The translations under genes and the position numbers were made by a program. A DNA stretch of 64,000 nt from Candidatus Omnitrophota bacterium (GTDB lineage Bacteria; Hinthialibacterota; Hinthialibacteria; Hinthialibacterales; Hinthialibacteraceae). Within the stretch, counting starts at the first letter, position 1, and every line of letters begins with the position of its first letter. Under the pieces are notes generated by a model. The model was given only the letters and a program-made list of their open reading frames with translations, was not told the DNA's origin and did no database searches. Shown here piece by piece: positions 1 to 64,000 of this stretch. Location: assembly GCA_040755155.1 (NCBI GenBank), contig JBFMBP010000084.1, forward strand, positions 405 through 64,404, written 5' to 3'.

Positions 1-23
1 AACGTTATAAATATTCAATATTT

Positions 24-389
24 ATGAATATCGAGGGTAAAATGAATGTACCTACAAGCGCAGAAGAATGGTTGGAATTACCCGAAATCAGCGTACCACC
101 GGTAGATAGTAAAATATATCATGTGTTAAAAGTAGGTTTTGCTTTAACTTCAAAACAGGAATGCTACAAATTAAGTATTCCAGCGATTGAAAAGGAGATT
201 GGCAGGTGTATATTGCCTACCTGTTTAATTAAAAATATCGATGGGAAACAAGTGCTTCATAGGTGCCCGCTAAGTTTAACTGAATGGGCAATATCAACAG
301 TAGCGCTAGCTCAAGCTGGAATGAATCCATTACCTTGTGATATTGAGTTCGGAATAATGGGAGATAGGGTTTATGCAGAAATGTTATGA
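24..389 (+). CDS. hypothetical protein in a low-GC (about 37%) segment at the window edge; no recognisable domain
   Basis: 121-aa ORF. Local AT-richness contrasts with the ~55-58% GC core. No motif recognised. Confidence 0.35.
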   Translation: MNIEGKMNVPTSAEEWLELPEISVPPVDSKIYHVLKVGFALTSKQECYKLSIPAIEKEIGRCILPTCLIKNIDGKQVLHRCPLSLTEWAISTVALAQAGMNPLPCDIEFGIMGDRVYAEML

Positions 390-499
390 TTAATTATTTT
401 TCTAGATGTATAAGATTTAGCGAGAAAAGTAAAGATTTATTCAGAACGCCAAGCAGGCGTTTCGGGGGTGGCAAGGGCAAGGTTATTTTTTGCCCTTGA

Positions 500-635
500 G
501 TAATCCCCACGACTTGTGGGTAAAGATCAGCCCTTTGGGAGAGAGGGGTAGGGTGAGGGGGGGTAAGTTTAATCTTATCAGCCCTCACATAACCACTCTC
601 AATCTTGGTAGAGGGATTGGGGAAACAGCAAATTA
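500..635. repeat. palindromic MITE/REP-like element, family A copy 1 (degenerate)
   Basis: Nested hairpins (caagggcaa..ttgcccttg; cccac..gtggg) and a gggtagggtgaggg / ccctcac core. It resembles the element at 45195-45305 in opposite orientation. Confidence 0.45.
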
Positions 636-666
636 ATTGAAAAATGGCCTTCGTGCATAATATGAG

Positions 667-1851
667 TCACAATCCTTTGCGGATAACGATATCGCAAATG
701 GGACCTCGGCTGCGCTCTCCTTTCAGCACAATGTGGCCGTAATTCGATTCGCCTATGCAGGTTTTCACGATCCAATTCAATCCATTATTGAATTTATTCA
801 AATACCGGTTGTCGATCTGTTCCACATCGCCTAAACATACGCATTTGGAACCGTGGCTCATACGGGTCAGGAGGCTGCGCACTTCCACCCGCGAAAGGTT
901 TTGCGTCTCGTCGACGATCACGAACGCATTTTCGATGTTCATGCCGCGGATATAGGCGATAGGCAGAATTTCGAAGAATTCGGGATTGAGTTTTAATTTT
1001 TGCGGCGTTGAGTCGTCCGTGAATACGCGGCTGCATTTGCTCTTCCGTTGCAAATGCAATTTGTAGATCAAACTGCGAAGATACCGTACATATGGATCGA
1101 CCTTGTCTTCCACGTCGCCGGGAAGAAAGCCGAGACTGTCGCCCACTTCGATAGTCGGTTTGATGAGGTATATTTTTTCGTATTTCTTGTCCTGAATCAC
1201 TTCCTGCATGGCGGCGGCTAAAGAAATATACGATTTGCCGTATCCGGCCTTGGATTGAATGGTTACCAGATGGATGTGGGGGGATAGCATCAGTTCAAAG
1301 GCCAGATTCTGATAGACGTTCAACGGCTTGACATTCCATACCTTGTGTTCGTAATCGATGATTTTGCTTTCCGACGGCGAAATATGGAGAAGCGGCTTGC
1401 CGTTTTCCCAGGAAAAAGAATTGGGAATAAAGCCATTGTTTCCCGGTTCGAATCCAGTATATAACTGCGATTCGGATTGAAAGGGGATGGAGCCTTCGAA
1501 CGGTTCGCTGGCGATTTGGTGGTATTTGCATAAGACGCGGAACAATTTGTCGTTGGTTACCAGTATGGGATTTGGGATTCCCGAATGTTTGATGTCTTCC
1601 AAAATTCGCAAATCGCCGTTGGGATGTTTGGAAAATTCGGCGCCGATGATCCGAATATAATCGCCGCCTTCAATCTCATCTATAACCCGCGAAACGATGG
1701 GCGCCAACCGCTTGTCTTTCTTGAGGCTGTCCAATTCGAGAATGACGGTATAAGGCAAATAAATATTGTTTTCCGTTCCGTTGCGCAAAATTTCAAAGCA
1801 TTTAGGATTGTCCAGCAATACGCTCGTATCGACAACGAAATTTTTCTGCAT
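667..1851 (-). CDS. phoH: PhoH2-type protein: N-terminal PIN domain fused to a PhoH-like P-loop ATPase
   Basis: N-terminus MQKNFVVDTSVLLDNP is a PIN signature. Walker A GYGKSY and PhoH-like C-terminal region. GGAGG RBS upstream. Confidence 0.85.
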   Translation of the reverse strand: MQKNFVVDTSVLLDNPKCFEILRNGTENNIYLPYTVILELDSLKKDKRLAPIVSRVIDEIEGGDYIRIIGAEFSKHPNGDLRILEDIKHSGIPNPILVTNDKLFRVLCKYHQIASEPFEGSIPFQSESQLYTGFEPGNNGFIPNSFSWENGKPLLHISPSESKIIDYEHKVWNVKPLNVYQNLAFELMLSPHIHLVTIQSKAGYGKSYISLAAAMQEVIQDKKYEKIYLIKPTIEVGDSLGFLPGDVEDKVDPYVRYLRSLIYKLHLQRKSKCSRVFTDDSTPQKLKLNPEFFEILPIAYIRGMNIENAFVIVDETQNLSRVEVRSLLTRMSHGSKCVCLGDVEQIDNRYLNKFNNGLNWIVKTCIGESNYGHIVLKGERSRGPICDIVIRKGL

Positions 1852-2221
1852 AAATGCCTCCGGCCCAGGAATCGTTCGCGATTCCTGGCGAATGATTATT
1901 AGGATTCATTTTTTCAGGGGCTTTATTCAAGGAGGGGATTACCCCGCTGTTTGAGATAGCCCGATCGACGAAAGAGAGTGGTTTCAATATCATAAACAGG
2001 ACGCAAATTTCGCATTGAATTATAGGTATGGTAAAATTCTATGATATAACATCATATAAGTCAATAAATTACTTTATTTAATTTCCATTAAGCCGGATCT
2101 ATTTCCCGTACTATTGAAAAATGAATAGGTTACGTTCATGATGGGAAAGGGAGGGAAATCCTAGCGGATGCCTCCTGGCATCCATTTCGACATGATTTCA
2201 TCGAAATGGGGATGGATAAAA

Positions 2222-3001
2222 TCAAAAAGAATCGACGCTGAACGCCCGGCAGGCATTCTGGAACGTTAATGCGCCGATATTCTCCAAGGTTACTCCTCGC
2301 AGTTCCGCCAGTTTCTTCGCCGTTTCCACCAGCATTTTGGGTTCGCATGTCCCTCCTCGATAAGGAATCGGGGCGAGATATGGGGCGTCGGTTTCGATGA
2401 GTAAGTTCTCTTCCGGAACGAGACTGGCGATCCGTTGCATTTCCTTGGCGTTCTTGAAAGTGAGAATGCCGGAAAAGGAGATGAAATAGCCTAACGCCGC
2501 CGCCTTTTCCATAACGGTTTGCGAGGCGGTGAAGCAATGCAGGATAGCGGCGGCGGGGGGATCGCTTTCCAGAATCCGCAGAAAATCTTCGTCAGCTTCC
2601 CGCAGATGAACGATAAGAATTTTTCCCAATTCATTGGCCAATCGCGACTGCTCGCAGAAGCGTTCGATTTGCATCTCTTTCGGTCCCGAGGGGTAGTGGT
2701 ATTCCAATCCCGCTTCGCCAATGGCGCAGACCTTGGGATGAGCTGCCAAGGTCCGCAGCTCTTCGATGTAACCATTCGCAGCCTTCGCCGCCGCATGAGG
2801 CGAGACGCCCACAGCGGCATATAAACCGGGATAGCGTTGCGCTTGTTCGACGGCGCGGCGGCTGCTTTCGAGATCGTAGCCCACGACGGCGCCGCGCGCA
2901 ACGCCGGCTTGAACCGCTTCCAGCCACACGCTTTCTTCTCTGCCCATTAAAATGGGATCGTTCAAGTGGTGATGGCTGTCGAAAAATCGGATTTCATTCA
3001 T
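2222..3001 (-). CDS. tatD: TatD family metal-dependent hydrolase (DNase)
   Basis: N-terminal FDSHHHL motif and the conserved TatD His/Glu/Asp pattern through the C-terminus; 259 aa. Confidence 0.9.
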   Translation of the reverse strand: MNEIRFFDSHHHLNDPILMGREESVWLEAVQAGVARGAVVGYDLESSRRAVEQAQRYPGLYAAVGVSPHAAAKAANGYIEELRTLAAHPKVCAIGEAGLEYHYPSGPKEMQIERFCEQSRLANELGKILIVHLREADEDFLRILESDPPAAAILHCFTASQTVMEKAAALGYFISFSGILTFKNAKEMQRIASLVPEENLLIETDAPYLAPIPYRGGTCEPKMLVETAKKLAELRGVTLENIGALTFQNACRAFSVDSF

Positions 3002-3008
3002 GGGGCTA

Positions 3009-3788
3009 TTATCGAAGCATTAGATATTCGATCGGATCGAATCCCGTCGTCAATTTGACGCCTAAAACGAATAGAAGCGTATAGATAATACCGAGAAAAA
3101 CCTTCTCGTTCATTTTCTTATTCATCCATACGCCCAAAAAAACGCCCACGGGGACGAAGGGCAATAAAAACGCACTCGTCGAAAAACGGTCGAGGTTAAT
3201 CAAATGGAGATAGAAATAGGGGATTAATTTCAAACCGTTGACGATAGTGAAGAGAATCACTGTGGTTCCGACAAACAACCGGCGGCCCATATTTTGCGGT
3301 AGGAGATACATCGTAGCTACCGGACCGGCGGCGTGGGCCAAGCTGGAGGTCAAGCCGATGCCGGTTCCGAAAATCCAGCCATGCCACCCTTGCGGATGGT
3401 AGTCTTTCAGTTCTTTCATGATCCAAAATTTTCCCATTTCATAAACCACATACAACAAGGTAAGGACGCCGATCCAGAATTTCAGGTCTACGCCTCCTTC
3501 TTGTCCTTGGGTTTTCCAGAGGATCAAACTTCCGAGAGAAATGCCGATTACGACGCCGGGCAGCAGATAAATGAGGTTCTTTTTATCGAAAGTGGAACGG
3601 TAATGATACAGTGCGAAGAGATCGCAGGAGCATAAGATCGGCAGCATAACGGCGATGGCCGCTTTTTCGTCGCCATTCATGGCGAAGATAAGAATGGGAA
3701 CCGCCGCGATTCCCACCCCTCCGCCGAAGCCTGCTTTGGCGATTCCCACTAATATGACAGCTAAGGGGGCTAAAAGATAAAATTCCAT
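3009..3788 (-). CDS. TauE/SafE (DUF81) family sulfite/anion exporter, membrane protein
   Basis: About 8 TM segments with Gly-rich motifs (GFGGGVG, GTGIGL) typical of DUF81. Confidence 0.8.
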   Translation of the reverse strand: MEFYLLAPLAVILVGIAKAGFGGGVGIAAVPILIFAMNGDEKAAIAVMLPILCSCDLFALYHYRSTFDKKNLIYLLPGVVIGISLGSLILWKTQGQEGGVDLKFWIGVLTLLYVVYEMGKFWIMKELKDYHPQGWHGWIFGTGIGLTSSLAHAAGPVATMYLLPQNMGRRLFVGTTVILFTIVNGLKLIPYFYLHLINLDRFSTSAFLLPFVPVGVFLGVWMNKKMNEKVFLGIIYTLLFVLGVKLTTGFDPIEYLMLR

Positions 3789-3807
3789 ATTCGTCTCGGA
3801 TAAAGAC

Positions 3808-4227
3808 TTACTTAATGGCTATTTGACTCAAGTCGATAAAGTGGAGAGGTAGACTTTGAAGGGTGCGAAAATCTGGATCCGTGGTCACGAATAGTTCGCA
3901 TCCATATTTAACGGCGAAAGCGATATGGGTTGCATCAATGGCTTTAAGGTTATCTCGTTGAGCGCAAAGCAGCGCGTCAATGAACACCGTATCGAACGCA
4001 GTAAATCGAATGGCTTCCGAGAAGACTTTATTGTAGCGGATAATAATGTCATTCCGGTTCATTCGATAAGGTTTAAGCAATACTTCAAGGATTACTAAAT
4101 CGGAAAAGCATAATTGCCACCCATTGTCCCCCAATGATTTCAATTCTATTTGCACAATATCTCGATAAACTGGAATCCCTTCAGCGCAAGCGATCCAAAT
4201 GGAGGAGTCAAGATATGCGTATTTCAT
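3808..4227 (-). CDS. vapC: PIN-domain toxin (VapC-like)
   Basis: N-terminus MKYAYLDSSIW and C-terminal TTDPDF acidic residues are characteristic of PIN. Start chosen at the internal Met. Confidence 0.7.
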   Translation of the reverse strand: MKYAYLDSSIWIACAEGIPVYRDIVQIELKSLGDNGWQLCFSDLVILEVLLKPYRMNRNDIIIRYNKVFSEAIRFTAFDTVFIDALLCAQRDNLKAIDATHIAFAVKYGCELFVTTDPDFRTLQSLPLHFIDLSQIAIK

Positions 4228-4231
4228 CCAT

Positions 4232-4462
4232 TCATCCTCTCGCTTCATGGAGGTCGCGGATGATCTCCTCGTGAGTGAGGCGGGGAAAATCAAGTTTATC
4301 GAATTCCTCAAACGCTTTCTCTATCGCCGACCAATGGCCTTTTTCAGTATTGTGAATTCCCGCTTCGCTAGTTTCCAAGATAACGATATCCCCTGGCTTG
4401 AGCGCAGGCGATTTCACGCGCAGAACTCCTTGTTCTGTAACTTCCGCTGTGAGACTCATAGC
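4232..4462 (-). CDS. vapB: putative antitoxin partner of VapC (AbrB/SpoVT-like swapped-hairpin)
   Basis: Small ORF immediately upstream of the PIN gene, about 4 bp apart. GVLRVKSPALKPGDIVIL resembles an AbrB-type DNA-binding loop. Start uncertain (ORF extends to 4573). Confidence 0.5.
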   Translation of the reverse strand, partial: AMSLTAEVTEQGVLRVKSPALKPGDIVILETSEAGIHNTEKGHWSAIEKAFEEFDKLDFPRLTHEEIIRDLHEARG

Positions 4463-4769
4463 GCCTCTCCTTTTGACTCCTTTGATCAATTGTTGCGTCA
4501 GAATAAGCATATTGTATTCGTTTTTGGAAGGCAATGATCGATGCGATAAAACATTCCCTTTATCCCGGCTCAAGAATGACCAGGCTTATTCGAAGAGGAA
4601 GGATGCGAATTTCCCGCTAAGCCGGATGGGGATGAACGAGAAAATGATGTTTGGATGCATCTATATGTTTCCTGATTATTGTACCTTGAAATGGAAGAAG
4701 CCGAAACCCTAGGAATTTCTTCTTAGGCTTATCGAAACCGCCAGGCAAAACGGTTTTCTGAAAATAATT

Positions 4770-4786
4770 AGGCACACCGGTTGCAT
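4770..4786 (+). promoter_or_regulatory. sigma-54 (-24/-12) promoter candidate upstream of flgK
   Basis: aGGCACaccggTTGCAtt has exact GG-N10-GC spacing of the TGGCAC-N5-TTGCW consensus, about 100 bp upstream of the flgK ATG. Confidence 0.5.
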
Positions 4787-4888
4787 TACTACTTCGAGAC
4801 GAGTTATAGCAAGCCATAAGACCGGAAATATTTGCCTAGTTAAAAGCATTTCCAGAACGAAAACGGCTGCATCAACCGGTGAAACGCT

Positions 4889-7800
4889 ATGGTATCGCTT
4901 TTCGGGATACTCAATATAGGCACTCAGGGAATCTTCTCCGCCCAAGCCGGACTGGATGCTACGGGACAGAATATAACCAATGCCAATACCGATGGCTATT
5001 CGCGGCAGCGGGTGGTTCAGCAGGCCTCGAATCCTCTTGTAACGCCTCAAGGCGCATACGGGCAAGGAGTGGAAGTCGTTACCATCGAGAGAATTCGGGA
5101 TTTGTTTTTGGAAGGGCAAATCCGCAGCGCGCAAAGCGACGTCTCTTACAATGAGGAGTTGGAAAACACGATTCTCCGCATCGAAGGCATACTCAGCGAT
5201 CCTCTTGCCTCCATTACGGATACGGCGGATCAATCCTCTACCGGGGGTTTGAATAACCTTCTCTCGCGCTTTTTCCAAGCCTTCCATGAACTTTCTCTAA
5301 CGCCGGAAGCGCCCGAACTGCGGACGGCGGCTATCGAAAGCGCCATCTCCTTGGCGGATACGATCAATACCATCTCGGAACAGCTCAATACGCTGCGCAG
5401 CGATTTGAACGATCGCGTATCGTTGATGGTGGAAGACCTTAACCGCATGAGCGATGAAATCGCGCAACTCAATCACAACATCGTTCTCACGGAAAGCAAG
5501 GAGAATGTCAAAGCCAACGATTTGCGCGACCGCCGGGATTTGCTGTTGTCGCAAATGTCGGAAATGATTCCCATCACGACGTCGGAAGACGAGAATGGCG
5601 CGGTAAGCGTGGCCGTGGGGGGACAGCGCATCGTCGATGGCGTACAAACCAAAGAACTGAAACTCGAGGTTGTAGAAAAAGCGAATGGCGTGAATATTGT
5701 CAGCATCCGTGTGGGCGAAAATGGCTTGTATACCTTGGATGATAAGATTCGCAAAGGCGAACTAGGCGGCGTTCTCGACGCCCGCGACCGCATCGTTCCC
5801 TTCCTGCAGCAAGATATCGACGAACTGGCGCGAGGGATCATTAATGAAGTGAATAAAATCCACAGCGGCGCAGCCGGGCTGGAAGGATACTCCTCGTTAA
5901 GAAGCCATTTCGCGATCCCCGAGGGCGCCGAGAGTCCTTCGTCGAAACTAACGCTGGATGAGATCTTCAATCATCCCAGTTTGCCTAAAGACGCGCCCCT
6001 CGGCGATTATCCCTATGCCATTCAAGAAGGATCGTTCTCCATCCGCGTCTCCGGCGCCGATGATGAAATCAAAGACGAATATGAAGTCAAAGTAGGTTTG
6101 GACGATACATTGACCGAACTGGTGGAGCGCATCGATCGCAGCGACGGCATCGTGGCGAAAGCGCAATCCGCTTTGAGTTTCAATCCGGTCTACGTCTCCG
6201 AAGTTACAGCCCAGCAAGGAGCGAAGAGTACGGAATTGAATGTAGGCTTAGGTCTTTTAAGCAGTTCGATAGGTTATCCGATCTCCGAACAACAGGGAAA
6301 CTTTTCTCTCGAGATTCACATCCGGGATAGCGCCGGTAGGGAAGTGGACTCCGACGCCGCCGCCGAAGGCGTACAACCTTTTACCGTAACCTTTACTAAC
6401 GCCGATACTTTGGAAAGCTTGGCGACGAAAATTCAAACCGCCGCCGGAGGCCGCGTGCGCGCCAATTTGGTTCCCAGCGAAGACGATCCCAACGTTAGCG
6501 TTTTAAAGTTGCAGACCGTCAATAACAAGGAAACGTTTTCCATTCAAAATGACGATTCGGGAATATTTCGCGCTTTCGAATTCCCGATGACCGATCCCAC
6601 GGTTCCCTTGATCGGCGGCAACGCCGAACGAGCCGCCGGAACGTTTCAAGGAGATCCGGCAGACACTTTTTTGGGTGCGGGAAATCCCAGTTTCTCGCCC
6701 GCTTTTCCCGGTCCGCCTCCCAGCGTCATCTCCGATGGCAGCTTCGAACTGGTCGTTTTGGATAATAACAATACGCCAACGGTCACAACTATAACAATCT
6801 CCAATTCGGCCATTAACACAATGAACGACTTGGCGCAGGCGATCAGCCAGGCGGACGCCAATCTGGACGTAACGGTCGATGGCGGAGAACTCGTTATCAA
6901 TTCCTCCAACTATCGCTCTTTCTTTTTCCAAAACGATACGACCGGCCTGATTGATGCGTTGGGATTCCAGGATATTGACGGTTTCGGAAAAATAGGGGAT
7001 CAACCGTTTACGGATGGAAGTTTCGAGGTCGTCGTCGCCAACGAAACGGGAATGGTGACGAGTATTTTCGAAGTCCCTATTCAAGCCGATCCTTCCGTTG
7101 TCGGCGGCGTCATGTCGTTGCAGGATATCGTCGATAACATTAACCAGGCGGCGGGGACGGCGGGCGCGCCCGTCGTTGCTTCGATCGCCGTCGATCCTCA
7201 AAATCCTTCCTTGAATCGCATTCAAATCGATGCCGCCCGCGGATTCGAATTCACCTTCCGCAGCGACGATAGTTTAGTCCTATCGGCGCTGGGATTTACC
7301 GATGGCCCCGTTCTGGCTCAAACCCTCGACAATCCCATCAGCGGCGCCGAATATCCTATCGCTATAGGCGATAATATCGGCGGTTTGGTACGGGCGAAGA
7401 TGAACGAGACGACGGATTTTCAGATTTATACTTCGACGAGCGAACGCATCGCCTTCGGCGCCGATTCCAGCCATGTTCTGGCGGCGGCGGGAATCAACGC
7501 GCTCTTCTTCGGATCGGACGGCCAGTCTATGCGGGTCAATGACGCGATCGTAGAGAACGTCAACCTGCTGGCGGTCTCCTCCGACGGCTCCGCCGGCAAC
7601 AATGAAGCGGCGTTGGCTATCGCCGATTTGGAAAACGAAGGGGTGATAGGCGGGAAATCTTTGGCCGAGTCCTATCGTTCCATGATTTCGCAATTGGGCA
7701 TGGAAGGCAGCCGGGCGACTCAGTTCTTCCAAACGAACGAAAAAATACTCAGCGAATTGAAAGGCTTGCGGGAACAAGATTCGGGCGTATCGCTCGACGA

Positions 7801-7909
7801 AGAATCGGTGAATTTGATCCGATACCAGCAAGCCTATCAGGCGTCGGCGCGGGTGATAACGACCGTCAATACTCTGTTGGATTTAATCGTCAGCCAACTC
7901 GGCCCCTGA
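4889..7909 (+). CDS. flgK: flagellar hook-associated protein 1 FlgK, unusually long (1006 aa) with a large central insertion
   Basis: N-terminus SLFGILNIGTQGI...TNANTDGYSRQ and C-terminus YQQAYQASARVITTVNTLLDLI are canonical FlgK/rod-family termini. The central ~500 aa has no recognisable similarity. Confidence 0.9.
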   Translation: MVSLFGILNIGTQGIFSAQAGLDATGQNITNANTDGYSRQRVVQQASNPLVTPQGAYGQGVEVVTIERIRDLFLEGQIRSAQSDVSYNEELENTILRIEGILSDPLASITDTADQSSTGGLNNLLSRFFQAFHELSLTPEAPELRTAAIESAISLADTINTISEQLNTLRSDLNDRVSLMVEDLNRMSDEIAQLNHNIVLTESKENVKANDLRDRRDLLLSQMSEMIPITTSEDENGAVSVAVGGQRIVDGVQTKELKLEVVEKANGVNIVSIRVGENGLYTLDDKIRKGELGGVLDARDRIVPFLQQDIDELARGIINEVNKIHSGAAGLEGYSSLRSHFAIPEGAESPSSKLTLDEIFNHPSLPKDAPLGDYPYAIQEGSFSIRVSGADDEIKDEYEVKVGLDDTLTELVERIDRSDGIVAKAQSALSFNPVYVSEVTAQQGAKSTELNVGLGLLSSSIGYPISEQQGNFSLEIHIRDSAGREVDSDAAAEGVQPFTVTFTNADTLESLATKIQTAAGGRVRANLVPSEDDPNVSVLKLQTVNNKETFSIQNDDSGIFRAFEFPMTDPTVPLIGGNAERAAGTFQGDPADTFLGAGNPSFSPAFPGPPPSVISDGSFELVVLDNNNTPTVTTITISNSAINTMNDLAQAISQADANLDVTVDGGELVINSSNYRSFFFQNDTTGLIDALGFQDIDGFGKIGDQPFTDGSFEVVVANETGMVTSIFEVPIQADPSVVGGVMSLQDIVDNINQAAGTAGAPVVASIAVDPQNPSLNRIQIDAARGFEFTFRSDDSLVLSALGFTDGPVLAQTLDNPISGAEYPIAIGDNIGGLVRAKMNETTDFQIYTSTSERIAFGADSSHVLAAAGINALFFGSDGQSMRVNDAIVENVNLLAVSSDGSAGNNEAALAIADLENEGVIGGKSLAESYRSMISQLGMEGSRATQFFQTNEKILSELKGLREQDSGVSLDEESVNLIRYQQAYQASARVITTVNTLLDLIVSQLGP

Positions 7910-7956
7910 CCGGCGATCGCCGATTCAGCCGCGCCGTCTAGCGTAAGGATGCGTCC

Positions 7957-10692
7957 ATGGTTCGCATAAGCCAAAATTTTCTCAGCGAGAGGATTTTATA
8001 CAACCTGCAAACCAATATTTTGCGGGTCTCTCAATTGCAGGAACAACTCTCTACGGGACGCCGCATCAATCGTCCCGCCGATGATCCCGTCGATTTCCCT
8101 TCCGCTTTGAATCTGCGTTCGACCATCCAGCAAGGGCGCAGCTATATGAGCAATATTCAGGGAGCGCGCACGAACCTCGAATTGACCGAAACAACGATGG
8201 ACAGCCTTACTGACGTATTGCAAACGATCCGCACTTTGGCGGTGCAAGGCGGAAACGACGCCGATCCCGACGCCCGGCTGGCCATAGCCAATCAAATTTC
8301 TGAACTCAATGGTCAAATATTGGATTTAGCCAACGCCAACTTCAACGGCCAATATATTTTCAGCGGCGGAAAGACCAACGCCCAAGCCTTCGTAGTGGAA
8401 AATGGAATGGTGGTTTATAAAGGGGACGATTTTATGCGGGACGTCTCTCTCAGCCAAGGCGCCAAAGTAACGACCAACCTGACCGGCTTCGATACGTTCT
8501 TGCATACGCCCAATCAAATCACCGCTTCCGTAAGCATCGCCGATGCGTCCGCTCCACTGGCGGAGCAGCTGCGGTTGGCCAATCCCAATTTCCCCAATCT
8601 CCCCCCCAGCCCCGACAGTCCATCGGGAACGAATTTAACGAGATCGGCCAATCCGGACAATTCGCCTACGTCGAAGCCGAACAATTACGCCAGTTTCTAT
8701 ATTCACGACGTGGAAATCAAAGTCGACCTTAGCGTGGATTCATTGCAAGACGTGCGCGACCGCATCAACGCCTCGACCTCCGAAGCCGTAGCGTCGATCA
8801 ACTCCGACAATCAACTCGTCATCACTTCCAAAAGGACGGACGCCTTGGATTTGCGCGACGGCGGCCATCCGATCGGCTTTGAGGCGGATCCGCCCTTTGG
8901 GGCCAATCTCCTTGGCGCTTTGGGAATGTACAAGAGAGTGGATGGATACCGCAATCTGGCGTCGGGTTATCCCGCCGCATCGCCGTTAACGGATGGAACG
9001 GCCTCTCCCGCTCCCGCTCGTTCTCACGTAACGTTAAACAATAGCGCCTTCCTTTTTGCGGCGGCTAATACCGGCCCGTCCGATAACGCCGCATCGCCTT
9101 TTGGAGACAACATGGCGATTACCGATATGGATGCCGACGGCAATGAAGCTTTTAAAGCGAACGGCGATCCCCAATTCATCGATCGCCTGGAAGCTGTCCG
9201 CATTACGATCGACGGCGAAGTCGTAGATATCGATCTGCGTTCTTTAACACAGGGGCGGGATTTCGACGGCGTAGAAGGCAATGCGGACGACGTTCCCGGC
9301 TCGTCGCTCGGCGATTTGCTCGAATTGATTAACAATCACCCCAGTCTAAAAGGCCGCGCTACGGCGTATATCAATTCCACGGGAACCGGCATCGGCGTTA
9401 CGGCGGTCAACAGCACGGATGTTTTTAAAGTCGAAAACGTGCGTAAGTTGTTCGGACGCGACATCACGACCGATGTCGCCATTGATGCAGTGACGGGCGA
9501 GGCGGCGATTAGCCAAACGGATAAACTTACGGAAAATACCAAACTCGACGATCTGCCCGGAGCATTGGTCGATGAAACGGAAGGCGGCAGTCTTGGCGTA
9601 CGCCGCGCCGATCCCATGCCCGCCGGATTGCCGCCCGCCGCCAATAAGGGATTCATTTCCATCCAAAATAACGGGACGACGACTTCCGTCGATTTGCGGG
9701 AGGCGGAAACGATTGGCGATGTGATTCGCGCCATCAACGAATCGAAAGCGGGCGTCCGCGCCGAAATCAACGAATCGGGAACCGGCATCAACGTCGAATC
9801 CGCTGTCGGCAATTCCGAAGAACTCAGCATCGTCGACGTAGGCGAAGGCACAACGGCCCGCGATCTCGGCCTCTTTTCTCCCCCGGCGCCCAAGCGAATC
9901 CAATCCGATCAAGCTGTACTAGCCAATCAGACCGTCGCCGGCAATTATCCTGCGGCGTCGGAAGGCGCATTTCAAATCGAATTGCGCGACGGTTCCGGCG
10001 CAACCATGGATACTTATTCCATCTCAATCTCGAAAACCGATACGATGGCCGATATCGTCAAAAAAATCGACGAAGCGGACGGCCAATCCGGCCCCGGAGG
10101 CGGCGCTATCTCCGCCAACCTAACGGGCGGCGTTTTGAATATCGTGAGCCATTACAACGGCCAAACGATTTTTATCGACTCGGGAAAAGATACGACTGGA
10201 ACGGACGCCGCCACGCGCTTCACGGCGCTGATAGGCATCGATAAATATTCCTACACCCTCGAATCGGAAGTCAATCCGCTGACTCCCTATGAAAGCAAGC
10301 AAAACACCGCCTCAATTTTGGGCGTAGAAGGAAACGGGACGGTTAAGGAAACGATCGAGAAGAACGTCTTTCTCAGCGTCAAGAATCTGGAACAGGCTTT
10401 GCGCAACGACGATACCGATGGCGTAACGCAGGCGCTGGCGGATTTGGATATCGATCTCAACCAGATTCTCGACAAACGCACCACCCTCGGCGGACGAATC
10501 AACCGCCTCGATTCCGCCGAATCCCGCTGGCAGGAAGGCGAGGATTTCCTGCGCCAGCAACTCTCCTCTATTGAAGACGCGGATTTCGCTCAAACCGTTT
10601 CCGATTACACGCTCGCCCAAAACGCCTTCAACGCTTCGCTGCAAGCCGCCGCTAAGGTGATTCAGCAATCGCTGCTCGATTTTTTGGGGTGA
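7957..10692 (+). CDS. flgL: flagellar hook-associated protein 3 FlgL, 911 aa (typical is ~300-400)
   Basis: Flagellin-like N-terminus (MVRISQNF...STGRRINRPADDP) and flagellin-like C-terminus (QNAFNASLQAAAKVIQQSLLDFLG). Position directly after flgK (47-bp gap). Confidence 0.85.
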   Translation: MVRISQNFLSERILYNLQTNILRVSQLQEQLSTGRRINRPADDPVDFPSALNLRSTIQQGRSYMSNIQGARTNLELTETTMDSLTDVLQTIRTLAVQGGNDADPDARLAIANQISELNGQILDLANANFNGQYIFSGGKTNAQAFVVENGMVVYKGDDFMRDVSLSQGAKVTTNLTGFDTFLHTPNQITASVSIADASAPLAEQLRLANPNFPNLPPSPDSPSGTNLTRSANPDNSPTSKPNNYASFYIHDVEIKVDLSVDSLQDVRDRINASTSEAVASINSDNQLVITSKRTDALDLRDGGHPIGFEADPPFGANLLGALGMYKRVDGYRNLASGYPAASPLTDGTASPAPARSHVTLNNSAFLFAAANTGPSDNAASPFGDNMAITDMDADGNEAFKANGDPQFIDRLEAVRITIDGEVVDIDLRSLTQGRDFDGVEGNADDVPGSSLGDLLELINNHPSLKGRATAYINSTGTGIGVTAVNSTDVFKVENVRKLFGRDITTDVAIDAVTGEAAISQTDKLTENTKLDDLPGALVDETEGGSLGVRRADPMPAGLPPAANKGFISIQNNGTTTSVDLREAETIGDVIRAINESKAGVRAEINESGTGINVESAVGNSEELSIVDVGEGTTARDLGLFSPPAPKRIQSDQAVLANQTVAGNYPAASEGAFQIELRDGSGATMDTYSISISKTDTMADIVKKIDEADGQSGPGGGAISANLTGGVLNIVSHYNGQTIFIDSGKDTTGTDAATRFTALIGIDKYSYTLESEVNPLTPYESKQNTASILGVEGNGTVKETIEKNVFLSVKNLEQALRNDDTDGVTQALADLDIDLNQILDKRTTLGGRINRLDSAESRWQEGEDFLRQQLSSIEDADFAQTVSDYTLAQNAFNASLQAAAKVIQQSLLDFLG

Positions 10693-10785
10693 TTGTTTTA
10701 TTTCGAAAGAATTGAGAAATCGTCATCCTTCTCTTATCTCTCGCAATCTCTCTCGAATTCCCTCTTTTCTATTTATAATTGGGGT

Positions 10786-10899
10786 TTGCTGATATATTCG
10801 TAAGTCTTGACAAACGAGTATATTAAGATATAATTTCCTCAAGGAATGCGTAAGAGAATCTGCGTGTATTATACAAAACCTTTGCACATAATTTACAGG
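10786..10899 (+). promoter_or_regulatory. conserved ~115-bp cassette copy 1: near-consensus sigma-70 promoter plus a 12-bp palindromic operator at +1
   Basis: TTGACA at 10807-10812, TATAAT at 10829-10834 with a 16-nt spacer, then the palindrome TTCCTcAAGGAA at 10835-10846. About 90% identical to the cassette at 44022-44133. Confidence 0.55.
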
Positions 10900-10947
10900 T
10901 TGAATTTCTCTAAGCGCAATCATGATTCGATCCTTTCATTGCGATTA

Positions 10948-11178
10948 ATTTATATGATTGAGAATATGATCAATGGATTGGGTTAATGGCCACCCATCCG
11001 TTTCATCTAAAACGATATAATCACTCGCTCCATTTTTAATTACTAATTCCCGTAAATCGGGATCATTGAATTCATGGACTACAATAATTGGCGCGTCTGG
11101 TCTTTTTGCTTTCAAAAAAGAAAATGTTGGATACCCTTTGCTGTCCGGAAGAGTGAGATGGGCATATCCGACCGGATG
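10948..11178 (-). pseudogene. C-terminal half of a response-regulator receiver (CheY-like) domain with no start codon; truncated gene
   Basis: 77-codon open frame without ATG. LPDSKGYPTF...PIIVVHEFNDPDLRELVIKNGASDYIV matches receiver alpha3-beta5 (MPxxDG ... AGAxDYl). A stop lies immediately upstream, abutting the IS. Confidence 0.45.
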
Positions 11179-12470
11179 TTATAGACTCATTCCATGGACA
11201 ACGTTTGGACTGAGAATTGGCAATGTTTAAAGTGTTTTCTCCCAGAGGGCTGGGAGGAAAGGACTCGACAATTAGGCGCTTGGCAACGCAAACCTCGTTC
11301 GATTCCTTCAACGGAATCCCTTTTACGGTTGCTCCTGATTCATTTGGCGGATGGCTGCTCCTTGCGCGAGTCTGTAGTTCGCGCCCAACAAGGCGGGCTC
11401 GCTTCGATTTCCGATGTCGCATTCTTAAAGCGCCTGCGAGCTGCCAGTGAATGGCTGCGCTGGATGGCTGTGGAAATGCTCAAAATCCGCCCCCCCATGC
11501 TTGAAGAGCCTTCGTGGTTGAAGGATTACCGCGTTCGCGTTGTCGACGCAAGCGTGATCTGCGAACCCGGAAGTACGGGAACGGATTGGCGAATTCACTT
11601 CAGTTTCGACTTATTCGGCCTTCGGTGCGATGAATTCTATGTGACAAGGCCTCAGGCGGGCGAAAGTTTTGTGCGCTTCAAGATATTGCCTGGAGACCTA
11701 ATGCTTGGCGATCGCTCCTACGGACGCCTCAAGGGATTTCGTCATGCGACTAGCCGCGGCGGCCACTTTCTGTCGCGTTTGAAAAAAAGCCTTCCAGTTA
11801 AGTGATAGAAGAGGCGAACCCGAGTCATTGGCGCAGATAGTGGAGAAATTGTTCATAGGCGAGGCGGGAAATTGGCCTCAGGCGGCCCAGGCGAAAGGTA
11901 AGCCGGATTTTCCGTTGCGCGTCTGCGCCCTGCGTTTGAGCGAAGATGCCGCCGAACAAAGCATTCGCCGGGCCAAGAAAGAGTTGAGCAAAAACAGCGT
12001 AGTCTCGATCCCGAAATTCTCGCTCTGCACCGTTATATTATTTTAGCTACATCGCTGCCAGAATCTGTTTCCATGCGGCAAGTCCTCGAATTATATTGTG
12101 TACGCTGGCAGATCGAACTGGCTTTTAAACGGTTGAAATTCATCATGGGATTGGGACACCTGCCAAAAGAAGACGATGAATCCGCCAAAACATGGCTTCA
12201 CGGGAAATTGCTCGTATCCTGTCTTGCCCAAGCTATCGTGGATGAAGGACATTTTTTTTCCCCTTGGGGATACCCTTGGCAACGATGAAGACAATTGCGA
12301 ATATTCCATATGGCGCGAACTCTCTTTTGCGTTGCATCTTATACGGCAAGCTGTCAATCCACCGCTTAATATGGCGAATTGCTTAAACCGATGGCCTACA
12401 ATCGCCAGAAACCTGGCAGAGCCGCCACGAAAAAGGAATTACCAAATACATGATTTGGTCGGTATGTAAC
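11160..12470 (+). mobile_element. degraded IS4-family insertion sequence (~1.3 kb) with imperfect terminal inverted repeats
   Basis: Transposase ORF is broken into at least 4 frames. Candidate IRs are atATCCGACCggATGtta (left) and its imperfect complement around 12441-12465 (right). YCVRWQIELAFKRLK is the IS4-type YREK motif. Confidence 0.6.
11194..12469 (+). pseudogene. IS4-family DDE transposase, multiply frameshifted and interrupted
   Basis: Pieces at 11194-11805, 11828-12046, 12073-12288 and 12176-12469 in different frames together resemble one ~400-aa transposase. Confidence 0.65.
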
Positions 12471-12676
12471 AAGGTTAGCGCTTATGCCGCCGATTCCCCT
12501 CGCAGGGAATTTCATTGAATCCGTCGAAAAAAAGCCTGTCATGGGTTTTTATTTTCCAAACATCTAATACTATATTAGATATATAGAAATCGATTCGTTT
12601 TTTCCCCCTACGTTGCCGTTCCTGCAAGCCATGCGTTAGCGTAGTGCGCGATTGGAATATTATAAGAGGTAGTCCC

Positions 12677-13888
12677 ATGAAACCTGCGTTCTGGATTCTA
12701 CTCGTCCTGGCTAGCCTTACCATCTCGTCCTCGGCGTCCGCCGATACATTGATGCTCAGCAATGGAGATCAAGCGGTTGGAACCATCCTCTCGGAGAATG
12801 CAGAGAAAGTCGTAATCGACATACGCGGCATGCCTGTGGAAATTCCGAGTTCATATATCCTCTATATCGTCCAAAACGGCGTACAACGGAAAGTCGGCGA
12901 AAAGCCCGCCGGGATCGGAGGGACAATCCTAAGCGCTACAGAGACAGCCATTCCCTCCAACATTCAAAGCGTTACATCCACAACGACGATTCCACCGGGA
13001 CCGGTAGACTCCAATCCCGCGCCGCTGCTTCCCGTAGTTCTGCCGCGCGGCAAAGCCTATCAAGTTACAAGTACGGGAATCAGCTTCCGCAAAGGGCCAA
13101 GCCTGGAATATCCGGTTATTTCCATGTTGTCAGGACAAACCATCCTGATCGAAATCGAATTTTCCAGAGAATGGCTGCACGCTTCCACGTTAGAGGGAAC
13201 GGAAGGCTGGATCCACCAGAATTTTATCCGCCCGATGGAAAACACGCCTTGCTTAGCCGCCGCCGATCAACTCAATATCCGTGAGGCGCCTGGAGAGGTT
13301 TACCGTTCGCTGGCCCGGCTGCAACGGGGCGCCGTCGTCGTTAAGATGGAAGAACGCGATGAGTGGTATAATGTGCTTTACCGGGAAGACGAAAAACATT
13401 GCGTGGCGGGTTGGTGTAACAAGCAATATTTAATTCCGCTCCTGCAGCCCAATCTCTATCGTCCGCCCATGAAATTGGCGAAAAACAGCGCCGTGGGAAT
13501 GCCCATCCTTTTACAAAAGACGCCCTTGGCGGGCGGACTCGCCAAGTTGAGCCTGACCGCGCGCGATCCCATGTTGACGCGAAACGGCATTGCGAAAGTC
13601 ATCGTTTTCCACAAAGACCGCTCCTTACTCGATCGAGATGGGACGCTCTACTCCAGCGAAGCGATTCTCCTACGAGAGCGATTGGTCAACTCCGGCGATA
13701 TCCTCAACATCGGCCTTCCCGAAGAATTGTCTCTACGGTACGTTGGCGGGGATATCTTGACGATGCTGGGCGAGCGGACGATGGATGCTTGGCAATATAG
13801 CCTAACTCTGCCTGACGTTCCCACATTGGCTTTCGCTCTCACGGTGCAAGAAGGGCCGGCGCGGGGCACAATTATCGAGGTGGAATAA
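12677..13888 (+). CDS. secreted protein with two bacterial SH3 (SH3b) domains
   Basis: Signal peptide MKPAFWILLVLASLTISSSASA. Two SH3b-like segments (ISFRKGPSLEYPVISML...GWIHQNFI and LNIREAPGEVYRSLARLQRGAVVV...WYNV). Confidence 0.55.
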   Translation: MKPAFWILLVLASLTISSSASADTLMLSNGDQAVGTILSENAEKVVIDIRGMPVEIPSSYILYIVQNGVQRKVGEKPAGIGGTILSATETAIPSNIQSVTSTTTIPPGPVDSNPAPLLPVVLPRGKAYQVTSTGISFRKGPSLEYPVISMLSGQTILIEIEFSREWLHASTLEGTEGWIHQNFIRPMENTPCLAAADQLNIREAPGEVYRSLARLQRGAVVVKMEERDEWYNVLYREDEKHCVAGWCNKQYLIPLLQPNLYRPPMKLAKNSAVGMPILLQKTPLAGGLAKLSLTARDPMLTRNGIAKVIVFHKDRSLLDRDGTLYSSEAILLRERLVNSGDILNIGLPEELSLRYVGGDILTMLGERTMDAWQYSLTLPDVPTLAFALTVQEGPARGTIIEVE

Positions 13889-13997
13889 ACCAATTACAAA
13901 GTCTGGGTGGCAAAAGCAAGGCGAAGCCTGCCTTTGATTTTTTCGCGAGCAGCGCAGGGTGAATACAAAGCGAAGAGCAACCCGCCGCTCTCCGTAC

Positions 13998-14654
13998 TCA
14001 CAAAGGATCGCCTCCCGGTAAAAACGAACGCAAAGGGCACTCCTCGCATTTGGGCGTCTTACGGCAAAAACCATTGCCTACAGCGACCAACTGCGCATGG
14101 AAATCTTTATAAAGTTCCCGATCGGCGGGAAGATTGTCCGTAAAGAAATCCCTCAACCCATGATAATCGATCTCTTCGGGAATCCATCCGTGGCGTGCGG
14201 CGACGCGGTAGGAATAAAGATCGACCACAAACGAGAGATGGCCGCCCGCATAGAGGAGAATCGAATCCGCCGTCTCCGGCCCCACGCCTTTGATTTCCAA
14301 TAGTTTCCGGCGCAATTCCAACGTCTCTTCCCGAAACATCTTCGCCAGGCTGCCTTGATATCCCTTTTGCAAAAAATGAAGAAAGGCTTTCAACTTTTTC
14401 GCTTTCTGGTTGAAATAGCCGGAAGAGCGGATCAACTCCGCCAGACGCGATTCGGATATCTGGCTGAGTCCATGATAAGTTAACGCGCCTTCTTTCTTCA
14501 GGTTCGCAATAGCCTTTTCCACATTTTTCCACGCCGTGTTCTGAGTGAGAATCGCGCCGATAATAATTTCCATGCGCGTCTCTCCCGGCCACCAGTCCCG
14601 ATGACCGAAATGCTTGCGAAGAACATGATAGATTTGCATGAAATCGACAGGCAT
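13998..14654 (-). CDS. endonuclease III-related HhH-GPD DNA glycosylase family protein with an Fe-S cluster loop
   Basis: LLEIKGVGPETADSILLYA is the HhH-GPD motif. C-terminal CRKTPKCEECPL is a C-x6-C-x2-C [4Fe-4S] loop. Confidence 0.8.
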   Translation of the reverse strand: MPVDFMQIYHVLRKHFGHRDWWPGETRMEIIIGAILTQNTAWKNVEKAIANLKKEGALTYHGLSQISESRLAELIRSSGYFNQKAKKLKAFLHFLQKGYQGSLAKMFREETLELRRKLLEIKGVGPETADSILLYAGGHLSFVVDLYSYRVAARHGWIPEEIDYHGLRDFFTDNLPADRELYKDFHAQLVAVGNGFCRKTPKCEECPLRSFLPGGDPL

Positions 14655-14740
14655 AATCCAAAAATCGTAACGTAAAAAATGCAGGATTGGGAGAGCTGTA
14701 AGCGGCGAAGCAGCTATCGATTAATCATCGAGGCTCATGC

Positions 14741-14888
14741 AAAATTAATGAAATCAGTCTTTAAATTCTCCCCCCAAACTTGGGGGGAGTTAGAGGGGGG
14801 TTGATTTTAATGGACTTACGTCAACCCCCTCCTGACCTCCCCCAAGTTTGGGGGAGGAATAAATGAATTTTGTATGAGGCTCCATCTT
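14741..14888. repeat. MITE-like element family B copy 1 (~148 bp) with ~17-bp terminal inverted repeats and internal hairpins
   Basis: TIRs gaggctcatgcaaaatt / aattttgtatgaggctc. Internal tccccccaaacttgggggga hairpins flank the gttagaggggggttga core. Reverse complement of the copy at 25888-26034 at about 92% identity. Confidence 0.7.
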
Positions 14889-14890
14889 TA

Positions 14891-14928
14891 AAAAAATCCC
14901 CGTCTTCCACGGAAAACGGGGATTTTTC
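14891..14928 (-). terminator. rho-independent terminator downstream of the porin gene
   Basis: aaaaatccccgt...acggggattttt stem-loop with flanking T/A runs; could act bidirectionally. Confidence 0.6.
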
Positions 14929-14949
14929 AACTTTCCAATCGCACGCCGG

Positions 14950-16362
14950 CTAAAATCTATAAATCAACGTCGTCTGCACGCGTACGCTGTCTTCATCCTC
15001 TCGATCTTGATAATCCGTATCCCAATAGGAAAGTTCCAATCCCAACAATATCGCCTCGTTGATTTCATAGAAGGCGTTGCCGAAGATCGAATAATTCTGC
15101 GAACGTCCGCCCGCGTTCAAATCGTCCTCCTCGGGATCGTCGATGGAGGCGCCCACATTGAAGGACCATTGGTTCCACGGCCCCAAACCAAGCGCCGCCC
15201 AGCCGCCTAAAGCGCGGATGCCTTCGCCGGGAGCGTCGATCGAGTTGTTGCCGTCGACGTCGATCCCGCGCAATCCCTGCGCGATCCCGCCTAAATAGGC
15301 GTCCAGGTTCTCTCCAAACCACAATTCGCTCATCAATTTCAATTTATCCAACAACGGCAGGGTAACATCGAGATTCGCTGACCAGGTATTGAAATCCCTC
15401 GCTCCGTAAGCAATGCCGGTAAACGTTCCACCATCATACTCTTCCTGCCCCCAATGGCCGGAAACGCCGATAATCGACGGTTTATCCGTCAATAGGGGGA
15501 AGGCATAGGCTACGCGGCCTTGGAGCGTCGGAAATCCGGAATCGGAGCCATTGTCGAGATAGCTGGCGCTGGCCGGAAGACCCCATCCTTCGCCGATCGT
15601 GCGAGACAAGGCTCCCTGGAACATCAATTTGGAGTTGTCCGTTGGGTCAAAATTCTTGGTAACGCGCAGTTGCGGACGCCGGTATCCTAAATCGCCCACC
15701 CACCAGCCAACGGCGTAATTCACGGTTGTCGGAACCAGAGGAGAGATTACGTCGCTGGTCTGACCGGCTAAAACGCTGAGATCGTAATCCGGCCAATCGA
15801 GTTGCACATAGGCGTGACGCATCATGGGATTCGCCTTGTTTTCGCTTCCCCCGCCGTAAAAATCCACTTCCATTTTTCCGGTGGTTTTCATGTTTCCATA
15901 ATCCGGACCAGTAAAGTTTAGCCCAAAGCGCGTCTGATTGGCTGTTGCCGTAAATTGATCGTCGTCTCCGCCCGCAGCTCCCGATTCCACCCATCGCGCA
16001 TAATTTCCCAGGCTGGTCCGCTGCGTATCGTAGGCTGCGTCAAATTTGATATAGCCATAAAGATCGACGCCGTATTTGGCCGTAATGGATGGTTTTTCCG
16101 CTTTCGCAGGGATGGATTTTATCTCTTCCGCCGGTTTGGCGGGCGGAGCGGCCGGCGCCGCTTGCTCGCTCAAACGTTTTTCCAATTCCGCATTGCGCTT
16201 TTCTACGTCGGTCAGTCTTTTTTGCAGGTTCTCGATCTGTTCCTGCATCTTCTTCATCATTTCATCCCCGGATAGCGCCCATGAAGCCGCATCTCCTGGA
16301 CTTTGAGCCAACAGGATTCCCAGAGATAAACCCATCGTAACGGCGATCTTACTCATTCTCAT
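14950..16362 (-). CDS. outer-membrane beta-barrel porin with an N-terminal coiled-coil (DcaP/OprO-P-like architecture)
   Basis: Signal peptide, about 60-aa heptad coiled-coil, Ala/Pro-rich linker, beta-rich remainder ending in aromatic-x-F (YRF). Similar architecture to the porin at 23108-24508. Confidence 0.6.
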   Translation of the reverse strand: MRMSKIAVTMGLSLGILLAQSPGDAASWALSGDEMMKKMQEQIENLQKRLTDVEKRNAELEKRLSEQAAPAAPPAKPAEEIKSIPAKAEKPSITAKYGVDLYGYIKFDAAYDTQRTSLGNYARWVESGAAGGDDDQFTATANQTRFGLNFTGPDYGNMKTTGKMEVDFYGGGSENKANPMMRHAYVQLDWPDYDLSVLAGQTSDVISPLVPTTVNYAVGWWVGDLGYRRPQLRVTKNFDPTDNSKLMFQGALSRTIGEGWGLPASASYLDNGSDSGFPTLQGRVAYAFPLLTDKPSIIGVSGHWGQEEYDGGTFTGIAYGARDFNTWSANLDVTLPLLDKLKLMSELWFGENLDAYLGGIAQGLRGIDVDGNNSIDAPGEGIRALGGWAALGLGPWNQWSFNVGASIDDPEEDDLNAGGRSQNYSIFGNAFYEINEAILLGLELSYWDTDYQDREDEDSVRVQTTLIYRF

Positions 16363-16773
16363 TATTCTCCTCCAACAATATTAAAAAAATAGTTAAATAA
16401 ACGTCTCAATTCGCCTCTCGACCTCCCGCTCTTCAAAGATACAGGATTTTGAGATGAATAACAATATTGGCAAAAAACAAAACGGCGACAATTTACTAAG
16501 TATTCGATTCATTCCGCCGTTTTAACCAATTATCGGATTACCCTATTAAAAGAGTATCTCTTTTTTACTTGAAATCCTAAATAATAAAAAAAATCTGGAT
16601 AATCCATTGATGCATTCGTTATTAAAAATGTCCTGATCGATCCATCAAGCTCCCGTTTTTCTTCTTTTGAACGAAAATTCCATTGATGATCGATCCGACA
16701 GACTCTCCTCATTTATTGTTGAGGAAGGAACCGTTATAATATTTTTTTTCGAAATTCTATTTAGGAGCGATTT

Positions 16774-18471
<1,698 letters not shown>

Positions 18472-18504
18472 AATCAAGCGGATGCAAAATAGGATGCGTT
18501 ATTT

Positions 18505-19767
18505 ATGACGTGTTGCGCTTCGCTTTATGCCGACTCTGCATTTACACTATTTGCTATTGATATCATGACGTCAAAACGTTTCTTCTATCTTCTCGCCTTC
18601 GCTTTGTTCCTGCGCCTGGTTTTTATCTTCGGCGTTCTAAACTTCCATCCCTCGCTCTATGCCTTCGTGGATGGAGACGGTTATATGGAAATGGGCGAGC
18701 AGTTTCACCGGGGCGAGTACCTTTTCGAGAACAAATATTTCCAGCGTTTACCTTTTTATCCGGCGATCGTCTCTTTCATTTCGCTACTACCGGTTGATCG
18801 GATTCTTCTGGTTCGCTTTTGGAATATTCTTGTCGATGCCGTCGCTCTCGCCATGATCTATATTTACGCAAAAAGCGCCTTCAACGAACGCTGCGCTCTT
18901 TTCGCGGGCTTTCTCTATGCCCTCCATCCTCTCGTCGTCTATCGCCTGGGCATGGTCAATACCGAAATTCTGCAAGCGGCGCTTCTAGCCATCTGCGTTC
19001 TCGGCGCACTCTTCCTTCTGCGCGCCGCCAGCCCGCGCAAAGCCCTTTTGCTATCGATGGCGATGACGTTATTCCTATTTGTCAATACGGCGGGCCGCCT
19101 GCTTCCCGTCCTCTACGCCGCTTTCATGATGATATACGTCAGAGGGAAAAAAACTTTACTCGTCATCGCTTGTTATCTAACGCCAGCAATCTCTTTTATT
19201 CTCGCATGGGGCGTTTATAATTACGTTGTTTCAGGGGAGTATTTTCTCTTCGACACGCGCGGGGGAAAAGAATTTTGGGTCGGCAATTGCCAAGCCATCG
19301 ATGGACGCGAAGAAGGCCCGCAGCGGGAATTTTTTCTGCAACAATTGCAACGGAAATTGGATCGTTATATCTACGAATTCAAACTCACGCCTAAAGGTTT
19401 GAACGATCGCCTATTCCAGGACGGCATGGACGAAATCCGCGCCAATCCGCGCGGGGCGCTGCTTCTCTTTGCGAAGAAAGTTATCCGCTTCTGGTTCGTC
19501 CCCGCATCGGAAACCATGCTTTGGTTTACGATTCCCTTGCAAGGATTCTATCTTTTGACGGCGCTGTACGGAGCTTATCTTCTAGGAATCCGTTCGCCCG
19601 AATCCGCCATTCCTTTTTTCACGATCGCCTATTTCAACGCCATTTACGCCGTCTCCTACGCTTGCATCCGCTATAGCCACGCCGTCATGCCTCTTGTTTG
19701 CATCTTCAGCGGCGCGGCTCTTTCTTTCCTCTATGAGAGATGGAAGCTCTCGAAGGCCCGCGCATGA
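18505..19767 (+). CDS. GT-C fold membrane glycosyltransferase (PMT_2/ArnT-like, GT39/GT83-type)
   Basis: Multipass membrane protein with an early periplasmic loop carrying acidic/aromatic residues ([14 protein letters not shown]). True start may be M at 18568. Confidence 0.55.
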
Positions 19768-20699
19768 ACAACGCCCAACCGCCCAAGGTTTCCGTCGTCC
19801 TGCCCGCGTACAACCGGGAACGCACGATTCTGCGCGCATTGAACAGCGTTCTAAGCCAAACTTTCGCCGATTTCGAAATTCTCGCCGTCGACGACGGCTC
19901 CGCCGACGGAACGATAAAAGCCATCCAATCCTGCGCCGATCCCCGCATTCGCTGCCTGCGCCACGAAAAAAATCGCGGCGCCGCCGCCGCCCGCAACACC
20001 GGCATCAAAGCGGCGCGAGGCGAATATGTCGCTTTTCTCGATTCCGACGACGAATGGCTGCCTCAAAAATTGGAACTCCAAACCGCCGCTCTCGACGCCT
20101 GCTGTCCTGAAACCGGCGGTAATTCCACCTGGACTTTCGACCATTTCCCTCAGCAAGAAAGAACTGTCGTCCATAGCCCGCGCATCGAAGGCCCCTTTCT
20201 CAAGCATATCGCTCTCGGCTGCGATCTACGCCCCGGAACGGCGCTTATGATCCGCCGTTCAGTCTATGACGATGTGGGATTGTACGACGATACGCTGACA
20301 CGGCTGGAAGATTGGGACTGGCTGCTGCGGTTCGCGCAAAAGTATACCCTCGATATTGTTAAAGAACCGCTCGCCCATATCCACATGGGAGCGATGCCGC
20401 CCACGTCAAGGGTTGAAGCGCCCACTCTGGCGATCATTCAACGCTTCCTTCATCCCATGACCCAATTCGGGCGCCTTTTCCGCCAGCGAGCCATTGCCCT
20501 GCAATACATGCTGCTGGCGGCGGGATTCTTCCGCGACCGCCGCTATGGCAAAGGCTTCCGTTATTTCCTTAAAGGGTTTTCGCAATATCCGCTGCAGCGT
20601 CCAGGAACGTTGGTTTTTGTACTCGATTCCCTGCTGGGAACCTCTCTGGCTCTACGCGTTTCCCAATGGAAACGCCGCCTATTCGGCAGCGCCCAATAA
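19764..20699 (+). CDS. family 2 glycosyltransferase (possible polyprenyl-phosphate sugar synthase)
   Basis: VSVVLPAYNRERTILRALNSV...ILAVDDGSADGT...AFLDSDDEW are the GT2 DxD/DD motifs. ATGA start-stop overlap with the upstream gene. Confidence 0.85.
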   Translation: MNNAQPPKVSVVLPAYNRERTILRALNSVLSQTFADFEILAVDDGSADGTIKAIQSCADPRIRCLRHEKNRGAAAARNTGIKAARGEYVAFLDSDDEWLPQKLELQTAALDACCPETGGNSTWTFDHFPQQERTVVHSPRIEGPFLKHIALGCDLRPGTALMIRRSVYDDVGLYDDTLTRLEDWDWLLRFAQKYTLDIVKEPLAHIHMGAMPPTSRVEAPTLAIIQRFLHPMTQFGRLFRQRAIALQYMLLAAGFFRDRRYGKGFRYFLKGFSQYPLQRPGTLVFVLDSLLGTSLALRVSQWKRRLFGSAQ

Positions 20700-20786
20700 T
20701 CGATTCCCGCGAAAAAAACATCCTCAATCCCGGCGCATTTTTCTTGCATCGGAATTGAGGATGAATCAGCGGTTGATTTCCCTTTT

Positions 20787-22340
20787 TCAGGACAATAATA
20801 ATCTTTTCTTGTCCATCGTCGTTTCGCCGATATCGAAATGGCTTACCATTTCCTGCAGTGATTGCGCTTGCGCGGCCAATTCCTCGCTGGAAGAAGCGCA
20901 TTCTTCGCTGGAGGAGGAATTCTCTCGCGTAACCTGTTCGAGCTGATGAATGACCGTGCGAAGTTGTTCGCCGCTTTGCGTCTGTTCGTTGCAGTTGGCG
21001 CTGATTTGACGCACCAACTCGGAAGCGTTTTTAATATCGGGCACGACGGACTGAATCAAAGCGCCCGCTTCTTCCGCTTTGACGACGCTGCTCTTGGCCA
21101 TTTCGCCGATCTCTTTCGCGGCGACCTGGCTGCGTTCGGCGAGTTTGCGAACTTCGACCGCGACGACGGCGAAGCCTTTGCCCATCTCTCCGGCGCGAGC
21201 GGCTTCAATGGCGGCGTTGAGCGCCAGCAGATTGGTCTGGTCGGATATGTCATTAATGATCGTTATTTTATCGGCGATGGTTTTCATGGCGTCCACCGTT
21301 TCCATTACCGCCTGGCCGCCTCGATCCGCTTCCACGGCGGCTTTGGACGATACATCCTCGGTCTGGCGGGCGTTTTTCGAGTTATTGCCGATGGTTCTGA
21401 TTAAGTCATCGATCGTTTTCGCGGCTTCCTCCAAATTGGACGCTTGTTCCGTCGCTCCTTGAGCCAGGCTTTGCGACGAAGTGGATAGGTGTTCCGAACT
21501 AGCGGCTACTTGTTCCGCGGATTGTTGAATCCCTTGGATGATCTCCCGCAACGATGCGGACATTTGCGCCAATTCGCCGGCGATTACGCCGATTTCGTCT
21601 TTTTGATCGATATCAAGGGATTGATTCAATTTTCCGGCGGACAAATCTTGGATCATTCTCATGCATTTCGCTAAGGGATTCGTAATCCCTTTATTGATGA
21701 GATAGGAGAGAAGAATCCCGGCGATTAAGCCTATCACCATAATGAAAAAAAAGTCGAATACGTTCCGGCCATACGACGCATTGGCTGTTTCATGATCGGT
21801 TTGCGATATTTTCAGAAGGATTTGTTGCAACTGGTCCAGGTAAGCCCGCGTCGCTTCGAATTTTTCTTGCGCTATCCCCAGAGATAGATCGAGCGCCAGG
21901 CGCCGCCCCTCGCGCGTGTCCGCCGAACGGCCGTCGACAATTTGTTGAGATATGGCTTTCCACTCGTCTCGGCTTTTTTCGAACTGGGGGAAAAGAGTTT
22001 GTTCTTCCTCGTTTTGGCAGAGAGCCTTGTATTTTTGCCAACGTTCTTCCATCTGGTTGTAATTGTCATTATAGTCGGCGGCCAATTGCTTGAATTGATC
22101 CGTCGCGGCATCGCAAAAAATCATGGAACGTTCGGCGACCAGCAATTGTTGGAGATCGCGATCGACTTCGATCAAATAATCGAGACTTGGAATTCTCGTC
22201 GTAAAAACGTCGTTCAGAATTCGCTGCCGTACTTTTAGGCTCCAATACCCCTCGATGCCAATAACGCCGATAAGAACAATCATGATGAAAAAAGCAAGAT
22301 TCAATTTGAAAGCGAGCGATAAATCCCTAAACCATTTCAT
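20787..22340 (-). CDS. methyl-accepting chemotaxis protein (4HB sensor, HAMP, MCP signalling domain)
   Basis: N-terminal TM plus 4-helix-bundle sensor region and a second TM. Conserved MCP hairpin ...[33 protein letters not shown]. Confidence 0.9.
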
Positions 22341-22449
22341 GGCGGCAATCCCTTCTAAAGCTAATTAATTCTTTCAACGAGTTTGAAGATCACGGCGCAG
22401 AGGCGAAGCTAACGCCCCTGCGCCATGATCGATTGGCGTGAGCATTCCC

Positions 22450-23046
22450 TCATTTGAATTTATCGATGTTGATTCCAATTGTAATCGCGCCGATCACGAT
22501 TTCTTTTTTCGTCTCTTTATCCACTACTTCTTTCACGGGCACGGAGATTTGAACGAGATAAGCCTGGGTGCTGTCGTCAAATTTCACGTCGCCGATATCG
22601 ATGCCGCCCTTTCCTTCGTTGAACGACTTCTTGAACTTGTCTTCGTCGCCCTGCCAATAATCGGAAGTCTTGTCCGTCATGGCGACGTTGGCGCCTAGAT
22701 TGTCCATGACGAAAATCTCGTCGAAGAACGGTTGGCTTTTCAACAGTTTGGTAATTAGGTGTTTACTGCATTCCGATTCCATCATGGCCTTCATATAATC
22801 CGCGATGCCCGGCGTCTTGGTCCACTTTTCGTCCATCGCCTTCACTTGTTCCAACGTTTTCTTTTTGGCGTTCTCTTCTTTCACGGCTTTGACGATAATG
22901 GGATCATAGCCCCATTTAACCAGTTCCTTCTCGCCGAAATCGATGACTTTTTGCGGCGCCTTTTCCGCCTCTTTTTCCGCCGCGAAGGCCCAGCCGGCAA
23001 AAACGAATAAGCCTCCCATGGCAATGAAAACCAACATTCTTTTCAT
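22450..23046 (-). CDS. secreted stand-alone Cache/PDC-like ligand-binding domain protein
   Basis: Signal peptide. Segment FVMDNLGANVAMTDKTSDYWQGDE...VKFDDSTQAYLVQISVPV resembles Cache sensor modules. No TM or transmitter domain. Confidence 0.4.
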   Translation of the reverse strand: MKRMLVFIAMGGLFVFAGWAFAAEKEAEKAPQKVIDFGEKELVKWGYDPIIVKAVKEENAKKKTLEQVKAMDEKWTKTPGIADYMKAMMESECSKHLITKLLKSQPFFDEIFVMDNLGANVAMTDKTSDYWQGDEDKFKKSFNEGKGGIDIGDVKFDDSTQAYLVQISVPVKEVVDKETKKEIVIGAITIGINIDKFK

Positions 23047-23107
23047 GATCGTATTCTCCTATTATGGCTTAATAATGATCCCCAAGCGTTATATGATCCA
23101 TATGGAT

Positions 23108-24508
23108 TTAAAAATCGAGTTGCAGCCTCATCATGAAGATATCCGCGTCTTGATCCACTCCCGCCGTATCGTCGCTTTCCGAATGGACGTAATCCCACAT
23201 AACGCGGGTGAAGGGATTGAGATACCAGTTCAAGGCGAGGGCGTAATCGTCCATATCTCCACCTATCGCGGTCGCAACCGGCGTATCGCTTAAATCCAAA
23301 TTGGTGTAGCGCGCTGCGACTTCCCAAGCGCCCCAGCCGCCGTTCTTCAGGCTGAAGTTGTTTTTGGGCTTCACTTGCGTCCACATTCCCTCGCCCAGCT
23401 TGTAGGGACGGGATTCGCCCGTCAGGAAATACGACGCTTGGACGTAATAGGAATCGAAAGAAGGAGAATCGGCAGCCACGGCATCCACTTCCGAATGAAC
23501 GTACTCGCTCGAAAGCGTAAAGGGACCATATACCATAGCCAACTCTGCGCCGATCATATCGACGGCGTCCGCATTGATCCCCGCCGTATCGACCAGAGTC
23601 GTGTTGGCGCCCGTATTGTAGTAACTTCCGCGTGAATTATAACGAAGGGCGTCGCCTCCCCATTCCTTATGGCTATAAGCCGCTCCCAAGTGAAGAAGCT
23701 TTTCGCCGTTGTCTTCGTACCATGGCAATCCGGTTAGGCGAGCGGTTATATCCCAATCGCCCGCCGATCCATCGCTTTCCCATCCGTTGCCGAAAGCGTT
23801 GGTCCGCTTGAAAACTCCGGCTTCCCACGTCATACGGTTATCCAAAACTCCATTATGAAACATAATGCCGGTGCTGCGGCTGGGAGAGACTAAAGCGTTG
23901 AGCGGCGCTCTTTCCAAAAAGGTGAGATCGCCGTTAAACATCAGTTCTTCCATACTGAAAGGTTCCTTATAATAACCGAAGCGAATTTGAGTAAAATCCA
24001 ATCCCGTATAATCGAAATACAGATCTTTCCATCTCGTTACGCCGTCGTTTTCTAGTCCATATTGCAATTTGAAATCGAAATCGTCGTATACCTTACCCAA
24101 GATTTTCAGCCAAACCCGGCGGAATGTCGTACCGTCCTGAAAATCACCATTATCGACCGAGCCGGCGTACCAATCGCTTTGCACTCGTCCTCCGATTTTA
24201 AGCTTATGCGCGCCGTCCGCCGATTCGAAATTCAAGCCGCCTTTCCAATAACCTTTCGCATCCGTAGGTTTCCCTTTTTTCTCCTCTACGCTTTTCTCGA
24301 CGGTCTCCTTGATCACCGCCGTTTCCGATTTTCCCTCCTCCAGTTTCTTTTCCAGATCGTCTACCCGTTGCAGCAGATCTTGCACCATTTTCTCCAATTT
24401 CAATTCTCTTTCCGTAGGTTCTTGCGCCTCCGCTGCAAACATCGGCGCAGAGCTTCCCCACAAAACCAGGCATACTGCCAATATCCATCTTGCTCTACTC
24501 ATTCCCAT
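23108..24508 (-). CDS. phosphate-selective porin O/P family outer-membrane porin with an N-terminal coiled-coil
   Basis: Signal peptide, coiled-coil (LKLEKMVQDLLQRVDDLEKKLEE), then OprO/OprP-like beta-strand motifs (LKIGGRVQSDWY; FRRVWLKILGKV; C-terminal MMRLQLDF). Confidence 0.7.
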   Translation of the reverse strand: MGMSRARWILAVCLVLWGSSAPMFAAEAQEPTERELKLEKMVQDLLQRVDDLEKKLEEGKSETAVIKETVEKSVEEKKGKPTDAKGYWKGGLNFESADGAHKLKIGGRVQSDWYAGSVDNGDFQDGTTFRRVWLKILGKVYDDFDFKLQYGLENDGVTRWKDLYFDYTGLDFTQIRFGYYKEPFSMEELMFNGDLTFLERAPLNALVSPSRSTGIMFHNGVLDNRMTWEAGVFKRTNAFGNGWESDGSAGDWDITARLTGLPWYEDNGEKLLHLGAAYSHKEWGGDALRYNSRGSYYNTGANTTLVDTAGINADAVDMIGAELAMVYGPFTLSSEYVHSEVDAVAADSPSFDSYYVQASYFLTGESRPYKLGEGMWTQVKPKNNFSLKNGGWGAWEVAARYTNLDLSDTPVATAIGGDMDDYALALNWYLNPFTRVMWDYVHSESDDTAGVDQDADIFMMRLQLDF

Positions 24509-24870
24509 TCTTCCTTTCTTTAAATAAATATAACAAAACAGTCCTTCGCATTATCAATTTATATGCCAGAGATATAACTATTTCCAATATGGATTTAAAT
24601 TCTTTATTTTCAATAAATTACGGATAAGGAAACATCCAACGGGTAGGTTAGCCATCGCGAAACAAATCGTTCGTTGTATCTGAAAAGGTTAATCGCAGTA
24701 ACAGGGCGCGTTACAAATCCCGTAAGCCGATTCATATTCCCCGCTCGAATAACAGAATGCGCATAGAAGGAATTCTTTGGAAAAAAATCCTATTTCGATT
24801 ATGATGCGTCTATACGGATTTGCCGCCGCTAATTTATAATGATGCACATCCAGAAAGGGAGGATTCAATC

Positions 24871-25749
24871 ATGCAGGAATCTACGATTTCTCGCCGTTCG
24901 GCGCTGGGCGCTTTGACTACGGGCGTTTTAGGGGCCGCCGCAGGCTCTCCCCAAGCGCTTGCCAGTGAAACCAGCGGCAAATTGAAAGAAAACATCAAGC
25001 AGTCGGTTTCCAAATGGTGCTTCGACAAATTCATCCAACAGAATTCCTACGACGAATTCGCCAAACGCTGCGCCGAATTAGGCCTGGCCGGCATCGACCT
25101 GATCGATTACAAGGAATGGCCCACGGCTCAAAAATACGGGCTGGTTCCCACCATGACGCCGGGCGCGGGTAATATCCCCAACGCCTTGAACGTCAAGGAC
25201 AATCACGCCAAATGCCTTGAAGAATTCAAAACGAATATCCCGCGCGCTGCGGAAAATAAAGTCCCCAACGTAATCACTTTTTCCGGCAACCGGCGGGGCA
25301 TGAGCGACGAAGAAGGATGGGAGAATTGCGCCCTGGGTTTGAAAGAAGCCGTCAAGATCGCCGAAGACAAGGGCGTGATCATCTGCATGGAACTGCTCAA
25401 CAGCAAGGTCGATCACAAGGATTACATGTGCGATCATACGGAATGGGGCGTGGAATTATGCAAGCGGGTCAATTCGCCCAATTTCAAACTCCTTTACGAC
25501 ATTTACCACATGCAGATCATGGAAGGCGATATCATCCGCACTATCAAAAAGTACTCGCCATACCTCGGCCATTTCCACACCGGTGGCAATCCGGGACGGC
25601 TGGATATCGACGATACGCAGGAACTTTTTTATCCCCCCATCATGAAAGCCATTGTAGAAACGGGATACAAGGGATATGTCGCGCATGAATTCATCCCCAA
25701 AAACGGATTGGACTCGCTGGCGGCGGCAATCAGACTGTGCGACGTATAA
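24871..25749 (+). CDS. sugar-phosphate isomerase/epimerase (xylose-isomerase-like TIM barrel) with a Tat signal peptide
   Basis: Twin-arginine motif SRRSALGAL. TIM-barrel metal-binding residues (E..D..H..E pattern, HFHTGGNPGRLD). Strong RBS aaagggagg upstream. Confidence 0.85.
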   Translation: MQESTISRRSALGALTTGVLGAAAGSPQALASETSGKLKENIKQSVSKWCFDKFIQQNSYDEFAKRCAELGLAGIDLIDYKEWPTAQKYGLVPTMTPGAGNIPNALNVKDNHAKCLEEFKTNIPRAAENKVPNVITFSGNRRGMSDEEGWENCALGLKEAVKIAEDKGVIICMELLNSKVDHKDYMCDHTEWGVELCKRVNSPNFKLLYDIYHMQIMEGDIIRTIKKYSPYLGHFHTGGNPGRLDIDDTQELFYPPIMKAIVETGYKGYVAHEFIPKNGLDSLAAAIRLCDV

Positions 25750-25887
25750 ATAGAAAAGCCGTGGTCAGTGTTCATAAAAGTAGGATGGGTCGCGTTTTTT
25801 GACCCATCAAGAGTTATGGTACGGTTGGACGGCAAAGGCAAGGCGAAGCCTGCCTTTGTTCTTTTTCGCAAATTATGTAGAACCTCT

Positions 25888-26034
25888 TGCAAAATTCTTT
25901 TATTCCTCCCCCATGCTTGGGGGAGGTTAGGAGGGGTTAACGTAAGTCCATTAAAATCAACCCCCCTCTAACTCCCCCCAAGCTTGGGGGGAGAATTTAA
26001 AGACGGATTTCATTAATTTTGCATGAGCCTCATG
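25888..26034. repeat. MITE-like element family B copy 2 (inverted orientation relative to copy 1)
   Basis: Reverse complement of 14741-14888 with the same TIRs (cctcttgcaaaatt / aattttgcatgagcctc) and hairpin cores. Confidence 0.7.
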
Positions 26035-26099
26035 TAGATAATCTGCCGGGGGAACGGCTTGCCGTTCCCCCCAGTTTTAACTCCGCCGGAGCGCCGGGT

Positions 26100-26714
26100 A
26101 TGGAAGAAACAATCAACAAACTTCACCAAGAATTTTCCGAACTGTCCCAAGCCTTGAGCGTGGGGCGGCCTTCCTGGGACGAGTATTTCATGATGATGGC
26201 GAAACTAGCAGCTACGCGTTCGACCTGCTACTCGCGTCCCGTCGGCGCCGTCATCGTTCGGGACCGGCGCCTTCTAGCGACGGGCTACAACGGAGCGCCG
26301 CCAGGAACCTGGCATTGCACGGACGAGAAGAAATGCTTTTGGCGGCAGCCGGAAAATCACGTCCCCGGCATCGAACCTCGCGAATTGTCGCGCGCCATCC
26401 ACGCCGAAATGAACGCCATCGCTCATGCCGCCCGCAAGGGCATCAGCATCGAAGGGGGAACGCTCTACTGCACCCTCTCGCCTTGCATTAACTGTTTCAA
26501 AGTAGTCATCAGCGCCGGAATCAAAGAAGTCTTCTTCGAACATATTTACGATTTCAATAATAATGGGGGCGACAAATTCCTGCTGGATTACTACGCCCAA
26601 TACAAAAATATCATTTCTGTGAAGCAACTGAAAATAACGGATCAAGGCCAAAGAACCGCCATCCAATTCCTTTCGGATATCACATCCAAACGGCGGCACG
26701 ATCACTATTCTTGA
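26100..26714 (+). CDS. dCMP deaminase (ComEB-type cytidine/deoxycytidylate deaminase)
   Basis: HAEMNAI and PCINC zinc-binding motifs. Start moved to the internal Met because the upstream ORF portion overlaps the MITE. Confidence 0.85.
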   Translation: MEETINKLHQEFSELSQALSVGRPSWDEYFMMMAKLAATRSTCYSRPVGAVIVRDRRLLATGYNGAPPGTWHCTDEKKCFWRQPENHVPGIEPRELSRAIHAEMNAIAHAARKGISIEGGTLYCTLSPCINCFKVVISAGIKEVFFEHIYDFNNNGGDKFLLDYYAQYKNIISVKQLKITDQGQRTAIQFLSDITSKRRHDHYS

Positions 26715-27015
26715 GAAATTCCTTCCTCTTACCGCTGCGCTTCGTGCGAGCGGCGCATTGAAGATAATCCCCTCTTTTCAAAAAAAAATTTCAGAGAATG
26801 GTTTTATTTGCCGATAACCATAGTGATAACGGTGAATTTTTGCCTAGAGAAGTAGGTCATAATAGCGCATTTTTTTCACAAGAGCGCATCAGTCAGTGAA
26901 GAGAGGGTAATAGTAAATCCATATTGATGAATATGTTATATGCCATATCGAAAGCCTGCGCCTCATAATGGCATGATACTTACTAATTTAAGTAAGAAAA
27001 AAGGCAAGGTGGATC

Positions 27016-27384
27016 ATGAAAGTCCTCATCAATGAAAGAAACGAAGATATCCGCAAACTATACGAGGTAATCTTCTCCCCGTATGAAGCGGAAATCACCT
27101 TTGCGGAAGACGCCGACGAAGCGCAGGCCAGCGCCGAGAGGGATCATTTCGATCTAGTGCTTCTCGATGTAGGCTTTCCGGATATGGAAGGCATCGCTGT
27201 GGCCGATCATCTTCACAGCAAGGTACCCGATCATTCGCTGGTGCTAGTCTCCTCGGTTCCGGTAGCCAAGATCATCAGCGAGGAGTTGAAAAAATCCATC
27301 AGCCTTTTCATGAAGCCTTTGGATATCAAAGGATTGCAAAATCTAATTCGCAGCCGCTTTCACTTGGCGCCATCTATGGCCTGA
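27016..27384 (+). CDS. stand-alone CheY-like receiver domain protein with a degenerate acidic pocket
   Basis: Receiver fold with phospho-acceptor Asp (LLDVGFPDMEG), Ser (LVSS) and Lys (MKP). The usual DD pair is replaced by E-R-N-E. Confidence 0.65.
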   Translation: MKVLINERNEDIRKLYEVIFSPYEAEITFAEDADEAQASAERDHFDLVLLDVGFPDMEGIAVADHLHSKVPDHSLVLVSSVPVAKIISEELKKSISLFMKPLDIKGLQNLIRSRFHLAPSMA

Positions 27385-27413
27385 AAAATCAACTTTATTC
27401 GATAAAAAAACAA

Positions 27414-27452
27414 CGTCCCCCGGAGAACTAACCAGGGGATGTTTTATTTTCC
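27414..27452. terminator. bidirectional rho-independent terminator between convergent genes
   Basis: gtcccccgg...ccagggga stem-loop followed by tgttttatttt. Confidence 0.5.
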
Positions 27453-27470
27453 TTCTCTTCAAACCAATTT

Positions 27471-28085
27471 TTATATGATCAATTTTTTCACGGCCTTGAA
27501 TTCATCCGTCCCGGCTTCCTTCAGTAATTCGAACAATACCGCCTCCGTATCGGTCAGGATTGCGCCCGCGTTTTGCATACGTTCGAAAGCGAGATCGCGG
27601 TTGAAGTCGCTGCGGGAGCATGTCGCCAGGACAGGTATTTGCGCTTGGTAGCCGTTGGCGAGAAGATCGAGAACCGTTTGCATGACGCAGACGTGAGTTT
27701 CGACTCCCGTCGCGATGACCTGTTTGCGCTTGGTCTTGCGCAGGAGTTTCCAAAAATCGGCGTTTCCGCAGCAACTGAACGTCATTTTTTCGGCGGTCAT
27801 GGCGGGATCGATCTCCTTGGCGATATCCTCCACGATAGGCCCTAAGCCTTGCGGATATTGCGCGGCGGCGATGATGGGAACGCCAAGCATCTTAGCGCCT
27901 TCCATCAAGCGAACGATTTCAGCGACAAGGGTAACGCGATGTTCCATGATATCGACGAGTTTCTTTTGGCAGTCGATGACGAGCAAAACCGCGTCCTCCC
28001 GCCGCAGAATGCTTTCATGTTTTTTGAATTTGGCGCGGCTGGACGCCGAAGCCGTTTTTGGGGAACTTGCCGTTTGCGCATTCAT
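27471..28085 (-). CDS. isochorismatase-family cysteine hydrolase (YcaC-like)
   Basis: Catalytic triad context VIDCQ (Asp), Lys, THVCVMQT (Cys). Confidence 0.8.
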   Translation of the reverse strand: MNAQTASSPKTASASSRAKFKKHESILRREDAVLLVIDCQKKLVDIMEHRVTLVAEIVRLMEGAKMLGVPIIAAAQYPQGLGPIVEDIAKEIDPAMTAEKMTFSCCGNADFWKLLRKTKRKQVIATGVETHVCVMQTVLDLLANGYQAQIPVLATCSRSDFNRDLAFERMQNAGAILTDTEAVLFELLKEAGTDEFKAVKKLII

Positions 28086-28275
28086 AGTAAACCTCCAAGC
28101 GCTTATTCTTCTAACTTTAGTCTTTTTATCGAATGCAAAGGGAAACGATTCCGCCTCCGGCGGATTCTATGACGAGTGGTTTCGTTCGGCGGGCGATTTA
28201 CGAACGGAAGGCATGCTTCGATTCTCAATAATCGGCGATCGATTATTCCCCCTCGCCGCTAATTCGAAAATTCCG

Positions 28276-29343
28276 TTACTTTTTCTTCTTTTTCTTGGGA
28301 TCTTCCGCCGCTTCCTCTTCTTCTTTCGGCGGGAAGCGTTCTTTCCATAAGGCGTCTACTTCATTGACAAAGTTTTGTTGGTTGGTGCTGGAAATTTGCT
28401 TCAAGCGGTTATCGGCGTAGTTGCGGGCGTAACGAAGGCATTTATCGCCCGATTCATCGTCTTTGAAGCGGTAATGGAATTTCGCCATCAGCAGATTCAT
28501 GCCGCCGTCTTTCAACTCGCTGGGGATGGCGCTGAGGTCGTCGTTGCGGAAGCTCATTTTCATGTAATTATAGGCTTCGTTCCAATATTCCTCGATAAGA
28601 TCCTTATACCGCTCCTCATTCTCATCTTCCAATGTTTTCATCAGTTCCTGCAGGAACTGGATGGTTTGAAGATAATTGGCGCCGATAAAATAAAAGCGCG
28701 GTTCGGGGGATTTCATATCCAAGGTTTTTTCGCTGAATTCCATTTCCACGGCATTTTTCAGAGTTACGTAATCCCAATGGGCAGGTTCCACATCGTAATT
28801 GTAGGCGATGCGTAACAGCTGGCAGTAGCGATCCACGGCGAAACAGGCTATAGCCGTAATATAATCGCGCGGCTCCGCAAACATCAATGTGAAAAACTGG
28901 AGGCCGAACTTTTCCTTATTTTGCCAGATTTTTTCGAAAGTGGCTTTGGTGCGCGTGTTGGCGGGACGGTTGTTTTTCTTGTCGAGCATGGCGCTTTCTT
29001 TCTCAAAGCGGCTATACGCATCGACGAGAACCTGGAAGCGCTCGCGAGTGGTTTTGTTGAAGAATTCTTTGATTTGGTTATGTTTGGAAGGACTGCGGAA
29101 AAACATGGTGTATTTGTCGACGCCGAAGCTGTATTCGTTGGAAGCGGTGAAACAAGTAGGACAAATCGTGGTTTTCAAAACGTCTGGATATTCGTCGTAT
29201 TCCCCGACGGGCTGCGTGTGGGCTACCATCCATTCATCCATCACGATCGTTTGGCTTTTGGTGATGAATTGATAATTGAACATAGGACCTTCGCAGGTCA
29301 AACATTTCGTATCGCGCTTCCATAAGGATTTCTTTTTGGGCAT
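28276..29343 (-). CDS. hypothetical protein with an N-terminal CxxC...CxxC zinc ribbon, possibly DUF2225-like, and a poly-Lys C-terminal tail
   Basis: CLTCEG...CPTCFTASNEY spacing resembles the DUF2225 zinc ribbon. Helical C-terminal region ends KKKKKK. Confidence 0.35.
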   Translation of the reverse strand: MPKKKSLWKRDTKCLTCEGPMFNYQFITKSQTIVMDEWMVAHTQPVGEYDEYPDVLKTTICPTCFTASNEYSFGVDKYTMFFRSPSKHNQIKEFFNKTTRERFQVLVDAYSRFEKESAMLDKKNNRPANTRTKATFEKIWQNKEKFGLQFFTLMFAEPRDYITAIACFAVDRYCQLLRIAYNYDVEPAHWDYVTLKNAVEMEFSEKTLDMKSPEPRFYFIGANYLQTIQFLQELMKTLEDENEERYKDLIEEYWNEAYNYMKMSFRNDDLSAIPSELKDGGMNLLMAKFHYRFKDDESGDKCLRYARNYADNRLKQISSTNQQNFVNEVDALWKERFPPKEEEEAAEDPKKKKKK

Positions 29344-29431
29344 TATGAAAATCCTCCGAACAAACCTGATTTGAAGCCGCTATTCCCAATTAGTCATAAG
29401 ATCAACATAACATCAATCCCTTCAAACGCTT

Positions 29432-30631
29432 TTATATCATAGCATTCATTAATCCGTTATAGAAAGACGACAGAACGCTTGTCAAGGCGGAAAAAGCAAA
29501 TTTTTTCTCCGCCATGATGCGCGCCCTATCCCCGCATTCCCCGGCAAAAATCGGATTTCTCAATAAGTTTATGGCGCTTTCCGCCAAGGAGAGAGCGTCC
29601 GTTCCTCCCGCCAATCCAGTCTGATGCTCACGGATATAAGCGGCGGCGTCGCCAACATCGGACGCAGCCACCGGCCTTCCGGAAGCGTAATAATCGAAGA
29701 GTTTATTGGGAATCCGCGCCTGGTTGGCAAGATTGTTCTCAAGCGGCAAAAGTTGTACATCGCAGGCCCCTAGATAGCAGGGAATTTCCTCAAAGGGAAC
29801 AGCGCCCGGAAGAAAAACATCTTGGCCGGTTTGGAAACGCTGGCGGAATATTTCTTTCTCCTTCTCCTCCACACCGCCGCCGACGACTAATAAAACCGCT
29901 TCGGGGATTTCTTTTTTAATGTGGCTGAAGGCTTCCGCCAATAGTCCCATGTCCCACAAGGAAAAGCCGACGAATCCCAAAATCGGCGCCAGCAAAGGCA
30001 AGCCAAGCTGTTTTCGGCACTCATCCCGATCCATGGCGGGAAAGCGTTCGATCGCCACGCCGGAGGGCAGCGTTAAGAGCCGGTTTGGTTCGACTCCCGC
30101 ACGCAGCGCCCGTTCATGAAGGGCGGAACTGATGACCGTCACGCCGTCGGAGATGCGCTTGCTTCCCTCCTCAATCTTTTGCTCCCAGCGGTCGATGAAG
30201 GCAAAACGGCGGCGGGCGGTCGTGATCCCGCCTCCCGCCCACCAATCGCACCAATCGCTGACGAAGAGCGTCCGGCGGTCTCTCGGCGCGATTCGGCGGC
30301 GCGCCCGCATCCATAGCCAGGGAAGAAGAACGTTCGGGCGATGATCGAAGGCGTGAATAACGTCCCATGAGTTCCATGAAGCCCGGATCAGACGGGCGAG
30401 GTTGTCCACAAGGGCGTATCCGCCGTCATGGCCGCTCACCGGCCGCCAGCGCGGCGTTTGCCAGACCTTGACGCCGTCGATGGAAAAACGGCTTCCCCCC
30501 GCGTCGATTTCCCGCGCCGTCGTCCATAGATATACTTCATCGCCCTGGCGAACCAATTCCCTCGCGAAGCCGAGACAGCGGAAGAAAGTTCCCCTCCATA
30601 TCAAGTTATGATTGAGAAAAAGAATTTTCAT
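29432..30631 (-). CDS. GT4 (group 1, GT-B) glycosyltransferase
   Basis: N-terminus MKILFLNHNLIWRGTFFRCLGFARELVRQGDEVYLW is a GT-B N-domain. A C-terminal E-x7-E-like region is present. Confidence 0.8.
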   Translation of the reverse strand: MKILFLNHNLIWRGTFFRCLGFARELVRQGDEVYLWTTAREIDAGGSRFSIDGVKVWQTPRWRPVSGHDGGYALVDNLARLIRASWNSWDVIHAFDHRPNVLLPWLWMRARRRIAPRDRRTLFVSDWCDWWAGGGITTARRRFAFIDRWEQKIEEGSKRISDGVTVISSALHERALRAGVEPNRLLTLPSGVAIERFPAMDRDECRKQLGLPLLAPILGFVGFSLWDMGLLAEAFSHIKKEIPEAVLLVVGGGVEEKEKEIFRQRFQTGQDVFLPGAVPFEEIPCYLGACDVQLLPLENNLANQARIPNKLFDYYASGRPVAASDVGDAAAYIREHQTGLAGGTDALSLAESAINLLRNPIFAGECGDRARIMAEKKFAFSALTSVLSSFYNGLMNAMI

Positions 30632-30729
30632 TATCTGCTCATCAACAAACCAGCCCTCTCTATCGCCGCACCGCCCGATTGTATTATAAAATCATTCTTC
30701 TTAATCGCCGTCCAGGAGACGATTCGCTT

Positions 30730-32418
30730 ATGAACGATTTGCGAAACGTATACGCGCAAAAGGCGCTGAGCCAAATTCCGCGTCTGCTCTCTTCTCAAGA
30801 CCGCAGCCGCTTTTCCCATACCTACGGCTGTATGAACCGCGAGTTTTGGCTTTGCCGCAGCACGGACTTTCCATCGTCTATCGCTCAATTCGGAACGCAC
30901 GCTCTCGCCTTGGCCTACGCCGTGAAAATGCCGGACAATTCTTATTATCAGCATCCCAAAATATTGGAATGGACGCTGGCGGGCGTGGACTATTGGACGA
31001 AGATTCAGCACAAGGATGGCTCCTTCGACGAATTCTATCCCAACGAGCGCGGCTGGGCGGGGCCGACGGGATTTCTGCTTTACGCCATGTGCGATTCGTA
31101 TCGCCGGATAAAAGACTTCTTCCCGCCGGACTTGAAGGAGCGCTTTCTAAAAACCGTCCACCGCGCCGGGCTTTTTCTTGCGGGGACGGACGAATCCGGC
31201 GTTCTGGCCAATCATCATGCCATGGCGATTCTTCCTATGTACGAAGCGTTCTTGCTTACTAACGACAAAAAGATCGAGGACGCATTCCATAAGAAATTGG
31301 ATATCTTTTTTTCCTATTGCCATGAAGAGGGCTGGTGCCTGGAATACGACGGCGCCGATCCCGGCTATCTTTCCGCCACCATAAGTTTCATGGCCAAGCT
31401 GGCTAAGAATTATCAAGACGAACGCTTCGATCCCTTCTTCCAGATGTGTGTGGAATTCAGCAGTTATTTCGTTTATCCCAACGGCCATTACGGTGGCTCG
31501 GCGGGCAGCCGCCAGACGCTGCATTTTTATCCTCATGGTTATGAATTGCTGGCGGGGGAAATTCCTCTCGCCGCCGCTGTGGCGGACAAGATGCTGATGG
31601 GTTTGCAGAACGGCGCACTGGTTCCGCCGGAAATTCAGGAAGAGCGCTATTTCGTCTACCGCATCCCGGAATTTCTGCTTGCGTATGCCGACTACGGCCC
31701 GCGTCCGGAAAAGACGCCTCCGTTGCCCTACGAGCGCGAGGATTTTCGGCGCTGCTTTCCCGGCGCGAAGATCGCCGTGGATAAGAGAAAAGATTCCTAC
31801 ACGCTCGTCAACGCCGCCAAGGGAGGAGTAGTAAAATATTTCCAACTGCCGGAAGGTCGTTTGCGCGTCAACAATTGCGGATTGATCGGAAGGCTATCCA
31901 ATGGAAAAATCTTCACCAGCCAATGGATCGATGAAGAACGCACTATCGAAAATGATGGCCAAGCGATTCGCATCCAAGGACGATGCCATTGGATTCCATC
32001 CAAAACGTTTACTCCATTTAAATTCATCCTTTTCCGGCTGGCGATGATTTGTCTCGGCTGGCATGAAAAATCGGCTTATTTTTTGAAAGGAGGAATCCGG
32101 CGCCTCCTAATGACCGGCCAAAATCCGGCGCCAGTTCGTTTCGAACGCACCATCAAGTTATTGGATAATGGGATTGATGTTGTTACGCGCATCCAACTGG
32201 AAGGAAGCCATACAATAAACGGCCTGCAAATCGGAGACGAATTTCCGGCGCGGTACGTTCCGCAATCCCGCTATTTCCAGCCGCAGGAATTGGATGTACG
32301 GGGATATATATTGAATGACAAAGAATTGGAGAAACTCAATCGCCAACGCGAAATTACGATCATTGAGCGATACGCCCACAGCGACAGCGAAAGCGTTTTT
32401 TCGATCGAGGATCAATAA
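30730..32418 (+). CDS. hypothetical protein, possibly an (alpha/alpha)-toroid polysaccharide lyase/hydrolase-like enzyme (heparinase II/III-like)
   Basis: Divergent from the GT4 gene. W/Y/H-rich helical N-terminal region. No firm motif. Start at the internal Met with RBS aggaga. Confidence 0.3.
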   Translation: MNDLRNVYAQKALSQIPRLLSSQDRSRFSHTYGCMNREFWLCRSTDFPSSIAQFGTHALALAYAVKMPDNSYYQHPKILEWTLAGVDYWTKIQHKDGSFDEFYPNERGWAGPTGFLLYAMCDSYRRIKDFFPPDLKERFLKTVHRAGLFLAGTDESGVLANHHAMAILPMYEAFLLTNDKKIEDAFHKKLDIFFSYCHEEGWCLEYDGADPGYLSATISFMAKLAKNYQDERFDPFFQMCVEFSSYFVYPNGHYGGSAGSRQTLHFYPHGYELLAGEIPLAAAVADKMLMGLQNGALVPPEIQEERYFVYRIPEFLLAYADYGPRPEKTPPLPYEREDFRRCFPGAKIAVDKRKDSYTLVNAAKGGVVKYFQLPEGRLRVNNCGLIGRLSNGKIFTSQWIDEERTIENDGQAIRIQGRCHWIPSKTFTPFKFILFRLAMICLGWHEKSAYFLKGGIRRLLMTGQNPAPVRFERTIKLLDNGIDVVTRIQLEGSHTINGLQIGDEFPARYVPQSRYFQPQELDVRGYILNDKELEKLNRQREITIIERYAHSDSESVFSIEDQ

Positions 32419-32506
32419 TTCCAATAAGCATCGATTCTTGAAATGTCGAGATTCTTTTCGTCTTAAGCCTATCTTTCACAATTCATCAATCATCACTCAA
32501 CATTCA

Positions 32507-33433
32507 TCATTCCCGATACGGCTCGATATGGATGATGACATCGACGACATCTGGGCATTTAATTAAAAGTTGTTTTTTCACGATGCCGGAAATTTCATGG
32601 CCTTTTTGAACAGTGAGACTTCCATCCACTTGAATATGAAGATCGAGCGCCGTGCCCGAACCGATGGAGCGGGTGCGGATGGCGTGGACGGATTTGACGC
32701 CGGATACCGTCAAAGCCGTCGTTTCAATCTGTTCGATCTCCTTGGCGGATGCGCCGGCGTCGATGAGTTGATTGAAAGCGGGAGCCATGATGCTCCACGC
32801 CGCTTGCAGAATAAAAAGACAGACGATCAGCGCGCCGATATGATCCAAGAAAATCCAATCGGGACTGATCGCCGCGCCTGCCACGGAAATGGCTGCCGGA
32901 ATGGAACTGAATCCGTCCGACCGATGATGCCAAGCGTTGGCAATAACGGCCTGCGACTTGATGGAGTGTCCCACTTTTACCGTCCAGTGATAGAGCAATT
33001 CCTTGCTGACAATGGAAAGAACCGCCGCCCAGAAGGCGATCCATTTCGGCGCTTCCAAGTTCGCCTCATGGCGTTGTTGCAGCGTAACAATTGCGTTCCA
33101 GCCGATCCCCACGCCGACGGCCAACAGTACGAATCCCAATAGCGCCGTAACGACGGTTTCGATCCGTCCGTGACCGTGCGGATGTTCGGCGTCGGCGGGC
33201 AGCGACCAGTAGCGCGAGCCGATCAACACCGCGATGTCGGTAGCCAGATCGGATAAGCTGTGAATGGCGTCGGCGATGACCGCCTGGCTATGCCCGATCC
33301 ATCCGCATACGAATTTGATACCCGATAGGGCGATATTGACGAACATCCCCCAGATCGTAACATGGCGCACTTGCTGGGTACGCAACTCTTCCGAAACCTT
33401 CCCTTTTGAATTATCGATGTTCATTGCCTTCAT
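32507..33433 (-). CDS. fieF: cation diffusion facilitator family divalent-metal efflux transporter
   Basis: Six TMs with HSLSDLATD and HHRSDGFSS metal-site motifs. C-terminal cytoplasmic domain. Confidence 0.9.
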   Translation of the reverse strand: MKAMNIDNSKGKVSEELRTQQVRHVTIWGMFVNIALSGIKFVCGWIGHSQAVIADAIHSLSDLATDIAVLIGSRYWSLPADAEHPHGHGRIETVVTALLGFVLLAVGVGIGWNAIVTLQQRHEANLEAPKWIAFWAAVLSIVSKELLYHWTVKVGHSIKSQAVIANAWHHRSDGFSSIPAAISVAGAAISPDWIFLDHIGALIVCLFILQAAWSIMAPAFNQLIDAGASAKEIEQIETTALTVSGVKSVHAIRTRSIGSGTALDLHIQVDGSLTVQKGHEISGIVKKQLLIKCPDVVDVIIHIEPYRE

Positions 33434-33491
33434 TCCAAAGAATCATTCGTCGACGCAGCTGGATTTTCGAAAAACCATGGATTTCCTTTCT

Positions 33492-34538
33492 TTAACGAAT
33501 TGAATTTTTCACCGCTTTTACTGCGATCGTAAACGCCTGCCGGGGATTCTCCACGGCGATTTGACGAATATCCTCATCGGCAAAATCCGCTTTCTTCAAG
33601 GCGGGGATCAATTCGGTGAAGAGAACATCATACGAACGGAATTGGCCTCCCTTCGGTTCGCCCACGTTATACCATCCTGCATCGTGAGAGAGCATCGTTT
33701 TATGCAATAAATTCCTCCGTTTCATTTCCCGAAGCTTTGCAACATAACTCGAAACCGATTGGGAACTCACGCCATCGAACGAAACCCATGCTCCTTGCTC
33801 CGCCGCTTGCGCATGGAGGTTGGGATCGCTTTCGTTTTGCGCGTGGACCCAGATAAAAGCTTCTCCGGCAACGCCCTCTTCGGCGAGGACGGCCAATTCG
33901 TCCTTGAACGCCCCGCCGCCGCCCGTATGCGCGGCGATCACTAAGCCGGTCGCCAGATGAGTGCGCGCCGCTGCGCGAATCAACTTGCGGTCGATTTCGG
34001 AGAGGGACCCGTAATCGACTCCAGTTTTGATAAAGCCTGGCCGGATGTCCGTCCCCTCGATGCCTTCCTTCCATTCATTAATCCAGCGCGCCGCCAACTG
34101 ATCCACCGTCTCGGAGAAAGCGTGAGGGGGAAGATACTTATCTCCGGCGGCGCCGTAGTATCCCGTATTGGTCAACAGATTCATGCCGCTGGCTGCGGAG
34201 AGCCGCTTCAACAATATTGGATCGCGCCCGATATAAGCAGGGGTGCATTCGACCATCGACTGGCAGCCAAGTTCGCGAACCGCTTTCAAGTAAGGCAGGA
34301 TGACCGTGAACGCTTCGTCTGCATCATAGCGGTCCCGGCTGACTCGATCGGCGCCGATGAAATCGACCAAGACATGCTCGTGAGGCAGCGTAACGCCAAG
34401 ACTCTCCGGCGCGATGGGGCCGCTGACCGTCATGATTTTTCCGGCGTCATCTTGCGATAGGACGGTTGAGGGACGAATGACTCCCGCCGCAGCGGAAGCC
34501 GCCATCGTTTGACAAAAGCGTCGTCTATCCATCGGCAT
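33492..34538 (-). CDS. phosphotriesterase-family (PTE/Php) binuclear metal hydrolase with a Tat signal
   Basis: Tat motif DRRRFCQTMAASAAAG. PTE motif TLPHEHV and downstream H/K/D metal ligands. Confidence 0.85.
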   Translation of the reverse strand: MPMDRRRFCQTMAASAAAGVIRPSTVLSQDDAGKIMTVSGPIAPESLGVTLPHEHVLVDFIGADRVSRDRYDADEAFTVILPYLKAVRELGCQSMVECTPAYIGRDPILLKRLSAASGMNLLTNTGYYGAAGDKYLPPHAFSETVDQLAARWINEWKEGIEGTDIRPGFIKTGVDYGSLSEIDRKLIRAAARTHLATGLVIAAHTGGGGAFKDELAVLAEEGVAGEAFIWVHAQNESDPNLHAQAAEQGAWVSFDGVSSQSVSSYVAKLREMKRRNLLHKTMLSHDAGWYNVGEPKGGQFRSYDVLFTELIPALKKADFADEDIRQIAVENPRQAFTIAVKAVKNSIR

Positions 34539-34690
34539 GAATCCTTTCCGTTTTTTTCGCCATAGCATACTTTATTTTGCGGAAAAAGGAAAAGCAGAAT
34601 GGCGGAATTGGGGAACGAGACTCTTTCATAAAAACTAGAGTATGATATGGCGTATTAACGTCGATCCATTTTCCTGGGGAGGAAAGAGCG

Positions 34691-35884
34691 ATGAGGAATC
34701 CATTCGCGATTCCGATTTTCGCCGCGGCGGGGTTCGTCTTTCTATTCATCGACGCCAGTCCCGTCAATGCGTTGGAGAAAGAGGGAATATATTCCCTCGT
34801 CTTTCATGACGTATCGCCAGACAACCTCGACGGCTGCTCCGTCTCGCCCGATTATTTCCGCGACGTATTGCAGATGATTTATCTCGGCGGCAAAAAGACG
34901 ATTCCCGTCAGCGAAGCCGTGCAGCGCGTTCGCCGCGGCGGGCCGTTTCCCAAAGAATTGCTATTGATGACGTTCGACGACGGCTGGGCGGGAAACCGGG
35001 ATTTCGCGCATCCTCTTCTTTGGCAATACGGAATGAAGGCCGCCGAGTTCGTTCATACCAACGGGACGGATCAGGGACGTCCGCGCCGTTGCAATTGGGA
35101 AGATTTGCGATGGATGGCCGACTCCGGCGTGTGGGAGATTCACTCCCACTCCGCCTCCCATCCCGATTTGACGGCTTTGAACGCCGAGGCGCTGCAATGG
35201 GAATTGCTGCGTCCATTGGATCGCCTGCGCTATTTTGGATTTCTAAATGAGATTTACCTTGCCTATCCTTACGGCGCATATAATGAGTATGTTCAACAGC
35301 AGGCGATCGTGAATGGTTACGCCGCTGGATTCACGTCGGGACCAGCAATGCAGATAACTCGGGGAAGCGGCCTTTTCGCCATCCCGCGCAATATGATTTG
35401 CCAATTGTTCGACCAAAACCTCGTCTGCCGCAAAATCGGTTTGGATTTAAGCCGCATCCGCCGCAACCTCTCCGTCTTCGACGAGCCGGAAGGCCGGTTC
35501 GACGGACATTGGACCGTTGTCCGTTACGACTCGGCGCCGCCTGGGTATACTCTCGGACAATATGGAATAACGTATGCATCAGCGCAGGACAACCGGGCTT
35601 CTTGGTCGAAAATTTTTTCCATTTTGACGAAAGGAAAATTCGCTTTATCTCTCTGGACTCCCTCTCTGGATGCTTCCTCCTTGAAAGGAATTAGCTGGAC
35701 GATATCCAATCGCAAACAGAACGTCATCGCCAATGGATTCATTCAACAAAGAAAAACGAATGGATGGACGCCGTTAACGTTTCTAACGTTGGAGGCGGGA
35801 CCTTATACGCTAAAGATTTTCAACTCAAGCGCAGAATACGGCGCGCTTATCGTCGACGCATTAAAATTGGAAAGAACGAATTGA
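34691..35884 (+). CDS. polysaccharide deacetylase (NodB homology domain) family protein, secreted
   Basis: Signal peptide. NodB motif TFDDGW and a downstream His motif. The C-terminal extension is beta-rich. Confidence 0.8.
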   Translation: MRNPFAIPIFAAAGFVFLFIDASPVNALEKEGIYSLVFHDVSPDNLDGCSVSPDYFRDVLQMIYLGGKKTIPVSEAVQRVRRGGPFPKELLLMTFDDGWAGNRDFAHPLLWQYGMKAAEFVHTNGTDQGRPRRCNWEDLRWMADSGVWEIHSHSASHPDLTALNAEALQWELLRPLDRLRYFGFLNEIYLAYPYGAYNEYVQQQAIVNGYAAGFTSGPAMQITRGSGLFAIPRNMICQLFDQNLVCRKIGLDLSRIRRNLSVFDEPEGRFDGHWTVVRYDSAPPGYTLGQYGITYASAQDNRASWSKIFSILTKGKFALSLWTPSLDASSLKGISWTISNRKQNVIANGFIQQRKTNGWTPLTFLTLEAGPYTLKIFNSSAEYGALIVDALKLERTN

Positions 35885-35888
35885 AATC

Positions 35889-36902
35889 ATGACCTTTTCT
35901 TATCATTGCGAAATTCGCGAACTGCCTTTGCGCGATCCTTTCGGCATCTCGCGGGGAACGAGGCGCTTCGTACGCAATCTATTCGTCCGGATTGGCGATG
36001 GCTGGGGAGAGGGGGCGCCGATCTATTACAAAGGCCAAACGGCGGAGGCCATGCTCCAAATGGCGCAGGAATGGCTTGCGGAAAAGCCAGACTGCCAACG
36101 CCCAATTGCGGAAATCGTTGTAGATCTTTTGCGGCGCTATCCAGAACAAACCGCATTAGCCCAAGCCGTCGATCTGGCTCTGCACGACGCATGGGGCAAA
36201 CGGGAGGGGAAGCCGCTTTACGAACTTTGGGGATGGCCTTGGGACAACGTCCCCCTCTCCTCCTTCACCATCGGCATGGACGAGTTGGAAATCGTAATGC
36301 AAAAAGCAGCCAGGGCGGATGAATACCCCATCCTCAAGATTAAAGCTGGCGGCCCTCGCGATATGGAAATCCTTCAAGCGATTCACGACCGGACGGCAAA
36401 GCCCTTGCTAGTCGATGCCAACGAAGGCTGGAACGCCGAACAGACGTTAAACTATCTTCCTCGCTTGGAGAAATGGGGAGTTCTCTTGCTCGAACAGCCG
36501 TTGCCCAGCCGCGATCGGGAAGGTTATCGCCGCCTGCGCGAAGAGAATCCAACCCATATCCCAATATTTATCGATGAGGGAGCGCAGGGGCCGGAGGATG
36601 TTGAAGCGTGGGCGGGTTTGGCGGATGGAATCAATATCAAGTTGGCCAAATGCGGCGGACTGGAGCGGGGGAAAACAATGGCTGAAACCGCCAAGCGATA
36701 CGGCTTAAAGGTCATGCTGGGCTGCATGATCGAAAGTTCGCTGGGAATCTCCGCCGCCGCGAATCTGGCGCCCCTGGCCGTTTTCGCTGATCTCGACGGC
36801 GCCGCGCTGCTGAGCGAGGACCCTTTCACGGGCATGAAATTGGATAAGGGACGGTTAATCATGCCTTCGCTGCCGGGAATCGGCGCGAAAGAACGTGAAT
36901 AG
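35889..36902 (+). CDS. enolase-superfamily enzyme (mandelate racemase/muconate lactonising enzyme family; dipeptide-epimerase-like)
   Basis: KIKAGG (KxK), DANEGW, EQP and D ligands in the MR/MLE arrangement. Confidence 0.85.
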   Translation: MTFSYHCEIRELPLRDPFGISRGTRRFVRNLFVRIGDGWGEGAPIYYKGQTAEAMLQMAQEWLAEKPDCQRPIAEIVVDLLRRYPEQTALAQAVDLALHDAWGKREGKPLYELWGWPWDNVPLSSFTIGMDELEIVMQKAARADEYPILKIKAGGPRDMEILQAIHDRTAKPLLVDANEGWNAEQTLNYLPRLEKWGVLLLEQPLPSRDREGYRRLREENPTHIPIFIDEGAQGPEDVEAWAGLADGINIKLAKCGGLERGKTMAETAKRYGLKVMLGCMIESSLGISAAANLAPLAVFADLDGAALLSEDPFTGMKLDKGRLIMPSLPGIGAKERE

Positions 36903-36935
36903 ATTTATGAGAAAAAGAAAAAAATTGCGAATGGG

Positions 36936-37772
36936 TTAATCGAAGGGATCGGCGCGGGCGACGAGGGGAGCGTTATCCAATGCATAAAGGTTCGGAACCG
37001 GTTCCTGGCGCTCTTGTTCTTGGACGAGTTTATGGTATTTGCTCATAATCTTCGCATAATACCGTCTCGGCATGGCTCCCCCTTCTTTCACCCTTTTGTC
37101 GTAGATTACCGGGCCGAGATTATAGGCGTAGACGGCTTTTTCCAAACTTTTGTATTGCAGCATCAATTTGGTAAGATACAGCGCGCCGAGAGTAATATTG
37201 CCCTCGATTTCGCGATAATGGGGGAGATCGGCGGCTTCGATTTTTTCTTCTCCTACGATGGCGGGCGATTCGCGGACTTGCCGAGTAAGAGCGCGTCCGG
37301 TGCTGGGCATAAGCTGCATCAGGCCATGCGCTCCCTTGCTGGATTCTACGCTGGGACGAAGAGAGGATTCCGTGGACATCAACGCCAATAAGAACATGGG
37401 ATGATAGCCGTATTTTTGGCTGACTTCGTCCACCTCTTTGGCGATTTTGCGTTTGTCGTTTTCGGGCAATTCCGCCTTGCTCAGCTCCTGAATGGCGTCG
37501 AGAATTTCGACGCGCCGCTTTAACTGATCGATTTCCTGGCGGTTTTGCTGCAGGAGGATATCCCGTTCCTTGATTTGATTCTGCAAAAAGATTTTTACCC
37601 GGCGTTCTTTTTCCACTTCATTATCTTTTTTCATGATCCAAAAAACGGAGCCGCCGGCGCCCGCCGTCATGGTGAGGAAAATGAAAATAAGAAAAAAGAA
37701 GGGGATAGGAATAGCGCCGCGTTTGACGATTTCTCTTTTATCCTCATATCGGCGTAACTTTATGAGTTTCAT
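36936..37772 (-). CDS. membrane-anchored lytic transglycosylase (SLT domain) with a coiled-coil
   Basis: N-terminal TM, coiled-coil, then SLT motif ESS...GAHGLMQLMPSTG...AYNLGP. Confidence 0.85.
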   Translation of the reverse strand: MKLIKLRRYEDKREIVKRGAIPIPFFFLIFIFLTMTAGAGGSVFWIMKKDNEVEKERRVKIFLQNQIKERDILLQQNRQEIDQLKRRVEILDAIQELSKAELPENDKRKIAKEVDEVSQKYGYHPMFLLALMSTESSLRPSVESSKGAHGLMQLMPSTGRALTRQVRESPAIVGEEKIEAADLPHYREIEGNITLGALYLTKLMLQYKSLEKAVYAYNLGPVIYDKRVKEGGAMPRRYYAKIMSKYHKLVQEQERQEPVPNLYALDNAPLVARADPFD

Positions 37773-38418
37773 AGCCCATCTCCTTGATTCCTATAAAAAC
37801 GTAAGAGCGGTTTACCTCATACCGTTTCGTTTGGGGGGCGCTCGAAGCAGCTGTTCGATTATCAGCTTCTTTGAGCCATCTCTCAGAATGCGAAAAAATT
37901 TGAGAACCGCTCTATTGAATGGACCGAATTCCTGTTTATAGTAAAATTAAAGCAATTATCGATCCATCTATAATTTATTTTTACAAAAAAATTAGAATTA
38001 TCAATTATCGCGACTTTCATCTCCATTAATGGCCTGCGAAATGCCGTCTTATATAACGATAATCTAACTTTCCTTGTAACGATAACGCAAATTGAAAATT
38101 TGTCAGATAAAATTCCCTTTCTTGCTTGTGGAGCCGTAGGCGATAAGCGGCGATGGAAGAGAAAATTACAACTCGGCGGGATGCCCTCGCCCTCTCAAAG
38201 GAATGGAAGAAATAAATAACAGTTCGGTTACAGGCGAAACGCCTGTTCTACCAGTGTTTCGAACGATCTTACGTTTACTAATCCTCCTCAATCGTTCTCA
38301 ATGCGTCTACGAAGAGTATAACGAACTAATCGCTATAATCCAAGCGCAACAAGACGCTCTCTTCTGCGCCCTTGAAGCGAAGAAGCGTTGAAACCAAGTT
38401 GGAAGGACAAAAAAACGA

Positions 38419-39030
38419 TTACGGCTTTTTAGCCGTTCTAGCGGTTTCGTGGCTTTTCAACGTCTCGAAATCGGCGATCCTCCAAGCGCCGTCTTCGAAA
38501 ATCAGATCGTATTGACGTTGAAGGCTGAGATTTTTATCCGGCATTTTATGGTTTTCGAAGCAATAGACCGATGTTTTGTTTCCATGCGTCTGAGCGGAGG
38601 TGATTTCGGAGATTTGCTTGTATAGCGGACCGACGGAATGGCGGTCCTGATATTTCTTCATCCTCTGCAAAACATATTCGTGGACATTGTCGGCCTTTCG
38701 CTTATGCACGGGGAAGCAGCGGGCGAGACAAAAATATTCCGTCTCGAAATCTTGCTTGTTCCAGGCGTCGACGAAGCAGCGGCAAACGTCTTCCGGACCT
38801 AAATTGCGGATGGCGTTTTTCTTCGCTTGGTGTTGCGCCTCGGTGATGGAGGAATCGCCCGCCATCGAGGTTCTTTTTTCCATTTTCCGGATTTGGTTGA
38901 CCTTGCGCAGCAAATGCTCGATCAGCTGGTCGTAGATCTCGCGTTCGCGCTGCGTCAAATGATTGGCGGAATAATACAGCATTTTTCCCAGCAGAGATAT
39001 CTGTTCTTCTTCGGAAAGAATATTGTCCAT
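38419..39030 (-). CDS. hypothetical protein
   Basis: 203-aa ORF downstream of the GspG-like gene. No motif recognised. Confidence 0.4.
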   Translation of the reverse strand: MDNILSEEEQISLLGKMLYYSANHLTQREREIYDQLIEHLLRKVNQIRKMEKRTSMAGDSSITEAQHQAKKNAIRNLGPEDVCRCFVDAWNKQDFETEYFCLARCFPVHKRKADNVHEYVLQRMKKYQDRHSVGPLYKQISEITSAQTHGNKTSVYCFENHKMPDKNLSLQRQYDLIFEDGAWRIADFETLKSHETARTAKKP

Positions 39031-39107
39031 GATTCACCGCCTCCCTCGGCGAACCGGCGAAAGCCGGCGGCCGATCATCATTCTTTCACGGGCAATGCCT
39101 TCCCGTT

Positions 39108-39533
39108 TCATTGCAATGGAAGGCGATATTCCACGTCGTCGGTCGTTCCTTTGATTTTGTCTTTGCCCGCGCTGGAAAGAATGACCGTCTTTCCCTCATA
39201 TTTTAAAGAATACTTGTTTCCGAAACGATCGCGGGCCGCATCCGAGCCTACGACGCCTCCGCTTTCCAGTTCCTCCATCGAATTGGGATACCTTCCATGA
39301 TCGATATAATACATCGAAATGCCTTTTTTAATCGTCGGAAAATTGAACGTATCGGATTTGTCCCGGATCTCGATATACCGGTTGACGTTGCTCAATCCTG
39401 TGGCGTCGTTGAGAAATTGATCCGCTTTTTCCGCTACCTTATTTTCCTTCATTTTCGTCGATACGACGCGGTAAACATTAGCGCCAAGGACGATCACAAC
39501 GAGAAGCGCTATCACTTTTGCTGCCGTTTTCAT
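39108..39533 (-). CDS. GspG-like pseudopilin-fold protein lacking a prepilin (GFTLIE) leader; has an ordinary N-terminal TM anchor instead
   Basis: C-terminal region ISMYYIDHGRYPNSMEELESGG...DRFGNKYSLKYEGKTVILSSAGKDKIKGTTDDV parallels GspG (LDMYKLDNHHYPTTEQGL...DPWG..Y.L..PG......SLGPDG...DDI). RBS gaggtgaag. Confidence 0.5.
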   Translation of the reverse strand: MKTAAKVIALLVVIVLGANVYRVVSTKMKENKVAEKADQFLNDATGLSNVNRYIEIRDKSDTFNFPTIKKGISMYYIDHGRYPNSMEELESGGVVGSDAARDRFGNKYSLKYEGKTVILSSAGKDKIKGTTDDVEYRLPLQ

Positions 39534-39918
39534 TAACTTCACCTCATTATAATTATATTGTCTAAAAATCAATCGCAAAAATCAAGTTGTTTTTATTATT
39601 TTCTAGTCCACTGTCAGGAGAGCCGTTTCTCAATAAGAATAAACGCAGGAAAAGCCCCTAAAAATACGGCGATTCCTCCTCCAACTTAACAGAGCCAATT
39701 GCGCCATTGTTTGGGATTTCCCGTTGAATCAAAATCGAATGAATTATATAAAATTTTAAAAAAATTGTTTTATCGGTTGACCTTAAGAGCAATCATATGG
39801 GATAATCGGTAAAACGTACGATAACTTGGGTTTTCTTTGTCTTCAATTTAACGATTACGGCATTAGCAAAACTTGAGTTACGTCAATTTTTATCCAAAGA
39901 AAAGGGGAGGTACTTAGT

Positions 39919-41190
39919 ATGAGAAAGATGTTTAGCGTTTTTATTATTGGGATGCTTTGCATCCTAACGGCTTCGGCTTCCTATGCGCAGATCGGCATCT
40001 TTTCCGCTAACGTGGATGTCGATAACGGTCAGCTGGGAGCCGAAGGGAGCGCTTCATACGATCCAGCGACGGATACGTATACCGTGAACGGAAGCGGCGC
40101 GGACGTATGGAACAACACCGGCAGCAATTTCCACTTTGTTTATCGCGAATGGACCGGCGATTTCGATTTACGCGCCGATGTGAGCGTTAGCGGCGGTTTG
40201 GAAACGCAAGCTTGGATCAAAGCCATGCTGTTTTGCGCCGAAGGGCTGGAAGGCTGGTCGAATTACGTGACCACCCGCGTTCGCCGCGACGGCCAGTACA
40301 GCACCCAATGGCGCGGCGGCGGAGAAGCCTCCGACGCCAGTACGGCCAGCGCTTTGCGCGTTACCGGTCTGAATCCGGCGCGTCAGCGTCTGGTTCGAAT
40401 CGGCAACACCTTCTCCACCTACTATTTACATGCAACTACGGGCGAATGGACGCTTATCGATTCCAATGAAGTGGCGCTATCGGAAACTGTTCTGGTTGGT
40501 TTTGGCGTCTGCTCCCATGACTTAGGTCAAATCGCGACGGGGACATTTTCGAAAGTGGCCTTAGGAGCTCCGATCGAAGGTCCCTTCGACCTGACCATCG
40601 ATGTCGACAACGGTCAGTTGGGCGCGGAAGGCGCCGCCGCTTACGACGCCGCCGCCGGCATATATACGATCGATGGCAGCGGCGCGGATGTTTGGAACAA
40701 CACCGGCAGCAACTTCCGTTTTGTGTACAAAGAGTGGAGCGGCGATTTCGAACTGACCGCCGATGTCGCGGTCGCCGGCGGCCTTGAAACGCAAGCCTGG
40801 ATTAAATCCATGCTCTATGCCGCCGAAAGCCTGGATGGTTGGGGCAACTATGTAGCCACCCGCGTCCGGCGCGACGGCCAGTACAGCACGCAGTGGCGCG
40901 GCGGCGGCGAAGCCTCCGATGCCAGCACCGCCAGCGCTCTTCGCGTATCTGGATTGAATCCCGCCCGTCAGCGCCTAACCCGCGTCGGCGACTCGTTCAC
41001 CACATCTTATTTGGACGCGGCTAGCGGCGCATGGAAAAATATCGATACAAACGTAGTCGTATTGCAGGATCCCATCTTTCTGGGATTGGGCGTTTGCTCC
41101 CACGATTTAGGCCAAATCGCAACGGGAACGTTCAGCAATATTGAATTGACCGGCGGAACCACAGACGCAAGCGATTGGCAACTGTATTAA
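39919..41190 (+). CDS. secreted protein made of two tandem ~190-aa beta-rich (jelly-roll/LamG-like) domains
   Basis: Signal peptide. Two units share about 80% aa identity (IDVDNGQLGAEG...GSGADVWNNTGSNF.FVY.EW.GDF...GVCSHDLGQIATGTFS). Strong RBS aaggggagg. Confidence 0.6.
   Translation: MRKMFSVFIIGMLCILTASASYAQIGIFSANVDVDNGQLGAEGSASYDPATDTYTVNGSGADVWNNTGSNFHFVYREWTGDFDLRADVSVSGGLETQAWIKAMLFCAEGLEGWSNYVTTRVRRDGQYSTQWRGGGEASDASTASALRVTGLNPARQRLVRIGNTFSTYYLHATTGEWTLIDSNEVALSETVLVGFGVCSHDLGQIATGTFSKVALGAPIEGPFDLTIDVDNGQLGAEGAAAYDAAAGIYTIDGSGADVWNNTGSNFRFVYKEWSGDFELTADVAVAGGLETQAWIKSMLYAAESLDGWGNYVATRVRRDGQYSTQWRGGGEASDASTASALRVSGLNPARQRLTRVGDSFTTSYLDAASGAWKNIDTNVVVLQDPIFLGLGVCSHDLGQIATGTFSNIELTGGTTDASDWQLY
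40015..41155 (+). repeat. intragenic tandem duplication (2 x ~570 bp, about 80% nt identity)
   Basis: Direct comparison of 40015-40565 with 40590-41155. Confidence 0.75.
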
Positions 41191-41258
41191 AAAAACAGCT
41201 CGTATTCATAGCAAATCGTTTGGCCAACATACAGCCGTTATTATCTCATTGGATAATT

Positions 41259-41303
41259 CCCCGTATTTCTCCCCACATTGAGGGAGAAATACGGGTTTTT
41301 TTA
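41259..41303 (+). terminator. rho-independent terminator
   Basis: 13-bp stem ccgtatttctccc / gggagaaatacgg with a 7-nt loop, followed by g + ttttttt. Confidence 0.7.
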
Positions 41304-41617
41304 TGTCCGATCCGATGCATTCATCTTTCCCTTAACGCCTGCCAAAGCAAGTAAAAAATGATAGTCGCCATTATTCGTTTTCAACGTATTGAATGGATAA
41401 AAAGGAAGCCGTTATACCATTAATCCCTCAGAAGATAAATGGTCTCGCTATAGATCCCAACCAGATTCATAAGCAAGAGGAAAAACAGGTTGCCATCTTT
41501 TCTTCATCGAAAAGATGGTAAAAACCTTGAAAAACGCTTTATTGGGGTATAATTAAAAAAGTTTACTTCCGCCACAACATAAAAAGTGCGTTTGATTATT
41601 CGTATTCTTTCCTGTAT

Positions 41618-41690
41618 GGGCCATTAGCTCAATTGGTAGAGCATCCGACTCTTAATCGGCAGGTTTCAGGTTCGATTCCTGAATGGCCCA
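41618..41690 (+). tRNA. tRNA-Lys (anticodon CTT)
   Basis: Manual fold: 7-bp acceptor GGGCCAT/ATGGCCC, D-arm GCTC-AATTGGTA-GAGC, anticodon loop CT-CTT-AA, T-arm TCAGG-TTCGATT-CCTGA, discriminator A. Confidence 0.9.
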
Positions 41691-42087
41691 TTTCCTTAAA
41701 CCCTCATTAATCAATTATTTATATTCTCCTTTCTGTCTGGAATTCTTCTCATAATAATTATCTATGCGCTAGATTTGCGTTAACCATTTTTCGTAAACGA
41801 ATTGAGAAGAAAAAGCATGCTCCCCCTTCAGAATTGGTCTTAAGGGACAGGAGGCAATTCCTGTTGGGCTATGCCCTCCTTGCATTGTCCCCTTTCCTCC
41901 GGCATGGCCTGGAGAAATTCAAGCCCAAAGAAAAGTCGGTTTCCACCTTATTTTTTCGTTTTTCTGTCTAGACAATGGAGGCCACTTAAATGATTCTCTC
42001 CATACTATATGTAATGGTTGTATAGTTATTGATATGAAATGGGAAAATGTTCGAAACAATGAATCTTTCATCGAGGAGCCTTTGGAA

Positions 42088-44001
42088 ATGTTCAAATCTT
42101 CAGCGGCATTTTTTCTTTTTTTCTTCATACGGATATGCGTCGTCATTGCTGTATTCGATCAGCCAGTCGCCGCAGAATCTTCTGACTCCGAGTTGCGCTT
42201 GGCGCATGATGGGAAGCCATTGTGCACCATTGTCACGTCGGAGAATCCCACTCCGGCGGCGCGCTTGGCGGCGTTAGAGTTTCAATTCCACATTATGAAG
42301 ATCACAGGGGCGGAACTGCCCATCCGAAGCGATAACGAGAAAGTCGAGGGAATACGGGTGCTTATCGGGGATAGTAAGGCCACGCGGGCGCTGGGGATTG
42401 AAAGAGCCTCTTTCGCTCCGCAGGAATATCTCATTGCCTTTCGACCGGACGCATTGATTCTTATCGGACGCGATTGGGAGGATACGGCGGCCAATCGGAG
42501 GGAATTCGGCCGTCCCATGAATTGCGGAGATACGCTGGAAGCTACTCGGCAGCGCATCGACTACTGGAAAACCGTGGGGTATCCGGAACGCAGCGCGGGC
42601 GAGATGGAACTTCCGGGCGTTTACGACGATCTGGGAACGTGTTACGCCGCTTATCACTTCATCGAACAATTTTGTAATGTTCGCTGGTATGGGCCAAACG
42701 AAATGAGCATCATTTTCCCCTCTCAACCAACGCTTACAGTTAGCGGAACCGATATTCGGCGGTCTCCGGCGCTTAAATATCGCGACGCCCTTTGGTCTGG
42801 CAATTGGCCGTTCATGAAAGGACAGTGGGGTCCAACAACGCAATCCGAGATTTATCTGTTTTGGCGGCGTCTTCGCCTTGGCGGCGAGAAATGGGCTGGA
42901 AACCACACCTTCCACCGCAGGACCATTCAAGCCGTATTCACCAATCCTGCTTATCAGGCGCAAGGACCTGGTCGAGGAACGCAACTCTGTTATAGCAATC
43001 CGTTGCTGGTCGAAGAAGTCGCGCAGATGGCGCGGGATTTCTTTGGCGGCAAAAAGAACGCGCCCGAAGGATGGAAAGCGGTAGGCGATTATTTTGCGAT
43101 CGTTCCGGACGACAATTCGAACTTCTGCCAATGCGACCCGTGCAAGGCTTTGCTGGCCTCAGGAAAGGACATGCATACCGGCCAGTTCAGCAGCGGCGAA
43201 GTCAGCAACTACTTCTTTTCCTTCGTAAACGCCGTCGCAAGGGAAGTGCGCAAAACCCATCCCGACAAATATATTGCCGCGCTCGCTTATTGGAATTACG
43301 CCTTGCCGCCTCGCGGCTTCGATATCGAACCCAACGTATCCGTGGCTCCCTGCCTTCATACTTGCCTCTACGCCATCCACCCCGAAATCCGCGAGAACGA
43401 CATGATGTTATACAAGGAATGGCTGCAAAAAGCCAAAGCGCCGATTTTCCTCTGGAACTACTACCATCATCCGATGGAGCCCGCCTTGATTGACAAATGG
43501 AAGTGTTTCCCGAACGTGATGGCGCATGAGACTGCGCGGACGATGCGGATGTTCATCCAAGACGGCGTCCGGGGGATTTTCGTGTGCGGCGAACAAGAGA
43601 TGCTGGAAGGTTATGTGATCGCCAAACTCTGGGACGATCCAGACCAGGATGTGGACGCCATGCTGCATGAGTTTTTCCTCCGCTATTTCGGCGCGGCTGC
43701 CGAGCCGATGGAGAATTTTTACCGTAAGCTTGAGGAGATTGCCTGCGATCCAAAGAACTATCCACCGCCCTATTACAAGCAAAATGGCATTGATTGGAAG
43801 AATGTCGCCTGGACGCGCCTGGGAATGGCGGAACGAATGAAAGAGCTGGGCGCACTGATGAACCAGGCCCAGACGCTTGCCCATACCGAACCGGAGAAGC
43901 AACGCATCGGCTTGTGGCGCGAGGCGTTATGGAAATGGATGGAAGAAGGCTGCGCTCAGTACGCCGCTGACGAATCGGCGCATTCCGATTTTAAAAAATA
44001 A
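42088..44001 (+). CDS. secreted hypothetical protein (possibly DUF4838/glycoside-hydrolase-like)
   Basis: Signal peptide MFKSSAAFFLFFFIRICVVIAVF. Large W/Y-rich soluble domain. Assignment by gestalt only. Confidence 0.35.
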   Translation: MFKSSAAFFLFFFIRICVVIAVFDQPVAAESSDSELRLAHDGKPLCTIVTSENPTPAARLAALEFQFHIMKITGAELPIRSDNEKVEGIRVLIGDSKATRALGIERASFAPQEYLIAFRPDALILIGRDWEDTAANRREFGRPMNCGDTLEATRQRIDYWKTVGYPERSAGEMELPGVYDDLGTCYAAYHFIEQFCNVRWYGPNEMSIIFPSQPTLTVSGTDIRRSPALKYRDALWSGNWPFMKGQWGPTTQSEIYLFWRRLRLGGEKWAGNHTFHRRTIQAVFTNPAYQAQGPGRGTQLCYSNPLLVEEVAQMARDFFGGKKNAPEGWKAVGDYFAIVPDDNSNFCQCDPCKALLASGKDMHTGQFSSGEVSNYFFSFVNAVAREVRKTHPDKYIAALAYWNYALPPRGFDIEPNVSVAPCLHTCLYAIHPEIRENDMMLYKEWLQKAKAPIFLWNYYHHPMEPALIDKWKCFPNVMAHETARTMRMFIQDGVRGIFVCGEQEMLEGYVIAKLWDDPDQDVDAMLHEFFLRYFGAAAEPMENFYRKLEEIACDPKNYPPPYYKQNGIDWKNVAWTRLGMAERMKELGALMNQAQTLAHTEPEKQRIGLWREALWKWMEEGCAQYAADESAHSDFKK

Positions 44002-44021
44002 GCGAGATTCTTCCAATTCGG

Positions 44022-44133
44022 GCTTGCTGAAATTTGTAAGTCTTGACAAACGAGTATATTAAGATATAACTTCCTGAAGGAATGCGAAAGAGAATCTGCG
44101 TGTATTTTTCAAAACCTTAGCACATAAGTTGAG
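44022..44133 (+). promoter_or_regulatory. conserved promoter-operator cassette copy 2
   Basis: TTGACA at 44042-44047, TATAAC at 44064-44069, palindrome TTCCTgAAGGAA at 44070-44081. About 90% identical to 10786-10899. Confidence 0.55.
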
Positions 44134-44174
44134 GTCCTCATGTATCGAAATGCCGCTATGGTCTGAACCGAATC

Positions 44175-44447
44175 ATGGCGAAATTGCCCGCAACGTCCCT
44201 GACGGTAATCGCGCTCAATCTGCTAGTCATGAATCTAGGAAAGTTGTATCGGATGGGAATGGAGAAAGGACTTTTTGTTGGCCTTTTGGCGTATTGGAAG
44301 AGAATCTATGAGGCGTCAGGAAAACTTTGGCAAGTCCTTGGCGAGCTGGGAGCCGCATGGATGCGCCGAAAGGATTCTCAGGCGACGCTATCCGATCGTC
44401 AAGCGAACGGCGCCGCTCCCCTGCTCCGTCCGCTCTTATTTCGGTAG
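44175..44447 (+). pseudogene. C-terminal remnant of an IS5/IS1182-superfamily DDE transposase
   Basis: GLNRIMAKLPATSLTVIALNLLVMNLGKL resembles the conserved transposase tail (G.RrF..RGL.KV..EW.L...AhNL.KL). No N-terminal catalytic part. Confidence 0.35.
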
Positions 44448-44578
44448 TAAAGGTATTTCAGCAAGCCCTATTTGGGATGATAAAAGTAGGATGAATCGCG
44501 CCATATGACTCATCGATTACTCTAATGGCTCAAACAGCGAGGCCTATCCTATGATCTATAGAAAAGCGGGATGATTTT

Positions 44579-45145
44579 ATGATGCGTAGGAAGGGTTTTA
44601 CGTTAATCGAGTTGCTCATCGTCGTGGCGATCATCGGCATCCTGGCGGCTATCGCCGTTCCCAATTTTCTCAACGCCCGAACTCGCGCTTTACTTGCGCG
44701 GGTATATTCGGAACATCGCGCCATCGAAGACGCTTTAACCGCCTATAAAATTGACGAAAACGCCTATCCCGTCGACTCGGGAACCGCCTGCATCGCTCCG
44801 CCTCGCGTTACGATTTCGCTCAACGGCGTCAAGCAGACCGTTACCGGGATCGGCGTGATTACTACTCCCATCGCTTATTTGAACCGCATTCCGCAAGACC
44901 CTTTCATCCCGCCCCGGGATCCGGATATCGGCTGGTACCAGTGCTATGTCTATTTCGGCTCCAACGCTCCGTTCAATTACGGAGAATTCGAAGGACGCTC
45001 CCATTACATTATCTATTCCGTCGGCCCCGACAAGAAGCTGCAATGGTCGTTCGGCGGCAACCGTTATTCGCCCAGCAACGGCCTGGTCAGCGAAGGGGAT
45101 ATCATCCGAGTCGGTCCGGGATTGCGCAACAGCGCAGCGGGGTGA
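44579..45145 (+). CDS. prepilin-type N-terminal cleavage/methylation domain protein (type II secretion / type IV pseudopilin-like)
   Basis: MMRRKGFTLIELLIVVAIIGILAAIAVPNFLNAR is the canonical class III signal plus hydrophobic helix. Confidence 0.85.
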   Translation: MMRRKGFTLIELLIVVAIIGILAAIAVPNFLNARTRALLARVYSEHRAIEDALTAYKIDENAYPVDSGTACIAPPRVTISLNGVKQTVTGIGVITTPIAYLNRIPQDPFIPPRDPDIGWYQCYVYFGSNAPFNYGEFEGRSHYIIYSVGPDKKLQWSFGGNRYSPSNGLVSEGDIIRVGPGLRNSAAG

Positions 45146-45194
45146 TGGATTTTTGTTTACTCATGTTTCGCGCGAATGTCTTTTTTCTATGAAT

Positions 45195-45305
45195 TTGCAC
45201 TCTATCCAATTCCTCTCCCAAGATTGGGAGAGGTTAGGTGAGGGTTGATATGATGAACTTAGTCCCTCACCCTAACCCTTTCCCAAAGGGCGAGGGAACA
45301 GAAAT
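45195..45305. repeat. palindromic MITE/REP-like element family A copy 2
   Basis: tctcccaagattgggaga hairpin, then the gttaggtgagggttga core, a spacer, and the core's complement tccctcaccctaaccc, then the tttcccaaagggcgagggaa hairpin. Same architecture as family B. Confidence 0.6.
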
Positions 45306-45335
45306 GCGATTCGTAGAGATATATACGATCTTTGG

Positions 45336-46448
45336 CTATTCGTTCATTTCCCAGGCGATTTCAATGCGATGAACGGGACCGGCGACTCCAAAGAGATTCT
45401 CGGTCCTGAAAGAGAATTGATTCTTTCCCTTCTCCAAAGGCAGCGTTAACTGTTCGCCGCAATCGGCCCAGGAACCGTCTGGACGCGACATTTGATAGTT
45501 GCGAAAGTTCGGCGTAAAAGAGGATAAAGACGCGCTGGCGCAGTTGTCTTTAATCTCTACAGTGGAATGGATGACATTGGGCGTCCACTCGATCCAATCT
45601 CTTCTTGTCGTCGTTATTAAATAGGGCGTGTTGTACGCCCAATGAGGTTTTCCATCGCGATGCCAAACGTTTTGGCGAAAGAACTCGTCATCCAGCATAA
45701 ATAGAACGGAATTGCCGGCGGCGGGAAATGAGGTAAAGCGATTAGTTGTGTTTTCCCAACTGCACCAACGATAGGTTTCGGCGGTAGGGCCGTAGTCGCC
45801 TGAGTATTGATCCGTATCATGTTCTCCATTCAGTCCAAAGCATGGCAATACGGATTTTCCTCCGTCTTTCCATACTTCGTCGCGTATCTCTAACGCCGAT
45901 AATGGAAGATGGTCTTTTTCGAAATGAACATCGTATTTCGCGTCGATCAATACCCACTTGCCGAAAGAATTCACCCAGACTTCGTTGACTCCATGATGCC
46001 CGCCTTTCTCGATCGTACCGGGACCGCATCCCAGCCGGCGCGCAACATAGCCGTAACTGTTTAGGACGGCCTCTTGCACGATGCTGAAATGGGCGCAATG
46101 AAAGCCGCCTCCTTGCAACGCCGCATCGAGAATGGCGAAGGCGTCGCCCCGAGTTGGAGTCGGATGATCGTTTTCTATCCTGATTTTCGATTTGATCCAA
46201 TGGCGAAGCCGCAGGATACGGCGCCATTCGTCTGTTTCCCCAGCGACGACTTGATCCAATCCATAACGCTCGCGCAGTTGTTTTATGCGCGGATTATAAT
46301 AACTGTCGTAGGCGCGGAACAATTCGTTGCCGTGATATTCGGGATTTTTTACGGGGATTATCGTGAAATGCCCGTTCTCCGCCTTAGGAGTTATGTGCGA
46401 TAGAACGATGATCGCCGTTATGAGGATGTATTTAAAAAGATGAGTACT
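45336..46448 (-). CDS. secreted transglutaminase-like (papain-fold Cys-His-Asp) domain protein
   Basis: GGGFHCAHFS (Cys), GHHGVNEVWV (His) and LIDAKYD (Asp) are spaced as in the transglutaminase-like core. Signal peptide at the chosen internal start. Confidence 0.6.
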   Translation of the reverse strand, partial: STHLFKYILITAIIVLSHITPKAENGHFTIIPVKNPEYHGNELFRAYDSYYNPRIKQLRERYGLDQVVAGETDEWRRILRLRHWIKSKIRIENDHPTPTRGDAFAILDAALQGGGFHCAHFSIVQEAVLNSYGYVARRLGCGPGTIEKGGHHGVNEVWVNSFGKWVLIDAKYDVHFEKDHLPLSALEIRDEVWKDGGKSVLPCFGLNGEHDTDQYSGDYGPTAETYRWCSWENTTNRFTSFPAAGNSVLFMLDDEFFRQNVWHRDGKPHWAYNTPYLITTTRRDWIEWTPNVIHSTVEIKDNCASASLSSFTPNFRNYQMSRPDGSWADCGEQLTLPLEKGKNQFSFRTENLFGVAGPVHRIEIAWEMNE

Positions 46449-46665
46449 CATTGAATCTCTCGATCCTCCCAATGATGAATTAAACAGCCGCTTTTGATCG
46501 TCAGCAGGAAAATGGAAGAGAAAGTGGCTCTTCGAAAATGATCCATATATACCGAATCTGTTCCTGCTTGTATAGTTGAGCTGGGCAGGCTCAAAGCGAA
46601 GAGCATCCTCCTTTCGATAAAATAACGCGCATTGCGTGCTTGATGGAAGGTTTGATTTGAGCGCA

Positions 46666-47511
46666 TTATCTTCCCGCAAGTCCCCGTAAAAGATAATAAA
46701 TATTTTTCAGATATTCGTTTTCTACCGTAACGACGCCCTCTTCGTTCGTCCACCAATCGCTCGCGGAATAGATTTCTTCCGGCGCGGGCGCAATGAGGAT
46801 TTCGCATCCGGTTCCGCGAAACATGCGGTCCATCGTCCATTTCGCTCTTCGCGACTGGAAGAGACCGGAGACGATCAGGATGGAGTTCCGGTTATTTTCC
46901 AGCATCCATTTTTTCAGGAACGCCGCTTCGGCGTAAGTGCTGTAAAAAGGCTCTTGGCTCCAATGCGTCCGTTCGGCGGGAACGCTGCGCAATTTGAAAA
47001 TCGCCTGGCAAATCCGCCCTTCCAAGACGATCAAGTCGCGGTAGGGAATATCGGGCGGAGCGTCAATGGGCAGGCAGATCACGATGTCCGGCGCATAGCC
47101 AGTCTGGAATAATTCCGCCGCCTTTTCCACTCGTTGCCAACCGCCTCCGCCTAGAACGGCGATGGCGTCGCAGGATTTCAGTTTGGATTCGTAAATAAGG
47201 AAAGAGGCGAACGATTGCAGAATGGATTGGCGATGATAATAACCGATCGCTAGAATGAGGACTATCGACGTCAGCGCCAACGCGATGCGCTTCCAACGCC
47301 GCCGGAATTTCGCCAGAGTAGAAGAGGCTTCCAGCCTCTTGATCTGAAAGAGAGCGATTCCTTTCCAACGCCGCCGGAATTTCGCTGGTTTGGATTTCGT
47401 TGGAAGCGGCGATGAAGTCTCGCCTGCGGATTCTGATGAATCCGATAGATCCGGATCGACATCCATTCGATGGCGTTTAAGAATAGACATAGGCATGGTT
47501 ATTAAGGACAA
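46666..47511 (-). CDS. DUF218 (YdcF/SanA/ElyC family) membrane-anchored protein
   Basis: TM helix then CDAIAVLGGGG...VSGLFQSRRAKW is the DUF218 core. The N-terminal region contains an in-frame 72-bp duplication. Confidence 0.75.
   Translation of the reverse strand: MSLITMPMSILKRHRMDVDPDLSDSSESAGETSSPLPTKSKPAKFRRRWKGIALFQIKRLEASSTLAKFRRRWKRIALALTSIVLILAIGYYHRQSILQSFASFLIYESKLKSCDAIAVLGGGGWQRVEKAAELFQTGYAPDIVICLPIDAPPDIPYRDLIVLEGRICQAIFKLRSVPAERTHWSQEPFYSTYAEAAFLKKWMLENNRNSILIVSGLFQSRRAKWTMDRMFRGTGCEILIAPAPEEIYSASDWWTNEEGVVTVENEYLKNIYYLLRGLAGR
47291..47386. repeat. 72-bp in-frame tandem duplication (24-nt direct repeats ttccaacgccgccggaatttcgcc) enclosing a 26-nt palindromic hairpin element
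   Basis: DR1 at 47291-47314 and DR2 at 47363-47386. Enclosed agtagaagaggcttccagcctcttga is identical to 63385-63410. Encodes the duplicated AKFRRRWK peptide. Confidence 0.7.
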
Positions 47512-47550
47512 TAGTAAAACGATCGTTTCAATACTAAGGAGGATAGCCGA

Positions 47551-48552
47551 ATGTCGTACAAAAGAAAAATGGTTGCCATCGCCGCTGCATCTTTTGTCTT
47601 AACGCTTTTTGCGGGACTCTCCGCCATGGCGGCGGACGAGAATCACCCCGCGATCCGCTTGGGCATGGTGGGATTGGATACGTCGCACGTCATCGCCTTT
47701 ACCAACATGATGAACGATCCCAACAATGCCGACTACGTTCCTGGGGCCAAAGTCGTCGCAGGCTTCAGAGGCGGAAGTTCCGACATCGAAAGCAGCATCA
47801 GCCGGGTGGACGACTATACAAAGCAATTGCAAGAGAAATTCGGCGTCATGATTTACGATTCCATCGCCGAACTTTGCCGCAACGTAGACGGCGTGCTGAT
47901 CGAAAGCGTCGATGGACGGCCCCATCTCGAACAAGCCAAACAAGTCATAGCGGCGGGTTTGCCGATGTTCATCGATAAGCCGGTTGGGGGCTGTTTTGAA
48001 GACGCTCTGGAAATCGCCCGTCTAGCCAAGAAAGCGGGCGTCCCCTGGTTTGGCGGTTCCAGCCTTCATTGGGTGAGAACCTGGCGCGAAGCCATGAAGC
48101 CGGAAAAAATCGGCGAAATATTAGGTTGCGATTCCTACTCCCCTTGTTCCTACGAGCCGCATCATCCCGATCTCTTCTGGTATGGCGTCCACGGCGTCGA
48201 TCCGCTTTATGCGGCGATGGGGCGCGGATGCCAAACCGTGGCGCGGACGCATACGGAAGATTACGATTACGTTGTCGGCGTCTGGAAAGACGGACGCATC
48301 GGAACCTACCGTGGGATGCGCAAAGGGGCGCACGATTATGGAATGACGATTTTTGGGTCCAAAGATCAAGTGGAAGTCAAAGGGCACAGCTATAAAGGAT
48401 TGGTCGAAGAGATCGTAAAATTCTTCCAAACCAAGAAGCCGCCTATATCTGCGGAGGAGATTGTCGAAATGTACGCCTTCATGCAGGCGGCGGACGAAAG
48501 CAAAAACCAGGGAGGCAAGCCGGTTCCCGTCCCGCAATTTTCGCTGGAGTGA
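47551..48552 (+). CDS. Gfo/Idh/MocA-family oxidoreductase, secreted
   Basis: Signal peptide. N-terminal Rossmann-like IRLGMVGLDTSH and the family's C-terminal alpha/beta domain. Confidence 0.75.
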   Translation: MSYKRKMVAIAAASFVLTLFAGLSAMAADENHPAIRLGMVGLDTSHVIAFTNMMNDPNNADYVPGAKVVAGFRGGSSDIESSISRVDDYTKQLQEKFGVMIYDSIAELCRNVDGVLIESVDGRPHLEQAKQVIAAGLPMFIDKPVGGCFEDALEIARLAKKAGVPWFGGSSLHWVRTWREAMKPEKIGEILGCDSYSPCSYEPHHPDLFWYGVHGVDPLYAAMGRGCQTVARTHTEDYDYVVGVWKDGRIGTYRGMRKGAHDYGMTIFGSKDQVEVKGHSYKGLVEEIVKFFQTKKPPISAEEIVEMYAFMQAADESKNQGGKPVPVPQFSLE

Positions 48553-48572
48553 AATAAGCAAAAAAAAAATTA

Positions 48573-48620
48573 AACGCCCTCCGCGCGTAAATCATACGCA
48601 AGGAGGGCGTTTCTATTCTT
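48573..48620. terminator. bidirectional rho-independent terminator between convergent Gfo-family gene and ppdK
   Basis: aacgccctcc...ggagggcgtt stem flanked by an A-run 5' and a T-run 3'. Confidence 0.7.
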
Positions 48621-48708
48621 GGGAAAATCGAATCGGCGCGAATGAAAAAAGAAGGGGCGGATCGTTCGACCCGCCCCGAATTATTGAATACTATTTACTT
48701 TTTCTAAA

Positions 48709-51432
48709 TTATTTCTTTTTCTTCTCGCGAGCCACGGCGCAGGCGGCGGAATGGCGCGCGATGGGAACGCGGAAGGGCGAGCAGGAAACGTAATCCAAGC
48801 CGATCCGATGGCAGAATTCCACCGACTGGGGATCGCCGCCGTGTTCGCCGCAGATGCCCAGTTTCAGTTTCGGGCGAACGGCGCGTCCGCGCTCGACGGC
48901 GAGTTGCATCAATTCGCCGATGCCCGTCTGATCGATGGTTTGGAATGGATCGTCCGGTAGAATTCCTTTCGCGACGTAGGGATGGAGAAATGCGCCGGAA
49001 TCGTCGCGGCTGTAGCCGAATCCCATTTGCGTAAGGTCGTTGGTGCCGAAGGAGAAGAATTCCGCTACTTCCGCGATCTGGCCCGCGACGAGGCAGGCGC
49101 GCGGAATTTCGATCATGGTGCCATACATGTGCGGAATGCTCTTGACGCCGGTCTTTTTCACCGTTTCGGCATATACCCGCTTGGCGATGGCGAGTTGGTC
49201 GGTCAATTCCTCGACGAGACTGACGACGGGGATCATGATTTCGGGGAAGGGTTTCTTTTTCACCTTTAGCAATTCCGCCGTCGCTTCCAAAATGGCGCGA
49301 ATCTGCATTTCGGCGATTTCGGGATACGTCACGCCCAAACGGACGCCGCGATGCCCCATCATGGGATTGAGTTCGTGAAGCGCATCCGCCCGTTCCTTAA
49401 ATTCGGCGGGAGTAATCTTCAACTCTTTGCAGAGTTTCGCGATTTCTGCTTCTTCCTGAGGAACGAATTCGTGAAGCGGAGGGTCCAACAGGCGGATGGT
49501 AACGGGCAAGCCGTCCATCGCCACCAGGGTTTCCTTGATATCGTTCTTAACGAAGGGGAAGAGTTCGTCCAAGGCTTTGCGCCGTTCTTCTTCATTTTTG
49601 GACAGAATCATTTTGCGCAATTTGGAAAGCGGCTGTTCCGAACCTTTGCCGTAGAACATATGTTCGGTGCGGAAAAGCCCGATGCCTTCGGCGCCGAACT
49701 CGCGAGCCTTGGCGGCGTCTTGGGGCGTTTCGGCGTTGGTGCGGATTTTAAGACGGCGGACGCCATCGCAAATTTTCATGAACTGGTCGAAATAGATATT
49801 GCCTTCGCCCGCTTCGATCAAGGGAAGCGCTCCCTGATAAACGTAGCCCTTGGTGCCGTTCAATGTGATGGTATCGCCTTCCTTTAAAAAGGCGTCGTTG
49901 CAGCTCATGGTTTTCTTGGCGGCGCTGATGCTGAGAGCGCCCGCTCCGACGATGCAGCACTTGCCCCAGCCGCGGGCCACCAACGCCGCATGGCTGGTCA
50001 TGCCGCCGCGAGCGGTGAGAATAGCGACGGCGGCGCGCATCCCTTCCACGTCTTCCGGATTGGTCTCTTCGCGCACGAGAATGACTTTCTTGCCTTTCTT
50101 CGTCCACTCGACGGCGTCAGCCGCTGTAAAAACGATCTGGCCGCAGGCGCCGCCCGGTCCGGCGGGAAGACCCTTAGCGAATACTTTGGTTTTTTTCTCG
50201 ACAGCGGGATCGACGATGGGGTGCAGCAGTTCGTCCAATTGCGAAGGCGAAACGCGGAGGATGGCGGTCTCCTTGTCGATCAGCTTCGATTTGCACATTT
50301 CTACGGCCATGCGCACGGCGGCGGGACCATTGCGTTTGCCGACGCGGCATTGCAGCATCCACAGGCGGCCTTCCTGGATCGTGAATTCGATATCCAGCAT
50401 ATCGTGATAATGCTTTTCCAATTTCTTCTGGATGCCGTCTAGTTGCTTGTATACTTTCGGCATGGCTTCTTCCAACGAGAGAAGATGCATGCTCTGTTCG
50501 GTCTTTCCGGATTTGTTGATTGGGCTGGGAGTGCGAATGCCCGCGACGACATCCTCGCCTTGGGCGTTGGACAGCCATTCGCCATAGAACACATCCTCGC
50601 CGGTGGCGGGGTTGCGCGTGAAGGCGACGCCGGTGGCGGAAGTATCGCCCATGTTGCCGAAGACCATCGCCTGCACGTTGACGGCGGTGCCCCAATCGTG
50701 GGGAATGCCTTCGATGTTGCGGTAGGACACGGCGCGCTTGCCGTTCCAAGATTGAAAGACGGCGTTAATGGCGCCCCACAACTGATCCATGGGATCGTCA
50801 GGGAAGGCTTTCTTCATGATTTTCTTGACTTTTTCTTTATAAACGCCGACCAATTCTTGAAGGTCTTCGGCGGAGAGATCGCAATCCTGCTTGATGTTCC
50901 GTTTGTGTTTTAATTTTTCCAATTCTTCTTCCAACTGCTTGCGGATGCCTTGTCCTTCGGGAGGTTCGATGCCCGCCGCTTTTTCCATAACAACGTCGGC
51001 GTACATCTGAATAAGGCGCCGGTAAGAGTCCCAAGCGAAACGGGGATTCTTCGTTTTCTCGATCAAGCCTTGGATTGTGTTCTCGTTGAGGCCCACGTTG
51101 AGGATCGTCTCCATCATGCCGGGCATGGAAGAACGGGCGCCGGAACGAACGGAAACCAAGAGGGGATTTTTGACGTCCCCAAATTTCATGGACATGATCT
51201 TTTCGACTCTTTTCAGAGCGTCGGTGACTTCTTTAACCAAGCTGGGAGGATACTTGCCTTTGTTCTCGTAATAGAGGGTGCACACTTCGGTCGTAATCGT
51301 GAATCCCGCCGGAACGGGAACTTGCAGATTGACCATTTCGGCGAGGTTCGCCCCCTTGCCGCCAAGGAGGTTTTTCATTCCGCTATCGCCGTCCGCCTTG
51401 CCTTCTCCAAAAAAATACACGTTTTTCTTGCT
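48709..51432 (-). CDS. ppdK: pyruvate, phosphate dikinase
   Basis: N-terminus MSKKNVYFFGEGKADG...LLGGKGANLAEM. Central phospho-His domain (GGMTSHAALVARG). C-terminal PEP-utilising TIM barrel. About 907 aa. Confidence 0.95.
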   Translation of the reverse strand, partial: SKKNVYFFGEGKADGDSGMKNLLGGKGANLAEMVNLQVPVPAGFTITTEVCTLYYENKGKYPPSLVKEVTDALKRVEKIMSMKFGDVKNPLLVSVRSGARSSMPGMMETILNVGLNENTIQGLIEKTKNPRFAWDSYRRLIQMYADVVMEKAAGIEPPEGQGIRKQLEEELEKLKHKRNIKQDCDLSAEDLQELVGVYKEKVKKIMKKAFPDDPMDQLWGAINAVFQSWNGKRAVSYRNIEGIPHDWGTAVNVQAMVFGNMGDTSATGVAFTRNPATGEDVFYGEWLSNAQGEDVVAGIRTPSPINKSGKTEQSMHLLSLEEAMPKVYKQLDGIQKKLEKHYHDMLDIEFTIQEGRLWMLQCRVGKRNGPAAVRMAVEMCKSKLIDKETAILRVSPSQLDELLHPIVDPAVEKKTKVFAKGLPAGPGGACGQIVFTAADAVEWTKKGKKVILVREETNPEDVEGMRAAVAILTARGGMTSHAALVARGWGKCCIVGAGALSISAAKKTMSCNDAFLKEGDTITLNGTKGYVYQGALPLIEAGEGNIYFDQFMKICDGVRRLKIRTNAETPQDAAKAREFGAEGIGLFRTEHMFYGKGSEQPLSKLRKMILSKNEEERRKALDELFPFVKNDIKETLVAMDGLPVTIRLLDPPLHEFVPQEEAEIAKLCKELKITPAEFKERADALHELNPMMGHRGVRLGVTYPEIAEMQIRAILEATAELLKVKKKPFPEIMIPVVSLVEELTDQLAIAKRVYAETVKKTGVKSIPHMYGTMIEIPRACLVAGQIAEVAEFFSFGTNDLTQMGFGYSRDDSGAFLHPYVAKGILPDDPFQTIDQTGIGELMQLAVERGRAVRPKLKLGICGEHGGDPQSVEFCHRIGLDYVSCSPFRVPIARHSAACAVAREKKKK

Positions 51433-51817
51433 CATAATCTCTTTACCTATCCTGATGTTTTCTAGATTCAAATGGTCGAAGGACGATTGGCTGCATCCTT
51501 CCCAACTATAGCCGCAGCTTAACAATAATAATGTATTATTCACTCTTGTCAAAATCAGTGAAGGCATAAAAACGCATTCTTTACGTTTTTTAGCTTTTTT
51601 CTAAAGTTTTCTTATGGAAAAGTAAGGAATGGGACGCGATCATTCGCCGGTTTCCCTCCCGGCTTTCGCCGTTCCCCTGCGATTTGCGCCTGCCTGAAAA
51701 GGAAAAATGGAGTACAATTTCTTCGCCGGCGCTACGAAACGTCCGCCGCTTTCTTGGAATGCGTTCTCTTTACCTTTGTGTAATTTTCCAAAATCCTCAA
51801 AGGATGGATTTTCCGAT

Positions 51818-52891
51818 ATGGATGTCATAGAAAAAAAACTTCATGAAATCTGCGAACGATTTTATGAATTGGAAAGACAACTCGGCGATCCCGCCAATTT
51901 GTCCAATCGTTCTCTCCTGACGGATCTCAGCCGCAAACACGCGGAATTGTTGCCCGTCGTCAAGGATTTTAAGGAATGGGAGCGCATCCGGCGGGAACTC
52001 GATGAAATCAAAAATCTTATCGCTTCCGACGATTCCGAACTGGCCGAAATGGCGAAGATGGAACTGCCGGAACTGAAAACGCGGGAAGAGGAAGCAAAGC
52101 TGCGCCTAATGGAATATCTTAAGCCGAAGGATCCCAACGCCCACCGCAATACGATCCTTGAGATTCGCGCTGGGACGGGCGGAGAAGAAGCGGCGTTGTT
52201 CGCGGGCGATCTTTTCCGCATGTATTGCCGCTACGCCGAATCCCATAAATGGACGGTCGAGGTTCTTTCTTCCAATCCTACCGGCAAAGGCGGCTTCAAG
52301 GAAATCATCTTCGCCGTGAACGGACCGGGCGCTTATTCCCGGCTGCGATTCGAAGCGGGAACCCACCGCGTTCAGCGCGTGCCCGAAACGGAAGCGTCCG
52401 GACGCATTCATACCTCCGCCGCCACTGTCGCCGTTCTTCCCGAAGCCGACGAAGTGGAAATCGACATCTCGCCCGAAGATTTGCGGATCGACGTTTTCCG
52501 TTCCTCCGGGCCGGGCGGGCAAAGCGTGAATACGACCGATTCCGCCGTGCGCATTACGCATATTCCTACCGGTTTGGTAGTTAGCTGCCAGGATGAAAAA
52601 TCGCAACATAAAAACCGGGCGCGGGCGCTTAAAGTGTTGCGCAGCCGCCTATTGGAAATCGAACAGGAACGCCAGGCGAATGAAGAGCGGGAGCAAAGGC
52701 GCTCCATGGTAGGAACCGGCGACCGCAGCGGACGCATCCGCACGTACAATTTTCCGCAAAACCGGCTGACAGATCATCGCATCAATTATACGGTTCATCG
52801 TTTGGAAACCGTCATGGAAGGCGAACTGGACGAGTTAATCGGCGCTTTGGCTCAGGCGGAACAATTAAACCATTTGCAAGAAGCTAGTTAA
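51818..52891 (+). CDS. prfA: peptide chain release factor 1
   Basis: GGQ motif ([14 protein letters not shown]) and RF1-type P-x-T tripeptide ([13 protein letters not shown]). Confidence 0.95.
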
Positions 52892-52971
52892 CGCTTGATT
52901 TTTAAATGGGATTTATACTTTACTTTCCAATAAAATCCAGTATATTCGAGGAGGTTTGGATATTAGAATAT

Positions 52972-53856
52972 CCTGGAATGGAGATTGCGGGAATGAATGT
53001 CAAAGACGCCATCGAACAATGCGTAGAACTTTTTGAAACAAGGAAAGTGGAATCTCCCCGGCTATCCGCCGAACTTCTTGTCGCTTTTGCGGCGTCGATG
53101 GATCGTGCGCAAGTGCTGGCCAACCCGTCGAAAGAATTATCGTCGCATGAGCAGATTCAGCTTAAAAGCATTCTGCAAAGACGGGCTAAACACGAACCGA
53201 TTCCTTATATTACCGGAGAAATCGAGTTTTTTTCCATTCCTTTTTCCATTTCTAATGGCGTATTCATCCCCCGGCCGGATACGGAGACGCTCGTATCGGC
53301 GGCGTTGGATATTTTGAAGAAGTTAAACGATCCTAAAATCTACGATATGGGATTCGGATGCGGCAACGTGATCATCTCCTTGGCGCTGAACCTGGAAAGC
53401 GGCGTCTTTTGGGGCAGCGATATATCTAGCCAGGCTTATAAGGTCGCTATGCAAAACGTTACCCGCCACGAATTGAATAGCTATGTTACCCTGCGCGAGG
53501 GCAATCTATTCGCTCCCATGAGAACCGAACTAACCAAGGATTTCGACATGATCGTCAGCAATCCGCCTTACGTCAAAACCGGCGATATCCAAAAGCTCCC
53601 CAATCAAATCCGCGATTTCGAACCGGTTATCGCTTTGGATGGAGGACGCGATGGGATGAACTTTATCAAGTCGTTCCTGGACGGCGCTCCCCCCATGCTC
53701 AAGCCCGGCGGCTATCTCCTCCTGGAAGCCGATCCTACGATCATGTCGACGATTCGCACCGAAGTAAGGCGGCGTGGCCTATTCGAAGATTTCGCCGTGC
53801 ATAACGACGCTTCCGGAAAAGAACGAGTATGTCAGTTCCGGACGAAATCCCGTTAG
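52972..53856 (+). CDS. prmC: release-factor glutamine N5-methyltransferase PrmC/HemK
   Basis: Immediately after prfA. NPPY motif (IVSNPPYV) and SAM-binding GxGxG (DMGFGCGNV). Confidence 0.9.
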   Translation, partial: PGMEIAGMNVKDAIEQCVELFETRKVESPRLSAELLVAFAASMDRAQVLANPSKELSSHEQIQLKSILQRRAKHEPIPYITGEIEFFSIPFSISNGVFIPRPDTETLVSAALDILKKLNDPKIYDMGFGCGNVIISLALNLESGVFWGSDISSQAYKVAMQNVTRHELNSYVTLREGNLFAPMRTELTKDFDMIVSNPPYVKTGDIQKLPNQIRDFEPVIALDGGRDGMNFIKSFLDGAPPMLKPGGYLLLEADPTIMSTIRTEVRRRGLFEDFAVHNDASGKERVCQFRTKSR

Positions 53857-53872
53857 GCGGTTGGAATTGTCT

Positions 53873-54415
53873 ATGATGGAGTCGCAATGCGGAAAGCGAA
53901 TACTCGCCTGTTTTTTGACATTTGAAATGGTTTTCGTATTCGCCGATTGTTCCAACGCCCCCTATTCTCAATTCAATCAAGGAGTCGTCAACCTCCATAC
54001 CGGCGACGAGGCGAAGGCGGAATCGTCTTTTGAAGAGGCGGTACGTCAGGACCCCCATAACGCAGAAGCCTGGAATCAACTGGGCATAATCGCTTTCGAT
54101 CGCGGCGATAAGGAGAAAGCAGAGAAATGTTTCCGTTCGGCGCTCGAATTGAAGCCCCATAACGCCGTCTATACCCGCAACCTGGCGATCGTCTTCGCGC
54201 AAAAGAAAGAGTTGGATTTAGCGGACCGGATGCTCGGCAAAGCGCTCGAGTTGGATCCTTCCGATGCCGATACCTATGTGGCGTTGGCGAAAGTCAAAGC
54301 CTTGACCGGCGATAAAGAGTCCGCCCGCCAAGCTGCGGAAAAAGCGCTCAAGTTGAATCCCGCCCATCAAGAGGCGATCGCAGTGCGCAGTTGGCTGCGA
54401 GAGCCTTCTCCCTAA
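53873..54415 (+). CDS. TPR-repeat lipoprotein
   Basis: Lipobox-like VFVFADCS, then 4-5 TPR units (AEAWNQLGIIAFDRGDKEKAEKCFRSALELKP...). Confidence 0.7.
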   Translation: MMESQCGKRILACFLTFEMVFVFADCSNAPYSQFNQGVVNLHTGDEAKAESSFEEAVRQDPHNAEAWNQLGIIAFDRGDKEKAEKCFRSALELKPHNAVYTRNLAIVFAQKKELDLADRMLGKALELDPSDADTYVALAKVKALTGDKESARQAAEKALKLNPAHQEAIAVRSWLREPSP

Positions 54416-54621
54416 AACCATAACGAAAAAAGAAAAGCGGCGCCAATCCATTCACGGCGCGAATCGCGGCGGATAGACTCTCCTTGTTACTGTAAATTAA
54501 CCAAGTTATTGAAATCGTTTTCCTTTAACGGGTAGAGCAGGCGTCTCGCCTGCTCTATGAATGCAGGCGGGACGCCTGCTTTACCCTATATATTCCTCCA
54601 TAGGATCAGGAGCCGCATGGC

Positions 54622-56565
54622 ATGTTGACTTTTACGAATCCGCTCTTGTTATGGGCGTTTCCCGTTCTCGTTCTTCCTTGGATATTCCGCCGCCGGCGCG
54701 AGGAGCGGATATTGCATATCGATTTTCCCCTGCTTCGTTTTCTGCGCGAGTCGGAAGAGAAGGAGCGCGTCAATCCTTTCCTGCAGGAACTTTTGTTACT
54801 TCTTTTACGGACGATGTTATTGGCGATGCTGCTGCTCGCGCTGGCAGGTCCTAAATGGACAGTCGATGCTCCCGGACGAAAGAGTTTGTTTTCCTCATTG
54901 TTTTCTTTCGGGCGTATGTTTCAGTCTCACGTGCTGGTTTTAGATACTTCTTATAGCATGGGATATGGAACTGGGGAAACATCCTGGTTCCATCAAGCGC
55001 GCCAAGCTTGGGACCTTATAGAAAGAAATATTCGCGGCTTGTCGTTGGATCGCGTTCAATGGGATCGGACGACGGTTGCGCCGGATCGTTCTTCCCGCCT
55101 TTTCTCTCTCTCCTCCCGCGAGATAGAAACGTTGTTTCAATCTGCGCCTAGTGCGGAAGGAACGTCCGTTCCAGAATTGATGACGGCTTCCCAGCGATCC
55201 TTCGACGACGCTCATAGCATGATTCTCGTAACCGACGGCCAACGCCTGCCCTGGGCGCCGCTTTTGGATTCCTCGGTGGATTTCAAATTCCCCGCCTCTC
55301 TTCTCGCCGTTTCAGTAGGCGAGAAGCCTGTCGTCAATCGGTGGTGCGAAGTGAAGATGCTATCGTCTCCCCCATGGGGAATCGCCGGTTGGGAGACCAT
55401 CGCGGGACAAACGCGCTCGCTGGGCGGCGACGGCGTTTCTGGGACTGTTTCCATTATTCATGCGGAATCCGGCGATCCCGCCTATTCCGATGCGGTTTCG
55501 TTTCCCGCATCCCCGAACGCCGTTGCGGCGCTGCCTTTTCTTTTCACCTCTCGATTCTCCGATTTAATGGCGAGGGACGTCCAACGTAAGCGCCCCGATG
55601 TATTGAAATTTTCCATTAAGCTGGAACCGGCGGACCCGCTTCCCATCGATAACGAGATGACGTTGGAGGTTCCCGTAATTGAAAATTTCTCCCTAGCGAT
55701 TCTCTGCGACGCCGCCGTGGATTCCCCAGTTTTGTCCATTCTAACATCGGCTCTCAATCCGCTGGCCGGTTCGCCGCAATCGCCGCCGGTTCGTCTGGAA
55801 AACCTTAATCCGCCCCTTCGCGAAATCTCTGAGTCGGTCGATCTCGCCGTTATCGTTCCCAGCCTCGTATCTACCTGGTCGCCTTTGGAATCCACCGCTG
55901 CGATGGAATACATCAAAAACGGCGGCGCCGCCATTATTTTTACAATCGCATCCGAAATGGAGTTGGAATCCTGGAATCGCTTCTTGACGGAACTGGGATG
56001 GGTATGGAATCCAACGGAAGCGTCCGCCGCGCCGGAAGGCGTTGCCGTCTCCAGCGCAGGACTCTTGACACAATCACTGAAAGTTTGGGAAGAATCGATA
56101 TGGAAGCCTTGGCTGCCCAAGCGTCATGGAAACTTGAAAACGGGCGCTTCCCTCGTTTCCTACCGCCTGGGCGATCAAAGTTGCGGCTTAATCGCGGAAG
56201 CGTCATTGGGCAAGGGAAAATTCTGGTTGGTCAATACATCGCTCGCCCTCGATTCCGAAACGCTCCTATCCCCCGCGCTGCCTCCCTTCCTGTGGGAAAC
56301 GGCCAAAGAAGCGGCGCGGCTGAAAAAGCAATACGCGCTTACCCTCCCGGCGCCAAAACCGGAATCCAACCTCACCCTCCTGACGGATCAAGAAAAATCG
56401 CAATTGTCCGAACGGTACGGCGTTCAATTCACGGGAATGGAAACCCTGGAAAAGACGCTGAATAGCCGCTTCGGCGGAACCGACCTGCGAATGCTGCTCC
56501 TCTTCCTCTGCGTCCTGCTAGGCTTAACGGAATCCTGGCTCTCCAACCATTTGGCGTCGATATAG
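54622..56565 (+). CDS. BatA-like aerotolerance N-terminal double-TM domain protein with a vWA-like domain
   Basis: MLTFTNPLLLWAFPVLVLPWIFRRRRE is the characteristic BatA_N start. HVLVLDTSYSMGYGTG is a vWA MIDAS-like motif. C-terminal TM. Confidence 0.75.
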   Translation: MLTFTNPLLLWAFPVLVLPWIFRRRREERILHIDFPLLRFLRESEEKERVNPFLQELLLLLLRTMLLAMLLLALAGPKWTVDAPGRKSLFSSLFSFGRMFQSHVLVLDTSYSMGYGTGETSWFHQARQAWDLIERNIRGLSLDRVQWDRTTVAPDRSSRLFSLSSREIETLFQSAPSAEGTSVPELMTASQRSFDDAHSMILVTDGQRLPWAPLLDSSVDFKFPASLLAVSVGEKPVVNRWCEVKMLSSPPWGIAGWETIAGQTRSLGGDGVSGTVSIIHAESGDPAYSDAVSFPASPNAVAALPFLFTSRFSDLMARDVQRKRPDVLKFSIKLEPADPLPIDNEMTLEVPVIENFSLAILCDAAVDSPVLSILTSALNPLAGSPQSPPVRLENLNPPLREISESVDLAVIVPSLVSTWSPLESTAAMEYIKNGGAAIIFTIASEMELESWNRFLTELGWVWNPTEASAAPEGVAVSSAGLLTQSLKVWEESIWKPWLPKRHGNLKTGASLVSYRLGDQSCGLIAEASLGKGKFWLVNTSLALDSETLLSPALPPFLWETAKEAARLKKQYALTLPAPKPESNLTLLTDQEKSQLSERYGVQFTGMETLEKTLNSRFGGTDLRMLLLFLCVLLGLTESWLSNHLASI

Positions 56566-56670
56566 AGGGGAATTTCGACGAGAAACGATTATCGCGCCAT
56601 AGTTCCTTTACCAATCAACTGATATTCTGCTATTCTTTAGAGTGAAGACGATAATAAAGGAGTTTATTCC

Positions 56671-56913
56671 ATGAGTGAATTGGTGCTTCACGACGTGGAC
56701 GAAAGTATTCTGGATCGTTTAAACCAAACCGCTTCATCGCATGGAGTCTCGATAGAGGAAGAGGCGAAAAATATTTTAAATAACCATCTTTTCGCTTCCA
56801 AATCAAAAGAAAACGCTCTTGCGAAAACGCGCGCCATTCGCCGCCGCACCGCTGGACGGACTCATACAAGCGGAGTTCAGATTAAACGGGAAATCTACGA
56901 GAAAACATCCTAA
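56671..56913 (+). CDS. vapB: ribbon-helix-helix antitoxin (FitA/VapB-like)
   Basis: LHDVDESILDRLNQTASSHGVSIEEEAKNIL is an Arc/MetJ-type RHH. Immediately upstream of the PIN gene. Confidence 0.75.
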   Translation: MSELVLHDVDESILDRLNQTASSHGVSIEEEAKNILNNHLFASKSKENALAKTRAIRRRTAGRTHTSGVQIKREIYEKTS

Positions 56914-56939
56914 AGATTAGCCAAATCCATATTGAGATT

Positions 56940-57362
56940 ATGCTCATAATCGTCGATGCTTGCGTCGTTATAAAATGGTTCTTTGAAGAAGAAATGAATG
57001 AGGAGGCGGATCGTCTTCTCTCTGGCGATTATACGGTGAGCGCGCCTTATTTTCTGCTCTTGGAATTTTCCAATTTCCTTCTTAGAAAGCGCCGCAAGGG
57101 CGAACTCTCCGATAAAGAAGCACGCGAGGTTCAGATGACAGTTCTCGATTGCATCGATATATTTCATTCCACAGATCAACTTATCCCTAGAGCGAATCAA
57201 ATTTCCACTGAAATTAACCACTCGCCCTACGATTGTCTCTATTTGGCCGCCGCGGAATCTCAACGATCTTTCCTAATCACGGCCGATAGAGAATTGTATG
57301 ATCGGGTGAGGAATAGTCCTTATCGCAACATTATCGCATGGATTGAATATCCAGTTTTATAA
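56940..57362 (+). CDS. vapC: PIN-domain toxin VapC
   Basis: MLIIVDACVVIKWF and C-terminal LYLAAAE...ITADREL acidic residues. Confidence 0.8.
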   Translation: MLIIVDACVVIKWFFEEEMNEEADRLLSGDYTVSAPYFLLLEFSNFLLRKRRKGELSDKEAREVQMTVLDCIDIFHSTDQLIPRANQISTEINHSPYDCLYLAAAESQRSFLITADRELYDRVRNSPYRNIIAWIEYPVL

Positions 57363-57544
57363 GATTAATTATGGGTTCATTAATCAAGAAAAAAAGTATT
57401 ATTAAATTGCAATGAAGCTATTCAAGCAACTCAAAAAATATTCCCATTAAATACGCATAAGGATCATTTATCATCATTTTAAAAGAGAATCGTAAAGAGA
57501 TCGGAAATGAAACACGAAGGGCATAAATATTAAGAGGATTTCCA

Positions 57545-58873
57545 ATGGCTTCTCTTACGAATATGCAAGATTTACGGACTATTCTAGGCCATCTGAACGC
57601 GGAAAAACCTGCGGGGCTAGGACTGAAAGATGGAGAAACGGCGCGTCAGGAACGAGGCGGCGATTTTTTGCGCAGATTGAATCTCGAACTAGAAAGCCGT
57701 CAGGGAAAAGCGCGGGTGCTTGTTACAGGACAAATTGGGGTTGGGAAGTCTACCGAATTATTACACTTTTTTCATAACCACGGTGGAATAAAAAAAACTG
57801 GTTATTGGATTTTCTGTAATTTAGAAAAAGATGAACATCCGGAACGATGCGGCGCAACAGGAGTTTTTCTTACAATTTTAAGAGATTGTTGGGGGGCAAC
57901 ACGAAATTTACGTAATAAAGCTGATCTACCACAAAGGGACAAAAAAGAATATCTTCAGTTACGGGATGAAATATTGAAAAGATTAATCGATTGGCTAAAA
58001 GGTGAGATCATTGAAGATGACGCAACAGCAATTTTTCGTTTTGGAAACATGGATTTTCCTGTATTTCTTGAAGAAAAGGGACAAGCATTAGCTCTTATAT
58101 TAGGGAAAGCCTCTCAGCATGAAGCTGTTTCTCAACGTTCGGAACAATTCGGATTAGTTCCTGACTCTTTAGTAAATTTATTAAATAAATTACTAATATG
58201 GATAAAGAATGCATGGTATGAACGTCCACCTGTTTTAATTGTCGATCATGTAGATAAAATCCGTGATTCAACAGCCGCTAGCGAAGTTTTAAAAGAATCT
58301 ATTCCGCATTGGCAACGAATTGAAGCCTCCATCATCATGACGGCGCCTTATGAATATACGCTGGGAGAGATGCGCCATTCCGTCGAATCGTATTGGGGAA
58401 GGCCGTTGATGATTTATCCGCTAGAGATTCCCGAATTGGATGAGAGCGACATTCCTTCCATTTATCATGATATACTCAAGAGTTGCGGATTGTATACGCT
58501 CATCACGACGGATAGTTTAAGATTACTGGCTCATTATAGCGGGGGAATACCTCGTTCCTTCGTCCAGTTTTTGATAGAAGCCAGTAAAGAAGCGCATTTG
58601 TCAGGGCATAAAAGAATTGAAACTTCCGATGCGCAGGCAATTATATACAATGCGGAAAGAGCGTATCAGGATTATGGTCCAACTCAAATGGATTTATTGG
58701 ATCAGATTACGCAAAATAAAATCGGATTAAATCAATCGGCGTATCTTTTGCGATCCCCGATTGGGCTGCTGGTATTGGAAGCTAAAGAGGGAGTGCAACC
58801 CTTACGTGTTCATCCATTGGCTCAAAAAATGCTGGAACGCTATCGGATGAATCCGATGAAAAGCGCAATATAA
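57545..58873 (+). CDS. AAA+ ATPase (Orc1/Cdc6/AAA_16-like) with a probable C-terminal winged helix; first gene of a low-GC three-gene operon
   Basis: Walker A GQIGVGKST; Walker B PPVLIVDHVD; sensor-1 IIMTAP; sensor-2/lid GGIPRSF...ASKEAHLSGHKRIETSDAQA. Local GC about 42% versus about 56% background. Confidence 0.7.
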   Translation: MASLTNMQDLRTILGHLNAEKPAGLGLKDGETARQERGGDFLRRLNLELESRQGKARVLVTGQIGVGKSTELLHFFHNHGGIKKTGYWIFCNLEKDEHPERCGATGVFLTILRDCWGATRNLRNKADLPQRDKKEYLQLRDEILKRLIDWLKGEIIEDDATAIFRFGNMDFPVFLEEKGQALALILGKASQHEAVSQRSEQFGLVPDSLVNLLNKLLIWIKNAWYERPPVLIVDHVDKIRDSTAASEVLKESIPHWQRIEASIIMTAPYEYTLGEMRHSVESYWGRPLMIYPLEIPELDESDIPSIYHDILKSCGLYTLITTDSLRLLAHYSGGIPRSFVQFLIEASKEAHLSGHKRIETSDAQAIIYNAERAYQDYGPTQMDLLDQITQNKIGLNQSAYLLRSPIGLLVLEAKEGVQPLRVHPLAQKMLERYRMNPMKSAI

Positions 58874-58874
58874 T

Positions 58875-59477
58875 ATGTCTACCGCCGAACAATTCGCCCA
58901 ATCCATCCTGTTAGAAAATCGCGGCGTTCATGTCCTGCTTTGGAGCGATCAAGACGATCTCTATCGAGCTTTGATCGTCATTCTTTCCGTCCTGAAAGAC
59001 CAGCCGGTTTATCCCTTGCTGCTTACTTCTACAAATGAATCCATTTCAAAACTTAGAAGCTTATTCGAGATAAAACAACCGCCGCAAGAAATCGATGGGG
59101 AGACAGACGAATCCCTGCTGCCTGCAAGAAAAGACCTTTTGATATTCTTTATTCAACAAGCGACAAGTAAAATGATCGGACCATGGTTGAATGGATGGCG
59201 GAGCCAAATAGCCTCTTCCCCTGGAACCCTCTTAGTGATTCGTCACGCCGATTTTATGGACTTTCAAAGAGAGGCGCCCGATTTAGCGTCCTTTTTCGGT
59301 TCGAAAAATCAGGATTCCGCTTCTATGTTATCGCTCTGGAATAAAGAAACCGCCCAAAATATCAAAATAAATTTACCGAAAGAACTTCATGATATTCTCA
59401 TAAAACTACCAGGAGAACTCCCTTCCAAGAAAGAAATTGAATTTTGGATAAAACAACATCCTCCTATTGACGCATAG
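58875..59477 (+). CDS. hypothetical protein, operon partner 2 of the AAA+ ATPase
   Basis: Start 1 nt after the ATPase stop. Low GC. No motif recognised. Confidence 0.6.
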   Translation: MSTAEQFAQSILLENRGVHVLLWSDQDDLYRALIVILSVLKDQPVYPLLLTSTNESISKLRSLFEIKQPPQEIDGETDESLLPARKDLLIFFIQQATSKMIGPWLNGWRSQIASSPGTLLVIRHADFMDFQREAPDLASFFGSKNQDSASMLSLWNKETAQNIKINLPKELHDILIKLPGELPSKKEIEFWIKQHPPIDA

Positions 59478-59486
59478 ATTCTTGCT

Positions 59487-60158
59487 ATGAATAGTTTACC
59501 TTTTAAGGAAATTCAAAATTTATTTTTGAAATGTTTGAAAGAGGCGAATATTTTTGATCGTCCCGATTCCGATGGCAGGTTATTCGAAGCGGAAGACATT
59601 ACAAAAGATAATAAAAGATGGTTAGCGGTTGCGGCAGGAGTCAATAAAAAAGAAGCAAGCGAGCTATTCTTCGGAAATAAATCGCGCGCCGTCAAAGCGG
59701 AGTATCCAATCCGCTTCCATCGATCCGGCGAAATCCGAATGTTATTTATCGTTCGTCCCTTCGATAGCGATTTATCCAAAGTTCAACCCTTATCATTAAT
59801 AATGCCTTTCGCGAAAACCATTCCATGGTTGGAAGTACGTCAAGCCTATCTTAGAGTTTCGAATTTACCTCAAAATGATAAAAATATCGATAATATTCGT
59901 TGGGAGTGGGATTGCAATTACTTCAGAGAAAAGCCGCAAGAATTTTGGCTCAAAGGTTGGTTCGATGAATTAGGTTTTAATCCATCCCACTCGCCATCTC
60001 ATCTTCATTTTAATTCGAATAAATCAATCCAAAATAATCCATCGAGCATCCGTGATGGCGATTTAGCGGATGATTTGCGCCTTGCCATAGGAAATCCCAA
60101 TCCTCTCGCTTTTATTATTTCGCTTGCCTTATGGATAAAGACTTTGCAAGTACGATAA
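59487..60158 (+). CDS. hypothetical protein, operon partner 3 of the AAA+ ATPase
   Basis: 9-bp gap from the previous gene. Low GC. No motif recognised. Confidence 0.6.
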   Translation: MNSLPFKEIQNLFLKCLKEANIFDRPDSDGRLFEAEDITKDNKRWLAVAAGVNKKEASELFFGNKSRAVKAEYPIRFHRSGEIRMLFIVRPFDSDLSKVQPLSLIMPFAKTIPWLEVRQAYLRVSNLPQNDKNIDNIRWEWDCNYFREKPQEFWLKGWFDELGFNPSHSPSHLHFNSNKSIQNNPSSIRDGDLADDLRLAIGNPNPLAFIISLALWIKTLQVR

Positions 60159-60172
60159 AATAATTTGAGTTA

Positions 60173-62020
60173 ATGAATCTCATGCCACCATCCTTCCCCC
60201 CCCGCGATCTTAAATTCATAACCGTCTTGTTAGCCATCCTCTTTCTGTTCGCGCCGCTTTTTCCTCAATTGTCCACTCCCCAGTTCGCCTATTTCTTTCG
60301 TTCCGTCATTGATCTTTTGATTGTCGTTGCTTTCTGCCGGTTGGGATTGGTTTCGGCGATGGCTCGAATTCTGCTATTCCCTATATCGATCCCTGCTCTT
60401 GCGGGATTGGCTTGGCTGTTCTTGGAATTGATGCAAACGCCTGACTTGTATCGCGCCAAAGGCAAGTGCATGGTTTTATTAACGGTGTGGATGTTGTTCG
60501 TCCTGATGCGTCTGATTCCCATAACGAATGCTTCGCGGCGCTGGCTTTGTCTTTGTCTCGCGTTGGGCGGCGTTCTCGCCGCTTTGCATGGGCTTTATTT
60601 GCAATGGACGGGCTTCGGCGAATTTATCGACGTTATGAAAGAAAACGCTCTCTATGACGACGCTATGCGCAAGGAACTCATCGTCTCGCTGGAAGCCAAC
60701 CGCGCTTTGGGGCGCTTCGGCAATCCCAATCACCTGGCGGGGTATCTTGCGCTCTCGCTCTGGCCGTTCTGGTTCCTTTGGAAAGAAGAGCGCGCCGCCT
60801 GGCCGCGCCGCTTGCTGCCCGTGATGGCGCTTCCCATCTTGATTTGTCTTTACCGAACCTATTCCCGCAGCGGGCTGCTGGCTTTGCTCGCGGCGATGCT
60901 TTTCGTTTTTCTTTATGAATTGATCGAGCGAGGTTACGGTCCCCGGCTCATGCGTTGGGCTTGGATCGCTGGCGGATTATGTCTTGCGGGGATCGTCGCG
61001 GCGGGATTGCTGGGATGGTTCATGGCGCAGGGAATTATCCCCTCGCCGCCGCCGTCGCTTTTCGGTGGACGGCTATTGACGATATCGACGGTGGAAGCGC
61101 GGATGGATTTCTATCGCGGCGCTTTGGCGATTATCAAGCAAAATCCCTGGCTGGGCGTGGGGCCGGAAGGATTCGAATCTTACTACTGTTCCTTTATACG
61201 TCCCGGTGACCGCGAATCCCGTTATGTACATAATTTCCTGTTGGAAGCGGGCGTCGAGGGCGGCGCCATCGGTTTTTTCCTTGTCTCATGGCTACTTTTC
61301 GCCGTGATCCGATACTTGCGCCGCGCTTGGCAAAACTATCCGCATGAACGCGCCGTCATCTTCTCCGCCGCCGGTTGCTTTGGGACGCTCGTTTTTCTCT
61401 CTCTGTTGGATTTTCACAATAATCTTATGGAATTCTGGATTGCTCCCGTCTTTTTTTTGGGTTTGGCTTCTCGCAATTCTATTGCAGCGCCGCCGCCGGA
61501 GCGCTCACTGCGCTGGATGGGGATTGGATTCTGCGCGGTTCTGGCGTTGTCGTGGACGTTTTGGGGATTCTGCCGTTATTTCAACGAGATCGACCGCGAC
61601 AAAGGGTATTATCTGGTTGTCGACCATCAGCCCGCCGCCGCCCAACAGGCTTATGAACGCGCTGTTCTGTTTGATCGGACGGACGCCGATTCCTGGCGCA
61701 GTCTAAGCCTGATTTGGGCGGAAATCCCCGAACGAGACGCCCAATTGCGCCGATTATCCTATATAAAAACCGCCGTCCGCTGGGCGCCGCGCCGCGCTTT
61801 GATCCGTTCCGATTACGCTGCAGCTCTCTTTGCGCTAGGATATTCCGAGCAAGCGCTGCGCGAAATCGAAATTGCGCAGCGTTTGTTTCCCGCCCGGCCC
61901 AAGTATTATGAAATCATGGCGGATTTTTACCGCCTCCTCGGCCAGCCGGAGCAAGCGGCGCAAGAAAAGCAAAAAGCCGAGGCCATCCAAAAAGAGATAG
62001 AAGCGCGATATCCGTCATGA
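60173..62020 (+). CDS. O-antigen ligase (Wzy_C/RfaL) family membrane protein with a C-terminal TPR region
   Basis: About 11 TMs. Wzy_C motifs RTYSRSGLLALLAAMLF and GVGPEGFESYY...HNFLLEAGVEGGAIG. TPR-like helical tail. Confidence 0.8.
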   Translation: MNLMPPSFPPRDLKFITVLLAILFLFAPLFPQLSTPQFAYFFRSVIDLLIVVAFCRLGLVSAMARILLFPISIPALAGLAWLFLELMQTPDLYRAKGKCMVLLTVWMLFVLMRLIPITNASRRWLCLCLALGGVLAALHGLYLQWTGFGEFIDVMKENALYDDAMRKELIVSLEANRALGRFGNPNHLAGYLALSLWPFWFLWKEERAAWPRRLLPVMALPILICLYRTYSRSGLLALLAAMLFVFLYELIERGYGPRLMRWAWIAGGLCLAGIVAAGLLGWFMAQGIIPSPPPSLFGGRLLTISTVEARMDFYRGALAIIKQNPWLGVGPEGFESYYCSFIRPGDRESRYVHNFLLEAGVEGGAIGFFLVSWLLFAVIRYLRRAWQNYPHERAVIFSAAGCFGTLVFLSLLDFHNNLMEFWIAPVFFLGLASRNSIAAPPPERSLRWMGIGFCAVLALSWTFWGFCRYFNEIDRDKGYYLVVDHQPAAAQQAYERAVLFDRTDADSWRSLSLIWAEIPERDAQLRRLSYIKTAVRWAPRRALIRSDYAAALFALGYSEQALREIEIAQRLFPARPKYYEIMADFYRLLGQPEQAAQEKQKAEAIQKEIEARYPS

Positions 62021-62922
62021 CCGCACAGACGTTAAATGCAATAAATCCAATAACTCATCCCCGCCGCCAAACCCGCCAAGTGCTGGTTCGCGGCGTTCCC
62101 ATCGGCGGCGGCGCTCCCATCGCCGTGCAAACGATGGTCAAAGTCCCCACCACGGATTACGGCGCCGTTATGCGCGAAATTGAAGCCTCCAACCGCATCG
62201 ATCCCCGCGACCTTCCCGACCGCGAACAGAATATCTTGCAGGACTTGCATTGCTGGGAAGATGCCTGCGCCTTGGCGCCTTTTCATAGCGACATCAACCG
62301 CGTCAGCATTCCCGACGAAGAATCCGCCGATAATCTGGAGCGCATCGTCAAGAATTCCCCTATCCCCATTGTCGCCGACATCCATTTCCGGCCTCCGATG
62401 GCCATCGCGGCGTTGGAAGCGGGCGTAGATAAACTGCGCATCAATCCCGGCAACATCCGCGATCCAAAATTGCTAAAAAAGCTGGCCCGCGAAGCCATCG
62501 ACCGGGGCAAGCCCATGCGCGTTGGGGTCAACGCCGGTTCGCTCGATAAAAGTCTGCGAGAGCAATACGGCGATCATTCCGCCGAAGCCCTGGCCATCAG
62601 CGCTGCCCAATCCGTCCAGCTCATGGCTGAGGAAGGCGTGCGCGGCATCGTGGTTTCGCTCAAAGCCAACGACGCCCGCTGGACCATTGACGCTTATCGC
62701 CTGTTCGCCCAAAAGAACGACTACCCGCTTCATCTCGGCGTGACGGAAGCGGGCTGCGGACGCGCCGCCGTCGTTAATTCATGGGCGGGAATCGGTTCGC
62801 TTTTGCAGTTGGGAATCGGCGATACGATCCGCATCTCCCTTACGGAAGATTCTCGTCTGGAGGTAATCGTCGGCCATCTGCTTCTCCACTACCTCGGCCT
62901 GCCGCGCCATCCGTTTTCATAA
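62017..62922 (+). CDS. ispG: IspG/GcpE (HMBPP synthase) TIM-barrel domain only; the C-terminal 4Fe-4S-binding domain is absent (truncated or pseudogene)
   Basis: Collinear with E. coli IspG through GIGDTIRISL...LGL, then a stop just before the expected CPxC cluster motif. ATGA overlap with the upstream gene. Confidence 0.8.
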   Translation: MTAQTLNAINPITHPRRQTRQVLVRGVPIGGGAPIAVQTMVKVPTTDYGAVMREIEASNRIDPRDLPDREQNILQDLHCWEDACALAPFHSDINRVSIPDEESADNLERIVKNSPIPIVADIHFRPPMAIAALEAGVDKLRINPGNIRDPKLLKKLAREAIDRGKPMRVGVNAGSLDKSLREQYGDHSAEALAISAAQSVQLMAEEGVRGIVVSLKANDARWTIDAYRLFAQKNDYPLHLGVTEAGCGRAAVVNSWAGIGSLLQLGIGDTIRISLTEDSRLEVIVGHLLLHYLGLPRHPFS

Positions 62923-62998
62923 ATATCCAATGAGAACGAATTCCTAAAAATCAGTGATTGATTATTTCGGATAAAAAAACGATCTATACTATGAAGAA

Positions 62999-63358
62999 AA
63001 GGGGGGAGGAGGCGATCGCGAGCGGATTTATTCCGTTCGAGGAAAGTCCGGACTCCACAGAGCAGGACGCTGGGTAACGCCCAGGAGGGGAAACCCTACG
63101 GAAAGCGCCACAGAAAACATACCGCCCGCTTCGTCGGGTAAGGGTGAAAAGGCAGGGTAAGAGCCTACCGCGGTTCCGGGCGACCGGACCGGCATGGCAA
63201 GCCCCGTCCGGAGCAATGTCAAATAGGAGAGGAGGAGCGGCTCGCTCCGCCCCGCGTCATAGCGGGAAACTCTTGGGTAGGCAGCTGGAGGCCGTCAGCA
63301 ATGACGGTCCTAGAGTAATGATCGCCCGCGACAGAATCCGGCTTATACCTCCCCCCTT
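62999..63358 (+). ncRNA. rnpB: RNase P RNA, bacterial type A
   Basis: Conserved blocks GAGGAAAGTCCGG, GGTAACGCC...GAAACC, AAGGGTGAAA, GGGTAAGAGCC, ACAGAATCCGGCTTA. P1 pairing ggggggagg / cctcccccc. Confidence 0.9.
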
Positions 63359-63382
63359 TTTCTGCCGCCCCTAAGAAAACAA

Positions 63383-63447
63383 AGAGTAGAAGAGGCTTCC
63401 AGCCTCTTGAATGGAGAAGGAAAGAGCCAGGATGGCTCTTCTACTTT
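63383..63447. terminator. long bidirectional hairpin between rnpB and the convergent methyltransferase gene
   Basis: agtagaagag...ctcttctact outer stem with internal gcttccagcc/gccaggatggc sub-hairpins, T-run after. Contains the 26-mer shared with 47317-47342. Confidence 0.55.
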
Positions 63448-64000
63448 TTCCGCGCCAACACAATCAACGATAGCCCTATAGGCAAACCGAAACTAAGAAT
63501 GAATGGCTTTTCGCTCAGATAAATCAGGGTGAGGAGACGGTTTAATATGGGGTGATGATGCATGTTGTCAGCTCGGGCTATTCGATTTTGAGTTTTGACG
63601 AACCAGCGGCGCAATCTTCCCCACCATCGCCAAAGAATAGCGGCGGGCAACAGCCAACAATTCATGTAAGACTGATGCTCGACCTCAAATCGATTCCCTT
63701 CCAGCATGGTAAGAATCCGCCGCGTTTCATAGCGCCGCACATGATGATTGATCTCGTCATGCTCCCCCCACAAGGAAGGAAATACCGGCACAGTGATCAA
63801 AACATATCCCTGCGGTTTGCAAACGCGCGCGATTTCTCGCAACGCCGCTTCGTCCTCTTCGATATGCTCCAACACATCTAAGGCCGTCACCAGATCGAAA
63901 GAAGCATCGGCGAAAGGCAATGCTTCTAATCGGGCTTGCCGCGCGTTCTCTTCCTGCCGCTGGCGGCAAAATCGAATCGCCTCTTCAGAATAATCCACGC
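63441..64000 (-). CDS. class I SAM-dependent methyltransferase (type 11-like), 5' end beyond the window
   Basis: LDVLEHIEEDEAALREIARVCKPQGYVLITVP is a methyltransferase post-II/III region. ORF open at the window end. Confidence 0.75.
   Translation of the reverse strand, partial: VDYSEEAIRFCRQRQEENARQARLEALPFADASFDLVTALDVLEHIEEDEAALREIARVCKPQGYVLITVPVFPSLWGEHDEINHHVRRYETRRILTMLEGNRFEVEHQSYMNCWLLPAAILWRWWGRLRRWFVKTQNRIARADNMHHHPILNRLLTLIYLSEKPFILSFGLPIGLSLIVLARKK

Follow-up and report, generated by a model that had tools for sequence, protein, structure and literature searches.

We are confident that the cassette repeated in the window (the whole stretch of DNA analysed here, 64 kb in length) is the left end of an insertion sequence of the IS5 family, belonging to an ISMae6-like clade. 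The window holds two partial copies of this element, each in a different context: copy 1 (10782-10894, plus strand) is a solo left end, and copy 2 (44020-44468, plus strand) is a 449-bp internal-deletion derivative in which both ends have been kept. Both copies are dead, non-functional relics, and the element they derive from, itself undescribed, is an ordinary representative of a known and very large family of insertion sequences.

To compare the two copies, positions 10777-10894 were aligned with positions 44015-44130 using MAFFT, a repeat finder, and a sensitive blastn search, and 89% identity was obtained over 118 columns with a single 2-nt indel (E~1e-32). Both copies point rightward, and the formal alignment thus bore out the first-pass annotation, which had described two rightward copies of about 90% identity. 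With the same methods, no third copy of the 115-bp unit was detected in the 64-kb window. The homology between copy 1 and copy 2 starts exactly at the transposon terminus GGG(Y)TTGCTGA, in agreement with the earlier suggestion that the cassette could be the end of a mobile element. The left flanks of the two window copies read ATAATTG (10775-10781) and CCAATTC (44013-44019), and several independent insertions of related elements, those whose left flanks were seen in L002, L005, and L010, have the flank AATAAT/TA in common. These flanking sequences suggest a preference of this clade for AT-rich targets, which would explain the few bases of apparent homology outside the terminus of both window copies.

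Searches with the cassette itself were made against several collections. An exact 24-mer from the cassette core gave 0 matches in genome contigs and 0 in metagenome contigs, both being collections without the source genome. A degenerate three-block left-end pattern, which matches both window copies as well as L002, L003, and L004, that is, the sequences it was derived from, gave 0 matches in metagenome contigs and 0 in viral contigs. An intact copy of this particular element was found neither in the window nor, by cassette DNA, in the public genome, metagenome, and viral collections, and none of the 51 matches that a protein pattern for the remnant ORF yielded in genome contigs was confirmed.

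Copy 2 carries the left terminal inverted repeat GGGCTTGCTGAAAT at 44020-44033 and, on the minus strand at 44455-44468, the right terminal inverted repeat GGGCTTGCTGAAAT, which resembles those of L001, L007, L014, and L019. Neither this repeat nor the exact start of the homology at a terminus had been noticed in the first-pass annotation. The repeats are perfect over 14 bp, and 19/21 positions match when they are extended outward. Because the 14 nt at 44455-44468 are perfectly inverted, copy 2 is a 449-bp unit bounded by terminal inverted repeats, to be compared with the 1,682-1,749 bp of intact relatives, and it owes its MITE-like shape to the retention of both repeats. TC precedes the unit and TA follows it, and no clean target-site duplication was found around it. 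Inside the left repeat, on the plus strand, a predicted promoter can be read from the sequence at 44043-44070, composed of TTGACA (44043-44048), a 16-nt spacer, and TATAAC (44065-44070), just as described earlier; our promoter scan does not detect it, owing to the missing final T in the -10 box. It is followed by the dyad TTCCTGAAGGAA (44071-44082), by the leader motif AAAACCTTAGCAC (44111-44123), and by a segment at 44131-44151 that contains the ribosome-binding site GAGGT (44131-44135) and, beginning at 44140, the codons ATG TAT CGA AAT (MYRN), the first of which aligns with the start codons of all relatives. Here the Shine-Dalgarno-like sequence noted in the first-pass annotation does lie at a plausible spacing from the ATG.

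The structure of the interior of copy 2 accounts for its short ORF. Comparison with the 5' coding sequence of L007 and the 3' coding sequence of L001 places the junction of an internal deletion at 44146-44152 (plus strand), with the microhomology AAAYG and a loss of ~1.3 kb; at this point the 5' sequence GAAATG joins the 3' sequence CAAACGCCGC of the intact gene, and what lay between codon 4 and roughly the last 100 codons of the transposase gene has been removed. The 8-codon ORF reported at this site does exist (44140-44166, encoding MYRNAAMV and a stop). Since MYRN stands at the start-codon column of the relatives, and MYR is the commonest N-terminus among them, this ORF is the start of the transposase entering the deletion junction, and the proposal that it encodes a leader peptide does not hold.

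Between the repeats of copy 2, the transposase gene is reduced to its first 4 and its last ~100 codons, and no other pieces of this transposase were found elsewhere in the window. The last ~100 codons and the stop codon occupy 44148-44447 on the plus strand, and the peptide encoded by 44148-44444 is 74% identical over 99 residues to the C-terminus of P0007 (residues 265-363). The remnant matches the NCBIfam model NF033578 (IS5_1) only weakly, at positions 383-418 of 419 and with an E value of 0.015, which is below the model cut-off, and the match to the C-terminal end of the DDE_Tnp_1_2 domain is also weak (E 0.055). As the match to the IS5_1 model is weak by itself, the assignment of the remnant to IS5 rests on the 74% match to P0007. 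A word search with the remnant returned one match, P0001, a protein of a Candidatus Omnitrophota MAG with the locus tag AB1656_05615, encoded by a 117-aa ORF on a 5,324-bp contig and 66% identical to the remnant. An exhaustive HMMER search with the remnant peptide aligned to P0001 led to P0004, a partial IS5-family transposase, and a search seeded with P0004 led to thousands of IS5-family transposases of 490-540 aa with the domains DUF772 and DDE_Tnp_1_2, P0007 being among them. Because the catalytic core is deleted, copy 2 is a remnant and not a functional IS5 member. The link to an IS5/IS1182-like C-terminal remnant that had been drawn for copy 2 is correct, the cassette being the left end of that same IS5-family element.

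Intact relatives of the clade, with transposases of ~490-540 aa and the domains DUF772 and DDE_Tnp_1_2, allowed the ends of the element to be defined. At the DNA level we compared the loci of P0010, P0012, P0008, P0022, P0013, P0126, P0127, and P0124 and ISMae6 from a Microcystis plasmid, and the full-length relatives considered were L002-L013, L016-L019, and ISMae6, contained in L015. They measure 1,682-1,749 bp and have the termini GGGYTTGCTG...CAGCAARCCC, except for two lineages that have GAGT(Y)TCC...GAGAC(Y)C instead. The slightly longer termini GGGYTTGCTGA...TCAGCAARCCC are found in L002, L004, L006-L010, L015 (ISMae6), and L016-L019, and in L001 and L014 at their right ends. Every intact relative with left-flank sequence has TA at the left flank, and most have TA at the right flank, which probably reflects a 2-bp target duplication; the flanks of the window copies, TG in copy 1 and TC...TA in copy 2, are consistent with decay and not with a clean duplication. 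The element encoding P0008 occurs in several different flanking sequences, and the break lies exactly at TA/GGGC, so that the boundary of the mobile unit is defined independently of the window.

Ten left ends, namely both window copies and those of eight relatives, align nearly gapless from the terminus to the start codon, and the -35 box, the -10 box, the leader motif, and the ATG share columns across this alignment. In the relatives, as in the window cassette, 37 nt separate GGGYTTGCTG from the -10 box, 40 nt separate the -10 box from AAAACC, and the ATG lies 122 nt from the terminus. An nhmmer profile was then built from the left ends of six relatives, with the window copies left out, and used to search the 64-kb window. 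It retrieved copy 1 at 10782-10889 (E 1.3e-10, model positions 3-110) and copy 2 at 44020-44151 (E 5.1e-9, model positions 3-136) as the only two significant matches, and the next best match (E 0.21) was the right repeat of copy 2 on the minus strand. The predicted promoter occupies the same columns as in full-length relatives and is that of the transposase, which agrees with the earlier suggestion that it might not be a host promoter. MYR is by far the commonest N-terminus among the full-length relatives, and MYRN opens P0008, P0010, and P0012.

The leader motif CAAAACCYTTGCAC precedes the transposase ATG by ~17-30 nt and shows almost no variation in this IS5 clade (L002-L019 and both window copies). 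A second conserved element, GTGCA, was observed ~15 nt past the -10 box in the left ends of the clade. Binding of the transposase or of a host factor is one possibility for CAAAACCYTTGCAC and GTGCA. Promoters close to the E. coli consensus recur in the clade, with 12/12 matches in copy 1 and 11/12 in L007 and L011. A fold-back between the repeat-proximal sequence GTGCAAGGG and the leader sequence CCCTTGCAC, which might protect against read-through, was recognized by eye in L002 and L004; it is absent from the window copies and from L007, and for this reason the idea was dropped. In L001, a JGI contig (3300036977) containing the closest relative of the remnant, positions 1-190 consist of ~13 tandem copies of the 15-nt unit AAGAAAACTGTG(Y)(R)G, which run straight into the middle of the transposase gene in place of the 5' half of the insertion sequence, and this array is either a genuine insertion of repeats or a product of misassembly.

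In copy 1, the left terminal inverted repeat GGGTTTGCTGATAT (10782-10795, plus strand) agrees with the ends of ISMae6 and the other relatives (GGGYTTGCTGA) and is preceded by TG at the place where relatives have TA. The features that follow on the same strand are the predicted transposase promoter at 10807-10834, in which TTGACA, a 16-nt spacer, and TATAAT were confirmed and give a 12/12 match to the consensus, the dyad TTCCTCAAGGAA at 10835-10846, located at the predicted transcription start and having 5-bp arms and a 2-nt spacer, and the leader motif AAAACCTTTGCAC at 10875-10887, which is nearly invariant in the ten aligned left ends and also occurs in ISMae6. The homology is clear up to 10894 and may continue in decayed form to ~10918, as 16/31 positions match and ATT (10904) stands at the start-codon column. 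The other reported 8-codon ORF is also present (10922-10948, encoding MIRSFHCD and a stop), but it lies past the clear homology and resembles no transposase N-terminus, which argues against a leader peptide at this site as well. The CAGGT at 10896-10900 is 21 nt ahead of the ATG at 10922, and the mini-ORF has no usable Shine-Dalgarno sequence, contrary to the 5-7 nt that had been claimed for both copies. An extension of the homology to this ATG by means of an 18-nt insertion was considered and rejected, as it performed no better than chance and the gapless alignment puts ATT (10904) at the start-codon column.

The body and the right end of copy 1 are gone, and neither a right end nor further transposase pieces belonging to it were found anywhere in the window. 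Copy 1 abuts the C-terminal fragment of a response-regulator receiver domain encoded on the minus strand (10945-11115). The degraded IS4-family transposase to which the first-pass annotation had drawn attention is indeed located nearby, at 11194-12469 on the plus strand, frameshifted and in at least 3 ORF pieces with NF033592 matches, but it is the remnant of an unrelated element. Downstream of flgL, copy 1, the IS4 remnant, and the response-regulator fragment together make up a small patch of sequence damaged by mobile elements, and the relics mark a region rearranged by mobile elements, copy 1 adjoining both the IS4 remnant and the broken response-regulator gene.

Insertion sequences can have promoters inside their terminal repeats and can give rise to MITE-like deletion derivatives. 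The window element resembles this general pattern, its promoter lying inside the left repeat and copy 2 being an internal deletion with both ends. By analogy with the general biology of insertion sequences, the left terminal inverted repeat GGGYTTGCTGA would be the site at which the transposase binds and cuts, a function assigned from the family. The element would have its own sigma-70-type transposase promoter, situated 26-53 nt inside the end, from which an untranslated leader of ~65-70 nt bearing the clade motif CAAAACCYTTGCAC would be transcribed, followed by the Shine-Dalgarno sequence and the start codon of the transposase (MYRN...). Copy 2 has lost ~1.3 kb internally and its -10 box has decayed to TATAAC, and copy 1 has lost the body and the right end. 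Textbook transposase promoters are weak, and compared with them the predicted promoter of the window element is unusually near the E. coli consensus; signs of autoregulation or of a protection from read-through transcription were not found.

A named relative is ISMae6, an IS5-family element of Microcystis aeruginosa, which is 1,686 bp long and present in 8 copies in strain NIES-843 (PMC2779907, Table 1). Its termini, TA-GGGTTTGCTGAA...TTCAGCAAACCC-TA, match those of the window element, its left-end leader also has the AAAACCCTTGCA motif, and, like the relatives of the window element, its transposase has an MYR start and belongs to the same domain family. There are differences as well: ISMae6 carries the leader motif twice (CCCTTGCATCACCCTTGCATC), the position of its promoter is not the same, the -10 box (TAGAAT) being near the leader motif, and its transposase shares only ~49% identity with P0010, which is a relative of the window remnant. 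Unlike the window copies, one a deletion derivative and the other a solo end, ISMae6 is intact and multicopy. The IS5 elements from metagenomes (P0007, P0127, P0124, P0126, P0008, P0010, and P0012; L001-L004, L006-L010, and L016-L019) have left ends that are colinear with the window cassette at single-nucleotide spacing, and they have TA on either side; the C-terminal tail of P0007 is the one with 74% identity to the window remnant, and L018 and copy 1 both have GGGTTTGCTGATAT..CGTAAGT.TTGA. In contrast to the window copies, these elements are intact (~1.74 kb), none has the TTCCTNNAGGAA dyad, and their DNA identity to the window cassette is confined to the shared motifs.

The first-pass annotation had suggested that the cassette might be a portable promoter module under the control of a repressor, with the TTCCTNNAGGAA dyad at the transcription start as the operator in a classic repressor-operator arrangement. 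This reading is highly improbable. The dyad does overlap the predicted start site in copies 1 and 2, the sole change in it between the copies falls in the unpaired centre, and TTCC/GGAA half-sites at other spacings are found in the leaders of some relatives, such as L016. However, TTCCT(C/G)AAGGAA is not the perfect 12-bp palindrome it was taken for, as it has 5-bp arms and a 2-nt unpaired centre, and the window contains dyads of this class at a density of 0.77 per 118 nt. At least one is present in about half of the shuffles of the unit that keep its composition, so that the dyad alone is no more than what is expected by chance. Eight relatives have unrelated sequence and no dyad at the same alignment columns, its conservation over 10 nt is uninformative because just two copies at 89% identity are compared, and neither copy is adjoined by a regulator gene. 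An even smaller probability attaches to the suggestion that the unit is a small-RNA gene or a leader-peptide attenuator, to which we give almost no credence. A strong predicted promoter, followed by ~60 nt of conserved leader and short ORFs, would suit such a function, but an Rfam search gave no match even at E<=1, the two copies when folded singly adopt different structures whose z-scores range only from +0.8 to -2.3, and a consensus fold of seven leaders reached -0.39 kcal/mol with 0 compensatory pairs, so that conserved or covarying structure was not detected. Moreover, a terminator-like site follows neither copy, and the two peptides have no common sequence, that of copy 2 being the N-terminus of the transposase.

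Other explanations accept the transposon origin of the cassette and assign a continuing activity to it. Instead of being a one-off deletion relic, copy 2 could belong to a family of MITEs that is active, as a non-autonomous derivative of 449 bp that an intact copy elsewhere in the genome mobilises in trans; we regard this as unlikely. Its perfect 14-bp terminal repeats and its short length without a transposase fit this picture, and the ORF of P0001 has its start at the corresponding point of the transposase tail, which could mean that the same short derivative exists in another genome. On the other hand, there is one complete copy in 64 kb, further copies were found in no collection searched, and the left flank of copy 2 is TC and not TA. 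A wider form of this idea, to which the start of the P0001 ORF gives a hint and in which the 449-bp derivative belongs to a still-mobile MITE family of uncultured, possibly Omnitrophota-like, genomes and its portable, near-consensus promoter activates neighbouring genes such as that of the pseudopilin, appears improbable. It is distinctly improbable, too, that the host has co-opted the promoters of the relics, with copy 2 directed toward a gene encoding a GspG-like pseudopilin (44579) and copy 1 antisense over the response-regulator fragment. Both promoters face downstream genes, no terminator-like site is present between copy 2 and 44579, and the promoter of copy 1 still matches the consensus at 12/12 positions; yet in copy 2 the -10 box now reads TATAAC, and this loss of the final T suggests that there is no selection on promoter function, and what lies downstream of copy 1 is likewise made up of dead remnants.

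With the relics read as the remains of an IS5-family element, both sites should be labeled in annotations as IS5-family remnants, one a solo left end and the other an internal-deletion derivative, and not as a regulatory cassette, a small-RNA gene, or micro-ORFs. What stands out in the clade is the fixed layout of its left end, with a near-consensus promoter and the nearly invariant CAAAACCYTTGCAC leader motif.

Additional repeats were observed in the window. Two intergenic copies of ~150 nt, inverted relative to each other with 97% and 88% complementarity and 11 kb apart (14730-14882 and 25880-26031), have two internal palindromes each, with CCCCCCAAACTTGGGGGGAG-like arms; this pair looks like a second family of short repeats, MITE- or REP-like and unrelated to the IS5 relics. 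Three further intergenic pairs contain hairpins: a terminator-like pair at 13904-13943 and 25826-25865 with 88% identity; a pair at 25774-25808 and 44480-44514 with the sequence ATAAAAGTAGGATG..TCGCG...GAC.CATC and 80% identity, the second copy of which lies 12 nt past the right end of the copy 2 relic; and a perfect 28-mer, AGAGTAGAAGAGGCTTCCAGCCTCTTGA, at 47315-47342 and 63383-63410. A direct repeat of 300 nt with 75% identity and a spacing of 585 nt (40015-40314 and 40600-40899) probably reflects an internal duplication in coding sequence. Positions 7957-10692 encode an unusually long homologue of FlgL (hook-associated protein 3), with 911 aa, of which just the two ends match the FlgL model of ~390 positions.

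Follow-up and report, generated by a model that had tools for sequence, protein, structure and literature searches.

The 64,000-nt stretch of DNA analysed here (the window) contained a 3.6-kb AT-rich block in an Omnitrophota genome, and the block raised the questions of where it came from, whether its genes make up one system or more, and what role these genes may have. It was bordered by two plus-strand host genes: (i) a gene for a BatA-N-domain membrane protein (54622..56565; Pfam BatA, 46.2 bits) on the left, outside the island, and (ii) a gene for an O-antigen-ligase-like (Wzy_C) plus TPR membrane protein (60173..62020; Pfam) on the right, in agreement with the flanks named in the original prediction. 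Between them, five ORFs were found on the plus strand just where they had been predicted, in the order vapB–vapC–A–B–C, with gaps of 1 nt between A and B and 9 nt between B and C. The low GC content had been read in the right direction, but its figures needed correction: the island had 40.5% GC (not 42–45%) and the remaining window 51% (not 56%), with 54–55% in the two adjoining genes; the island z score was −5.1, the lowest value relative to all other 3571-nt windows. GC3 was 0.336, 0.423, and 0.362 in A, B, and C and 0.444 and 0.447 in vapB and vapC, versus 0.56–0.68 in the neighbouring genes.

Orthologues of the BatA-like gene were 48% identical in locus L031 and 53% identical in locus L030. 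In L031, a relative, the site was empty, its O-antigen-ligase-like orthologue (47% identical) beginning 3 nt past the BatA-like gene. L029, the closest relative (A 80% identical), had the 3′ end of a BatA-like gene directly upstream of A and carried A–B–C at the identical junction, with a 138-nt spacer and without VapBC. This BatA-to-A spacer was partly alignable at the DNA level with the spacer 3′ of the BatA-like gene in the window (56566..56670); DNA comparison of L029 with the AT-rich 182-nt spacer from vapC to A (57363..57544) showed conservation limited to its final ~14 nt (GAGGATTTCCAATG), which comprise the ribosome-binding site and the start. Given the z score of −5.1, the GC3 drop, the empty site in L031, and the L029 site filled by A–B–C alone, the AT-rich block is foreign DNA, as had been supposed. 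Its borders displayed only chance-level 12–17-mers as direct or inverted repeats, no terminal repeats, and no integrase; no tRNA or other RNA gene lay inside or beside it, no island promoter or terminator scored above chance, and no above-chance sigma-70 match was present on the plus strand of 57363..57544.

Gene A (57545..58873, plus strand; 442 aa) was assigned from motifs, Pfam, and a homologue alignment as a putative AAA_16-type (STAND/ORC-Cdc6-like) P-loop NTPase. The motifs foreseen for it were all present, and GQIGVGKS, DHVDKIR, T266-A267-P268, and G333-G334-x-x-R337 varied little or not at all across 28 homologues: (i) Walker A was G62-Q-I-G-V-G-K-S69, invariant; (ii) Walker B was D234-H-V-D237-K-I-R240, with D234 and D237 invariant in both branches of the family and the residue after the Walker B aspartate being His in the main branch and Asp in branch 2, not Glu; (iii) the sensor-1 region was T266-A-P268; and (iv) a putative helical lid carried G333-G-I-P-R337, with G334 and R337 invariant in both branches, as would fit a sensor-2/GxP-type motif. 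A conserved stretch of approximately 160 residues lay between Walker A and Walker B, and the conserved C-terminal ~70 aa were presumed to form a winged helix. Judged from its sequence, A has the full set of nucleotide-binding motifs of an AAA_16/STAND/ORC-type NTPase. The label Orc1/Cdc6-like stood as a clade-level resemblance but went too far as a family assignment: A of the window scored 28.5 bits against AAA_16, under the gathering cutoff of 32.6; AAA_16 was matched by 28/28 homologues at E ≤ 0.01 (best 6.7e-9), with no curated family above cutoff; the NCBIfam Sll1717, PEP-CTERM ATPase, and Hda models all scored far below cutoff; and A profiles (28 and 16 sequences) gave P-loop-level matches alone in the PDB (E > 0.02), with no ORC/Cdc6 relative. 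No sensor-repeat (TPR/WD40/LRR) or effector domain was matched by A, placing it outside STAND in the strict sense, and branch 2 lacked the STAND-like VHPL histidine. True membership of A in Orc1/Cdc6 or STAND was rejected on this last point together with the absence of a PDB relative, the sub-cutoff AAA_16 score, and the lack of sensor repeats.

Genes B and C had been described as free of recognisable motifs, and neither had a match in Pfam, NCBIfam, or PADLOC; B nevertheless turned out to be a Walker-less AAA+ fold. Gene B (58875..59477, plus strand; 200 aa) displayed an AAA+ alpha/beta core with fold matches to ORC2/Cdc6, RdrA, and Avs5 STAND modules, and it retained a C-terminal helical bundle; profile search of PDB sequences gave no match. 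The GxxxxGK[ST] signature was missing, the P-loop position being W-x-D-Q-x-D-L and the Walker B position h-h-h-h-Q-Q-A, and the residues invariant in both branches were L105-N-G107-x-R109, R123, and P135-D136. B is a catalytically dead AAA+ fold, with its ATP site destroyed but with R109 and R123 as invariant arginines. Descent of B from A as a degenerate duplicate was rejected: profile–profile comparison showed no similarity (probability 0.3%).

Gene C (59487..60158, plus strand; 223 aa) encoded an alpha+beta protein in which the residues invariant in both branches were R138, an acidic residue at 140, N165-P166-x-H168, H172-x-H174-x-N176, R198, G202, P206, and W216. The invariant His3/Arg2/acid cluster sits on predicted adjacent strands. 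The structure model of C, built from 8 sequences, had no detectable structural relative; sequence searches of Pfam, NCBIfam, PADLOC, and PDB profiles were also empty, and no effector domain was recognisable. A catalytic role for C was guessed from residue chemistry only.

The three genes were contiguous and in identical order in every locus with enough sequence, genome contigs and metagenome contexts alike, including four members of the deep second branch, which bears out the predicted conservation of the trio as a unit. No fourth conserved ORF, a small ORF upstream of A included, was found across the cassette loci. The genes were translationally close-packed, the dN/dS values of the trio (0.11–0.19; 0.14 for A) indicated purifying selection, and A was 50–80% identical across phyla. 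The cassette was sparse and patchy (22 loci among genomes of 185,579 species), the A tree mixed host taxa and was incongruent with host taxonomy, the flanks were unrelated between loci, and wherever 1 kb or more of flank was present on each side, the cassette GC content lay 2–12 points under that of the flanks. A–B–C forms an operon of three genes that stands by itself and spreads horizontally, and we are highly confident that it is a genuine and novel system of three components, acquired by horizontal transfer. No mobility vehicle was identified: the cassette was not found in sequenced plasmids, phages, or viral contigs, and no transposase, integrase, replicase, or partition gene was conserved beside it (20 to ~25 loci).

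In Pfam, NCBIfam, PADLOC, and PDB profiles, the trio matched neither a housekeeping complex nor any defence system with a name. With PADLOC-DB v2.0.0, A, B, and C had no match at E ≤ 1 and the branch-2 counterparts A′, B′, and C′ had none at E ≤ 0.001; no Pfam or NCBIfam defence model was matched by any component, and the trio was not described in the literature on Sll1717, Cdc6-like/AAA_16 proteins and defence, iSTAND, nSTAND/ternary systems, or Omnitrophota/Planctomycetes defence. On the points at which the original prediction had been open to refutation, a housekeeping match was absent, the unit was conserved, and the composition deviated when measured. A TA or defence gene was located within 9 kb of the cassette in six of the nine Pfam-annotated loci, a raw count with no control, and the phyla carrying the cassette are rich in TA genes. 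Counted in favour of a conflict role were the VapBC pair beside the trio in the window and three further neighbourhoods: (i) a complete AbiL system adjoining the cassette in L037; (ii) a Pycsar-type cNMP-binding patatin gene directly after C in L038; and (iii) MNT/HepT, AbiEii, PemK, and ParE around the cassette in L036. PADLOC 'PD-T4-6' matches near the cassette were dismissed as generic Ser/Thr kinases. Most immediate neighbours were housekeeping genes, and the 94 flanking ORFs contained 105 Pfam families, none occurring more than twice.

The comparison was also applied to known systems. In BREX, an active ORC/STAND-type ATPase is paired with an inactive STAND partner, for which the role of a regulatory sensor, linked to an effector, has been proposed (PMC12839542). 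BrxC (an ORC/Cdc6-type AAA+ with wHTH) with BrxB/BrxF likewise places an active ATPase gene beside a ~200-aa Walker-less AAA+ fold, but A and B matched no BrxB, BrxC, or other BREX model (PADLOC, NCBIfam), the cassette lacked PglX methylase, PglZ, and BrxL (PglX and PglZ were not conserved nearby either), BrxC has ~1200 aa versus 442 aa in A, BrxB has no helical bundle and evolves fast while B keeps its C-terminal bundle and is well conserved, and BREX has no counterpart of C. MoxR–vWA systems also combine an ATPase with an inactive STAND partner and are enriched in Planctomycetes, Cyanobacteria, and Deltaproteobacteria (PMC7159879). The MoxR–vWA–iSTAND ternary systems (Kaur, Burroughs, Iyer, Aravind 2020) share the three-part logic of AAA+ ATPase, inactive STAND-like NTPase, and output; the cassette differed in having an AAA_16-type rather than a MoxR ATPase, no vWA protein (Pfam on A, B, and C), and three small single-module proteins with no fused recognisable effector (e.g., peptidase or TIR). 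Compared to RADAR, the cassette had no RdrB deaminase, the PADLOC RdrA model was unmatched, and B resembled RdrA at fold level only. Avs and other AAA_16/ATPase_2 STAND defence NTPases shared only fold or clade likeness, A having no sensor repeats or fused effector and the PADLOC Avs models being unmatched. The clamp-loader gamma/delta/delta-prime assembly offered a mechanistic analogy only, with no sequence relationship, clamp, or replication context in the cassette, and Tn7-like and Mu-like transposition modules were set apart by their adjacent transposase (TnsB/TniA/MuA) and element ends, which did not recur at the cassette.

We propose that two independently acquired accessory modules, VapBC and A–B–C, were inserted where the BatA-like and O-antigen-ligase-like genes form a conserved junction. 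A and B would form a mixed AAA+ assembly in which A binds ATP as a switch and hydrolyses it slowly, as suggested by the His or Asp, in place of the usual catalytic Glu, after the Walker B aspartate. B, the dead partner, would act as regulator or sensor and may donate an arginine in trans, a step modelled on clamp-loader delta-prime and on the proposal for BrxB-type inactive STAND partners. C would be the output, either an enzyme (its residue chemistry would fit a site that cleaves phosphodiesters or binds nucleotides) or a trigger-binding subunit, and the most likely biological role of A–B–C would be that of a conflict/anti-invader (abortive-infection-type) system. The explanation as a whole (two separate modules, the A/B/C mechanism, and the conflict role) is about evenly balanced between being right and wrong, and a defence or conflict role for A–B–C, taken by itself, falls a little short of an even chance. 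Clearly more tentative, and rather unlikely in its full extent, is the view of A–B–C as a new immune-system family of Planctomycetota/Omnitrophota/Desulfobacterota, combining a minimal ATP-switch NTPase, pseudo-ATPase control, and an effector of unseen fold; the His3/Arg2/acid site of C would then be either a new catalytic scaffold (e.g., that of a phosphodiesterase or nuclease) or the receptor for a nucleotide signal, for which recurrent neighbours related to cyclic nucleotides could be a hint. If A–B–C works in immunity or conflict, it would be a compact, strictly conserved trio of active NTPase, dead-ATPase partner, and output with no known fold relative, from phyla whose defence biology has hardly been tested so far; it would provide a clean model for the role of inactive AAA+/STAND partners such as BrxB, because each function is on its own small protein, and C would become a candidate for a new fold among enzymes or receptors. 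The unusually high conservation of A, B, and C was counted against the defence reading; in many defence systems, sensors evolve fast.

The same conservation, together with the low dN/dS of A, B, and C, fits a machine with a fixed partner better than an arms-race sensor, and A–B–C might instead be a non-defence accessory ATPase machine (acting as chaperone/assembly factor or controlling a DNA or envelope transaction), horizontally acquired and kept for a physiological function peculiar to some lineages of the PVC group, Omnitrophota, and Desulfobacterota. Housekeeping genes in most flanks, a weak likeness of A to Hda and to ATPases of the PEP-CTERM/ExeA type, and the lack of a known effector domain in the trio are consistent with such a machine. 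However, a very sparse, patchy spread (22 of 185,579 species), an A tree incongruent with host taxonomy, a cassette GC content below that of the host at all loci, several loci beside bona fide defence or TA genes, and no recurring functionally linked neighbour all argue otherwise, and both this identity and this reason for its retention were judged unlikely. Should the role of A–B–C lie outside defence, B and C still represent two uncharacterised protein families, both marked by clear invariant residues. Still less probable is a selfish addiction-type module, or the leftover accessory part of a mobile element (e.g., a TnsC/TniB-, MuB-, or IstB-like ATPase for target selection or replication loading, plus helpers), giving no host benefit: transposase, integrase, replicase, and partition genes were not conserved alongside (20 to ~25 loci), terminal repeats were absent, plasmid, phage, and viral collections gave no cassette, the similarity to TnsC was no better than that to any other AAA+ protein, and several apparent frameshifts came from long-read MAGs and may be assembly errors.

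The two-module arrangement proposed above depends on the relation of the trio to vapB and vapC, and the alternative is that all five genes make up a single system in which VapBC regulates the ATPase module or serves as its effector. Adjacency, a common strand, and low GC content in the window link VapBC to A–B–C, but no other cassette locus has VapBC, L029 has A–B–C with just the 138-nt spacer, the 182-nt spacer between vapC and A is unconserved, and GC3 is somewhat different (0.44–0.45 in VapBC versus 0.34–0.42 in A–B–C); such a five-gene system is extremely improbable, and VapBC as part of the A–B–C system was rejected on the evidence of the VapBC-free loci, the L029 junction included. Since VapBC is missing elsewhere and L029 holds A–B–C alone, the island is not one unit, and the TA link, on which the picture of a trio riding with a toxin–antitoxin module had relied, is not a conserved property. 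The pair itself was recovered as predicted, both genes being on the plus strand and above Pfam cutoffs: (i) vapB (56671..56913; 80 aa), encoding an RHH antitoxin (FitA-like; PF22513, 31.4 bits, cutoff 27) and (ii) vapC (56940..57362; 140 aa), encoding a PIN-domain toxin (PF01850, 49.9 bits, cutoff 23.6). With the antitoxin first and a 26-nt gap, order and spacing were canonical, and VapC had the acidic residues typical of an active PIN domain (D6, E42, D98, and D116, picked by eye from the translation with no structural alignment). By these features, vapB–vapC is an ordinary type II VapBC toxin–antitoxin pair with nothing unusual, separate from the A–B–C system. The single BREX row for the window was a match of VapB to BrxE (E 0.081).

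The low-GC island of the window (positions 56600-60170) carried five plus-strand ORFs, all present where the original prediction had placed them: vapB (56671-56913; 80 aa) and vapC (56940-57362; 140 aa), which scored above the Pfam cutoffs for FitA-like RHH antitoxin and PIN domain, respectively, and then the cassette A (57545-58873; 442 aa), B (58875-59477; 200 aa), and C (59487-60158; 223 aa), with intergenic gaps of 1 nt (A-B) and 9 nt (B-C). The island was bordered on the left by a BatA N-terminal domain gene and on the right by a gene for Wzy_C O-antigen-ligase domain plus TPRs (both by Pfam), and the genes farther away (PPDK, RF-1, PrmC, and IspG) were all housekeeping ones. Gene B appeared in the public MAG annotation as a 168-aa protein (P0122, 84% coverage); the deposited start codon was probably set too far downstream, because the 200-aa reading opened with M-x-T-A-E, kept across 51 homologues.

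The island had a GC content of 40.5% versus 50.9% in the remainder of the window, and it was the GC minimum (z=-5.1 against 534 other equal-length windows: mean 0.509, sd 0.020); the predicted deviation was real and strong, with its figures (42-45% versus 56%) somewhat off. GC3 was 0.34-0.42 in A, B, and C, 0.44-0.45 in vapBC, and 0.56-0.68 in the surrounding genes. The cassette lay 2-12 GC points under its flanks in all loci where each flank reached 1 kb or more, for hosts at 45% GC as well as at 67%, and low GC was a property of the cassette family, beyond the insertion in the window alone.

Metagenome contig L031 contained the flank orthologues in window order, namely BatA-like (48% identity), ligase-like (47%), and IspG (77%), with only 3 nt between BatA-like and ligase-like genes, and it was an empty site for the island; composition and empty site together bore out the claim of foreign DNA. 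The closest cassette relative, locus L029 (its A 80% identical to that of the window), opened with the 3' end of the same BatA-like gene (LFLCVLIGLTESWLSNRLASL plus stop versus LFLCVLLGLTESWLSNHLASI plus stop in the window), and its A began 138 nt past this end without vapBC; therefore, A-B-C occupied this junction in two related genomes. The island was thus a composite insertion, with vapBC as a separate insertion (or lineage-specific retention) in the window's organism. vapBC was sought in the other cassette loci and found in none, the only exception being an unrelated PIN gene 2.5 kb off in L023; VapBC had been expected to accompany A-B-C, and it was instead unrelated baggage. No marking repeats, tRNA, or integrase were found at the island borders.

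A had about 160 database relatives (50-80% identity), and relatives of B were located on contigs carrying relatives of A. C appeared rare in word-indexed search, and exhaustive profile search gave only 54 representatives in 1.84 billion proteins; by direct inspection (22 loci from 185,579 species' genomes plus further metagenome contexts), a C orthologue followed B wherever the sequence of a locus extended far enough, so the three genes were contiguous there as the predicted conserved unit. The four most distant C relatives (L033, L035, L039, and L040) made up a deep second branch with the order ATPase, 150-200-aa protein, and C-like protein: (i) A' had 25% identity to A over the full length (E 2e-22), (ii) C' matched the C profile at 97.8% probability, and (iii) B' had in common with B only the core LNG[WF]R...V[IL]IR. 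No fourth conserved ORF was found in the cassette loci. The dN/dS values against L029 were 0.14, 0.19, and 0.11 for A, B, and C, all of which were under purifying selection.

Walker A (GQIGVGKS) was invariant among A homologues, and Walker B took the form D-[HD]-h-D-K-h-R about 160 conserved residues past it. Downstream of Walker B lay a T-A-P sensor-1 region, then a putative lid in which G334 and R337 were invariant, and finally ~70 conserved residues at the C-terminus, which may form a winged helix. AAA_16 was matched by 28/28 A homologues, with AAA_22, nSTAND5, and ATPase_2 weaker, and A of the window scored under the AAA_16 cutoff; the NCBIfam matches (Sll1717 family, PEP-CTERM/ExeA-type ATPases, and Hda) were all far sub-threshold, and A profiles found no relative in PDB beyond the P-loop. 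These scores point to A as its own family within the STAND/ORC-Cdc6 neighbourhood; as for the complete Orc1/Cdc6-like AAA+ module foreseen, the motifs of Walker A, Walker B, sensor-1, and the putative lid were confirmed in the sequence, and the Orc1/Cdc6 label held as a clade-level resemblance only.

B and C had been described as free of recognisable motifs, which held for C, for which no fold relative was found, and not for B, whose high-confidence model (pLDDT 89.8) showed the alpha/beta core of AAA+ proteins and a small bundle of helices. B contained neither P-loop nor Walker B acid and was for that reason a pseudo-ATPase; LNGxR109, R123 (sensor-1 position), and P135-D136 were invariant in both branches. 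Its origin as a recent copy of A was rejected by comparison of the two. C (pLDDT 81, pTM 0.80) was predicted as alpha+beta with a mainly antiparallel sheet, and its residues invariant in both branches (R138, acidic residue 140, N165-P-x-H168, H172-x-H174-x-N176, R198, and G202) fell on three predicted strands (136-141, 171-176, and 197-200) plus the loop preceding the second. Because these residues alternate along the strands, they would lie on one face of each, and the cluster looks like a putative active or ligand-binding site, whose three His, two Arg, one carboxylate, and one Asn would suit phosphodiester/nucleotide chemistry or a metal site.

Planctomycetota supplied most hosts, followed by Omnitrophota, Desulfobacterota, and Sumerlaeota, and a single host was an alphaproteobacterial MAG; collections of plasmid, phage, and viral sequences contained no copy of the cassette. 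In a neighbour-joining tree of A, built with no bootstrap, members of one family did not group together: two Gemmataceae lay in different clades, as did two Pirellulales and two Desulfobacterota, which suggests horizontal spread. A-B-C was very probably a real, undescribed, horizontally acquired three-gene system, and the predicted new cassette in foreign DNA stood, matching no named system.

A function in defence or conflict is put forward tentatively. VapBC adjoined the cassette in the window, a complete AbiL abortive-infection pair (AbiLi 7e-73, AbiLii 5e-20) did so in L037 (6257-8232, minus strand), and MNT/HepT, AbiEii, PemK, and ParE surrounded it in L036. In L038, an antitoxin gene lay just upstream, and 36 nt after C came a cNMP-binding (PycTIR-like, 1e-18) patatin phospholipase gene (11656-13455, plus strand), by its domains a Pycsar/CBASS-type effector, with no cyclase among the genes called in the ±9-kb locus. 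TA/defence-type genes occurred within 9 kb in six of the nine Pfam-annotated loci, an uncontrolled count in TA-rich phyla. The main rival, a non-defence accessory ATPase machine, is favoured by the unusually high conservation of A-B-C and the many housekeeping contexts around it. The flanks varied by locus, with 105 Pfam families over 94 neighbouring ORFs and none more than twice.

The most economical mechanism would be an NTP-dependent switch complex: A would bind ATP, and its cycle would be slow and switch-like, as no catalytic Glu follows Walker B; B would cap or regulate the A assembly, and C would be the output or trigger-binding subunit. Clamp-loader delta-prime contributes an arginine in trans, and B may do likewise. 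BREX (BrxC with BrxB/BrxF) and MoxR-vWA-iSTAND systems also pair an active ATPase (ORC/STAND-type in BREX) with an inactive STAND-like partner, as in A plus B, and this partner has been proposed as an effector-gating sensor (PMC12839542 and PMC7159879, respectively). All membership tests failed for these two, as for RADAR, STAND proper, Orc1/Cdc6, and Tn7-like modules, and A-B-C was hence filed as of the NTPase-centred conflict-system kind, outside every named family. B and C each represented a new protein family, set in a clean architecture open to experimental testing; the weight of the find was tempered by the restriction of this putative conflict system to uncultured lineages and by the many candidate systems already in the literature.

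A convergent MBL-fold (Lactamase_B) gene was located directly downstream of C in L001 (10634-11260), L027 (10648-11487), and L036 (12325-13293), all on the minus strand, and two of the three also matched the anti-Pycsar Apyc1 family; they had no detectable mutual similarity, and this recurrence, noticed post hoc, was superfamily-level only. Taken with the L038 patatin, they might point to some link with cyclic nucleotides, or the recurrence may be chance. In L033 (7603-12264), the branch-2 cassette was followed by genes for a pilin-like N_methyl protein, an N6/N4 DNA methylase, and a DUF2971 protein and by a 77-aa fragment of a phage integrase, and the locus could be a genomic island. Apparent frameshift splits or truncations affected A in L024 and L026 and C in L010, L014, L026, and L037, and C of L019 was shrunk to ~85 aa; these could reflect either an accessory module that is degenerating or indels introduced by long-read assembly of the MAGs.

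The ligase-like gene of the window started 14 nt past the C stop; its first ~20 codons were unalignable with the L031 orthologue (alignment from residue 19), its start region 60173-60400 was still low in GC (0.43), and its 5' end may have been remodelled by the insertion. Other low-GC patches (0.405-0.43, 1-kb windows) at 41001-42250 (with tRNA-Lys(CTT) inside at 41617-41691), 37501-39250, and 1-1000 may be small insertions or AT-rich intergenic regions. IspG/GcpE (62017-62922) had 301 aa only, and its Pfam match reached model position 250 of 343, with the C-terminal part (about 90 positions) missing; the L031 orthologue was of equal length, and IspG may be naturally short or split in this lineage. 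A class A bacterial RNase P RNA gene (63000-63361; 313.5 bits) began 78 nt after IspG.
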